Positions 1 through 64,000 of a stretch of 64,000 nt of DNA are shown here, one piece after another. Position numbers and translations under genes: made by a program. The stretch is from positions 62,001 to 126,000 of the forward strand of contig NIVC01000976.1 of the NCBI GenBank assembly GCA_002269645.1, given 5' to 3'. The notes beneath the pieces are model-generated. The model was not told where the DNA came from, did not search any database, and was given only the letters and a program-made list of their open reading frames with translations. This DNA is from Macrostomum lignano. Its lineage: Eukaryota. Every line of letters begins with the position of its first letter. Within the stretch, counting starts at the first letter, position 1.

Positions 1-192
1 GTTTGAGCGTTTGCGAGCTTATGCCACTCGAGAGCATAGCCGTTTTAGAAACTAATTATATTTCTTTGGCTCGCGAGCCGCATCAAGCATTTAATACTGT
101 ACCGAGTATCTAGAGTTTCCACCCTAGACACTTTAGAAGCAGAAAGCAAACGAGGCCGAAGTCTATAAGAAGTCAGAAGTCACGTCACAACA
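1..192 (-). mobile_element. 3' LTR (partial, runs off window) of the Gypsy element
   Basis: On the - strand the pol stop (207-205) is followed directly by the polypurine tract AAGGAAGAGGGA (204-193) and then TGTTGTGACG, a canonical LTR start at 192. Confidence 0.75.
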
Positions 193-204
193 TCCCTCTT
201 CCTT

Positions 205-2708
205 TCAATCTTGAGACTGATACCTCTCCGGCGATCTTCGCATTCGCTGAGGGTATCTGCGATCCGCCATCGGTTGATCCTCAGCACTTGGAGGTTCTCT
301 CACTGGCTCATTCGTTGCCTCGGCTCTGTCCCTGACATGGTCACGGTGCACGACCAGATCTCGTCCTTGCTCGTCCCGCACTCGTCTCAACTGTTCGCCG
401 ACAGCTTCGCGCAGCACTCCTTCCCTCCACTCCTTATTAAACGGATCCTGGACCCAGACTGGGCTGTAGGCTTGGTCAATCCGCTTGTCTTGAAAGGACC
501 GACGGTGCAGCAGTGAGAGTCTCGTGTTGAACTTGCGCCCAAACATTTCTCGGCACGGCGCGACTCCGTTGGCTCTTGGGCAGACTTGCACCGCGTACAA
601 AGCCTGTTGCATCCGAACCTCCGGATCTGGGTCATTCAGCTGCTTCAGCTTGGTCTTCAGTTTTTTCACTGCAGCCTCTGCTACGCCATTTGATGCGGGG
701 TGGTAGCGGGGAGACTTCAGGTGTAACACTCCCATCCGCTTCAGCCAGGCCTCCGTCTCATGCGCCACAAACTGTCGTCCGTTGTCAGTGACTAGTACAT
801 CTGGGATGCCAAAGTTGCAAAATGCTCTGCGGAGTACTCTGATGACTGACGTTGCATCGATTTCGCGCACCCATTCGGCAGCGATGAATCCCGTCTTGGC
901 GTCTGAAACCACCAGAAAGTTGCTTCCATCCAGTTGTCCCAGGTCAGCGTGCACTCGGCACCAAGCCTCCTTTGGTACTGGTCATGGTTTGAGCACCGAT
1001 TTCTGGGATGGTCTCATGCGCTGGCACGTGTGACATTTCGAAACGCACTTTTCTATCTCTGTCTCCATTAGCGGCCACCAGACATACTGGCGGGCCCACG
1101 CCTTCATGGCTTGCATTCCGGGATGGGAACAGTGGAGAAATTGGATGACTTGCGCTCGGAACTTCACCAGGATGACGATCCGATGGTCCAGTAGCAGTAG
1201 ATGGTCGCTGCAATTCAGTCTGCACTGTACTCTTCTGTATGAGTCCGGCACGTCCTCACCAGATCGCAACCTCTGTAGAACGTCTTGGATCTCCTTGTCC
1301 TCCTTGGACGCCTGCTCGATCTGATCCTTCGTGACTGGTCCATCTTCTGACAGGGCGATGTCCACCGCAGCAACTTCGTTAACCGCTTCAGTCGCCGTTT
1401 TGTCGCTCCAGTTATTGCCGTCAGTTGGTAGTCTCGACAACGCATCGGCATGAGGAATTTCGTGCGTTCTTTTGCCTCTGACTAGGTACTGGTACGTAGC
1501 CAGCAACTCAGCCCAGCGCTGAACTCTCTTACTTGCTCTCTCGGGCAGGTCTTTGTGTGATGCGAATAAGAATTCTAGAGGCTTGTGATCGGTCACAATC
1601 ACAAAACTCCGATAAGCTAGGAATCGATTTTGCTTCTTGACGCACCAGACCACTCCGAGGGCTTCTCGTTCTAGCTGGCTGTATCGCGACTCCGCAGGTG
1701 TGAGTTTCTTGGACACAAACGCTACAGGCCTTCCATTCTGCTCCAGCACTCCTCCAATGCCGTAGGGCGATGCATCTGTAGTCAGAGTTAGCTCCTTACT
1801 TGGATCGTACGGCGCTAGCACCTGCCTTGATGTAATTTCCTGCTTCAATTGCATCACGGCCTTCGTGTGTTCTTGTTGCCATGTCCAGCTGACATCTTTC
1901 TTCAGCAGGTTATACAGAATGGTAGTCTTCGTGGCCACTTGCGGGATGAACGGCGCATAGAAATTTATCAGTCCCAGAAATGTTCTCAACTCTTCCTGGT
2001 TTCTTGGATCTTCCATGCTTTGTATTGCCGTCACCTTATCCTCGTTCATGCAGCATCCCTTCTTTGAGATCTTAAGGGCTAGAAACTCGACCTCTTCCTT
2101 GTCGAACTGGCACTTCTTAGCATTCAGTGTGATGTCATTCTCTTGCAGCCTTTTAAGTATTATTTCCGTCTTCTCGGCTAAATTTTCCCGGTTTTTTCCG
2201 CAGACTAGAATGTCGTCAATGAACTCCACCACTCCGAGGACATCCCGAAGCAACTCGCATAGCGTGTTCTGAAACAATCCAGGAGCAGATGACAGTCCGT
2301 ATGGTAATACCCTGTACCGAAAATAACCAAAAGGTGTTGCGATAGTAGTGATATCCCGTGAATTCTCGCACAGCTCCAGGTTATGGTATGCATCCTTTAA
2401 ATCTAGCACAGTGAAGCGGCTGCATCCTGAGATGGCTCGTTGCACATCCGCCTTTGTTGGCATATCGATTGGCGGTAGCCGTAAAAACTGGTTGACCCGT
2501 CTATAGTCTCCACACAGCCTGATGTCTCCCGAGCTTTTGGGGACGACCACAATCGGACTAGCGAACACCGGCTGTTCTACTTTTTCAATTATCTTCCGCT
2601 TTTCCAGATCTTCTAATCTTTCCTTAACGGCTGGTACCAGCGAAAATGGGAGTGGTCGGGCCTTCGATACCACCGGTCTCGTGTTTTCTCGTACTTCCAA
2701 CCCGTTGA
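205..2708 (-). mobile_element. Ty3/Gypsy retrotransposon pol (RT-RNaseH-integrase), 5'-truncated, one in-frame stop
   Basis: RT motifs SPIVVVPK, RLCGDYRRVN, LPYGL and FIDDIL; RNase H motifs TDAS, YSQLEREAL, TDHKPL and ADALSR; HHCC zinc finger; integrase core RVHAD, TDNGRQF, YHPASNGVAE. ORFs 982-2724 and 205-954 are in the same frame, separated by TGA at 984-982. No gag or protease. Confidence 0.95.
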
Positions 2709-3731
2709 AAAATAATGGAAACATTTATAGGAACTTTTGCCTATGAAAGTTACCAAAAAGTTACCATTCTCGCAGCCAATCGGAAGGCGTACGCGTTAGG
2801 AAACATTTACACACATAGCCAATCAGAGGGCCGGAATATGGTAACTTTTTGCAGAAAAGTTACCAAAAGTTACCATTTCAATTTTACACGTACGGGGATA
2901 GGGAGTTGCCAAAAGTTGCCATTGATGTTTCCATTCGTTTCTGTTGAGAAGCTCCCAAAAGTTCCCAAAAGTTGCCATTGATGTTTCCATTCGCTTCTGG
3001 TGAGAAGCTCCTAAAGTTACCAAAAGTTACAATTGATGGTTTAATTTGCCTATTGTAAGAAATTTGCTTAGGCTGACAATTTCCTATTGTAATAATTATT
3101 CACTTCTGATTAAAAGCAAATAGAAGTTAAGGTAAAATTCTCTCAAGAGTTTTGAGTTTGGTAGTGGATCTGGGTAACAAAATGGGAGAAACAGTTTGTT
3201 AGGTGTGTATTTTTAACACTGTAAATGCAAAAGATGCTGATTGGCTAGTAGTTTGTAGCAGTGAAAGAAGGAAACAGCAGTATGAGAATGCAATATAACG
3301 ACTTAACGTAACAGTGAAAAACATAAAAAGATTACCAAAACCACACTATACATAGTAAATGCAGTGTAAGTATTGATGAAGAGAAAGAACAACAATGTCA
3401 TCCAAATTAAATTCAAACAAAAGTTAACGTGGAGCAAAAAATGTAAGACAAAGGTAATTTAGTTGAATTTAAACAGTTTCAACAATGGAACAGCAATTCA
3501 TTTAACAATTAAAAAAATATTTTGATTCCCGTACACTAATCCCGGCACATGTTTGACGCAGTTGCAATTAGTCGAAAACGAATAGCCATAATGCTTATTA
3601 GCAGCAGCATACGAGTACACGGACTGGGGGGATATTACAAAAAACTGTCTAGGTTTCGCGAACATTTCTCTTTGATCTCTTTGAGCTCCGAGAAGGTTGC
3701 TGCTTTGTTCGCTTCTCCCCTTTTTTATTGT

Positions 3732-3875
3732 CCCGCCGCCACTTAGCGCACTCGTCTCGGTTGAGGAGGATTGATCGGTCCCGCCGCCACTTAGCGCACT
3801 CGTCTCGGTTGAGGACTGATCGGTCCCGCCGCCACTTAGCGCACTCGTCTCGTTGGTTGAGGAGGATTGATCGGT
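3732..3875. repeat. Three tandem copies of a 45-48 bp GC-rich unit
   Basis: ccgccgccacttagcgcactcgtctcggttgagga... occurs three times. Confidence 0.85.
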
Positions 3876-6504
3876 GATTTGGCAGTAGGTCCTGATGCAG
3901 CAGCCATTGGAGCCTGGCGCTTGCACCGAAGATCATTGTACTGTTTAAAATACTCGCCTCGTTTAGTCTTCTGAAATGGAAATTTTGCATGCTAAATAAT
4001 GGATGCCATACAAAGACTAATTTAATAAAATCCATCTTTTCACCTGTGCATCTCCAGAACATCATAAAGTAACCCAGGATAACTGGTTAAATGGTGTTGA
4101 CTTTAAAGAAAAAATATTATCTTCTCTTAACTAAATATATAAAACACAAAACTGTGTGCCTATCTGCTGTCTATGTAAAGGCTACAACAGGCAGACTACT
4201 ATTATTTTATACAAAATTAACTGTACAGAATCTTAGAATTATGCATCTAGAATATTGTAAAAATTGTAAAAAAAGTCTCTATGCATAAATATAAAAATAA
4301 ATAGGATAAAATATCAGTACTTTAAGAATCCCAGGATCATTTTAAAGCATATTATTTTAAAGCAAAAGCACCCTAAGGGCTACCTAGGCTAGGCTAGGTA
4401 ACTTAGCTTTAAGGTTTAACAGACTTTTCCTACTTAATAATACAGTGATATTCAATTTAGGTCCATTTGGCGTGGCCTTTTTTAGGTCTATTTTAAGGTC
4501 TGCGGTCATTTCGTCTGCCGCCTTTTCATCTGCCAAAGAATTTTAGCAGACGAAACGACTTTTTTATTTATGTTTATTTTGGTTCACTTATTTAGTATTT
4601 TTTATGTAGGGAATTAAAATAAATTAGTACAAGAAAGTTTTAAGTATGTTTTCTTATTTATATTGATACATTTTGTTTTTCTTCATTTTCTACGAAACCT
4701 AACTAACCTATATAATACTTTCGACGCATCGATGCGAAGTTAATTTCTGAGAAAGTGGTGTTATCGATAATTTTCGATTATCGATTATTCATAATTGCAT
4801 ATGAGTTTACATACACTAACTACTGATTTTACCCCCCCTCACCATACCCCCTAAACTGATGAAAAAAGCACAGTTTAAAAATATATAAACAATAGCGCAT
4901 ACTTTTTTACTCCTGCGCCTGCAATCTTAAGACTGCGCATGCTATATTAAGGAAGAAAAAATTTTTTCTGTTGTTTTACGGGGGTGAAAAGGGGGTATAC
5001 AATATAACATCTAAATGAAGATTGCGCGATAAATCCCTTAGAGTTAATTAGGTTGATTTATCAATGCGCCACGCTGCGCACTTTGCAAAAAAGCCTTTGA
5101 TGCTCTAGATATTCTAAATATCTGGATTAAAAGTTGTTTGGTATAACAAATTGGGAGTGAATGTAAACCTGTTGCGAACGATTTTGATTATGGTTCGGTT
5201 GCCGTTTTTTCACCCTGTACGGTTCGTTTCATACTAATACAAATGGAATATATACAACTGTATAAAGAAATTGAGCAAAAATACACAAGTATTTGTTTGT
5301 TGGGTGGGCTACATGTTTTTGCATCATTTTTCTGTTAGTGTATGTTTAGTTAGCTCAATTTGGCTTAGCTTAAAGCCAAGGGATACTACTACTAGGATAG
5401 TGTATATACAGACATTATATTTTAGTAGGCCCTAGCTATTTGAGCAGCAGATTTGATTTGACTGACCTTCCTAAATTTATAGGCCTGTATTATTTCGTGG
5501 CAAATATGCCACATTGTCTGAAAGTTACTATGTATGCAATACAAGCTGGCATATTTTTCATGATAGGCCCTAATAATGCTATAAAATACTATACTATACT
5601 AGAGTTTAAGAATGTAGGGGCCTAGCAATTTATTTATTTGCAAATATGTGCAAAGCGATTAGACATTTGTATTTATACTAAACAAAATTAATTTTCTATG
5701 CACTCATTAATGTTTCTTGTTTTGTCTATATTAAAATTCTAAGCTTTCAATTAAAATTCATTTTATCATTTTTCCAGGAGGTTTTTTCATAATAATATTA
5801 TATAAATAATTTTTTCCATTACTTATATGGAAATTTTGTGTCAAATCAATTTCAAATTTCAATTTGTTTTCAAAGGAAAACTTACACTTAAGCCAAGTTA
5901 AGGCCTAATTGAACATTAGATCTAATGAGCATTTCTACTTAAGGCCAAGCTCGATCATAGCTAGCTATCTATTAGCAAATATAAGCCTATAAGGCTTAAT
6001 AACTATAGGGATAGTAATTAGGACTATATAATATCATAATTTATAAGAGAGAATCTAGAAAAAAACTAGGATAAGGCTAGGTCTTACCATCTTAGGAGTT
6101 GGTTATACCTTTCTAGATCCTCTTAGGCTCTTTGCAAATATATGCCATTTTCTATCTATAGTCTATTTTGTATTAAAGATTTAGTATATTTGGATTGTAT
6201 AATTTTTACAAATTATATTGCTACTACTAAACTTGCTAAAATTTTACTTGATAAAAATTGTTAACCCTTTTTAACTTTTATTTTCTAAGTATCTTTTTTA
6301 TTGATTTAAGAAAAGAATGGCTCAACTGATTCTTATGAAGCTTGCAGCATTCAAACTAAAAGCGTTATATCAATCATAAAAGACTCATTGAGTAGGCCTA
6401 ATTGCTGAGATTTCAAGGCTCATCAGAGAATGCTGAAATGCTATGGCTCATGGGGTTGTTCTGATGCTTTGAGCTAAAGTTCAAAGGTAAGGTTGACCTA
6501 AAGC

Positions 6505-6790
6505 TACAACAGGACAGTCTCGATCAACGCCTGGAACAGCGCCACCCTCTTCTTGCCAGACAGGGCCTCGGACTACAGGACAGTCCTCGCGGAATGGAAG
6601 GCAAACCAAGCAAGTCCGTGGCAATGTCGCAGATCCTCGCGAACGTCAGGCACCAGACCATTGAGGTAGTGCGGAAGCTTCCTCACCTGCTCGTCAGCGC
6701 CTCAGAAAAAATCTCAGCCTCGATATCGTCTGGCACGCAGAGCACGACGGTCTTGACCACCATGCAGACTGACACTCGCACACACAGCGA
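6505..6790 (-). mobile_element. Degenerate RTE-clade LINE fragment (post-RT region)
   Basis: Collinear by eye with 32545-32840 (YLxGLVPDxREDLR...ALFQAxIETVLL), with stops and indels. Confidence 0.85.
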
Positions 6791-8609
6791 CTACATAGAG
6801 AAGAGGACAGTCCCATAGATGATAATGAGTTGTTGCATATCTGTGTGTAAAACTACATTATCGTGGGTCTTGTGCAGAACTTGTTTTAACTTCTGTTGTG
6901 TCTGCTCGATTTTCAAAATTCCAACGTCAGAATGTTGTGCTTTCCCAGTAAATTGTTCTATTAGAATTAGCTGTACACGCAAGTCACACTACTTCTCGCA
7001 CAGTGCTGGTGAAGATGACACTTGTCGATGGCGTTCAAACTAGCGATGAAGGGGGGTGCGTTGTTGACATCCTTTCCATATCTTTGCGTCTTGATATCTG
7101 CATTACAATTAGAAGGAACTCAATGCAGATTTGTAGTAATTCTTGCCATGTTTTTTTCGTTTTTCACTTTATTGAATGTAGTTTTGGTAGTACACAAATG
7201 GTGCACTGATGATTCACAGAAAATTCTAATAGAAATTTTATTCAGTTATAAGATCACCTTAATTTTCCACCTAGTTGTGTTGTACAGTTTCTGTTATCTC
7301 AAAGTTTTATTACAGATTATTTAATTTTTTCAGTCTCGTTCCCTCGTTTTGTTTGCTAGTGTGTCACTAGTTGAAGCTCAGTACATGAACTTTGCCCAGT
7401 TGAAGAAGCTTATCCCTCCAGCTCTAGTAGCATTTTCTAAATATGTGACGAACTGTATTATCTTTACTTATCAATTCTTGTAACAACATTAGGATCTACT
7501 AAAAAGCATTTGGATTTACCAATAAAGATATTATTAAGAAAATAAAAGAGTCCGAGACGTAGATGTGAGTCAATATTTGTCATCAGAGTTATCAGCTGCA
7601 GCATAGCAGAATTCGACATTCAAACAAAATGTTTTTATTAAGTTTTTAATGATAATATATTTCACGAGTTATTATATTGTTTTGCGGAAGGGGCTGTGTA
7701 CTGCAATGTGAATACGAGTATGTTTCAGAGATAAAGAGTACGAGTAGGGAACAAAAATATTGGTTATATACATGTAATGTGTGCACCTGCCAGCATATTA
7801 AAAACTTCCTAACCTATACCCCCTTCATACCACCTCAATAGATTGCGTGTATCTGAACTCCCACCAGCCTCATCTGAGCTCTAACAAAATTTAAAACCTG
7901 CGTCCATCAACTCTCAAAGGGATTCGTCGATCGATATCATTTAGGCTATATCCCCGGTGTAGGAATTAAGTCTGAGAGACTGCATAGTTCGATAGTGCAA
8001 GAGTAAGCGATTGAGCGACAGTTCTTTATATAGTGCAATGGTAACATATACAGTATGTGAGTCTGTACATGACTGGCGATGCTGTTATTGTCCTCAGTAA
8101 GATTGGTGGTTTGATATATTAGCTGCCGCACCTGCCAGAAGGCCGGCAGCACCTGTTGACCCGTGGCCTTTACACCGCCGGACGGAGGCACCCGGATAGA
8201 GCTAATACATGCTAATGCTAGATGCTAATACAAGTCAACATGCCATAAATTTAGTCTTGGCAGTAAGAGACCCTCCTTACGGCTAATATGGCAATCCACC
8301 GCGGTCGGCGCAGTTCTGAAGCTTCCCAGCGTCGACGGTGCAGATACACCGCCAGGCGCAAGGCGCAATGCCGAGACGGAGAGCAACGGCCTACGCCTCC
8401 TCGAGGAGGACCTCAAGGTGCACGAAATGCAGACCAGCAACGGGCCCTTCCCGAGGCCCAGCACCGCAACTCAGTCCCTTCGCCGCCCAATTGGCATCTG
8501 GCCGCTACCTGCCGATTAAATGCCTAGCCGACGCCTGAACCAGCCCGCCGAGTCTCAACGGCGACCCCGGCGGCGCGAGGCGCCTCCCGACCCGGCGGTC
8601 CGCGCGTGC

Positions 8610-9400
8610 GCGGCCCCCCCCCCAGTAGCCTGCACCTCTTGCAACTCAACGCGCAGAGGGCGTCGCCTCTAAGATGCCCGAACTGTGCAAGGTGCTGCTG
8701 GACCTGCGCGTCGACGTGGCGTGTCAACAAGAGACCCACATCACCGAGGGATCGGATCCGCGCCTGTCGGGGTTCAACGCGATCTGGTGCCACCGACAGA
8801 GCGGCCGGCACTCCGGCGGCCCCAAGCGCGGAGAAGGTGTTGCAATACTCATCCACGAGGGGCTGCGCTTCGGTTGAAATAGCAACTTGCAGCGCCGGGC
8901 GGTCTTGCAGCTGATCAACGCGTCGTGGATCCCGGGGGAGGTCCCCGCGGCGTGGCGCCGTGCCCACGTGCCGGTCCTCAAAAAGGGCAAGCCAGCCGAC
9001 GAGATCGGCTTATACCGGCCGATTGCCCTCACCTCCACCCTGGCCAAGCTGGCCGAGCGTCTCTAGCGCGGCTCTACTGGTGGGCCGAGTCCCGGCACCT
9101 GCTGCACCTGCGGCACCTCCCTGGGCTGACCTGGACTCCGTCACCTTCGGGCTGCAGCTGGCGCCTCCCCGACCTCGCGGGGGGACCTGCCGGAGGCCCG
9201 GAGAGCCGCGGTGGAGCAGACGCTCGCCGCTATGCCGCCCGCCCGCACCGTGGTCTGGACCGACGGAGCGGCGAAGGACGGCGTCCTGGACGGCGGCAGC
9301 GGCGTCCTGGTCGAGCCCAACGCCACGCTGTGCGTCGCTGCTGGCCACGTGACGTCCAGTTTCCACGCCGAGTTATAGTTAGTGGCCACGCTGAGGCTTG
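8610..9400 (+). mobile_element. Internally deleted RNase H-bearing LINE (I/Nimb/Ingi-like)
   Basis: APE endonuclease start (LLQLNA, VACQQETH, GEGVAILI), RT N-terminus (AWRRAHVPVLKKGK...YRPIALTSTLAKLAER), PPW linker and RNase H start (VWTDGA...GGSGV...SSFHAEL). Confidence 0.75.
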
Positions 9401-9499
9401 GCGAACTATGCCCGCCCGCACTGCTCAGGAGCACCGCCGAGTCAGCATCGAGGAAACTGATGTCGGAGCTAGATGGCAGTTCAGGGCCACTCCAGCCAA

Positions 9500-9930
9500 T
9501 CGCCATGGAGGATGGAGGCGAGGGTTGAATCGGCTTCCTCCTGTCTTACGCTACTGTTGCTGCTCTTATCGACATCAGCTTCAACAACGACCGAATCGGC
9601 CGCGCGACCTTTGCCCTGAAAGGCTGCCGGCTGAATCTCATCTGCGTGTACGCACCGACTAGTCCACAAACGAGTGAAGACAGCGAGGCCACCGGTGATC
9701 TCTACACAGGACCAGGACTCCGAGACAGATCTGCAGCTCTCTACAGGCCCACAACGCTTTCTTTATCATGGCTCCCCATGCGGTTGACGGCGAGCTGGTC
9801 AAGAACCGATGTGGACGTCTAAATCCCAACTCTTCTTTCCTCACTGATTTAATCACCTCGAAGGAGCTGTTCTGCCAAGCTTCCCACTTTTTTATGGTAC
9901 CAACGGGCGTGTCACTCGCCTTGACCGGCT
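9500..9930 (+). mobile_element. RTE-type APE endonuclease fragment
   Basis: IGFLLS...NDRIGRATF...LNLICVYAPT, followed by frameshifted remnants. Confidence 0.65.
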
Positions 9931-11131
9931 GCTTTGCCCGAAACATGACTATTTATTAATTCAAAACTAACCAAAATATATTACAAAAAGCACATGGCCA
10001 AGGTGAGCAACATTAGCCCAAGTGTCTTACGAGCTAACTCTGCCCGACCACGCCTGGGACGTCGACTTCCGCTGGCACATCTACGAGCGTACATATAGCA
10101 GTCGCCCTTTACTCTCTGGTCCGATCTCCGCAACCCAGATACGAAGACCAATTTTGTTTAAACCCTTCTAACTTCTGACCCGCGGACGCCTTCGTCACCG
10201 CCGTCGCATCTGCCACCGTGGTGCTGCCAAAACGCACCCCACACCGGCCTAAGGCGATGTTGGACTTCGATTCACAAATAGAGCTGGCGAGGAAAATCCT
10301 GCAGCCGACGACGCCATGTGCTACGCAGCTACAGACGCGGGAAAATGAACCCCTTGTGGTCTTCGTCCTCAATCCACCATGCGACCTATTTAGTCGCGAA
10401 CATGCGCACACAGACAGAAAGGAGTCGGGAAATATGGGCTCTACGCCTGTCGACAGCACCGATAGAGACCCTGATGGTTTTTGAGAGAGAAATCCTCTGT
10501 TTAAAAAGAATCCCAAGGCCGTACCTGATGGTCTCTTAGGTCGTTTATAGGACTCCTTTTTTCTGGGCTGAGGTCTTCAAACTTTCTTGACCCGTTTCTA
10601 AAAATGCATCAACAAGTGAGTGAAAAAAATGCAGATTTGCAGGAGGTGGGCGCATTCAGGTCGACAGTGACACAGTTCTGGAAGTCTGGTAGATAGGGTT
10701 CAGATAAAAAAAGAAGCAGAACAAAAACAATAGGGGCAATTAGCAAGAACAGTATAAAAAAGTAAAAATGAGAACAATTGGCGCAATACACAACAATGAC
10801 ATACAAATGCATGGAAAAATGGAGGGCCCGATTGCACGCGGTTAGGGCCACAAAACTTGCACAGAATACTCAATTGAATACTTAATACTCAAGACTAGTT
10901 TTTAGGGTGAAAAGTGCGCCGAAATAGATACTCGCATAGACTATTTTTCCGATGAAGGAATTTGAGTAACCGTAGCCAGCATCGAAGCCCGTTTTAAGCA
11001 GAAGCGAATCTCAACATGTCAGCTTAGTTTCAGATAGCTAGCGTATAAGCCATAGACAGCAGACTGTGTGAGCAAGGAGCTGAGGTCTGAATTCTGGCTA
11101 GTCAAGTCGTACTTATAGGTGCATAGGCTAA

Positions 11132-11341
11132 TACACCTTTTCACGTTCAATTTTGAACAAATTCTAGTAGTAAAAAACTAGCCGAAATGCAATTCAGACA
11201 ATTCAGACTGGGGACAATTTTGTCTATGACTAAAATTTGCTTCGGTTGCATAATGTTTTTAACTGGGGGTTGTTGCCCCAGTCTGAATTTCCGCTTTTTT
11301 TAGAACTGGACTTTGTTCAAAATTGAACGTGAAAAGGTGTA
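11132..11341. mobile_element. 210 bp MITE
   Basis: Perfect 30 bp TIR TACACCTTTTCACGTTCAATTTTGAACAAA at 11132-11161 and 11312-11341, plus an inner inverted pair (caattcagactggggacaa / ttgccccagtctgaatt). Confidence 0.85.
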
Positions 11342-11428
11342 GTAAATCACAAAATCTTTAACTGACTGAAAGCCATTCAGAGGCATGCCTTCGTCTGACT
11401 GTGTTGAACAATCCGTGAGACAGACCAC

Positions 11429-11920
11429 GTGAACAATCCGTGGTCGACTGTAATCAGACATCATGTGGCAAATTTGGCAAAAATTTGTCGGAAGATCTTG
11501 CCGATCTGCAAGATGATTTCGATAGCTAGTTTCATAGACGAGAAGTTTGCCTACATTGCAGGTTGGCTGCTGCGGACATGCTGCAGTGATGGCTGCATGT
11601 TGGAACTCCAAGAAGTTAATCACGATGCAAGCAAGCTTTTTATCAGAATGAAAAGCATAACAGAGCTCAGTCTAAAATACCCAAGCGAAAAGTTGGTGAC
11701 TGCTGTCAGGACCATGGAGCGTCTCTATCTGAACAGTGAAAAGTCGATATGGTCTCCATCTCAGCCATATAGGTGATTGCTTTCAACGGAAGTTTGCTGC
11801 AGCGATTCAACCTGTTCTCAATCTACACAGTGATGCTCATTGTGACGTTGTCAGTTTAAAGTGGTCCCGTAAAAGGGCCGTTGGACTGCAGCTCCTCTAC
11901 AATTCCTCCAATCGTTTATT
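11429..11920 (+). pseudogene. Remnant resembling the C-terminal region of a P-element/THAP9-type transposase
   Basis: AYIAGWLL...C...C...LFIRMK...LKYPSEKL matches the YIAG / C-C / LxYPS pattern recalled for P-type transposase C-termini. Frameshifted downstream. Confidence 0.5.
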
Positions 11921-11953
11921 TTAACGTTTACTTGTAGTAGTGCCCAATGAATC

Positions 11954-12547
11954 TGTACCTAATGTCGCTAATTCACTGCGCGTTTTGCTATCCTCTCATG
12001 CGCCGTAGAAAACTTGCACGATCGATAATTTTAAGTTCTTTAGCCAGCCAATGAAAACCGCTCGTGCTTCGCGCTACCCCCCTCTGCGTTCCTTTATTAA
12101 ACCCTGCCTGGCGGGCTGGGGGCCTCCTCTCTGTGCTGGCCTGTCTAGCCTGTTTAGCTGTTTAGGCTTCTTGGCCTCTTGGCGTCTTGTTTTCCTTCTC
12201 TTGTCTGGCTGCCTCGAGCCTCCTTATCTCTCGCCACGGCTCCTCTGTCTGGGCCAGCCTGTTTACACTGCCTGCCACTGTCTGCCACGGCTAACGCCAA
12301 TCTCACCACTACGCATCTGCCTCTTCTGTGCTCATCGCCGTTACTCACCACGTTGCATCGCATTGCATCACTCGCCTGCCACTCGACTGCAATTTCTAAC
12401 CTACCTTCAATTCAAAACCATTGTTGCAGCCGCCAGTGTCCCAAAGCGCAATAAGTTCTGTATTGACATTAACCAATTAGAATATTGATCTCAACAATAA
12501 ATCAACTACGGCAGTTCCCTGCCTTGTACGCCAAGTGCTTCGCTACA
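11954..12547 (+). mobile_element. Possible solo LTR
   Basis: TGT...ACA termini, AATAAA at 12496, flanks GAATC and CAATC (4 of 5 TSD match). GC-richer than its surroundings. Confidence 0.4.
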
Positions 12548-13122
12548 CAATCCGCTTCTCAAGACTTGACTCGATTCATTTTGGGACTACGACTTACGAC
12601 GACTCTCGTAAAACGGCCCTTCTAAGGGTCATAGCCGCTACACCAATAATCGTGACACTCATAACGCCAACTGTGCAAACAGATTTTCTGCGCTGTACAG
12701 CCAACGCTGGAAAAATCGAAAAATCGGAAGTATTTTATCAACATAAACTTGAAGAAGTCCTATATTATATATATTGGCAGACGAAACGACTATATCGTAT
12801 ATTGGCAGACGAAAAGGCGGCAGACGAAATGACCGTCAACCTATTTTAAGTCTATTGAGGTCTATTTAATTATTTTAGGTCTATATATCTAAATGACTAA
12901 AATTCAATATGCTAAAAATCTGGTCTAATAATTTGTTGGCCTAGGCTATTGCTTAGTTAGGCCTAGGCCTATTTGTTTTTATAGGCCCCTACTTAGTCTA
13001 GGCCTACCTACTGATAAAATCAATAAAAGTAGCTAATGTTAATGTTTTAATATGATTTTATGCAATTTTTACTTTAAATAAATAATGTATACGACAAAAG
13101 GATTTTTAATCAATATTCTTAT

Positions 13123-13701
13123 AAGAATTTGGCTATCTTGCAGAATCGTTTATTAAATTCACTCTATGGCTGTACACACATTTTTTAGCTATTGACATGA
13201 AACTTTTCAAAAATGAATATTTTCATTATGCCAAAATTTTAAAAGTGTTTAAAAGTGTCTATTTTTGTTAGTTCAAGGGCTGGACAAACCTCGTGAGATG
13301 GCACAATCTGTATTAGGGCAGAAAGTTGTCCACTAGCCATTTTTAAGTGGAAAGCACTTTTTTGCAGTATTTGCAGCTTAGTAGCACCAATCTCCTTAAA
13401 GCCCTAGAGTTTGTAACTAATTTTAGCCATAGAAAATTATTTGCCAGTGACATCAATGCACAAATTCAAAATTGCATAATTGTTAATAGTCATTAAATTT
13501 TGAAAAAAAAACTAGAAAAACCCAGAAATTGCAATAAAAGTTAACTTACAACCCCTATACAAATAGAATTTTAATGCCAAAACACTTCTAAAATGTTAGC
13601 ATAATGAAAATATTCTTTTTCGGAAAGTTTCATATCAATAGCTAAAAAATATGTGTATAATGAATTTAACAAACGATTTTGCAAGATATCCAAAAATTCT
13701 T
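13123..13701. mobile_element. ~580 bp MITE with long imperfect TIRs
   Basis: 13123-13250 (aagaatttggctatcttgcagaatcg...aaaagtgttt) is an imperfect reverse complement of 13578-13701. Confidence 0.75.
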
Positions 13702-14240
13702 TTAAGTTACAATAATCACACTTGCTTTATAGAAAGCAAAAGGAAAAATAAATTTATTTATTATATAGAGAGGCCTAGGCCTAGTTTTGAATAATATGTC
13801 TTGACCTATGCCTAGTTAAATATTCAGCAATCTTTTGGTTTCCAATGTTAAATTATTTTGACATGCATTATATATTCCATTATATGGCAATGGCACTTTA
13901 GGAGTTCATCCTATTCTAGATTAGTTACTACTATCTACTGTAGTGCAACTTACTAGCTGACCCATAGTCTAGATAATGCTGAGTGCACACTAGAATGTTT
14001 TGAATTAATTCATACCAATGCCAAGTAAATGCATACTAACACCAAGTAAATGCCAATTATAGATGCAACAAAGGACTTTTTTATAGTGGCAACAATAATT
14101 AAAGATCTTTTTATAGTTACAACAATAAAGGATCTCTTTTATGGCTTTTTATTTTTATAATATAAGTTTCAATTGAAACTAAACTAATGATACAACCTAT
14201 ATGTACATAGTCCTACTCTCCTACTAATAACTATTGATGT

Positions 14241-14598
14241 TGGGGGGCCATAGCCCAGCAGTAGCGTAGCTGCTCTGCTGTGCCAGCAACCCAGGCTCGA
14301 TTCCAAGTGCAGTCACATTAATTTGGGGCTGAATTGGAATCTTGGCTTGGCTCTGCTTGTACAATTAATGGCCTTGAGAGCCAACCCCCCAAGGCACTAA
14401 AGTGTATATGCCTAATGATAATATAAAGTTAAGGCTGCTGTATACTCCTATGTGAGTGTGTGCCTGCGTATGTATCCGCACGCTTGTATGCCTGCTCAGG
14501 GGAATTGGCAAAATGGGCAGCAATGCCTCTCGCCAGTTGTGTGCCTATGTCGCTTAAAGTGCACCAAGGTGCACACAACCCCCCTGCCTCTAAAAAAT
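14241..14598 (+). mobile_element. tRNA-derived SINE
   Basis: tRNA-like head GGGGCCATAGCCCAGCAGTAG with degenerate B box GGCTCGATTCC (14294), short A-rich tail, and an 11 bp TSD ACTATTGATGT at 14230-14240 and 14599-14609. Confidence 0.7.
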
Positions 14599-17500
14599 AC
14601 TATTGATGTCTTTTTAATTATATATTTATTTCAGGTAATACTGTAGAAAAACTATTCTTCTAATTTAGCCTTAAATCATAAAAACTTTTTGCAACAAATG
14701 ACTTTGAATGTTTATCTATCAAATGCCATAGTTTAGATTGTATATTAGTGTACACTGGGTTTAATGCTAGAAAAAATGACGAGTCCTCATTTGTATGCTG
14801 GGTTTATGTGCCAATACAAAAAATTGTCATTTGATACAATGTATCTGCTGTCATGTACGCTGGGATATACTTTGATATATGCTAAAAATGGTAAGATCTT
14901 TGTTGTATACTGGGAAATCCCAGCATACATGTCACCTTCCAAACTAAAGATCATATGATTTATGCCAATATATAATAATGCATATTGCATGTCATTTATA
15001 TGTGCTCATAACTATACTTTCCTTCAGTTACATGCTGATATTTTATAATGCATACTATGCATATTGACATTTTCAAATGCATGCTAGAATATGTACTACA
15101 TTTTCTTGAGATAGGTAATTGACTAGCTTCCTTTATTGTATTTTTCATTTTTTGTTATGCTCATGTCTATTGTGCCATTCAAACTTGTTTTATAATATAA
15201 TATCATATTAACATAATTCAATGCAAGAAACCAAAAGATAGCCAAATATTCAACTTTGTAAATACTCTCTATATCTTTAGCTTTTGTATATAAATAAGTG
15301 TTTTAAAATTATAGAGCCTATAAATGAAATATTTTCATTTTATATGCTTTTCTTGTTTATTTTTTATCTATTGTCTGGGCCTTATAATATACTCAACTAT
15401 TTAATTGTAGCTACAGTCTAAACCATAGTCTGGATCATACTAGTTGCACACTTATGCAAAAAATGAATAGTAGGCCCCTAACAAATGCATGCCAAAAATT
15501 TGAATGCATGCCCACACTCAAATCTAGGCTAATATTGAAATAATAAATCACCTTTTTGTATTGCAATAGTAAATTGGTTATTCTACAAAATAGGGTCTTA
15601 TCATGTTTTTAACCTTTAAGCACTTTTAACTTTTGAACCATAATATATAAAACAAAGCTACAAAAAGCAATCAGCAATCTGTGTCAAGCTTCTACTTGTA
15701 GTTCTATATTTTTCACATAGCTGCTAATGAATTCTAAAACAATTGAACACATAGCAAAGCATAAACTATGTTAATGGCTGATGATCAAATCAAACAATTA
15801 GGGATCTATAAGGATCTACTATTTGTAACATACGTCAATATATTACTGGCATGCCTACTATAATCATATATCCACAATTAATAATACAAATTATTATTAA
15901 TTTTTTTCAATATAATGGCCTAAGCTAAATATAGCCTTGGCTTATATTATAATTATAATTAATAGTTAGGCCTATATTAGGTCTAGACCAGGGTCAGGTC
16001 TAATAGTTAATATATAAAAAAACTGTAATTATTTAATACATACAAACATCTATATGTTTAAAAAGCATCTACTTTGTTTTGGCAAATGGTTTTAATATTG
16101 TATATAATTTATTATTATTATTTGATAGCTACTTTGGAATCTGGATAGATGATTTAAATGAGTGTTCTTTTTTGATAAAAAGTTCTTTTCTTTCTTTCTA
16201 AGCTTTCTAAAATTGTTTCAAATAGAATATAATTTCTACAATTTTTATTACTAGGTCTAACCTTGGCAACAACAACATGTGTCATGCGTATTTATATTGT
16301 GCTTCCTTTATTCTATGTATATTTTTCATTTAAAGCATACTTTGTCTGTTTCTTGCTTAACTCAAAATGAAAGAAGTGACTCATTCTACTATATAAGTCT
16401 AGTATTCTAAAAATGAAAAAATTGCTTGCTTGTATGCAATCAATTTTCTCCTGAATGGCTTAACTGATTTTCTCCATTTCTTCGCCAAAAGATGTCAAAT
16501 GTGCCCGGGACAGTACATGTAATTTTATTAAGCTCTAGCTCAATGCTAAGGGGATTAAATATTTGAAAAATTGTTTTAAATGAGCTTTTTCGATGCAAAA
16601 TTTTATCAGCAAGAAACTTCACTGCCAATTTTAATGATTGTGCCAGAGCCAACTGATAAGAAAACTCACTGGGCCCCACTGCCCAGATAATTACTCTATT
16701 TAACTTGCGTAACCAATTAGGGGGGGGGGGGTTATAATAATTCTGGATGCTGGCAAACAGCCTACCCCAGCTAATCATCATCATCATATCATCATCATCA
16801 TCACAATATACTAAATCTCTAAGATCTGACCGGTATTTCAGTCTACAGCCTGAATGCCTGAACCAATTTTTTTCAAACTAGCTTTATTCAATTGCAAATT
16901 CTTGTGAGATTGTGTGGGTGTAATTGCATAGAAAAATTCAAATGGGAAGTTAGTTAAATATTTGAAAAATGAGTTTTTCTAATGCTTTCAATGGGAGGCT
17001 AGAAAAGGTCAAAATCTCACTAACTGAATTTCAATTCCAATTAAGATTGCACCACAGCTTTTCTTTGTTCATTGTGTATGCCTCAATACTGGCTGCAATA
17101 AGGGGGGGGGGGGAAATAATGCTCAGTGGCGGTATGTGTATATTTGCTCTGGCTAACTGCATAGACAATTGTTATTTATAGATTTCACTCAACTGTGCAT
17201 TGGCTCTGCCTGCATACAACATGTGCACACTGAGCAGTCTATCTCTGCTATGTATTTGACTGCAGTGCCGAAGCATATATGGCTGATTTTTGGGCCCTCC
17301 GATCAGTAGGTGGAATAGCCGCAGTGTAGGCACTAGGACTAGTTATAGGCTAGGCGTAAGGTCCAAGGTTTGAGTCTGCCTCCTCAACAAATGATTAAAA
17401 TTAAATTAATTTATTCATTTAAAGCTTGGGCCTTAACTAATTGGAATATTTTTGTTCAATTCCCAAGGCACACTTAAAGAATAATTTTTGCTATACAAAA

Positions 17501-17639
17501 TTATTTAAGTTTACTAAGAGAAAAGTTGATTTGTAGAAAACTGCTTCGAGTATTACTCATCACATTTATGGGTATTGCCTAGCTCCATGAAAGTATGAAA
17601 ATGCTAAGCTGCTAAATTTATTGTTAAAATGAAGGCTGA

Positions 17640-19140
17640 ATTGTGAAAAACTGCCGATATGTATCAAAAATTGATTAGTGAACTGTAATAAATGCTGAGA
17701 AAAAATTAGATTCTTGAAAGAGTCCTATATTTCAGTTTGCTAAGGATACTGAGGAGCTGGCTAAGAGGAGAACTGCAGACTGCTGAGGGGAACTGCAGAT
17801 TGGCGAAAGGATCATTCATGCAGACTGCAAAGGGGAGAAACTGAAAACTGCTGAAGTAGTTTCTCCAGACTTATAAGCGTATAGCTGAAAACTGCTAAGA
17901 GGGACTACAGTTTAAGTGATTAAGTGCAGGTTGTTTAGGGGATTACTGTGGACTGCTGAGTGAATTATTGTGGTTTGCTGAGGGGACAATAATTTCAGGT
18001 TGTTGTGGGGGATATCTCAGGAATTGCTGAGATGTCATGGCTTTTTGGGGCAATTTCTGAGAGTTCAAGGCCCATGGGGAATTGCTGATATGCCATGGCT
18101 TACTGGAATAACTGCTTAAATTGAGGTTTCAAAGGCTTATGGGGGGAAGTGCTGAGATTGCTTTCTTTTGGGGGATGCTTGCTATTTAGGAATGAAGGTA
18201 TTGCTTAATGCTGATTTGTGCAAAAGACTGCCTATATGTATCGCAAATTGATTAGTGAACTGTACTAAATTGTTAGCAAATTTTTAGATTGTTGAGAAAA
18301 AACAATCTAGCTTAGCAGTTTGCTAAGCAGGAGACTGAGGAGCCGGCCACCAGGAGAACTGCAGATTGTCAAAAGGATCATTTCAGACTGCAAAGGGGAC
18401 AAACTGCAAACTGCTAAGGTAGTTCCTCCAGACATATAGATCATATTGTCTGGAGGATCATATCATAGATGTAAAGATGTGAGATGTGCAGATAGAGTTT
18501 TTCCTAGACCATATTCAGAAGCAATGATATGATCATTGCTCCTGACTTATGAGCGTATAGCTGCAAACTGCTGAAGTGGTAACTGTGGACTACTGTGGAC
18601 TGCTGAGTAAATTATTGTTTGCTGTGGGGTCAATTCTATGCTGCTAGAGTATGACTGCAATTTGTTTTTGGGGATTTGAAGGGATAATTTCAGGTTGTTG
18701 TGGAGACATCTCAGGAATTGCTGAGATGCCAAAGCTTATTGGTTGAATTGCTGAGATGTCATGGCTTTTTTGGGGTAATTTCTGAGATTTTAAGGCTCAT
18801 GGGAATTGCTGAGGTGTCAAGGCTTATTGGGAGAATTGCCGAGATATGATAGCTTTTTGGGGTATTTTTTGAGATTTCAAGGCTCATGGGGAATTGCTCA
18901 GATTTCAAGGCTTACTGAGGGAATTCTTGAGATGTCAAGGCTTACTGAGGGAATTACTGACATTTCAAGGCTTACTGGGGGAATTGCTGAGATGTCAAGG
19001 CTTACTGGCCTGGGAGAATTGCATAAATGTCAAGGTTCAAGTTTAATTGCTGCGATGTCAATGCTTACTGAGGGAATTTCTGAGATGTCAAGGTCTACTG
19101 GGGGAATTGCGGAGATATCAAGGCTCATGGGGGATGGCTG
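17640..19140. repeat. Old degenerate tandem repeat / segmental duplication
   Basis: 17640-17990 recurs diverged from about 18225. A ~30 bp unit gaattgctgagatgtcaaggcttactgagg is repeated at 18700-19130. Confidence 0.7.
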
Positions 19141-19574
19141 AATTGTTGGGGGAGGGGGTTAGGTTGTTGAGCAATTGTCAGATCATCAAGTACTTGTTGC
19201 TCATTTAATTCAGATAATAATGAAATAGTACACATAAGTGATGCTCAATTCTGCTGATAAGAAATACCAGTGTATTTATTAAAGGTTTGATTCTTTGAGT
19301 TAGGCTAATAAAGAGAGGGGTCAAGTAGCCTGCAGACCAGAATATGCCTAGGCCAATGACAATATGCACTAAGAGTTCGTGCTTGAAAGGATAAGCACTA
19401 TTTGCTGATTGAAAGGTTTTGGGTTGAGGAAGGAAACTTTTTTTGCTGGTGAAAGTTTTGATTCATGGCAATTTATTTTTGCCAAAAATAAGAAAAATTA
19501 AATTTCTGATTAATGGAAATGGAAAGTAATGGTTACCTTGGGGCAAAATTAAAACCACTTGGTGTCATTTTTTA

Positions 19575-19602
19575 GGCCCCCCAGCGGGGGCTAAATGGCT
19601 AG
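19575..19602 (+). mobile_element. Possible Helitron 3' terminus
   Basis: GC hairpin GCCCCC-CAGC-GGGGGC, then CTAG 7 nt later, followed by T. The 5' end was not located. Confidence 0.4.
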
Positions 19603-20673
19603 TATTTGCTTATTGTCAGTTAACTTTTAATGTAAAGCTTAAATATGTCATTGCTTTCAATTGACATTGCAAATGCTTCTAATTGATAGTTACATTTGGA
19701 AAAAAATCTGCTTGAAGTGTGTCTGCACTAAAATCATAAAGGTCTGAATAATAAATAATTTTTTGTTGCAACATGGTATTTTTTCTTTTATCCTTGAGTC
19801 TTTAATGTCAGTTATGTATTTATATATATATATATATATATATATCTAACATTTAAATGAAGCCCTAGGCACTTAAAATGACTTGAAAGTTTTGCTTGGC
19901 AACAAATTGGCTAAATGGTTCTTTAAGAAATCAATTATAAATAGATAGATAGAAGACAAACAAATAGCACAAAATTAGTCTATAGACTAGATTTTTAGTA
20001 TTACTTTTATTACCAACTATAATATAAGATAGTCATATGCAAAGGTACACATTTATATATACATTCTCAATTGCCAACCAATCCAACCAATATGGCTAGC
20101 ATAAATTATGGTAGACCAAGGTGCAAGTTGCTGCATAGACCATTTATTTCATAGAAATTGACTAAAATTTGAAGATTTTTTTGGTATGCACAGGAGAATG
20201 CATTGGATTATAGGTTGGTTCTCTAAGGCAATAATTGAATTATTGCTCATTCTTTGAATTACTCATTAAGAATGCAAGCCTAATTCTTGTGCATACTATA
20301 GAATGTGTTAAGCATGTTTCACATTCACTGCAAGTTTCAAGAAGAAAGAAATGCATGTTAATGCTATTTTAAGCAATTTTTATTATTGCTGAATGTTGTA
20401 AAAATATTTTTACTGTAATTAGGACAACTAACAAGGTTTTTAATTATTTCGATAGAATTCAAAGGTATTTTATTTTGTACCAGAATCTTTTTCCATTACT
20501 TCTAAATTTGCATTTCTGGTAGTTGAGAAGCAAACTCCATCTTTGTTAAAAACAATTGAATTTAATTTTACTGCAATCAAATATTTAGTTGCTGGGCGAC
20601 CTCCCGGGGCGTTAGCGAATTCGTCCATCAGCCGCGACTCCCTTGGAGCAGCGGCTGGCCGGCCATCGAGCTG

Positions 20674-23600
20674 ATGGACCAGCTCGACCTGTTCAACGAG
20701 GCTCTGTCGCAGGACTTCGGCAGCTCCGGCGCTGCAGGCCAGCAGCAGCCGAACGGCGCCAGCGAGACCAACAATAACGACAAGGACAAGCCGAACAATG
20801 GAGCTCCGCATTCTGTTGCCAATGGCAACGGGCCTCAGCAGGCGGCGGTTGAAGAGTCTTTAGAGGATTTGGACGATGACGAGATTGACAAGCTGATCAT
20901 CAAGCCGGGCCAGCAACCTGTGACGTCAGCTCCTGTGCCATCAGTCCAGTCTCCGAATCCCATCATCGTTCGTCATCAGTCGGTTTCCTCATCTAGCAAC
21001 GGCATAGCAACCACCGCGCCGGCCCCCGCAGCCGCCGTGCCGCCTCAGCATCGCTACCAGATTGTTCGCGGGACCTCCGTAGCTTCCGGCCTGCGCGCCC
21101 CGTCTGGCGCCGTCATACTGCAGGTGGCGCCAGGCGGAGGCGGCGCCGGCGCGGGGAGCCGCGGACAGGCAGTGATCCGGCATCACGTGATCGTGTCGTC
21201 GTCCTCTTCTGCTGCGCTGCGATTTGCTTCGCCTGGCGCGCCGGCGCCTTCTTACGGTGGCGTCCGGCCGATTGTGCGTCTGGCGCCGCCGCAGCTGCCA
21301 CGGCAGGCGCCGCCGCCTCCGGCCGATAAGCCGACTGACCTGCTGGAACTGGCGCTGGCCGAGAGCGGCCTCGGCAGCTTGACCGGCCCGTCGCAGCAGC
21401 AGCCACCGCAGCCGCCACCGCAACCGCCACCAGTCCAGGTGCCGTTCCAGGTGCGCTTGTCCACTCCGCAGAGTTTGCCACGCAGCAACCACCGCCAGTC
21501 GGGGCCTGTCGGCGCGCCTTTCTCGCCGTTGGTCTCCGTCGGTCAGCCGGGCTCGGGTTCGACGACGCCTCAATCGACTCTGAAATCGGCGGCCTCCGCC
21601 CCGGCGCTGACTCAGCAGGAGCGCGAGCGGTTGGCGCGGGACCGACTGGCGCATCGAAATTTGGCGCTGCGCCGCCTGCGCGAGGAGGCCGCCGACGAGT
21701 TGGAGGACCAGCTGGAGGAGCTGGGAGCGGCGGAAACCTACAACGACTACAGGTGACTCGGCATTTTGCATTTCAGGGCGGACTCGGGTTATGAGTCAGA
21801 CATGATTTGTCAACGTGAGTTAGTCAGGCATGATTTGTCAGTCTATGCGAATGAGTCAGACATAATTTGTCAGTCTATGCGAATGAGTCAGACATAATTT
21901 GTCAGTCTATGTGAATGAGTCAGACATTATTTGTCAGTCTATGTGAATGAGTCAGACATTATTTGTCAGTCTCTGTGAATGAGTCAGACATAATTTGTCA
22001 GTCTATGTGAATGAGTCAGACATAATTTGTCAGTCTCTGTGAATGAGTCAGACATAATTTGTCAGTCTATGTGAATGAGTCAGACATAATTTGTCAGTCT
22101 ATGTGAATGAGTCAGACATTATTTGTCAGTCTATGTGAATGAGTCAGACATAATTTGTCAGTCTATGTGAATGAGTCAGACATAATTTGTCAGTCTATGT
22201 AAATGAGTCAGACATGATTTGTCAGTCTATGTGAATGAGTCAGGCATGATTTGTCAGTCTATGTAAATGAGTCAGACATGATTTGTCAGTCTATGCGAAT
22301 GAGTCAGACATGATTTGTCAGTCTATGTGAATGAGTCAGATATGAAATGTCTGTCATGTTACAATAACTAATAAATAACTCAAGCATGATTTGTCGGTCG
22401 ATAATAAATAGTTAGATATGATTTGTCAGTCAGTGAGGCCTGACTTGTCAGTTTATAGTAAATGAGTTATGAGTCAGATATCAGCTCTCTGAGTCAACGT
22501 CGACAATAAGTCAGGGCCTCATGCATTCCATCTCACCCAGGCCGCAGAAGCTCCGTATCGGCAGCGCCCACCCGGATGTGGTGGTGGAGTCCAGCTCCCT
22601 CGCCGCTGTGGAGCCGCCGGACGTGCACTACGAGTTGCGCCTGCCAAGCGAAGTAATCGACGACGCGCTGCTGAGCAGTGCTCAACTTGAGGCGGTGGTG
22701 TACGCCTGCCAGCGACACGAGACCATCCTGCCTAGCGGCCAGCGGGCCGGCTACCTCCTTGGCGACGGGCCGGGCATGGGCAAAGGCCGCGTCTTGGCCG
22801 CCCTGCTGTACGAGAATTACCTGCGCGGTAGGAAGCGCGCCCTGTGGCTGTCCGTGTCTAACGACCTGCGGGTAGACGCGGAGCGAGACCTGCGCGATCT
22901 GCTGGTGCGTTGATAGCAGGGACTGCCGAACAGTAGGACTGGGAGGGAGGTCGCAAGTTTGATTTTTGAGAGGGTATCCGTTTCTATATGCTGTCAGTAT
23001 TGCTGGAATCTAGATCTACAATCTAAATCCTATATTTAGAATCCAAATCCCACAGATCTAGAATCCAAATCCCACAGATCTAGAATCCAAATCCCACAGA
23101 TCTAGAATCCAAATCCCACAGATCTAGAATCCAAATCCCACAGATCTAGAATCCAAATCCTACAGATCTAGAATCCAAATCCCACATCTAGAGTCCAAAT
23201 CCTACAGATCTAGAATCCAAATCCCACATCTAGAATCCAAATCCTACAGATCTAGAATCCAAATCCCACATCTAGAATCCAAATCCTACAGATCTAGAAT
23301 CCAAATCCCACATCTAGAATCCAAATCCTACAGATCTAGAATCCAAATCCCACATCTAGAATCCAAATCCCACATCTAGAATCCAAATCCCACAGATCTA
23401 GAATCCAAATCCCACAGATCTAGAATCCAAATCCCACAGATCTAGAATCCTAATCCCACAGATCTAGAATCCAAATCCCACATCTAGAATCCAAATCCCA
23501 CATCTAGAATCCAAATCCCACAGATCTAGAATCCAAATCCCACAGATCTAGAATCCAAATCCCACAGATCTAGAATCCAGATTCCACAGATCTAGAATCC

Positions 23601-26600
23601 AGATTCCACAGATCTAGAATCCCAACCTCACAGATCTAGAATCCAAATCCTACAGATCTAGAATCCCAACCTCACAGATCTAGAATCCAAATCCCACAGA
23701 TTTAGAACCCAGATTCCACAGATCTAGAATCCCAACCTCACAGATCTAGAATCCAAATCCTACAGATCTAGAATCCCAACCTCACAGATCTAGAATCCAA
23801 ATCCTACAGATCTAGAATCCAGATCCCACAGATTTAGAACCCAGATCCCACAGATTTAGAACCCAGATCCCACAGATTTAGAACCCAGATTCCACAGATC
23901 TAGAATCCCAACCTCACAGATCTAGAATCCAAATCCTACAGATCTAGAATCCAAATCCTACAGATCTAGAATCCAAATTCCACAGATCTAGAATCCCAAC
24001 CTCACAGATCTAGAATCCCAACCTCACAGATCTAGAATCCAGGTCCCACAGATCTAAAATCCGAATCCAGGTCCCACAGATCTAAAATCCAAATCCAAAT
24101 CCCATATCTAGAATCCAAACCCCACAGATCTAGAATCCAGATCCCACAAAACTAAAATTTGAATCCCGTATCTAGAATCCAGATCCTACAGATCTAAAAT
24201 CTAAATCCCATATCTACAATCCAGATCCCATATCTACAATCTAGATCCCAGAGTCCCCGACCTTGATTTGCCAACCCCGCAGGCGGACCGCATCGTAGTG
24301 CACGCCCTGCACCGCATGAAGTACGCCAAGATCAACAGCGATGAGAACGGTCGCATCCGCAAGGGCTGCATCTTTGCCACCTACGCCTCCCTAATTGGCG
24401 AGTCCGGCAGCGCCAGCAGCAAGTACAAGACCCGCCTAAAGCAGCTGGTCAACTACCTGGGCAGGGAGTTCGAAGGCCTCATCATCCTGGACGAATGCCA
24501 CCGGGCCAAAAACCTGTACCCAGCCGGGTCGCAGAAGCCCAGTAAGACTGGCCAGACTGTGCTGGACTTGCAGAACCAGCTGCCCATGGCGCGGGTTGTG
24601 TACGCATCTGCCACAGGCGCCTCGGAGCCCAAGAACATGGGCTACATGACCCGGCTAGGCCTGTGGGGCAGCGGCAGCGCCTTCCCCACTTTCACCGAGT
24701 TTATCAATACTATTGAGAGGCGGGGCATCGGAGTGATGGAGCTGCTAGCTATGGATATGAAACTGCGGGGCATGTACATCGCCAGGCAGCTCAGCTTCCA
24801 TGTGAGTCTGCGTCTATGCTACTCTACTCTACTCGGTCTCACCTGTACTCTACTCGGTCTCACCCTGCACTCTATTCGGTCTCACCTGTACTCTACTCGG
24901 TCTCACCTGTACTCTACTCGGTCTCACCTGTGCTCTACTCGGTCTCACCTGTACTCTAATCAGTCTCACCTGTACTCTACTCGGTCTCACTTGTACTCTA
25001 CTCGGTCTCACCTGTACTCTACTCGGTCTCACCTGTACTCTAATCAGTCTCACCTGTACTCTACTTGGTCTCACTTGTACTCTACTCGGTCTCACCTGTA
25101 CTCTACTCGGTCTCACCTCTACCCTACTCGGTCTCACCTCTACTCTACTCGGTCTCACCTCTACCCTACTCGGTCTCACCTCTACTCTACTCGGTCTCAC
25201 CTCTACCCTACTCGGTCTCACCTCTACCCTACTCGGTCTCACCTCTACCCTACTCGGTCTCACCTCCGCCACCTTTGCTAAATGTAGTCTCGGCGCTACC
25301 CAATCTAGTCTTATCTCTACTCAATCTAGTCCCTGCCCTACCCAATTTAGTCTCGACTCTACCCAATCTAGTTTCAGCCCTATAGCCAATCTAGTCTCAG
25401 CCTTATAGCCAATCTAGTCTCAGCCTTATAGCCAATCTAGTCTCAGCCCTATAGCCAATCTAGTCTTAGCCCTATAGCCAATCTAGTCTCAGCCTTATAG
25501 CCAATCTAGTCTCAGCCTTATAGCCAATCTAGTCTCAGCCATATAGCCAATCTAGTCTTAGCCCTATAGCCAATCTAGTCTCAGCCTTATAGCCAATCTA
25601 GTCTCAGCCCTATAGCCAATCTAGTCTCAGCCATATAGCCAATCTAGTCTCAGCCCTATAGCCAATCTAGTCTTAGCCCTATAGCCAATCTAGTCTCAGC
25701 CCTATAGCCAATCTAGTCTCAGCCTTATAGCCAATCTAGTCTCAGCCTTATAGCCAATCTAGTCTTAGCCATATAGCCAATCTAGTCTTAGCCCTATAGC
25801 CAATCTAGTCTCAGCCCTATAGCCAATCTAGTCTCAGCCATATAGCCAATCTAGTCTCAGCCTTATAGCCAATCTAGTCTTAGCCCTATAGCCAATCTAG
25901 TCTCAGCCTTATAGCCAATCTAGTCTCAGCCCTATAGCCAATCTAGTCTCAGCCATATAGCCAATCTAGTCTCAGCCCTATAGCCAATCTAGTCTCAGCC
26001 ATATAGCCAATCTAGTCTCAGTCCTATAGCCAATCTAGTTTCAGCCCTATAGCCAATCTAGTCTCAGCCTTATAGCCAATCTAGTCTCAGCCTTATAGCC
26101 AATCTAGTCTCAGCCATATAGCCAATCTAGTCTCAGCCCTATATCCAAACTAGTCTCAGCTTTACCCAATCTAGTCTCAGCTCTATACCCAATCTAGTCT
26201 CAGCCCTATAGCCAATCTAGTCTCAGCCTTATAGCCAATCTAGTCTCAGCCTTATAGCCAATCTAGTCTCAGCCATATAGCCAATCTAGTCTCAGCCCTA
26301 TATCCAAACTAGTCTCAGCTTTACCCAATCTAGTCTCAGCTCTATACCCAATCTAGTCTCAGCTCTATACCCAATCTAGTCCTAGCTCTATACTCAATCT
26401 AGCTTCAAGTTTGCCTAAACCAGTTTCATTGTTTCTGTTCACTGGTGACCTGTTCGCCCTTCCCTTCAGGGTGTGCAATTCGGCATAGATGAGGTGCCCC
26501 TGTGCCAAGAGTACACAGAGATGTACAACGCCAGCTGCGCACTGTGGCAGCAGGCCAAATCCGCATTCGAAGAGGCATCGAAGCGCACGGATCCCGAGGG

Positions 26601-29600
26601 TCGAAATCGCAAGATGGTGTGGGGCCAGTTCTGGTCCGCTCATCAGCGATTCTTCAAGCACCTGTGCGTCTCCGCCAAGATTGATCGATGCGTTGAGGTA
26701 AGAGTTTTTCTTTACAGACTACTGACTGAAGTGCTGTAGAAATACCGGAGCTTTTCTTTACAGACTACTAACAAATAGAAATATCGAAGCTTTTCCTTAC
26801 AGACTACTAACAAGTAGAAATACCGAAGCTTTTCCTTACAGACTACTAACAAGTAGAAATACCGAAGCTCTTCCTTACAGACTACTAACAAGTAGAAATA
26901 CCGAAGCTTTTCCTTACAGACTACTAACAAGTAGAAATACCGAAGCTTTTCCTTACAGACTACTAACAAGTAGAAATACCAGAGCTTTTCCTTACAGACT
27001 ACTAACAAGTAGAAATACCGAAGCTTTTCCTTACAGACTACTAACAAGTAGAAATACCGAAGCTTTTCCTTACAGACTACTAACAAGTAGAAATGCCGTA
27101 GCTTTTCTTTACAGACTACTAACAAGTAGAAATGCCGTAGCTTTTCTTTACAGACTAACAAATAGAAATATCGACTCATTGGTCGGCGTTTCTAGTCACA
27201 TGTGTAAGCGACTGAGTATTTTGTACTAGTGGAGTTGCCCTGAGCTCACAATGTCGCCCCGCTACGCGCCTTCCGCAACAGCTGGCCACGGAGGCGGTGG
27301 AGGCCGGCCACTGCGTGGTCATCGGTCTGCAGTCCACTGGAGAGGCGCGCACCACCGAGATGCTGGAGGAGGCGCAGGGCGATCTCAGCGATTTCGTATC
27401 CACAGCCAAAGGCGTGTTCCAGTCTCTGGTTGAGAAGCACTTTCCGAGCGTGGACCTGTCGCTCATGGACCTGTTCGAGGGTGACGACACTATCGGCGAG
27501 ATCCTGGGCAGTCGGTGGGTTCGGCAGCATCGGCTGCCTGCTGGCGACGGCGCCGGCAGCGGCAGCGAGTCCGGCGCCGCGCCGCCGCGCGAAGTCACCG
27601 GCGAAGATCGGCGACGGGCGGCGCAGCTGAAAGCGGATTTGCTGCGAGCTGTCGAAGCCTTAGACGAGCAGTTGCCAAAGAATGCGCTGGACGAACTCAT
27701 CGACAGGCTGGGCGGCCCAGCGGTGGTAGCCGAAATGACCGGACGGCGTGGCCGAGTTGTTGCCGACGATGCCGGACAGGTAGTTTAAATTTCCGGCGAG
27801 AAATAATCGATTCTTTATACCCCTGGTTCTTCAGGCTCCCACCTGGTCCTTCCTCTTGGCGCCTGGCCCTTCCTGGTCCTCCCACCTGGTCCTTCCTCTT
27901 GGCGCCTGGCCCTTCCTGGTCCTCCCACCTGGTCCTTCCTCTTGGCGCCTGGCCCTTCCTGGTCCTCCCACCTGGTCCTTCCTCTTGGCGCCTGGCCCTT
28001 CCTGGTCCTCCCACCTGGTCCTTCCACCTGGTCCTTCCAACCGGTCCTTCCTTCCACCTGGTCCTCAGACCTGGTCCTCAGACCTGGTCTCTCCTTCAGA
28101 CCTGGTCCTTCCACCCGGTCCTTCCACCCGGTCCTTCCTCCCACCTGGTACTCCCACCTGGTCTTTCGGGGAAATCGCTGGCGTTCACACCTGTGTATTT
28201 TGTTAAGGAAAGTAACGCTCCATTGTAGTTATAATAAATTCCCCTCTGTATCCCACAGGTTACATATGAAAGCCGCCGCGAGACTGAGCTATCGATGGAG
28301 CTGATTAACCTGACCGAAAAGCAGCGCTTTATGGACGGAGACAAACTGATTGCGGTGATCTCAGAGGCTGCCTCTAGCGGTATCAGCCTGCAGGTGGGTT
28401 TGAGTCTGTCTGTCTGTCTGTCTGTCTCTCTGTTATCCATCTACATTATACTACTCAGTGATCAGCTCCAATAAGTAGTTCTGATGCGCATTTTCCATCA
28501 CTGCCAAACCCAGGCGGACAAGCGCGCCCTGAACCAGCGCCGCCGGGTGCACATCACCCTGGAGCTGCCCTGGAGCGCCGATCGGGCCATCCAGCAGTTC
28601 GGGCGCACCCACCGCTCCAACCAGGTGTCGGCGCCCCGCTACGTGTTCCTCATCTCCGAGCTGGCCGGCGAGCGCCGTTTCGCCGCCTCCGTTGCTAAGC
28701 GGCTGGAAAGCCTCGGCGCCCTGACTCACGGCGACAGGCGAGCTGGCGAGAGTCGCGACCTGTCCCGCTTCAACCTGGACAACCGGTTCGGCCGCCTGGC
28801 CCTGGAGACGGCGGTCAAGTCAGCCATTGGCATGGAGGAGCCGATCGCCGAAGTACCCGTCGATCTGTGGTTCGACTTCCCGCAGGCTCTGGTCAGCATG
28901 GGCATGGTTGGCAAGCAGCCAAACGGCTACTACTTGGACAGGGAGTACAACTACATTCCCAAGTTCCTGAACCGCCTGCTCGGCCTGGAGGTGGCCTTGC
29001 AGAACGCGCTGTTCCAGTACTTTGCCGACACTCTGGCCGAGGTGACGCTGAAAGCGAAACGGGAAGGCAAACTGGATATCGGCATTGCCGACCTGGGCGT
29101 CAAGGGGGAGAGTTTGCAGGTGAGGGGCTCAACTCTGCATTCTGGAGTGGATTTTTGTGCAGCAATAAAGTGGGTTGCTGTAGTAGAGTTGCTGTAGTAT
29201 TACTGTAGCTGTAGTAGAGTTGCTGTAGAAGAGTAGCTGTAGTGGACTTGTTGTAGTGGAGTAGCTGTAGTGGAGTTGCTGTAGTAGAGTGGCTGTAGTG
29301 GAGTGGCTGTAGTGGAGTGGCTGTAGTGGGGTGGTTGTAGTAGAATTGCTGTAGTAGATTTGCTGTAGTGGAGTTGCTGTAGTGGAGTGGCTGTTGTAGA
29401 GTGGCTGTAGTGGAGTAGCTGTAGTGGAGTGGCTGTAGTAGAGTGGCTGTAGTGGAGTGGCTGCAGTGGAGTGGCTGTAGTGGGGTGGTTGTAGTAGATT
29501 TGCTGTAGTGGAGTTGCTGTAGTGGAGTTGCTTTAGTGGAGTTGCTGTAGTGGAGTTGCCGCAGCGGTGCTGCAGCTGAATCACAAAGCCGATCCTCCCC

Positions 29601-30853
29601 CCCTATCGCCCCAGATCGAAGACACCGAGTCCTACGAGACGCGCTACTTCGGCGACTGCTGCCAGGTGCACCTGCACACGGTGCGGGCGGAGCGCGGCCT
29701 GTCGTGGCACCGGGCCTCCGAGATTTTCTACCTGCACGAGAGGCCGCACGACGGTTTTTACCTGCCTAAGCAGGCGGCCGCCTCCGGCTTGAAGCAGCCG
29801 CTGCTGGCCGTGGCGCCGTCCAGGAAGCAGCGCAACAAACGGCGCCGACTTGAAGGTGGCGGCTCCTCTTCCACGGCGGCCGATGAGGCGGCCGCGCTGA
29901 TGCGGCTGTACAGGCCGAGCACCGGGCAGCAGGCCAGGCTGGAGGACCTCATCCGCCTGCAGGAGCGCTGGCAGCGGACGACGGACTTGGAGCTGGTCAA
30001 GCGGCTGTGGGAGCAGGTGGGTGTCCTGGTCGGTTTTGTAGTCCATGAGTGAGGCCAGTTTCTAGTGCTGGCCAAGCGGCTGTGGGAGCAGGTGGGTGTC
30101 CTGGTCGGTTTTGTAGTCCATGAGTGAGGCCAGTTTCTAGTGCTGGCCAAGCGGCTGTGGGAGCAGGTGGGTGTCCTGGTCGGTTTTGTAGTCCATGAGT
30201 GAGGCCAGTTTCTAGTGCTGGCCACCTTGCTCACACTCATGAGGGCCAAGCCCCAGGATGCAGACAGTGTACATGTCTGACAGTCAGGGCCGATGTACAC
30301 CCCGTGTGAGCGTGTGTGTGAGTGCTTGCCTGCGTGCAGTATTGGCGCGCTTGCATGTGCTCAGGAGCCAGCGGAATGGCCAGAATTGCTGATTGTGAGA
30401 CGATTTCGCCGAAGGAGCCTCCTTTTAAGCAGCTTTAGGGAGTCTGAGTCATTTGAGTTTGGCCGGCAGCTATGGTTTGCGTATTGTCTGATGGTGTATT
30501 CCTTCTGGTTCTGACGATGATTCAGCACCTGTCTGCAGTTAGTAATCAGACACTGGCCTCCCGCCCAGGTGTACGAGCGGTCGCGCAGCCAGTGCGCCCA
30601 CGCCATCAGCTCGGCCAGCGGCTTGTGCGGCCGTCAGGCGGCCACCGGCAAGCCCTGCGAGGTTGGCCTTCGAGTCCGAGTTTACCACCTGCTGGCCGGC
30701 TCAGTGCTGAGCGTCTGGCCAACACTGGAGCGGGTCTGCCGCAACATGCAGCTGGTGCGCATGCGGGCCAGCGATGGCAAGCGGATTGTGGGAGTCCTGG
30801 TGCCGCCCGAGTCTGTGGGACCTGTTCACTCCTGTCTGAGCCAGATGCAGTGA
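20674..30853 (+). CDS. SBNO1: Strawberry notch homolog (SBNO1/2-like DExD/H helicase-like nuclear protein), 9 exons
   Basis: Exons 20674-21752, 22541-22904, 24283-24801, 26470-26697, 27282-27779, 28259-28393, 28514-29119, 29615-30016 and 30569-30853, all GT-AG with consistent phases. Motifs [83 protein letters not shown]. Confidence 0.95.
21790..22340. repeat. 32 bp minisatellite, SBNO intron 1
   Basis: Unit gagtcagacataatttgtcagtctatgtgaat, about 17 copies. Confidence 0.95.
23020..24250. repeat. 20-22 bp minisatellite, SBNO intron 2
   Basis: Unit agatctagaatccaaatcccac. Confidence 0.95.
24820..25265. repeat. 21 bp minisatellite, SBNO intron 3 (5' part)
   Basis: Unit actctactcggtctcacctgt. 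Confidence 0.95.
25290..26410. repeat. 23 bp minisatellite, SBNO intron 3 (3' part)
   Basis: Unit tatagccaatctagtctcagccc. Confidence 0.95.
26705..27175. repeat. 39 bp minisatellite, SBNO intron 4
   Basis: Unit agtagaaataccgaagcttttccttacagactactaaca, about 12 copies. Confidence 0.95.
27835..28165. repeat. 43 bp pyrimidine-rich minisatellite, SBNO intron 5
   Basis: Unit cctggtccttcctcttggcgcctggcccttcctggtcctccca, decaying into cctggtcct sub-units. Confidence 0.9.
29165..29555. repeat. 14 bp minisatellite, SBNO intron 7
   Basis: Unit ggctgtagtggagt. Confidence 0.9.
29998..30224. repeat. 75 bp triplication spanning the SBNO exon 8 donor site
   Basis: gcggctgtgggagcag|gtgggtgtcc... starts at 30001, 30076 and 30151. 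Confidence 0.95.
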
Positions 30854-30949
30854 CTGCCCAGCTAGTTTTGTCCTGCGCTTTTTATTCTATTTTTAAATTC
30901 CTTTCATTACAGTATGGACTATGTACAGTATGGAGTATGACTGATAGGC

Positions 30950-31465
30950 AAAGTAGGCAGCCTCTCAGACTGATAGGCAAAGTAGGCAGCCTCTAAGATT
31001 GGTAGACAACCTCACAGATTGGTAGACAGCCTCACAAATTGGTAGACAGCCTCACAGATTGGTAGACAACCTCACAGATTGGTAGGCAACCTCACAGATT
31101 GGGAGGCAACCTCACAGATTGGTAGACAGCCTCACAGATTGGTAGGCAACCTCACAGATTGGTAGGCAACCTCACAGATTGGTAGACAGCCTCACAGATT
31201 GGTAGACAGCCTCACAAATTGGTAGACAACCTCACAGATTGGTAGGCAACCTCACAGATTGGTAGACAGCCTCACAGATTGGTAGGCAACCTCACAGATT
31301 GGTAGACAACCACACAGATTAGTAGGCAACCTCACAGATTGGTAGACAGCCTCACAGATTGATAGACAGCCTCACAGATTAGTAGACAACCTCACAGATT
31401 GATAGACAGCCTCACAGATTGGTAGGCAACCTCACAGATTAGTAGACAACCTCACAGATTGGTAG
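30950..31465. repeat. 20 bp minisatellite downstream of SBNO
   Basis: Unit ggtagacaacctcacagatt. Confidence 0.95.
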
Positions 31466-32109
31466 CCAGAGAGTTCGGAGAGCTGCCAGTCTGTCATTAT
31501 TATCTTATTCCGTCAGTTTCCTATCAGTTTTACTATCTGTAATAATTACATGCGGATCCGCGGCATCTGTGGCTAAAGTGCAATTCCCACATTGTACAAG
31601 CGAGTCCTCGTAGATGCGGCGCCCTACTGATTCAGATTTGTCTACAAACTCTGTTATCCTTTGTTATATTCAATGCCCAGCTTCCTCTGTTGCAGCATTT
31701 ATCAGTCCTTCATCTGCCGCCCTAACATACTGAGCCTTGGGTTTCAATATTTTTAAAGTCGCGCAAATCCAACAGCCAGTGCTTGGTTAAGAGCAAGCGC
31801 TGCGCTTTGTACAGTTGGAAATCAATCAGCCTTGAAGCTCTCCTTTGTTTTGTATTCCACCTCAAATTCATAATAATATGTTACGGTATTATTCTTAAGA
31901 TTGCTACTTTGCTTTGTTACCGTTTGCAAATTCGTAATTTCAAATACAGGGATTTGGTATGCAACTTTCAATGTGTTTGCTCTCCGACTTTGGCTTGCAT
32001 ATTTGTAACAGTGACTGCACACTGTGTGTAACAGTGACTGCAAACTGTGTGTAAGTGACTGCACATTGTGTGTAACAGTGACTGCACACTGTGTGTAACA
32101 GTGACTGCA

Positions 32110-33510
32110 ACAACAACAACAAAACAAAATACGCTGTCATGATGGTAAAAGTCAGCGTCACAGGGCGCGCTTCATGGCTTGGGCGCGAACAAAGGCCGCG
32201 CCACCGGCAGTGTCCGGGGCGCCGGCGTCAGCCAGCAGACAGTCGACATAACGCCGAGTTCGCGCTTGACCTCGCCGGTAGGGTGCCTGCAGCGTGAGCA
32301 GCAGCACCTCCTGCACCGGCTGTGGGCAGTACGACTCGGCGCGGATGAGATGGCCTGCGAGCTGGAGTCGCCGACGGCGCAGTAGATCACTTGGACGTGG
32401 CAGGCCAGCGCGGCGATAGAGTGCCGCGTTGGTGACTCGCTCGACGCCGATGTTGAAGGCGGCGCGCAGCAGACCAGCGTGCGCCGCATCGACTTGCTGT
32501 TCGAGTGAGTCCGTCAGCGTCCAGGTCTCGGCGTTGTACAGCAGGACGGTCTCGATTACCGCCTGGAACAGCGCCGTCCTCTGGCGGTCCGGTAGGGCCT
32601 CGGACTGCAGGACTGCCCTCACAGAACGAAAGGCAGCCCAGGCAAGCCCGCGGCGGCGTCGCAGGTCCTCGCGAGCGTCTGGAACCAGACCGCCGAGGTA
32701 GACGAACTGCTGACATCGCGGGAGTTCGGTCGCCTGCCCGTCAGCGCCTCGGCAAAATATTGCAGCCTCGATGTCGTCCGGCACGCAGAGCACAACGGTC
32801 TTCTGCGTGTTGACCACCAGGCCGACACTCGCCGCAACGGCAACCAGCCTGTCCAGCTGCCGTTGGGCGCCCTCGACGGTCGAGGACAGCAGGGCGAGGT
32901 CGTCGGCGTAGCCAAGCACGCTGAGCCGCTTCTCCGGTTGACGTCGACCCACGCGTCGCTGCAGCAGAAAACCGTCGTCGTCGGTAGGCTTGAAGACCAT
33001 CGAGGCATCTGCCTTCAGTCCTGTGCAGCGAAGCTGTTCAACCGGATGCTGCTTTCGCGGTTGCAGCCCGTGCTGGATCCGTACCTGCGCCCAGAGCAGA
33101 ACGGGTTCCGGCCCCATCGCGGCACAGTGGCGCAGATCCTGGCTCTTCGCCGAGTCATCGAGGAGGCGCGGATTCGTCAGTCGATACTGATTTTAATCTT
33201 CATTGATTTCAAGAAGGCATTCGACTCGGTTGTCAGAGCCGTGCTTCCAATGGTGCTCCGCGCGTACAACGTGCCTGAGCAGCTGATCTCCGCCGTCATG
33301 GCGATGTACCGTGATACGACAGCTGCTGTGACAACACCGGACGGCCTATCGGACTCCTTTGAGACATCCTCCGGAGTGCTTCAGGGAGATACGCTGGCGC
33401 CGTTTCTGTTCGTCCTGGTGCTTGACTGGGTGCTGCGGACTGCTCTTCCTACCGACGACGACGGTTTTCTGCTGCAGCGACGCGTGGGTCGACGTCAACC
33501 GGAGAAGCGG
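32110..33510 (-). mobile_element. RTE-clade LINE insertion with 5' inversion
   Basis: The 3' part lies on the - strand (32988-32110: YADDL, NTQKT, FVYLGG, LLYNAETW, stop at 32160-32158, TTG-repeat tail). The 5' RT part lies on the + strand (32989-33510: RGICL, EQNGFR, FIDFKKAFDSV, GVLQGDTLAPFLF). TSD CAGTGACTGCA at 32099-32109 and 33512-33522. Confidence 0.92.
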
Positions 33511-33511
33511 T

Positions 33512-33760
33512 CAGTGACTGCACACTGTGTGTAACAGTGACTGCACATTGTGTGTAACAGTGACTGCACACTGTGTGTAACAGTGACTGCACACTGTGTG
33601 TAACAGTGACTGCACACTGTGTGTAACAGTGACTGCACACTGTGTGTAACAGTGACTGCGCACTGTGTGTAACAGTGACTGCACACTGTGTGTAAAAGTG
33701 ACTGCACACTGTGTGTAAAAGTGACTGCACACTGTGTGTAAAAGTGACCGCAAACTGTAC
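33512..33760. repeat. 23 bp minisatellite (LINE target; other part at about 32005-32109)
   Basis: Unit acagtgactgcacactgtgtgta on both sides of the LINE. Confidence 0.95.
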
Positions 33761-33776
33761 ACCGGCCATTCCAGCC

Positions 33777-36700
33777 ATGGTCAAGCAATGGCCGCTGGCT
33801 GTCGCAATTCAGAGCCTGCTTGATCTGCTGCTGTCCCTGGTCTGGCCAATGTTCAAGTGGTTGCTAACCAAATTCTCTGGCCGGTGCGAACTGCTGCGCA
33901 TTGTGCTGCGCTATCCGAGCGGCGCCGAGCGCATCTGCAAGCTGGGTAAAGTTTCGCTTGACAACAACTTGTACCTTTGGGTTTATGTGCTCCGTTGTGG
34001 AACACATAATGAATATAGGTCTCTGCATGTGGCAATCTCACTGGCACACTGGTGCCCATCTAGAGACACTGGTACCCATTTAGAGACAAACAGCAAACAT
34101 CTAGAGACACACTAGTATCCATCTAGACGCACACTGGTATTCATCTAGAGGCACACTAGTATCCATCTAGAGACACACTAGTATCCATCTAGAGACACAC
34201 TAGTATCCATCTAGAGACACACTAGTATCCATCTAGAGACACTAGTATCCATCTAGAGACACACTGGTATTCATCTAGAGACACACTAGTATCCATCTAG
34301 ATGCATTGGTCCCGCTGGCACCAGTGCTCACTTTAGAAACTGGCATCTCCATTAAAATATTCTGTAATTCCTCTGTGAAACTTTAGGCCCTTTTAATCTA
34401 TGTACAAATCTCAGCTGCTGTAGAGCAAATTTATTAATGAGGTTTTTCCCCTGAAATTCTTTCTCAGAGCTGGCCATCCGCGCCTCCGGATGCCCCGCCG
34501 TGCGGGCGCTGCTGCCGGCAGTTCAGCCAGCACTGTAGAGAAAATAAGACTAAAAACACTAGAAATAAATTAGATGTTAAATTGAATACTAAGATAAGCC
34601 AGTAAGTGGGCGCAGGGCCCAAACAAGTATATTTATATGACTAATTTAGAGGGGGGTTGACTCCAGATAATAAGGAGAGGGGTGAAGTGCGCGACTGAAG
34701 AGAGAGGCGAGAATGGAGAGCCAATCAGAAGGCAGCAAGGGAGAGAGAGATAAGAATAACAAGATTGAGCTGGACAGAGAAGAGAGAAAACAGAGTAAAC
34801 AGAGACAAGTGAAGGTGAACTAAAGAAATGACTAGGAAAGTCGCGACACTCCCCCCAAAAAATGGAACATTTTTTGAATTTTCGAGTACCATTACCAATT
34901 GAAATTAATGAGTTAGAATTAGGTCGAATTAAATTGAAAAACACATTCACAATAAATGGTGTATAAAACGATTTGAAAAATACATAATGACTAAGAATTT
35001 GAATACAAAAACAGTAGAGTGAATGCAAAATATTAAGAGCGAATTTTAAACTTTAGATTTTTAATGAGTAGTTTTTGAACCAATGAGAAGACTGAAAAGA
35101 CTAAATATATCCACCCTCCCCCTTAAAAATTAGCAATTTTTAATTGTAAATGGCTAGTACAGTTTAGAGAAAACATTAACATTGTCAGTTGAGTAAGAGA
35201 GCTGAGATGAGAGAGATGAGATGAGATGAGAATCAAGTTGATGAAAAGAACAACTGGAGACGACTAGAGACAACTGGAGACACTGACAAGAGAGGAGGGG
35301 ACCGAGTGAAGAAAGTTTGACAAAGACCGGTGAGATTGACTGCCGACACCGACTCCGAAGACGTGACGACGGCCCGAGTTGAATTGTGAATATGCCGCCG
35401 GCACCGACTCCGAAGACGAGACCGACAGCCCGAGTTGAAATGCGAATATGCTGCCGGCACCGACTCCGAAGACGAGACCGACAGCCCGAGTTGAAATGTG
35501 AATATGCTGCCGGCACCGACTCCGAAGACGAGACCGGCAACCAGAGATGAGACGATTGAGAGGCCGGCAGACGAGACGATTGAGAGGCCGGCAACCAGAG
35601 ACGAGACGATTGAGAGGCCGGCAACCAGAGACGAGACGATTGAGGCCGGCAACCAGAGACGAGACGATTGAGAGGCCGGCAACGAGACGATTGAGAGGCC
35701 GGCAACGAGACGATTGAGAGGCCGGCAACGAGACGATTGAGAGGCCGGCAAGCAGAAACGAGACGATTGAGAGGCCGGCAACCAGAGACGAGACGATTGA
35801 GAGGCCGACAAGCAGAGACGAGATGATTGAGAGGCCGGCAACCAGAGACGAGACGATTGAGGCCGGCAACCAGAGATGAGATGATTGAGAGGCCGGCAAC
35901 CAGAGAGGAGACGATTGAGAGGCCGGTAGACGAGACGATTGAGAAGCCGGCAAGCAGAGACGAGACGATTGAGAGGCCGGCAACGAGACGATTGAGAGGC
36001 CGGCAAGCAGAGACGAGACGATTAGGAGTCGATGACGGGATGACGAGATGACTGGTGTAGGGCTACGACTACGACGATGGCATGGCCTTTGCCAGCCTTA
36101 CTGTATTGACTGAATTATTTTCCATTGGGCGCCATGTAGAGAAAATAAGACTAAAAACACTAGAACTAAATTAGATGTTAAATTGAATACTAAGATAAGC
36201 CAGTAAGTGGGCGCAGGGCCCAAACAAGTATATTTATATGACTAATTTAGAGGGGGGTTGACTCCAGATAATAAGGAGAGGGGTGAAGTGCGCGACTGAA
36301 GAGAGAGGCGAGAATGGAGAGCCAATCAGAAGGCAGCAAGGGAGAGAGAGATAAGAATAACAAGATTGAGCTGGACAGAGAAGAGAGAAAACAGAGTAAA
36401 CAGAGACAAGTGAAGGTGAACTAAAGAAATGACTAGGAAAGTCGCGACAAGCACAGCAGGGCGGCGACCGCGGCAAAGACGAGCTGATCTCCGCCGCCCA
36501 AGCTGCCGAGGCCGCTTCGGCCGTGGCGGTGGCCAAGCGCGTGGAGCCGGGCGTGTACCCGCAGTTCGAGTCCGCGCTGGCCGAGGCCGCCATCGCCGTG
36601 GCCAGCCACGACCGACTCTGCCGACGCGCCGACGCCGTCCGACGAGTCGCCTTCAGCAACGACTGCGCCGAGCACAAGGCCAAACTGGCCAAGCTGTGGA

Positions 36701-36784
36701 CCGCCCTCTGCCCGGGACAGCCGCTCTCGGGCCGGATATGCAAGCAGTGGGGCGACATCGGCTTTCAGGTGCGCGGCTCCCGTG

Positions 36785-36827
<43 letters not shown>

Positions 36828-37128
36828 GTCTATTTGTCTGTCTTAGTGTCTGTGTCTGTCTGTTTGTCTGTGTCTCTGTCTGTATGTCTGTGTCTGCTTG
36901 TCTGTCTGTCTGTTTGTGTGTCTGCATGTCTGTCTGTGTCTGTCTGTCTGTCTGTGTCTACTTGTCTGTCTGTCTGTCTGTCTGTCTGTTTCTCTGTCTG
37001 TCTGTCTGTCTGTCTGTCTGTGTGTCTGTCTGTCTGTCTGTCTGTCTGTGTCTGTCTGTTTCTCTGTCTGTCTGTCTGTCTGCTTGTCTCTCTGTCTGCC
37101 TTAGTGTCTGTCTGTCTTAGTGCTTCTG

Positions 37129-37173
<45 letters not shown>

Positions 37174-37697
37174 GCCTTAGTGTCTGTCTGTCTTAGTGCC
37201 TCTGTGTCTGTCTGTCTGTCTGTCTTGAATCCCATGAGCTCTAACAAATCCAGCCGCATGCTCCAAAATCCCGTTGTCAGGGCGACGACCCCCAGACGGA
37301 CTTCCGCGGCATGGGCATGCTGGGCCTGGAGCAGCTGCTGTTCCTGGCCAGCCGCTACCCCAGCCAGGCGGCAGCGGTGCTTAGCCAGAGCCAGCACCCC
37401 GTCAGCGGCTTCCCATTCGCGGTCGCCGGCATCAATATCGGGCACCTGGTCTGGCGACTTCTGGCCGCCCGCAAGTTCCGCAAGCACTTTTACAACCTGG
37501 GCTCCTACGAGCTGGACGACCTGCACCGCCTGTTCTGCTGCCTGTTCCTGCGCTTCGCCGACTTCTGGCAGCGTCAGGGCGCCAGCGTTATGGAGTTCAA
37601 CTCGGTGAAGGCCAAGTTTAAGCGGCTGATTAAGACTGAGGCCGCGCGCTCTGACTGCCTGTTTAGGGCTCCTGAGGAGAGCAGTGAGACTGGGTGA
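33777..37697 (+). CDS. ELMOD2: ELMO domain-containing ARF GAP (ELMOD1/2-like); exon 2 interrupted by an LTR element
   Basis: Exons 33777-33945, 34468-34533 joined to 36455-36768, and 37281-37697. N-terminal [17 protein letters not shown] and GAP signature [23 protein letters not shown]. Removing the insertion and one TSD copy restores the frame (VQPAQQGGD). Paralog assignment (ELMOD1 vs 2) is uncertain. Confidence 0.9.
34060..34305. repeat. 22 bp minisatellite, ELMOD intron 1
   Basis: Unit cactagtatccatctagagaca. Confidence 0.9.
34534..36449 (-). mobile_element. Non-autonomous LTR retrotransposon (TRIM-like), 1916 bp
   Basis: 315 bp LTRs at 34534-34848 and 36135-36449 with TG...CA ends and one mismatch seen by eye. 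5 bp TSD AGCAC at 34529-34533 and 36450-36454. PBS TGGCGCCCAA next to 36135 on the - strand; PPT GGGGGGAG next to 34848. No gag or pol. Confidence 0.95.
36782..37225. repeat. (TCTG)n microsatellite, last ELMOD intron
   Basis: Imperfect tctg array. Confidence 0.95.
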
Positions 37698-37764
37698 TGA
37701 GTGAGTAGTGAGCAGGCATCGCTGGATGATCAGCTAGTGAGAAGTGACACAAATTAGGTGAGCA

Positions 37765-38085
37765 GGTGACACTAGTTAAGTGAGCAGTGACTAGTTAAGT
37801 GAGCAGCTGACACTAGTTAAGTGAGCAGGTGACACTAGTTAAGTAAGCAGGTGACACTAGTTAAGCGAGCAGGTGACACTAGTTAAGTGAGCAGGTGACA
37901 CTAGTTAAGTGAGCAGGTGACACTAGTTAAGTGAGCAGGTGACACTAGTTAAGTGAGCAGGTGACACTAGTTAAGTGAGCAGGTGACACTAGTTAAGTGA
38001 GCAGGTGACACTAGTTAAGTGAGCAGGTGACACTAGTTAAGTGAGCAGGTGACACTAGTTAAGTTAGCAGGTGACACTAGTTAAG
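37765..38085. repeat. 22 bp minisatellite downstream of the ELMOD stop
   Basis: Unit gtgacactagttaagtgagcag. Confidence 0.95.
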
Positions 38086-38829
38086 TGCCCATCCAACGCA
38101 GCTGATTCCAGTGTAAAACGCGTCCAATCACCTTGCGTGAGGCCTCAATCTCTTGCTATTTAATACGTAATCTGTCTTGTTACTCCTTGATTTCTTTCTA
38201 GTGGCAGATGGACTGACCTGGACTGTTTCAAATATACACGACTGCAGACTTTATTAAAGATGTTTTCTTATTTTCTAGCAGATTTTTCTTCAGTCGATTA
38301 AAATGAATTGAGAATCTTCAATGCGATTTGTTAGTTTAGTTGAGTAATGAGTACATTTTAGTTATTGATAAAAATTTGACTAAAATTTGACACATATGTA
38401 CAAGTTCGGGTATATATTTGCTTTATAAAAAGCCAAGACAAAAATTGTTATAAAACTCGCATTGGGCTGAGTGTTGTACACTTGGAACAAGCGGTTATAT
38501 TGATAAACTAATGGCTATGATTAAGCACTGATAATGACACGCTCAAAAATTGTTTATATTACTAGCATAAAAAACATAATAAGTAGAATATGTCGAAATT
38601 CATTCTCATTTTAACAAAAGTAAGCAGAACGAAAATGGAATACTTAACAAATACATTTTGTCGCCATTGGCAGCTGGTAACACAAACCCTGCAGAGGAGA
38701 GTTTCTAAGAATTTGTACTAATGCGGTCTTTGTTCAGTAGAACGGATAGAGGCGACAGACCTTATACAGCACCTTTGCCTATCGGTTAATAAGTCTATAT
38801 GATCTGTTATGAGCTTTTTGTCTCTCTGT

Positions 38830-39163
38830 AATAAGCCTGTTTGTCTGTCATGAGCATGTTTGTCTGTCCGTCTGCTATGGGCATGTTTGTCTGTCCGTCT
38901 GCTATGGGCATGTTTGTCTGTCTGTTATGAGCCTGTTTGTCTGTCTGTCTGTTATGAGCCTGTTTGTCTGTCCGTCTGTTAGGAGCCTGTTTGTCTGTTA
39001 TGAGCCTGTTTGTCTGTCCGTCTGTTATGAGCCTGTTTGTCTGTCTGTCTGTTATGAGCCTGTTTGTCTGTCCGTCTGTTATGAGCCTGTTTGTCTGTCT
39101 GTCTGTTATGAGCCTGTTTGTCTGTCCGTATGCTATGGGCATGTTTGTCTGTCTGTTATGAGC

Positions 39164-39195
<32 letters not shown>

Positions 39196-39391
39196 TATGA
39201 GCCTGTTTGTCTGTCCGTCTGTTATGAGCCTGTTTGTCTGTCTGTCTGTCTGTTATGAGCCTGTTTGTCTGTCCGTCTGTTATGAGCCTGTTTGTCTGTC
39301 TGTCTGTTATGAGCCTGTTTGTCTGTCTGTCTGTTATGAGCCTGTTTGTCTGTCCGTATGCTATGGGCATGTTTGTCTGTCTGTTATGAGC

Positions 39392-39427
<36 letters not shown>

Positions 39428-39590
39428 TATGAGCCTGTTTGTCTGTCCGTCTGTTATGAGCCTGTTTGTCTGTCTGTCTGTCTGTCTGTTATGAGCCTGT
39501 TTGTCTGTCCGTCTGCTATGAGCCTGTTTGTCTGTCCGTCTGCTATGAGCCTGTTTGTCTGTCTGTTATGAGCCTGTTTGTCTCTGTTAT
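38830..39590. repeat. Compound TCTG-based minisatellite
   Basis: Units of ttatgagcctgtttg plus (tctg)n. Confidence 0.95.
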
Positions 39591-40246
39591 GCACATGCTA
39601 ATCTGTCCAAAAGCAGCAATTTACTAATAAAAAAGTGAATTTCTCTCGTTTCAAAAGCAGCCATGCAGCCACAGAGCCGAAAGCAAGTGAAATCAGGTGA
39701 ACAAAAGTCCCGGAGCTGGCGATGCAGCATAGATGACAGGACGGGTTCTGCTTACCTAGCAAGGTGTAAAATATGGCTACAAACAATAACGGAGGCAATA
39801 ATTATGGCTAATTAATACTAGTCAGTCAGTAGTGCTAGTAGATATACATTTAATAAAAAGTAATTCATTTTTTCAAAAAATCCTGCAGCGACTATCTGGG
39901 AAAAAGTAGTGAATTATTCTTGCTAAATAACAAAATCAACAATGATATATACTGCATAATGAAATCAAAATCAAAAGTTCATTTTTTTAAAAACAAAAAC
40001 ACGAGCAGAAGCTATATATGGAAAAAGAACAGAGATAAAAAGTGCAGCAGTCTGTAAAAAACTGGAGAATTAATTTTTATAAAAGAACGCCGTTAGCAAA
40101 AATTTCGGAGTGCAGCAGAGCCACCAGGCACCTGTCAATCTCAAATCAAAGACAGCTCAATTGGGTTATGGCTAATTAAATATTACTAAAACAATTAAAC
40201 AATAACAAGCAGCTGCCGCCTTCTAGAAGAGAGTTGTTCAGTTCAA

Positions 40247-40331
40247 TCAAGTCTTACGCTGCTGCTGCTGGGCGGCGGTCGAGTCCAACCTGATTGGCCC
40301 GGTGGCCGGTGCCGGGTGCTGTTGAAACCGC

Positions 40332-40373
<42 letters not shown>

Positions 40374-42676
40374 GCTCCCGTGAACAGCTGCAGCTGAGCG
40401 GAGCCGGCCAGGAGGGCCAGCTGGTTGGCGAGCTGCTGGTTGGTCCACTGGTTGGCCAGCGGCTGGCCAGGGAGCGGCATGAGCTGCTGCTGCTGCTGCA
40501 GCTGGTGCTCCTGGAGCATGCGATGACCAACAGGCTGCTGCCTGAAGTGCTGCGGCTGCTGAGGCGGCTGCTGCTGGTTAACGAATTGAGCCGGATTAGG
40601 CGCCTCATGGCGGCTGGCTAGATGTGGATTAGCCGAATACGGATTAGCATGATAATAGGGATTAGCTGGCTGATAAGGATTTGGATTAGCCTGGGGATTA
40701 ACCAGGTGATGAGGATTAGCCTGGGGATTAACCAGGTGATGAGGATTAGGATTAGTCTGAGGATTAGTCTGAGGATTTACCAGGTGATGAGGATTAGCCT
40801 GAGGATTAGGATTAGTCTGAGGATTAACCAGGTGATGGGGATTAGCCTGAGAATTAGGATTAGTCTGAGGATTAACCAGGTGATGAGGATTAACCTGACG
40901 CAGATTAGCCTGTTGAACTTTAGCTTGAGCCGGATTAACCGTTGGCGGTGGATTAGCGGACTGAGGTGGATTAGCGGACTGAGGCGGATTAGCGGGCTTC
41001 TTGAATTCCTCCTGTTGAGAAGGCACCACCGGCTGATCGGCAGACGCAGGCGGGGAGTCGAGCGGCTCGAAGCGGTGGTGCAGCAGCTTGGCGTTCAGAG
41101 CGGCAAGCCGGTCCCGACGGCTCTGCAGTCGCAGGGCGGCGGACTCCAGGGCGCGGTTGTCTCGCTGCAGGCGGTGCAGGCAGGTGAGCAGCGGCGCCAG
41201 CTCGGAGCCGGCCAGCATCTGCATGAGGAAGTCGCCGGTCTGCTGCCACTGCCAGTCCAGCAGGCCGTCCAGCGACAGCCCGGCGCCGGCCGCGCCGCCC
41301 GGATCGTTCAGGTCGCCCAGGCTGAGCCCGGCCGGCAGGCTGGACGGCCCGGCGTAGCCGCCAGCGGCATCGACAGCAGACGGAGCTGCGGCGGCCGATG
41401 CCGGCTGAAACTCCGGGCCCAGGCTGGTCGGGTCCGCCTCCTCGGACGATGGCGAGGACGACGCCTCATCGCCCTCCGCAGCATCATTCTCATCAGACGC
41501 CGCCGCCGACGAAGTGCCGGCTGAGCCGCCATCGCCGCCGAGCTCCGTCGCAGGGCGCAGCAGTGGCAGCCGCTGCGACTTCTTCGGCGGCTGGCGACGA
41601 TCGCGGAGCAGCCGGCGATGCTTCGGCAGACGCTGCTGCGCCGGCGGCTGCGACCGTTTTGTCGCCGACGTCGATGTTGTTGTCGTTCGGCCAGATGTCG
41701 GAGTCGACGTCGAAGCGGCGAGCGTCGGCGGATGCTGGCGCAGGCGCAGCGAGGCGAGCATCGCGCGACGCCGATGACGAAGGGCGACAGCCGAGGCGGC
41801 GGAACCTTTCGTTGTCGTCGGCTGCTGCCGCGGCGTGGGGCGAAGTCGCCGCCTGTCAGAACCGCTTGAACTGGCGGCGCCGCTGTTTTTGAGCAGCTTC
41901 TCGCCGGCCACGCGGGCTCGGGGCGACGGCGTTGGCGGCGGCGGCTTCTTTGGCAGAGTTGTGGCTTCGCCGCTCTCGCCAGCCAGCGGCTGCAGCGGCC
42001 GCATGGCTGGCGATGAGGTGGGCGGAGGCGCGTGCGCCGGGCAGAAGGCTGCGAAGGACGGCTTCTGGCCTGACAGGTCGCCACCGCCGCTGCTGCTGCT
42101 GCTGGCCTGCGAATTACTCACCTGTCTGAGCAGGCCCCTGGCCTGAGCGCAGGTGGCGTGCAGCCCCAGCCGGCACCGCTGGCACCGCAGGGTGGCGCCG
42201 CCTCCGCCGCTGCCGATGGCCTCGACGCCAACCGAGCCGGAGCTGGCGGGGTCGCCGCACAGGCAGCAGGGCCGGGCGAGCCGGTCGGGGGGCAGGCCGG
42301 CCAGCAGGATCGGCTCCAGCCTGGCGAGGTCGCCGAAGCAGACCTCCGGGATGGCCAGGGCGCACAGCACGTGGCACCAGCCGCTGCCGCGGTCCGTCCG
42401 CTTCAGCGGGCCGCCGCGCACCGGGCAGAGCTCGCAGCGGACCCGGGCCGAACGCTCGTGCCGGAACTCGCACCGGCGGCACAGCCAATTCTTTTGTGGT
42501 TCGGAGTTCGAATCCTCAACGACGCCGTAGCAGCCGCGATGCACGGCGACGCCGCCGCACTGGCCGCCGGAGCAGCGGAGCAACTCGGCGCGGCCGCCAG
42601 AGCAGCCGCAGACGCCGCAGACGTTGGCGGCAGTGGTGGAGCCGTTTGAGCTGGGGGCTGCTGGCGTCAGCAACAT
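40247..42676 (-). CDS. MLLT10: AF10/AF17-like protein (PZP module plus OM-LZ), single coding exon, 809 aa
   Basis: ATG at 42676. PZP: VAVHRGCYGVV...WLCRRCE...RVRCELCP..GPLKRTD..WCHVLCALAIPEV...EPI...LHATCAQ. OM-LZ: LDGLLDWQWQQTGDFLMQ...LTCLHRLQRDNRALE...RDRLAALNAKL. Q-rich tail. Confidence 0.92.
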
Positions 42677-42809
42677 CCCCGGGTGTCTGGCGGCGCAGCA
42701 GCAGGCGGCGGGATTTCAGGGCTGAGCGGGGCTTAAAGACTCTGGAATGATGGGGTGGGGATAACTGGGATTTCTGAACCTTATGAGACTTGCTGGCATC
42801 TGGCATCAG

Positions 42810-43480
42810 TCAATGACACCTGGAATCAATCAATGACACCTGGACTCAATCAATGACACCTGGCATCAATAAATGACCCCTGGAATCAATCAATGACACC
42901 TGGAATCAATCAATGACACCTGGACTCAATAAATGACACCTGGAGTCAATCAATGACACCTGGAATCAATCAATGACACCTGGAATCAATCAATGACACC
43001 TGGAATCAATCAATGACACCTGGACTCAATAAATGACACCTGGAATCAATCAATGACACCTGGAATCAATCAATGACACCTGGAATCAATCAATGACACC
43101 TGGACTCAATCAATGACACCTGGACTCAATCAATGACACCTGGACTCAATCAATGACACCTGGAATCAATCAATGACACCTGGAATCAATCAATGACACC
43201 TGGAATCAATCAATGACACCTGGACTCAATCAATGACACCTGGAATCAATCAATGACACCTGGAATCAATCAATGACACCTGGAATCAATCAATGACACC
43301 TGGACTCAATCAATGACACCTGGACTCAATTAAAGACGCCTGGCATCAATCAATGACACCTGGAAACAATCAATGACACCTGGACTCAATCAATGACACC
43401 TGGCATCAATCAATGACGTCTGGCATCAATCAATGACACCTGGCATCAATCAATGACGTCTGGCATCAATCAATGACATC
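42810..43480. repeat. 20 bp minisatellite upstream of AF10
   Basis: Unit tcaatcaatgacacctggaa. Confidence 0.95.
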
Positions 43481-44132
43481 ACTATAAATTCTATGCTTTT
43501 TTCGGCTGTAAAAGTAGGAAGCAAATAAAAAGGATCAATTGTCAGTGAAAAATAATAAAATTGTCAGGCTGAAATCAAACAGTATTATTGCAAGATTTCA
43601 ATATTGAGCCGTTATATAAATGTTAAAACAGCCGTCAATCTAACGAATGAACAGGCTCTTACATATCATAGTATAACAAAACCATGTTATTCACTACTCG
43701 TAGGCAATAAAAATAGTAAAGTACAATATTATTTAGAAAAATATGCACGATAGAACTGCAAGAAATTCATTTTCATGACAGTATAATCGCTAAAATACAG
43801 TGGCTCCAAAAATACTTGAATAAAAAGTGAACGCTTAGCATGATCGAGTGGGCCTAAATGTATATTGTGTGAATCTTAAACTCGGTCAGATATCTCAACA
43901 AAATAAGGAAGCGCGCAGTACTTAGGCAGCGAAAATAATAACCGAATCTACATCTGCCTACTATCACTTAGCCACTGAGTAGTATATGATGGATAAAATC
44001 AATTGACGCTGTGACTAAATTCAATGCTGTGCTTCTTAGTAAATTATAAAATTGACACAAATTTTTGACAATAAAAAATTTCATTTAAAAGGCATGAATG
44101 CATAAATCGGTTTTCTGATCATTATTTTTTTA

Positions 44133-44410
44133 TCTGGGAGGCTGGCCCAGCAACTGAGGATCTGGGAGGCTGGCCCAGCAACTGAGGATCTGGGAGGCTG
44201 GCCCAGCAACTGAGGATCTGGGAGGCTGGCCCAGCAACTGAGGATCTGGGAGGCTGGCCCAGCAACTGAGGATCTGGGAGGCTGGCCCAGCAACTGAGGA
44301 TCTGGGAGGCTGGCCCAGCAACTGAGGATCTGGGAGGCTGGCCCAGCAACTGAGGATCTGGGAGCTTGGCCCAGCAACTGAGGATCTGGGAGGCTGGCCG
44401 AGCAATTGAG
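44133..44410. repeat. 28 bp minisatellite just 3' of the PTP stop
   Basis: Unit gctggcccagcaactgaggatctgggag. Confidence 0.95.
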
Positions 44411-44459
44411 GAGCTGGGAGGGCAGCGGTGGGCCAGCACAGGTTCTCCAGAGTCCGCAG

Positions 44460-47400
44460 TCAGCTGCAAACCCGTCTACACGGCAACCCGTCTGCCCAGG
44501 CGGCAACCCAGAAGGCCAACACGCAGGCCAGGACGGCAGCCGCAGTCGGCACGGGCGGCAGGAGCAGCAGGCGGCGCAGCAGCAGCCGCCAGGTCGCCGG
44601 ACGGCTGCCAGCAGCGGCGGCCGCCAGCCGCATGGCGGCTGCATCGGCGCGGCTTCGCTCGCTGCGCTCAGCCAGCGGCCGGCGCCGCGGACCGCCATGA
44701 GTCGAATACGGCGACGGTGTCGACGGAGGCGTCGGCGAATCGTTGAGGACGTCGCCGTCGCCGTCGTCGAGCCGGTCAGGCAGGGCGGAGCCGCGCCGGC
44801 AGCTGTGCAGGTTGCGGCCCTGGGCTTCGAGGTTTTGCCGCAGCAGCTCCTCGATGTCGGGCTCCGGGGCGGCCAGGGCTGGCGGCGGCCTGTTGGTGGA
44901 TAGGCGGGAGTGCTTAGATTGGTGTGCCCAGATGGCTGGGAGTGCTTAGATTGGTGTGCCCAGATGGCTGGGAGTGCTTAGATTGGTGTGCTCAGATGGC
45001 TGGGAGTGCTTAGATTGGTGTGCTCAGATGGCTGGGAGTGCTTAGATTGGTGTGCTCAGATGGCTGGGAGTGCTTAGATTGGTGTGCCCAGATGGCTGGG
45101 AGTGCTTAGATTGGTGTGCCCAGATGGCTGGGAGTGCTTAGATTGGTGTGCCCAGATGGCTGGGAGTGCTTAGATTGGTGTGCCCAGATGGCTGGGAGTG
45201 CTTAGATTGGTGTGCCCAGATGGCTGGGAGTGCTTAGATTGGTGTGCCCAGATGGCTGGGAGTGCTTAGATTGGTGTGCCCAGATGGCTGGGAGTGCTTA
45301 GATTGGTGTGCTCAGATGGCTGGGAGTGCTTAGATTGGTGTGCCCAGATGGCTGGGAGTGCTTAGATTGGTGTGCTCAGATGGCTGGAGTGCTTAGATTG
45401 GTGTGCCCAGATGGCTGGGAGTGCTTAGATTGGTGTGCCAAAACACATGGAAGTGCTTATGTTGTGAGCTGCGCCTCGCAATGCCCTTGCCCCAAACTCT
45501 GGGCTCTCCGCCCCTCCTCTCCCTGCCACTGGTTTTTTCTGGCTTGCCCCCTCCGTCTAAAGCTGCTATTCATTTTTTGCTCTCACTTTCATCAGCCCAC
45601 ATTTTCATTGGATGGCGTATTTTCATCTCTCTCTCTCTCTCTCTCTCGCGCGCGTGGGCTAGTCCAATCATGTGTCTCGCCGCGGAGGCACCTGATTGGC
45701 TAGCCTTCCCTCTCGCCCTTCAACTCTGTGAGTTTTGCCCCCAACCCCCAGCCCTGCGCTCAGATTAGTACTCCCAGGGTACTAGGAGTGCTCAGATTAG
45801 TACTCCCAGGGTACTAGGAGTGCTCAGATTAGTACTCCCAGGGTACTAGAAGTGCTCAGATTAGTACTCCCAGGGTACTAGGAGTGCTCAGATTAGTACT
45901 CCCAGGGTACTAGGAGTGCTCAGATTAGTACTCCCAGGGAACTAGGAGTGTTCCGATCTGATTAGATTCGTATTCCAGCATTGTAACAATGCCACTAAGC
46001 AACCATGTTATGCTGCTAGGGTTTATTAAACTAATTATAATCAGAGTGCTCAAGCAGAGACGGAATCAGATGTTAAAGAAATATCTAGTGCTCAGAGAGA
46101 CGCCGAGAGCTCAGCTTGACCAAACCAGATATCAATGGAGAGCGGATAGATAGTGCTCAATCAAGCAACAAGCGAATGCTTAGAGCCAATAAAGCACAAG
46201 GAGTGCCCAGAGAGTAAATTGAACCTGCAATTCCTACTCATAGCCAGTGAGCACAGACACTCGCCAGTGCTCAGAATTCCCCTACCGATCCGGGCAGTCC
46301 TCCGGCCGGAACCGGGGCAGGCGGCCGTCACCGGCAGCCAGGAGGCCCCTCGCGCCGGTCACGATCGCCCGGAAGCAGAAGCGCAACTGGCCGGGCGTCT
46401 GCACCAGGCCGGGCCGCTGCGCCCGCATCCTGCGCAGCTCCTGCAGCGGGTCCAGGCCGTACAGGGTGCCCTGCCGGCCGGCGATGGCCAGACAGGAGTC
46501 CACCAGGACGAGGCAGCCGGCCCGTCCGGCCCCGGCCGAGCAGTGGACAATCGGGGCGCCGACGGGTCGTCGAATAGGCCGGCGGCCCGAGCGGCGGCCA
46601 GGTAGTTGAGGAAGGCGGCCGGGCCGGTGGGCGGCTGGCCAAAGTCCGGCCAAGCGGTGAACTGCAGGTGGATAAGGTCGCGAGTTCGAGTCCCGTCGTC
46701 CGCGTCTCCGCCGCTGTGGATCAGCCGGAGCCGCCGTTCGATCCACGGATCGGCGTCAGGGTCGTCGGCGGGGCCGCTTGGCGACTCGCTGAGCAGCTCG
46801 ACAGTCAGGTGCACGTCGGGAAAGTCCAGCCTGGGGCGGGGCGGCGATCCGGGATGTTCGGGCAGCGAGTGCAGATAAATATACCCCTGCTGAACTCGAG
46901 TGTCTTGAATATCCCTTGTTGATTCACTTAAATATCCCTTATTGGTTCACTCAGTTTCCAATCAGTTATCCAATCAATACTCCCACAGAATCAGCCTTGA
47001 TCTCAAATGTAGAAAGCTTTCTCAGCTCACCTGGGCTCCTGGGCAGTGGGATAGTATCTCGCGCACTTCTTCAAGCAGTCGGCCTCCAAGGTGCGGCACA
47101 GCATGAGTACACCTCGACTGCCCGCCTGCCAGGTCATGAGCCAAAAGTGCGAGCTGGTGTGCGGCAACGGACCCTGCGTGATCAGGTACTCGCGACCTGG
47201 GAATGCATTCACAGAAAATTTGCGTTCACAACTCGCTAAAGTAGAATGTAGTCAGTGAGAATAAGCACTTTAAACTAGATATTTTGCTAAAGAGGCAATT
47301 CTCCGGGGTTAGTCAGGGACAGGGAGATGCTGTGTTGGTCAGGGACAGGGGGTCCTGTGTGGTCAGGGACAGGGGGTCCTGTGTGGTCAGGGACAGGGGG

Positions 47401-48711
47401 TTCTGTGTGGTCAGGGACAGGGGGTCCTGTGTTGGTCAGGGACAGGGGGTCCTGTGTTGGTCAGGGACAGGGGGTCCTGTGTTGGTCAGGGACAGGGGGT
47501 CCTGTGTTGGTCAGGGACAGGGGGTCCTGTGTTGGTCAGGGACAGGGGGTCCTGTGTTGGTCAGGGACAGGGGGTCCTGTGTTGGTCAGGGACAGGGGGT
47601 CCTGTGTTGATCAGGGACAGGGGGTCCTGTGTTGGTCAGGGACAGGGGGTCCTGTGTCGGTCAGGGACAGGGGGTCCTGTGTCGGTCAGGGACAGGGGGT
47701 CCTGTGTCGGTCAGGGACAGGGGGTCCTGTGTCGGTCAGGGACAGGGGGTCCAATTGTGTAGGTCAGGGACAGGGGGTCCTGTGTCGGTCAGGGACAGGG
47801 GGTCCAATTGTGTAGGTCAGGGACAGGGGGTCCTGTGTGGTCAGGGACAGAGGGTCCTGTGTTGGTCAGGGACAGGGGGTCCTGTGTTGGTCAGGGACAG
47901 GGGGTCCTGTGTTGGTCAGGGACAGGGGGTCCTGTGTTGGTCAGGGACAGGGGGTCCTGTGTTGGTCAGGGACAGGGGGTCCTGTGTTGGTCAGGGACAG
48001 GGGTCCTGTGTTGGTCAGGGACAGGGGGTCCTGTGTTGGTCAGGGACAGGGGGTCCTGTGTTGATCAGGGACAGGGGGTCCTGTGTTGGTCAGGGACAGG
48101 GGGTCCTGTGTCGGTCAGGGACAGGGGGTCCAACTGTGTAGGTCAGGGACAGGGGGTCCTGTGTTGGTCAGGGACAGGGGGTCCTGTGTTGGTCAGGGAC
48201 AGGGGGTCCTGTGTTGGTCAGGGACAGGGGGTCCTGTGTTGGTCAGGGACAGGGGGTCCTGTGTTGGTCAGGGACAGGGGGTCCTGTGTTGGTCAGGGAC
48301 AGGGGGTCCTGTGTTGGTCAGGGACAGGGGGTCCTGTGTTGGTCAGGGACAGGGGGTCCTGTGTTGGTCAGGGACAGGGGGTCCTGTGTTGGTCAGGGAC
48401 AGGGGGTCCTGTGTTGGTCAGGGACAGGTGACCAAAGCCCCGACCAGAGCCTCACCAGCCCGTCGCAGATCCAGCCTGCTGGCATTGATGTAGTCGCTGC
48501 CGCCAGGCGAGCCGGCCAGCCGGACGCGGCTCCAGTCGTACGGCACCAGATCCGCGTAGCGATTGCGTCGCTCGTTGCCAGGCAACCGGGCGGCGTCGGT
48601 TGTCAAAGCGAACGAGTCGCGCTGAGTTAATCGTTCAACTCGACGCATCGCGTCCGACCAGGCGTCGCGTTCGTCGTTATAATTCAACTCGAGCTCGGCG
48701 TAGGACAGCAT
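44460..48711 (-). CDS. PTPN1: Non-receptor tyrosine phosphatase, PTP1B/TC-PTP (PTPN1/2)-like, with C-terminal hydrophobic anchor; apparent 1-nt frameshift
   Basis: Exons 48711-48456, 47196-47031, 46830-46286 and 44889-44460. Motifs NERRNRYADLVPYD, DYINAS, YLITQGPL, FWLM, KKCARYYP, WPDFG, VHCSAGAGR, GLVQTPGQLRF. The last exon ends ...AAAVLACVLAFWVAAWADGLPCRRVCS*. One C is missing at 46553-46556. Confidence 0.88.
44905..45440. repeat. 32 bp minisatellite, last PTP intron
   Basis: Unit gggagtgcttagattggtgtgcccagatggct. Confidence 0.95.
45757..45950. repeat. 32 bp minisatellite, last PTP intron
   Basis: Unit gctcagattagtactcccagggtactaggagt, 6 copies. Confidence 0.95.
47310..48428. repeat. 25 bp G-rich minisatellite, PTP intron 1
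   Basis: Unit gggacagggggtcctgtgttggtca, more than 40 copies. Confidence 0.95.
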
Positions 48712-49129
48712 CTCCCGGTGGTTCGGATGCGGCGAGGCTGCGGAGTCTTCGGGCTGATGGCGCTGCTGCGGCTCCACCGCTGATTCCGGCACGCCGTTCA
48801 CAGCGAGTTCGGGCGCGCCAGTAGCGCAAGCACTACTAACAGTAGCAGAGTCTGGCAGTGTCCATTCTGAAGGGCCGTCGCCGCTGCCGCCGGTGTCTGC
48901 AGCGGCAGCCTGCCGAACAGCCGTCGTCGACTGCGCAGACAGAAGTTTCGGAAATTCGGGTTGTTAAATATGAAATCCCTGTGATTCTAGGAAGGTAAGA
49001 AAACAGACATCCTGGATAATCCTAGAAAGCTTGGACAGCAATTGTCAGGCATAAAACTGTCGCAATTCTTTAAAAAACAGGCAATTCTTAGAAAGGAATG
49101 GATAGATAGGCCAGGCGATTATAAGAAAA

Positions 49130-50030
49130 AATGGACAGGTAGACGACTCCTAGAAAGGAATAGATAGACATGCGATTCTTAGAAAGGAATAGATAGACAT
49201 GCGATTCTTAGAAAGGAAGAGATAGACATGCATGCGATTCTTAGAAAGGAAGAGATAGACATGCGATTCTTAGAAAGGAATAGATAGACATGCGATTCTT
49301 AGAAAGGAATAGATAGACATGCGATTCTTAGAAAGGAAGAGATAGACATGCATGCGATTCTTAGAAAGGAAGAGATAGACATGCATGCGATTCTTAGAAA
49401 GGAAGAGATAGACATGCGATTCTTAGAAAGGAATGGATAGACATGCGATTCTTAGAAAGTAATGGATAGACATGCGATTCTTAGAAAGGAAGAGATAGAC
49501 ATGCGATTCTTAGAAAGGAAGAGATAGACATGCATGCGATTCTTAGAAAGGAAGAGATAGACGTGCGATTCTTAGAAAGGAAGAGATAGACATGCATGCG
49601 ATTCTTAGAAAGGAAGAGATAGACATGCGATTCTTAGAAAGGAATAGATAGACATGCGATTCTTAGAAAGGAATAGATAGACATGCGATTCTTAGAAAGG
49701 AAGAGATAGACATGCATGCGATTCTTAGAAAGGAATAGATAGACATGCGATTATAAGAAAAAATGAACAGGTAGACGACTCCTAGAAAGGAATAGATAGA
49801 CATGCGATTCTTAGAAAGGAATAGATAGACATGCGATTCTTAGAAAGGAATGGATAGACATGCGATGCTTAGAAAGGAATGGATAGACATGCGATTCTTA
49901 GAAAGGAATAGAATAGACATGCGATTACTAGAAAGGAATAGATAGACATGCGATTCTTAGAAAGGAATAGATAGACATGCGATTCTTAGAAAGGAATAGA
50001 ATAGACATGCGATTCCTAGAAAGTAATCTT
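49130..50030. repeat. ~29 bp minisatellite upstream of the PTP exon
   Basis: Unit gcgattcttagaaaggaatagatagacat. Confidence 0.95.
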
Positions 50031-51248
50031 ATTTTTTAAGAAACGAAAGGACAAATAACTCTCAGAAAGTGAAGGAAATTCTTGGAAACGAAGAAGTGGC
50101 TGACAATTCTTAGCAAACGAAAATGGAGATGATGTTCTTGGAAAGTAAGAGATAGGCGATTCTTAGAAATATTAGGCAGGTGAAAGGATTTTTATAGAAT
50201 TCTACTGCTACTGGTGCTTATTAAATAAAAATTCAAAAAGAGAACTGTAAATCCTGGAAAGATTACCAAACAGTTGACGGATTTAATCCGTTACGCATTT
50301 AATGCAATAAAATAAAATACAGATTATTGATTAGCTAAGAAATGTAAACTCACACAACCCGAACTTCTTCAATGCAAAAAACAGACGAGTATATTGTTGA
50401 ACAATTTATTATTGAATAAGACTAAAATCTGTACTGCTATAGCACTACATAGTAAAACAAAAAAGATTGGCAGAGCTAGTTAGTAAAAAAACTAAAAGAA
50501 ATCTACTGAAGAAAAGGTAGACAGGCACAGGTATCTGTGCAAAATGAAAGAGAAATTCTGCTTGGCAACAAGTAGCAACCTCTGGCGCAGAAATTGTCAG
50601 CTACAGAAAAGAACAATATAAAAATGACAGGTTAAAAAAAGCTCACTTGTGATTGGCCACACTATCGCCTTCCCTGGAGTCTTTGTTTTAACGAATACAT
50701 TATATAAATCTAAGCTGTGCGATATAGCTTTGCTCTGTTTGTCTGTCTGTCCCTCTCCAGGCCCATAGGCTCACACTACGCAAGTTTATTCACATAGATA
50801 TCAACACAGACCTTCTATCCCAGCTGCATCGAGTTTGAAAGCAGCGCGAAAATTCTGTTCATGTCCCGAGTCTACTACTACTACTACTAAACTTAGATTT
50901 TATCATCATATATATAATATTTTGGTTTAGCACACCAAGCAAACCCACCCAGCCAATAGGCGATGAATAAAACCGAGAACTAAAAAGAGAAGTTGATCTG
51001 ATAGCTGTCAATAGAATGAGTTCAAAAACACTTGGAAATCTTCATGCTACAGGGCCGCTAGTTGAGATAGCGATTGAGATAGAGATATTGTCTAGCAGTA
51101 GTCTTATACACGGATTTATTAGTCTACAATTTGCGGCCATATACATATTTTTTCTATAAACTATCATAACTAGCAAGCCCTTGCATTTACTAGAAGTAGT
51201 GCTTGAGGCAAATGAGAGCAGGAACTATATTTTAGTCTATGGCCACAG

Positions 51249-52522
51249 TCAGGGACACAGCTGTCTGAGAAGCCAATTATTGTCACCGGCAAATGTAGCA
51301 CTGTCATCAACAGCCAGCTCGCTGCTAGCACTACTGTCAGTAGCGCAGCTAGATGAGTAGTACGCTAAGCACACAGCCGAGCAAGACTCGCCAGACAGAT
51401 CGGATTGATAAAACTCGTAATAAACTGGTTCGAAGTGAACCAACACCATCGAGTCGGGCGGCCGGTTAATGTCCGAACCGTTGTTTGGCAACAGCGCCAG
51501 CCTAGCGGCATCGGCGATTTGGTCAGCCTGACCGGCAGTCAGGGCCCGGCTCTGCCGATCCCCTGCAGCGATGAAGGCCGCCCGGATGGACGGTGGGAAA
51601 CCTTCCGAGAAAAGTGCAGAGGTGCGCACCGGGTCTGAGATTGCGCTGGCCAGGCCTTCAATGCTGACGTAGCGACCGAACTGGTGCCAGCTGTACAGCA
51701 AGGAGGCTCTGGCGTTGCTGCGAAGCTACTGCATCTGCGATGCGGAGGAATTGGCTACTGTGTGGACACAGCACAATGCGGTAGGGCTGCGGGTCTTTTG
51801 CTGGACTTCCGAGGGCTCCAAGAGGACACCAGGGTCTTTCACTGGACTTCCGAGGGCTCCAAGAGGACACCAGGGTCTTTCACTGGAATTCCGAGGGCTC
51901 CAAGAGGACACCAGGGTCTTTCACTGGAATTCCGAGGGCTCCAAGAGGACACCAGGGTCTTTCACTGGAATTCAGAGGGCTCCAAGAGGACACCAGGGTC
52001 TTTCACTGGAATTCCGAGGGCTCCAAGAGGACACCAGGGTCCTTCACTGGAATTCCGAGGGCTCCAGGAGGACACCAGGGTCCTTCACTGGAATTCCGAG
52101 GGCTCCAAGAGGACACCAGGGTCTTTCACACAAAACCTCAGAGTCTTCAATAGTACGTTATAATCTTGTTAAGGACCTCAAGGTCATAAAGTGGACTTAG
52201 TTTATTGTTCTACTAATGACCGCACAATTCAATGAAGCTTTAATGTCATTCTTTAGTGCGCAATAGCACCCACCTTTCTACTACCCCCAACAGTCAGCAT
52301 AAAGAAGCCGGCCGCGCTGCCAACACCATTGAAGATCTGTACAGGTCGCTGCGAAGGCCCGAGAGTTTCGCTGCAGGCGGTTGCTAAAACTGCAATTGAA
52401 GCTGCTCTGCCGGACCTGGCTGAGACTTCCCGCTGCCACTGCTGAAACAGGGTGTAGGGGCTGCCAAAGCCTCGAGCGATGGCATCCTGCGGACACGCCA
52501 GACTGGTCCAACTGGGGTCGGC
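51249..52522 (-). CDS. Last two exons of an unidentified gene, possibly RGS-like domain
   Basis: Open exons 52522-52274 (83 codons, CAG/GT, phase 0) and 51725-51249 splice in frame. The SIRAAFIAAG...ALTAGQADQI...MVLVHFEPVYYEFYQSD pattern resembles the C-terminal half of RGS folds. The 5' exons were not found. Confidence 0.5.
51800..52130. repeat. 41 bp minisatellite in the intron of the RGS-like gene
   Basis: Unit ggaattccgagggctccaagaggacaccagggtctttcact, about 8 copies. Confidence 0.95.
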
Positions 52523-55043
52523 CTGAAGTATTCAGCCTTCATTGTATTATTTTTGTATTATTTAAGCTAGCTTTGGTGATTTTGATTTTTATCTAATGGC
52601 TATCTAATTTTATCTAATGGCATGGCTTCTGAAAGCTCTTACCTAGAAGCTATGGAGATAGTTTCTTTATGAACAATGGCACAACCAAAATTTTGTTAGT
52701 GGGGCAGGGAGCAGATTCTAGAGGGAAAAGACCTAAAATAGGGTGGAGAGGGTGGCTCTGTATTGGAAAAAATGTACTTGGTCTCCCTATTTCATTTTTC
52801 AGGTCTCCACCAAAAGGCTCCTTCTAAATGCAACTAGGGTCCTTTTTAAATATGACTTAGTTTGTTTACTCCATTGTGCAACTTAACTTACTTAGTTTAT
52901 ATTTTTTTGCTATTTGCTTTTTTGTTTTATTTTGCATTTTGGTTCATTCAACAAGAGGGTCCCATCATGTTTTTGAACTTTAGGCACTTGTAACTTTTGA
53001 ACTATAATAGATAGAACAAAGCTTCAAAAAACAGTCTGTGTCAAACTTCTAGTTCTATATTTTTCACATAGCTACTTATGAATTCTAAAACAAATGAACA
53101 CAGCAAAGGCATAAACTATGCCAATGGTCATTTAGTTTCAAAATTTGTTTTTTATTTTAATTTTTTAATTTCTAACTTTAATTGATATCTTTCTACTTCT
53201 TCGTGATCAAAATACAAAATATTTAACTTTTACTTTATATAATTAACTGCCCTAAAAGTTATAACTTATATAATCTAGCAAAAATTTAAATTTATAATTG
53301 TGACCTTATAGGGCCTAATTTCTAGGGCCTAACTTTGATATCTATCTATTTTACTTTTTAATTTTAATGCTAAATATAAATGTATTTTACTTTTACTTAA
53401 AGAAGCTATTATTTTTTATTCAATTGTTCTTTTTGTAGGCTTATTACAAAGCATATAAGACTAAACTTTGTAAAAAATAAATTTATTAAACTTAGTATTC
53501 ACTATAAGTTGATCTTAGACTTGAAATTTGGATTTATATCATTTAGAGTTTTGAATGCTTATAATTCTTAATATAGGCCTAGCTTTGCATTGTAAACCTA
53601 AAGATTTTCATGCTAGACAAAATGACCCAATTCATAAAAAAAACAAATTTATATAAATATTAGCAGATAAAAAAAGTAAAAAACTGGGGCCTAGTATATT
53701 TTCAAAAATATTGTAACTATAATCTGTCACTATCAGTCTTTTAAAAAATATTTTTTTTAAACTTTGGCTTTGCATTACTCTTGTCTTAAAACAAGTAAAA
53801 ACAGGCCAACTACTAGTATTACTTATATGTTGCATAATCTATCAGCTGTATGATAGGCTATACTATTAAAGTACAAATATTAAACTTAAATATAAAAGAA
53901 AACCCCTGTCTCATGTGACATGACAATTTATATCTAGTATATAATAATAATAGTAATGAGATAAATAATTTACCCTAGTTACAACTTGATATTTGTTTTT
54001 TTAACAAAAGTAAAGCCTTAGCCCTTAGGCTTAGGCTAGGTTTTTTGGGCCATATAGGGTTTTTTAGACCCTTGAAATTGAAAATATCATTAGCAACTGG
54101 ATTTTTTGGCATTAAAGGCCAATCTAGCAATTTTTTTGTACCAGTTTCCAATTTTACAAAATGATTTTGCAAATGTAATAAAAGTGGAAAGTGCCATATA
54201 AATAAATATGTAGGCCTAAGAATGCTCAATTTGAGTTCATGTGCATTTCTATTATTTTTTCTTTCTTTCACTCTGCATTAACCCTTACCCCTACATATAG
54301 TCTTGCAAAATATAGATTTGTTTCCAATCGGCTACAAATGTGTAAATAATGAGCTCTAACTAATAGAGTACTTAGTGCCTACCCTGTCCCTGTTAGCAAA
54401 ATTTGATTGGTTAGGATTTTCTAAGCTACATTTTTCACCCTGCCCTCCTTCCCCCAACACAATCAGTCTATATAATCAAGCAAACTGACATGCAAATAAA
54501 TCAAGAGTTTTTTAACTAATGAAGTCTCTGGAAATTCAAAATCCAGAATATGCAACTACAAATATCATGGAATTGTTAGTTTTTAATTGTTTATAGCATA
54601 GATAGCAATCTTAGAATTAAGAGAACAAATTTCTGCTTTTTAAATGCAGCCTTGGAAATGGCGCATGCATGACCAAGATAGACACACACCAAGATAGCCA
54701 CAGCTTTAAGTGTCTAAATAGATAATAATAAGTCTAGGTCTATATATTTCACTTATTTCCTATTGGTAATAATTAGAGAAATAGATGCTAAAATTGTATT
54801 ACATTAGACCCTTATATTATAGTAATTCCTTTGGCTTTAGCTTTTATTTAGTATATAGGATTATAGCTTGACCTATATATATTTATTCACTACACCAAGC
54901 AAGTAGCCTAACACAAAATAAATACCTTGCCTTGTTGTATATTTATCTTAATTTTTGTATAGCATTACTAGTAGCAATGGTTTCTTAATAAACAGATAGG
55001 CCTAGTGATAGATTTGATAGATGTAATGATAGATAGGGAATAA

Positions 55044-56954
55044 GGCAATCTTCAAGTTTCGTTCGTTAAATTATTTTTTCGATGATTTCTGAATTATCTT
55101 GCTCTGAGATGATTATTTTCGAGTTCTCCAGTGTACCCAGCCCTTTCCTAGTTGAGAAAGTAGCAGTTTTGTTAATATTATATATCTAATGTACCGTAAA
55201 GCCGGAAATATAAGATGCAAACAAGCAAAGCTAACATGTAACGCTGAGTACAAACAGACAGAAATAGTAACACAGTGGGGTACAACAGGGGCAGTAGTAG
55301 CAGTCCAGTTCAGTAGCAACAGTTTAGCACATAGAACTTAATGCTTAGACATTATAGTAATGTGCGATCCAGTATAGGATGTTCCCAAATGGATTGACAG
55401 GGTGCAGACGGCGCCATATGAACTCATCCAGGTAGGTTTCAAACAGGGCCTGTGATGTACCGTGCATTGCCCTTAGCTTGGCCTTGCAGTGTGCCCAGGT
55501 GCCCTCGATTAGGTTTGTATGTACAGTTGCATACATGCGCAACCTCCAAAATTCGGTCGGCCGTGCGACTTAGTTTTTAACAAAATGCGACATAGTTTTT
55601 GGCCAAAAATGCGACTTACATGTGAAAAAACCGTAAAGCAAATTTAACGCAACTTTGGGTAAACGGCAGAAGTAACTATGACTGTCTTATTAAGCCAAAA
55701 TGCCTCGTCAGCTACTTAGTACTACTTAGGAATTTTTTTGGGTGGGCATTTTTGCGACTTCCTTGGTTGGCCGCCAAATCGGTCGGCCGGATCGGCCGAC
55801 TCGGCCGACTGTTGCGCATGTATGTACAGTTGGGTCTAGAGGGTTCACGAAGGCCAATTGGTGGTTCACCACCACATGGTTCTGCAGTTGGCCATAAGCC
55901 TGCCAGCCATCGGTAATAATCCGTGTACCAGGAAGCACATACTGCTGGATGATTGGCAGTAGTGTGGCAGCTGTCCTGTTGGGCACAGCAACTAGGGTTG
56001 CCTTCCTAGAGCCACGCTCAACCATGCCCAACACCCATTGGCCTGGATGATGTGCACCCTGGTGGTACTTACGATGGAAGAAGTACGACTCGTCCACTTC
56101 TACATCCCGGCCAGCACCACCAAGCTGCATCGGATGGTCCAATAGGTATTGGGCACAGACATCCCTGATGAAGTTCTGCCAGTCAACCGTAGACTGGGGA
56201 CTGACCTGGGCTTGACGTGCGCACTCATGCTGCCTGGCATCTGTCGCCTACCAGTAGATGAGGTCCAGTAGCTGACATAGCTTGAGGTGACTCCGTTCAA
56301 AAAAGGACCCCTTTCGGATAGACACCTGCGCATGGCAGTTGGTGCAAGCCCAAGCGTAGCCGTCAGTAAAGCGGTCACCTTGACGGAGCTGCAGCCGAAG
56401 TTGAATGGCCGGACAATTGGCACACACTTGCTGGTTAGCAATTAGATGGTATTTGGCCATCCAATTCATGGTATCCCTTGTTGTTGCCGTAATCACAGCC
56501 AGTTCCCGCATTGTCAAGGCGATGTCGCACAAAGCTGCAGCTGGTTGCACTTGTGCTACTGGTACAATAAAAGTGGGTGCTGCTGGTCGTCCTGGCATAG
56601 TGTATTAGTCTTATAGTGTATTAGCTGCTTGTCTATTAACTGCTTATGATACTACTCCATGCCACTCCTAAAGCTGCGTACAGTAGCATCTTTATTCCCC
56701 ATAGACGTTCTTTGCTAAAATGCCACGTCAGTGAAAGCCACGTCATCATTACGTTACCCTAATATGGGCCATAGACATTCCTTTGCCTACCAACGGCTTT
56801 ACAGTACATTAGAAATATATTATTAACAAAACTGCTACTTTCTCAACTAGGAAAGGGCTGGGTACACTGGAGAACTCGAAAATAATCATCTCAGAGCAAG
56901 ATAATTCAGAAATCATCGAAAAAATAATTTAACGAACGAAACTTGAAGATTGCC
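55044..56954 (-). mobile_element. Merlin (IS1016/IS1595-like) DNA transposon, inactivated
   Basis: ~170 bp TIRs starting GGCAATCTTCAAG and an 8 bp TSD GGGAATAA (55036-55043, 56955-56962). Transposase 56598-55345 with CxxC...CxxC, VEVDES, QWVLGMVER, ITDGWQAY, VNH, HTNLIEGTW, YLDEFIWR. TAG at 56250-56248 and a nested MITE. Confidence 0.95.
55530..55824. mobile_element. 295 bp MITE nested in the Merlin transposase
   Basis: 14 bp TIR CATACATGCGCAAC and an 8 bp TSD TACAGTTG (55522-55529, 55825-55832). Confidence 0.92.
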
Positions 56955-58559
56955 GGGAATAAATTGGCATAAACACTGAAAAAGATTAAAGTTTTTGTAT
57001 TATAGGTAATTACTTTCAAATCTATTATTGCATCAGTATTTATGAATATGATTGATTAAACATAATAATTAATATAACAATAGCTAGGGCCTACTATGTT
57101 GCTAATTAATGATAAAAAGAGAACAGAGCCAGAGATTCAATGTTGTGGCCATCTTGGTATGTGGCCATCTTGGTCTTATACCCTTGGCAATATCCATCTT
57201 CAAGAATTTGACCATTGCCAATGCAATAGGCAACTGAAAATAGGCCTAGCCATTGGCAACTGGATTGCTAACCTAAAAAAATATAGCCCTTAGGCCTATC
57301 ACAATTTTAATAACACTGATGCCAATGCCAGCGATGGTATAGAAATTAGAAGTTAAGTTAGCCCTACGCCTCTACCTACAAGGCTACAACTACTAACTAA
57401 GGCTACAACATAAGTACTATAACTAGGCCTAGTCTAGGCCTAGGCAAACACTAGGCAAACACTAGGCACTCTAGGCACTAAACACTAAACACTAGGCAGT
57501 CTAGGCAAACACTAGTCTAGGCCTAGTGTTTTCTATACTTTAGGACAACTTGGAAAGTGATGAGATTTATCAAATTAAATTTTTTAATTCTCAAAAATAA
57601 CTTAGCTAGGCCTAACTGAAATAATTTTAAAGAAAAACATGGTCATAATAGCCATAGGGCATTAGGCCTATTTCAAGCCAACATATATCCATGTCAACGT
57701 ATCTGTTTCCCCATAAATATTCGTATTGATATTCAATTTGATATTGAATTAATTCATCACGCAGTCAATTAAATTGGTACGTGCATTGAAATTAACGCCT
57801 ACATTTGTATTCGCGCTACATTTTAGTAAGTTAAAAAATGTTTGTATTTTCTTTTAAAAAATTACAGTAGCTAAGCCATTTACTTACCTCAATTATACCG
57901 TGCTGCAAATATAATCGTCATATTTGTTATAAAAAGTGTTTCACATTTATTATCATATAACAAACAGATTGTTTCACATTAATTGAGGCGAAACCAGTTT
58001 CAACCGGAACTGAGTGCGCATCACGTTGGTTTGTTCGTAGTTTAGCATCTTAGTACTCATGACTCTCCTTCTATACTCTTGATTTCAATAGTATACCTAT
58101 AATTGTACATGTAATACTTGGATGTGTAGTTTAATATTTAATAGTAAGTTATTATTACAGGGTTGTTAAGTTATTATACAGACTTCAAGTTGTGCATCTT
58201 GTAGAGTGATAAATTCTGTACAGGATTGGTGAGAAAAAACCTACGTTCAACGAAACATTCTAGGAGCACTACTAGAAGAAACCAGCCTCCAACTATTTTC
58301 TGCATGATTTGGCCAGTTTCCCGTCCCTGTAGTTTTAGTAGTCGCTGGGTTATTCTCTAGATTCAGTTACACGTACATGTACATATAAGTACTAAATTGG
58401 TTACAATCAATCGGCAGCGTGTCATTATCGACATGCGGCGATTATTATAGCTGCATAGGCGCTGGCACAGCTGGGGTCAGCAAAGCACCCGCTGGTGGAA
58501 AACAGCTGAGTCCAGCCTATACTTACCCAGCGCCTGCAAGTCAGAAAGAAAAGTGTCAA

Positions 58560-61030
58560 TCAGTCAGGGTGGTGCAGCGAGCCTGCATGGCCCCACAGTC
58601 CGAGTCTCCCACAGTGCGGGCTGCCAGCAAGTCGGCGAGGGGGGCCGGCGCACCGTGCGCGGGCACAGGCAGTGGCCGATCAATCTGGGCATCGCCTCTA
58701 AGGGTGCATGCGGCCCAGTTAGGGCGGCACGCAGGTCCGGGCCACCAGATCGCTCGGCATCGCTCAGGCGCTCGGGGAAACAGGATGCCAAGGGCATTGC
58801 GTAGGCCGGCCTTGATCCAAACTCGCCTCACGAGTGGCCGCTATGGAAACAGCCTCCAGCCCGTAGGTCAGCCCGTCTCAAGTGCCAAGCAGAAATACGC
58901 GGCGACCTTCAGGCTGTCGGGGTCTACGAAGTTTGCCTGCTGGACGTTTGCCAGCGGACGTTTGCCAGCGGGACGTTTGCCAGCCGATGTTTGCCAGCCG
59001 ACGTTTGCCTGCGGGACGTTTTCCAGCCGACGTTTGCCAGCCGACGTTTGCCTGCGGGACGTTTGCCAGCCGACGTTTGCCAGCCGACGTTTGCTAGCCG
59101 ACGTTTGCCAGCCAACGTTTGCCAGCCGACGTTTGCCTGCGGGACGTTTGCCAGCGGACGTTTGCCAGCGGGACGTTTGCCAGCCGATGTTTGCCAGCCG
59201 ACGTTTGCCTGCGGGACGTTTTCCAGCCGACGTTTGCCTGCGGGACGTTTGCCAGCCGACGTTTGCCTGCGGGACGTTTGCCAGCCGACGTTTGCCAGCC
59301 GACGTTTGCCAGCCGACGTTTGCTAGCCGACGTTTGCCAGCCAACGTTTGCCAGCCGACGTTTGCCTGCGGGACGTTTGCCAGCCGGACATTTGCAGGCA
59401 GCAATTGATTAAAGAATTATGCCGTCTCTAGGCCTACTTGCATTTGAAAACCATGGACATAGCACTAATCTAATTCCACCTCGCTCCCTACTACTGCTAT
59501 TAAATATACAGGTTACTAACAAACTACTGTTCAGGCTTATTGAAGTTATTGCTCTTGTCTGCCTAAATAGAAGGGTATAAAAATACAAAATAGGAGTTTC
59601 CATCGTCACAGTTAATGGATAAATAATCAGTGGTCCCAGTGCGTGACAACGATTGTCAAAGCCATAGACAAATCGTTGTCACGTGCTGCGACCGCTGATT
59701 CTTTGCATTGTTTTTCTATTTGACGATCCTACAGACAATGCATTGCTTGTAGTAATGGATTGTTCTGCATTAAAAATGTGAATAATGATCGTCAAATTGC
59801 TAGACAATGTCTATATTTATGCCATGGAATGGCCCTTTCGATATCAGTGGCCAAACAAGCTTTCGATATCAGTGGCCAAACAAGCTAAGTGTTTACAAGC
59901 TACGAGTAAATGGGAAAAGACTGCAGAATCCATGGTATTGGCTTATAGTCCCGCCTATATCTACGTAACTCAAAAGCCAAACTCTGTTTAACGGAGTTTG
60001 GCCATGACAGCGTGCGCTGCATTGGAATTAATTCGCTTACTTTTGGATCTCCCAATGAACTGGGAAATATATAAGCCAGAATTATTATTCAGCACTTCTT
60101 TTATTTGCTCAAAACTTGGCTCGCTGGAGATTCCCGTTTAAATTTGCGTGTCTTCATTTGCAAATAAAAAATCAAACATCTCAAACTGAGAAAAGCGATA
60201 CAAAACTGTCAGAAGTGAACTTTATAATATTTTCACATTTAAAGAAATTGTTGTTAAACTAGATGCTAGATTGCATGATGAACTGCATAATTTGTATAGA
60301 TTTTGTTTCCGAACTTTTATACATGCGAATAACCGTCAAAAAGTAAGACTAAAAAACCCTTTTTTCAAACCGCTAAACTGCGAATATTTCAGTATCAATT
60401 TTTTCACTCATTGACTTAATGTTGGCTGGCAAACGTCCCGCAGGCAAACGTTGCTATCCCAGGCTGTCGTTTGGGCAGCCGGCGTGTTACATGCAAAAGT
60501 GAAACGAAAAAGGTGGAAAGCCCGCCACGCATTTGAACTGGTTGCACGAGGCGATAGTGCTGTGTGCAGTCGGGTAGAAGCAGCATAGGAGGTGGCAATG
60601 CCAACATGCATCACCTCCGTCTTGCCATAGCTGGATGTGGAGCGCCCAACACGCTTTCTGCGCAACTTCGGGGCTGCATGCAGCAGGAGGTCAGCGCCAG
60701 GTCGTCGGCGTAGCTGCGAGGCAGGTCAACTCGACCTCGACACAGGGAAAGCGTGGGAGCTACGGCGAGGCACCATGTTTCATAGACGCGTCTTCGTCGC
60801 GCAGAGCCGGCCGCAGTCAATAAAGATGACGAATATCTTAGAAATGGAGATAAGGTGTCACCTTGTAGGACCCCGAAGGCGGTGGCAAATTCAGCTTTAG
60901 GGCCACGTGGGTCTGGGCAAAAGCCTTGGACGAGCTGTAGAGGTCCGTGATTTGCCAGCAGCTGAGGAACTCCATTGCTGCCGGAGAGGATCGAGCCATG
61001 CAGGCAAAGGCTGCCCGGCTGACGCGGAGT
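58560..61030 (-). mobile_element. Degenerate RTE-type LINE remnant, split by a DNA element
   Basis: Frameshifted GVLQGDTLSPFL, YADDLAL, KTEVMHVG (60461-61030) and LTYGLEA...RLIGHCL (58560-58919). Confidence 0.65.
58920..60460. mobile_element. 1541 bp non-autonomous Mutator-like element with subterminal tandem array
   Basis: GGG...CCC termini and a 9 bp TSD AGGCTGTCG (58911-58919, 60461-60469). A 14 bp gacgtttgccagcc array at 58935-59400 is mirrored by inverted copies at 60420-60452. Confidence 0.85.
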
Positions 61031-61135
61031 CAAAAGCTTTGCAGAGATCTACAAAGACAATTGACATCGCTTTATGAGTTTCTCAGGTGCCAATGATACA
61101 CCGGATCGCATGCAGCGACTTGTTCCATTTAATTA

Positions 61136-61891
61136 TAGCATTTTCCAAGCCAATTGAGCCTAGGGGCCAGCAATTTAATCCTTATTGGGAGAATCAAGCT
61201 ATTGAAGACTTGTTCTTTATTGTCTATGGCCCATAAAGGGGGTCTATGGAGCAACCAATTTGAGAATCTGGGCACGCTATTAATCCTTTTTACAGTGCTC
61301 GTAAATCCTTCACGAATAACTTCACTGAAATAACGTCTGCAAATAGATGGCATATCAAGAACGATTGACATTAGCACTTTGATTTCAGAGAAACCAATCA
61401 AAACAGGAAGATGCAAAACCATGCATTTTCGTGTCTCTCATCGTGTCTCTCAAAACAGTGTTTTGGACAGATTGAAATACGTCGTAAAACCCGATCAATC
61501 CATCGGCTCAGCACTATCATCTCTCTCGATGGCAGCGACAATCAGGTCGTACTTTTCGTTGCTTATCTTGTGATAGCGTTCTCGCACTGCAGGATTCTGC
61601 TCATCCACTGCATCTTGGGCTGTAGCAGGACTTACGTCACTGCTCTGCTCCCTAAATTCTTCGTCTGCCATATCTACGAGTATGTTTGTCTAATGAAATC
61701 TGTTATTTTCTATGGTCTAAGGCTTGTACAACTTTGGAAAGGATTAATAGCGTGCCAAAATTCTCAAATTGGTTGCTCCATAGACCCCCTTTATGGACCA
61801 TAGACAATGAAAAACAAGTCTTCAATAGCTTGATCCTCCCAATAAGGATTAAATTGCTGGCCCCTAGGCTCAATTGGCTTGGAAAATTCTA
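61136..61891 (-). mobile_element. Internally deleted Tc1/mariner-type element
   Basis: ~160 bp imperfect TIRs flanked by TA. Short internal ORF MADEEFRE...RYHKISNEKYDLIVAAIE is reminiscent of a transposase HTH start. Confidence 0.7.
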
Positions 61892-63451
61892 TATTACAAT
61901 AATAGCAACTTTATTCTAACCTTGACTGCTTCAGCGAAGTGTTTTTTTATTTCGTTTTATTTCCATAAGTTTAAAGGGCCATCACGTTCAAATTGCATGT
62001 ATAACTTTAAATAAATGAGATTTAATTGCTTTGGTAGCATAACATGTATAGACAAAATTGCCACAGGTGTACATGTATATAGCATTCAGATAGGCAGGCT
62101 TAGACCTAGATTTTGAAGTACACTATATTGTCATTAGTGGTTGTATTCCACAACTTCTATGTAGTTTATAGTAGTCCTGTAGTCTACATAGTCTCTGCTG
62201 TATCCCGGGGTCTCGGCCCTCGACCTATTCAAAGTCTTAAGGGCCTAGCATTGCATTGTTACGAGTAATTACATGCTGTTTTCAACGTAAAGTCGTTAAT
62301 CAAATTATTTCAAAGAAAGATGGTTAGAGCTAATGATCTTACTAAAACATACTAGCTCGATTCGGATTATGACCATATCCTACTGGTACAGTAGCAATCT
62401 TAAAATACATGTAGTTGGGATGACCGTGATAGTTCACATCACATTATGCTCACACTTAATTACATGCTTGATTAGAAGTTTCTTTTAAAAAACCACTAAG
62501 TTCAAGGCCGACGTGTTTTGTTTGGCTAAAACGCTCTCGCTTGCACGGCATCAAACTTTACCATTGGTGTACAAACTTTAATTTTACGTGTACAGCGTCG
62601 GGAACGTTGGAAAGTGTTGGGGGGGGGGGGCGGTAGGCTTTGCAAAATGAGTCAATAAGACATACACGTACATCAGTACATAGAAGTTTCCGGTATGCAT
62701 TATGTAAATAGATATGCTTGATTTTCTTATCAAGGGATGGCACATGGCCCCCCTCGCGTTAAACTTCGAGGGCTTAATAGCCTCACTGCAAGCCTCGAAT
62801 TCGGAGGCTCTGCTGTATCCAGCAGATACTTAAGACACTAAGACACCACGCCTATAGCTATCTGTAAACCGAGGCGACTTTGATATATCAGATTGCTACT
62901 CCGAATCAGAAATATGAATCTAAAGCCGATTAACTGGCTATATTACGCTCGTATATGGTTGGGGCCGATTAGCACAAACACCCAGTGAGAGCTTAATATC
63001 TTGCTGTGGGCTGCGGTCATCAAGCCTGCCATAAACATGACCTTACATGACCTATACAGGGGTCCCTATATGAAGCAGATTTATACCTTGAACGCACTTA
63101 CATGCTATATAAAAATGTACTATACTATAGTATGCCATATCCGCTATTTATTAAGAGCCAATTTATCTAAACAAGTGATGATGAACACATGGCTGCTAGC
63201 CTTCTAATTAAAAATGGGTGAAAAGATAAAATTTTTATACGTTGATTTTAAATATTGGAAAGCCTTAACACATTTAGCTAGCCTTTCAAATTTATTTGTG
63301 TTGCAAACTCTAATCACAATTATACCGACCCTAGAAAACCAGATGGATATGAATTTTACATAATTAACTCTAAAGAGTATTCCATTGATTAATAATGCCA
63401 TAAAATCAGCCAGGAAGAGTAAAAAATGTGCGGCGTCTTCAAGCTACCGCA

Positions 63452-64000
<549 letters not shown>

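Follow-up and report, generated by a model that had tools for sequence, protein, structure and literature searches.

A non-coding LTR retrotransposon inserted into coding exon 2 at one of the three ELMOD loci of the Macrostomum lignano genome assembly

One of three near-identical ELMOD copies in a genome assembly of the polyploid flatworm Macrostomum lignano carries a 1,916-bp non-coding LTR element in its second coding exon, and the locus very probably represents a redundant ELMOD homeolog or haplovariant that the insertion has recently knocked out. The interrupted copy lies in the window, the 64-kb stretch of DNA that was analysed as a whole (M. lignano DV1, assembly Mlig_3_7, GCA_002269645.1, contig NIVC01000976.1, about 62001-126000); positions are given in window coordinates unless stated otherwise. 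The two further ELMOD loci of the same assembly, g1 (protein P0001) and g2 (protein P0085), on contigs NIVC01002820.1 and NIVC01000033.1, are both intact and both have an empty target site. With these other two copies intact, the insertion would amount to the loss of a redundant gene, a fresh knockout of an ordinary kind.

The interrupted ELMOD gene and its target site

Removal of the element together with one AGCAC copy resulted in an open ELMOD frame of 321 codons (966 nt) with AG/GT at all boundaries, and this model was collinear with the two intact paralogs. The restored protein matched the Pfam family ELMO_CED12 (PF04727) with an E-value of 1.3e-43 (gathering cut-off 23.3 bits), and its top matches outside Macrostomum were animal ELMOD1/2 proteins with 35-45% identity. 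The GAP motif of ELMOD proteins, reportedly described by East et al. in 2012, is said to read W-x3-G-F-Q-x3-P-x-T-D-F-R-G and to contain the catalytic arginine. In an alignment of nine proteins this motif was intact, and W177, G181-P187 and T189-G195 were invariant. The 966-nt model and the alignment confirmed an earlier reading of the window made from the sequence only, which had described the ELMOD exons, the splice sites and the TDFRG motif as intact. Judged by its sequence, the interrupted gene is an ELMOD, i.e. a predicted ELMO-domain Arf-family GAP. The coordinates of all features are listed in Table 1. Two nucleotides ahead of the ATG, a TTCCAG at 33769-33774 matches the spliced-leader (SL) trans-splice acceptor motif of M. 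lignano (PMC8629364).

Table 1. Features of the interrupted ELMOD locus and of the inserted element (window coordinates).
Feature	Position	Strand	Details
ELMOD exon 1	33777..33945	+	Met1 to first base of codon 57; located by tblastn with P0001/P0085; gtaaag donor
ELMOD intron 1	33946..34467	+	GT...AG; contains a 22-bp minisatellite, 34045-34301
ELMOD exon 2, 5' part	34468..34533	+	codons 57-78 and first base of codon 79
Left target-site duplication	34529-34533		AGCAC; last 5 nt of exon 2, 5' part
LTR	34534..34848	-	315 bp; 3' LTR in the element's own (minus-strand) orientation
Internal region, non-coding	34849..36134	-	1,286 bp
Polypurine tract (PPT)	34849..34862	-	minus strand reads TTTTTTGGGGGGAG; adjoins the element's 3' LTR
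Tandem array, 56-bp unit	35340-35550		x3.8; element internal region
Tandem array, 30-bp unit	35530-36023		x~18; element internal region
Putative primer-binding site (PBS)	36125..36134	-	minus strand reads TGGCGCCCAA; adjoins the element's 5' LTR, downstream
LTR	36135..36449	-	315 bp; 5' LTR in the element's own orientation
Right target-site duplication	36450-36454	.	AGCAC; flank alignments of the empty sites L001 and L002 overlap by exactly 5 bp
ELMOD exon 2, 3' part	36455..36768	+	remainder of codon 79 through Q183; includes E153K and WGDIGFQ (first half of GAP motif)
E153K	36676-36678		AAG; private substitution in exon 2, 3' part
ELMOD intron 2	36769..37280	+	gtgcgc...gtcag; contains a (TGTC)n microsatellite, 36785-37225
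ELMOD exon 3	37281..37697	+	G184 to G321 and stop; carries catalytic Arg192

The element interrupts codon 79. It is flanked by a perfect target-site duplication (TSD), as had been claimed before: AGCAC is present on both sides, the identity between the flanks stops at 5 bp, and the empty sites of the paralogous loci L001 and L002 contain the sequence in a single copy. In L001, positions 10389-10880 aligned with 34045-34533 of the window and positions 10876-12451 with 36450-38021, and the flank alignments of L002 behaved in the same way. Exon 2 was also found uninterrupted at L001 and L002 by tblastn. Reading through from exon 2 into the element gives ...AVQPAL and then a stop codon, the second codon beyond the insertion point (P77, A78, L, stop), in agreement with the immediate PAL* stop of the sequence-only reading, and joining 34533 to 36455 opens the frame again. 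With the stop at this position, the predicted product of the interrupted copy is no more than an N-terminal stub of 79 residues that lacks the ELMO domain. The sole GenBank CDS for this copy, which stems from RNA-seq-guided annotation, is P0084, a remnant of 128 aa (37311-37697) that lacks the catalytic Arg192 because it starts at Met194.

Structure and classification of the inserted element

Both LTRs are bounded by TG...CA and repeated in the same orientation. They are identical at 314 of 315 positions (A at 34565, C at 36166), which corresponds to a divergence of 0.32% and to the single mismatch counted before. The orientation of the element, absent from the earlier account, is antisense to ELMOD. 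On the ELMOD-sense strand the element contains AATAAA/ATTAAA hexamers, among them the AATAAA at 34564-34569 of the 34534..34848 LTR, inside which the sole LTR mismatch falls; in the sense of the element, the same LTR shows TATAAATA about 100 nt ahead of the LTR end. The putative PBS sequence TGGCGCCCAA is a contiguous match of 10 nt to the 3' end of the canonical metazoan tRNA-Lys(CUU). A tRNA scan of the 64-kb window for a partner of the PBS resulted in nothing but a doubtful tRNA-His inside a minisatellite.

The non-coding nature of the element, likewise claimed before, was supported by several analyses. Its open frames are solely mechanical ones generated by the tandem repeats, its three longest ORFs had no Pfam match, including gag/pol, and no Rfam match was found inside the element; the region 33500-37800 gave two sub-threshold chance matches to Rfam, both outside the element. 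The canonical heat-shock element pattern (PMC12801592) was absent from the LTR and from the whole element. Searches by blastn of the 64-kb window and of both paralogous loci, L001 and L002, detected no further copy of the LTR or the internal region, and an exact pattern of LTR end and PBS had no match in metagenome and viral contig collections.

TRIMs form a size class with a total length below about 1-1.5 kb and LTRs of about 100-250 bp. Since 1,916 bp with 315-bp LTRs exceeds this class, the TRIM label was withheld; the element is larger than typical TRIMs and much smaller than LARDs. With TRIMs (Echinococcus ta-TRIM, PMC4558846; bivalve TRIMs, PMC6934838) and plant LARDs it shares TG...CA LTRs, a PPT directly before the 3' LTR, a short TSD and the lack of gag/pol, and its putative PBS likewise directly follows the 5' LTR, whereas its interior differs from both in consisting mostly of the 30-bp and 56-bp tandem arrays. 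From its sequence features, the element is best called TRIM-like or small LARD-like. A Cassandra-like, small-RNA-derived element was also considered and rejected, as the element has no Rfam match; the Rfam search found no small-RNA-derived LTR in it, in contrast to Cassandra or Helenus/Ajax.

The autonomous LTR retrotransposons catalogued for M. lignano belong to Ty3/Mdg4 (Mag, CsRN1, Gmr1/Osvaldo, Mdg3/Micropia), Ty1/Copia and Bel/Pao, and transcription has been reported for many LTR families of M. lignano (PMC12801592). The share of LTR retrotransposons in the genome is 21%, and a "2-kb long LTR retrotransposon" has been mentioned (PMC5730564). The inserted element has the host and the overall LTR architecture in common with the catalogued families, and recent activity is plausible, but it is without a reverse transcriptase (RT) and its LTR is without a canonical heat-shock element. 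As it encodes no RT, it would escape a catalogue based on this gene. Mobilisation in trans would be required because the element is without gag/pol, and the proteins that move it are likely to come from one of the catalogued autonomous families.

Intact copies and relative age of the insertion

A search for an uninterrupted ELMOD paralog or haplotype, which the sequence-only reading had put forward as a check, returned g1 and g2, each with a 966-nt CDS and with identical splice sites. The window differed from the g1 locus by about 1% mismatches (166 in ~17,092 aligned bases) and showed 84-92% identity to the g2 locus. The empty sites indicate that the element inserted after the window copy and g1 had separated. 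This relative dating is based on the empty sites and not on LTR divergence, since one LTR mismatch is not statistically below the ~1% divergence between window and g1 (Poisson P(<=1 mismatch) about 0.19).

The window-specific coding changes are R4Q (codon CAA) and E153K, both non-synonymous, with zero synonymous changes, and E153 is invariant among the nine ELMODs aligned. Codon 293 reads AAG in the window copy and AAA in g1. A second private insertion is present just upstream in the interrupted copy (32110-33511). The private changes could be read as hints of relaxed constraint, with two changes being too few for a dN/dS test.

The genome of the neopolyploid M. lignano comprises three subgenomes, S, L1 and L2 (SSL1L2 or SSL1L1L2L2), with a SNP divergence of 1.9% for L1 versus L2 and 2.4% for L versus S, and long indels touch about a third of its sequence (PMC10733133). 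The assembly is redundant because DV1 has extra large chromosomes (PMC5730564). The three ELMOD loci appear to fit the published S/L1/L2 structure, the assignment of copies to subgenomes being by relative divergence only.

Alternative readings and the fate of the interrupted copy

The rescue of a transposon-bearing exon at the RNA level has precedents. Maize waxy alleles with a retrotransposon in an exon are partly rescued by cryptic splicing. In Drosophila, the 412 element in an exon of vermilion is spliced out (Fridell et al. 1990), and PMC2586383 cites this case together with Tc1, which splicing removes in C. elegans, and an intron that Ds created in maize. The ELMOD copy resembles the vermilion and waxy alleles in having an LTR element in a coding exon, where GT/AG pairs within or close to its LTR ends could take it out, but splicing was shown experimentally for the vermilion and waxy alleles, whereas for the ELMOD copy it is a matter of arithmetic, with poor site contexts. 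As a nascent intron, the element would be removed in frame from a cryptic exon-2 donor (GTGCGG at 34500 or GTTCAG at 34521) to the AG at 36441, 36456 or 36459, and an ELMOD of 308-321 aa with a slightly altered linker would be made. Stop-free in-frame combinations of donor and acceptor are indeed present. Donor 34521, earlier claimed to be in frame with the acceptors 36456 and 36459, does give open products with them, of 316 and 315 aa; the third in-frame cryptic donor, GTGCGG after GCC at 34500, and the in-frame acceptor at 36441, inside the LTR, had been missed, while the frame shift claimed for donor 34535 held in a hand check (+4, -1 and -4 nt with acceptors 36451, 36456 and 36459). The residues affected sit in a stretch that is missing from most orthologs, where a small deletion could be tolerated, and the cryptic donor GTGCGG is similar to the authentic exon-2 donor GTGCGC. 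However, the candidate donors GTGCGG, GTTCAG and GTAGAG all deviate from the M. lignano motif GT[G/A]AG, and the sequence upstream of the acceptors 36456 and 36459 (AAAGTCGCGACAAGCACAG) is rich in purines and offers neither a pyrimidine tract nor [T/C]TNCAG (motifs: PMC8629364). The RNA-seq-guided annotation contains the 128-aa ORF only and no in-frame product of ~315 aa, poly(A)-like hexamers lie in ELMOD sense within the element, and with g1 and g2 intact there is no selection for a splicing rescue. We consider intron formation very unlikely. Exon-2 skipping, tried as another means of rescue, was ruled out, as exon 2 has 380 nt and exon 3 would be out of frame if it followed exon 1 directly.

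Trans-splicing of the SL to the AG at 36456 or 36459 could bypass the element altogether. The AUG of the SL would then be in frame with codon 80 or 81 onward, and an N-truncated protein of ~242 aa with the full ELMO domain would result. The SL sequence of M. lignano terminates in ATG and about 30-39% of the genes are SL trans-spliced (PMC5730564, PMC8629364); at both acceptors this ATG falls in the ELMOD frame. Moreover, the older ML2 gene model P0002 (UniProt A0A1I8J2R9), which has K153, begins exactly at codon 81 (window 36460). This start is explained equally well if a gene predictor broke off where the element sits, P0002 contains frameshift artefacts, and ML2 and Mlig_3_7 have raw PacBio data in common (PMC5730564). 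The context of 36456/36459 also deviates from [T/C]TNCAG (PMC8629364), and the GenBank annotation of the interrupted copy covers Met194 onward only, so that we give this route even less credence than intron formation. Taking cis-splicing (34500/34521 to 36441/36456/36459) and SL trans-splicing at 36456/36459 together, it is improbable that the interrupted copy still makes an ELMO-domain protein; if it did, a retrotransposon would have been caught becoming an intron, or a translational rescue would be donated by the SL. The element might, on the other hand, be present in no worm, its position in the exon being the product of a mis-join or a chimeric read: Mlig_3_7 was built from noisy PacBio reads (PMC5730564), and 1,131 of its scaffolds, 36% of the assembly length, were classed as S/L-chimeric (PMC10733133). 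Yet a full LTR-PPT...PBS-LTR with a perfect 5-bp duplication of a target that both empty paralogous sites contain once bears the mark of an integrase and not of mis-assembly, and the ML2 gene model that shares the private K153 likewise breaks at the insertion point. An artefact of assembly is hardly credible.

The sequence-only reading had left a choice between a fresh knockout allele, a dispensable duplicate and an intron being created. The first two are probably both true, given the intact g1 and g2 with their empty sites in a neopolyploid genome, whereas the third lacks support in view of the poor splice sites and the annotation of 128 aa only. In the proposed knockout, an autonomous element would have provided, in trans, the Gag-Pol that reverse-transcribed the RNA of a non-autonomous LTR retrotransposon and integrated it antisense into codon 79 of ELMOD exon 2. 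The integrase cut AGCAC with a stagger of 5 bp, as the duplication shows directly. The AATAAA/ATTAAA hexamers could terminate the ELMOD transcript early. Because g1 and g2 are intact with an unoccupied site, the loss of the interrupted copy would be buffered and close to neutral, and the state may be polymorphic or haplovariant-specific rather than a fixed loss. The insertion would be a step in the transposon-driven fractionation of genes that follows polyploidy. As in such fractionation, one of three homeologs is disabled by a transposable element and the others are intact, and the disabled copy has a private upstream insertion and non-synonymous changes; in contrast to the typical case, the ELMOD event is very recent and the remainder of the gene is still intact.

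In other respects this is an ordinary transposon insertion, which leaves long-standing questions untouched. It would provide a clean, datable example of a neopolyploid animal genome beginning to shed redundant gene copies, the agent of loss being a mobile LTR element that encodes no protein and whose movement would depend on proteins provided in trans. One ELMOD copy of M. lignano is predicted to be already null, which bears on experiments with knockouts or gene dosage in a species with three subgenomes. A non-autonomous LTR family of roughly 2 kb may be active in M. lignano now, invisible to RT-based catalogues.

The interrupted gene and its inserted element

The ELMOD gene of the window was modeled with its second exon split by the element, AG/GT at every boundary and a coding length of 966 nt (321 codons). 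Its product matched Pfam ELMO_CED12 (1.3e-43), and the closest proteins outside Macrostomum were animal ELMOD1/2 (35-45% identity). The GAP motif of ELMOD spans the exon 2/3 junction, and its core was invariant in an alignment of nine proteins. The sequence-only reading that exons, splice sites and catalytic motif are intact was upheld. The same reading had found that read-through stops at once (PAL*); translation into the element indeed gave ...AVQPAL and then a stop, and joining 34533 to 36455 regained the open frame. The insertion point lies within codon 79, ~60 residues N-terminal of the ELMO domain, where the alignment showed a stretch without counterpart in most orthologs. The 128-aa GenBank protein of this copy (P0084), encoded on NIVC01000976.1 of GCA_002269645.1, comprises Met194-Gly321 from exon 3 only and is without the catalytic Arg192; the contig DNA at this protein's locus proved identical to the window. 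Two nt ahead of the ELMOD start codon, and kept in both intact copies of the gene, is a TTCCAG that fits the M. lignano spliced-leader (SL) trans-splice acceptor motif [T/C]TNCAG; judged by this motif, ELMOD transcripts probably undergo SL trans-splicing.

Direct reading and repeat analysis placed a 315-bp direct repeat at each end of the element, both beginning with TG and ending with CA. As read from the sequence alone, the LTRs differed at a single base (34565 A vs 36166 C) and the TSD was perfect, with AGCAC on both flanks and a flank identity of exactly 5 bp and no further. The element is 1,916 bp long; its 1,286-bp interior holds two tandem arrays, and every long ORF of the element runs across these. 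A Pfam search of these ORFs gave no match and an Rfam search returned nothing within the element. On the minus strand, TGGCGCCCAATGG starts right after one LTR (putative PBS) and TTTTTTGGGGGGAG precedes the other (polypurine tract). As both are readable on that strand, the element is antisense to ELMOD, a point absent from the sequence-only reading. The putative PBS has a 10-nt match to the 3' end of the canonical metazoan tRNA-Lys(CUU), which may differ from that of M. lignano. An ARAGORN scan of the window made one call, a tRNA-His of 93 nt; it falls in a 22-bp minisatellite and is probably a false positive. In element orientation, a TATAAATA box lies ~100 nt ahead of the LTR end; a heat-shock element was sought in the LTR and none was found. 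Blastn revealed no further copies in the 64-kb window or the two homeologous loci, and exact-pattern scans gave none in metagenome and viral contig collections.

Structurally the element qualifies as an LTR retrotransposon, of the non-autonomous kind. It is oversized for a typical TRIM and undersized for a LARD, and is best called TRIM-like or small LARD-like; the nearest described flatworm analogue is the ta-TRIM of Echinococcus (PMC4558846). The catalogued LTR families of M. lignano are defined by RT domains (PMC12801592), and a protein-less element of this kind would therefore go unlisted.

Features of the window and of the homeologous loci
Feature	Location	Detail
ELMOD exon 1	33777-33945	
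ELMOD exon 2	34468-34533 + 36455-36768	interrupted
ELMOD exon 3	37281-37697	
P0084 coding region	37311-37697	
TTCCAG	33769-33774	
LTRs	34534-34848; 36135-36449	
AGCAC flanks	34529-34533; 36450-36454	
Tandem array, element interior	35340-35550	56-bp unit x3.8
Tandem array, element interior	35530-36023	30-bp unit x~18
Second insertion	32110-33511	1,402 bp
ORF with RVT_1 fragment	32596-33531	
SBNO-family helicase gene	27216-30850 (+)	
tRNA-His call	23840-23932 (-)	
Minisatellite examples	22984-24175, 24782-26400, 26658-27242, 30882-31561, 38776-39632	
Minisatellite examples	42654-43533, 44076-45483, 47252-48490, 49032-49954, 51750-52200	
g1 locus (L001)	NIVC01002820.1	
g2 locus (L002)	NIVC01000033.1	

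Intact homeologous copies and the age of the insertion

The best protein match of the window ELMOD was M. lignano BOX15_Mlig027399g1 (P0001, 321 aa; g1), whose 90% cluster has three members: g1, a second intact protein (P0085, 321 aa; g2) and the unnamed 128-aa P0084. Both intact loci are syntenic with the window, with a strawberry-notch (SBNO)-family helicase gene upstream of ELMOD; a tyrosine-phosphatase gene lies downstream at the g1 locus, likewise in the window. Exon 2 is uninterrupted at both loci, so that the proposed search for an uninterrupted ELMOD paralog or haplotype yielded two in the same genome. L001 10389-10880 aligned to window 34045-34533 and L001 10876-12451 to window 36450-38021, the two alignments overlapping by the 5-bp target; the same pattern was seen at L002. 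The SBNO-family gene of the window is on the same strand as ELMOD. In the window and at the g2 locus it encodes 1,367 aa; the g1 locus has only a 480-aa model, and the gene there may be truncated or mis-annotated. Minisatellites with 14-41-bp periods crowd window 21700-52200 and vary in copy number among the three loci; some yield long spurious ORFs (e.g., the 25-bp repeat at 47252-48490).

The window differed from L001 by ~1% mismatches (166 of ~17,092 aligned bases) and was 84-92% identical to L002. Of the 966 nt of CDS, 5 distinguish the window copy from g1, and g2 is ~20 nt from either, which places g2 as the outgroup. The site is empty in both other copies and LTR elements are not known to excise cleanly; the insertion is thus younger than the split between the window copy and g1. 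The LTR divergence of 0.32% (a single mismatch, not significantly <1%; Poisson, P ~0.19) agrees with a recent insertion. Three subgenomes make up the neopolyploid M. lignano genome: S is carried on the small chromosomes, and L1 and L2 are two versions of the large fused one, 2n=8 worms being SSL1L2 and 2n=10 worms SSL1L1L2L2. By SNP divergence, L1 is ~1.9% from L2 and L ~2.4% from S, and long indels touch about a third of the sequence (PMC10733133). Because of these subgenomes the Mlig_3_7 assembly is redundant; LTR retrotransposons account for 21% of it, and repeats of the simple and tandem types for 15% (PMC5730564). The three-copy divergence pattern fits the published picture, from which we infer that the window copy and g1 would represent L1/L2 and g2 would represent S.

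Polarized by g2, the coding changes of the window lineage are R4Q and E153K, both non-synonymous, and those of the g1 lineage one non-synonymous and two synonymous. E153 is invariant in 9/9 aligned ELMODs; codon 153 (36676-36678) is AAG (Lys) in the window copy and in the older ML2 model P0002, and GAG (Glu) in g1 and g2. E153K may reflect relaxed constraint, or it may be a damaging substitution that predates the insertion. The window copy also carries a second private insertion, absent at L001 and L002, that lies 266 bp ahead of the ELMOD start codon in a 23-bp minisatellite. This insertion contains a reverse-transcriptase fragment (RVT_1, 8.7e-19) cut off on its 3' side, as well as a 63-68-bp inverted repeat in its interior, and is ~75% similar to window 6505-6754. 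Such a structure is unusual for a simple LINE insertion. These decay signs point the same way, in counts too small for a formal test.

Consequences for the ELMOD transcript

The sequence-only reading had left three possibilities: a fresh knockout, a dispensable duplicate, or an intron in the making. Transposons are known to be spliced from exons, as with 412 in Drosophila vermilion, Tc1 in C. elegans and Ds in maize (cited in PMC2586383), and enumeration of every single GT...AG removal restoring the ELMOD frame without a stop gave 28 combinations. Their donors were 34500 (GCC|GTGCGG), 34521 (GCA|GTTCAG) and 34535 (ACT|GTAGAG). Donor 34521 with acceptor 36456 or 36459, already proposed as in frame, proved so (316 or 315 aa), and the enumeration added the donor at 34500 and an acceptor inside the LTR at 36441. 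In M. lignano, donors are enriched in GT[G/A]AG, acceptors in CAG and SL acceptors in [T/C]TNCAG (PMC8629364); none of the three donors fits, and acceptors 36441, 36456 and 36459 are preceded by purine-rich sequence. RNA-seq-guided annotation of this copy contains the 128-aa ORF only, and the ELMOD-sense strand of the element carries AATAAA at 34564 and 34951 and ATTAAA at 34928. The first might serve as a cryptic poly(A) signal in ELMOD transcripts entering the element; the sole LTR mismatch falls within this hexamer (AATAAA at 34564-34569 in the left LTR vs AACTAAA-type at 36165-36170 in the right). In-frame removal of the element by splicing is conceivable, yet nothing in the present evidence favors it and we regard it as very improbable. 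Skipping of exon 2 was rejected as a rescue, since the exon is 380 nt and its loss shifts the frame.

ATG forms the 3' end of the spliced leader of M. lignano (PMC8629364) and would fall in the ELMOD frame if the leader were joined to the AG at 36456 or 36459. P0002 (UniProt A0A1I8J2R9), a 235-aa model with a frameshift-type stretch, has its first residue precisely at codon 81 (window 36460), right after CAG 36457-36459, and carries K153. This start is equally well explained by a gene predictor breaking at the insertion, and ML2 and Mlig_3_7 have PacBio data in common (PMC5730564); P0002 probably represents this interrupted locus as rendered by a noisier assembly, and such a bypass is unlikely.

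With g1 and g2 intact and their sites empty, the knockout and duplicate readings are well supported and very probably correct, whereas intron gain, with its poor splice sites, is unsupported. The observation itself holds up, and as a finding it is an ordinary one: the window case is another instance of known phenomena, a non-autonomous LTR element and a redundant homeolog lost through insertion after polyploidy.
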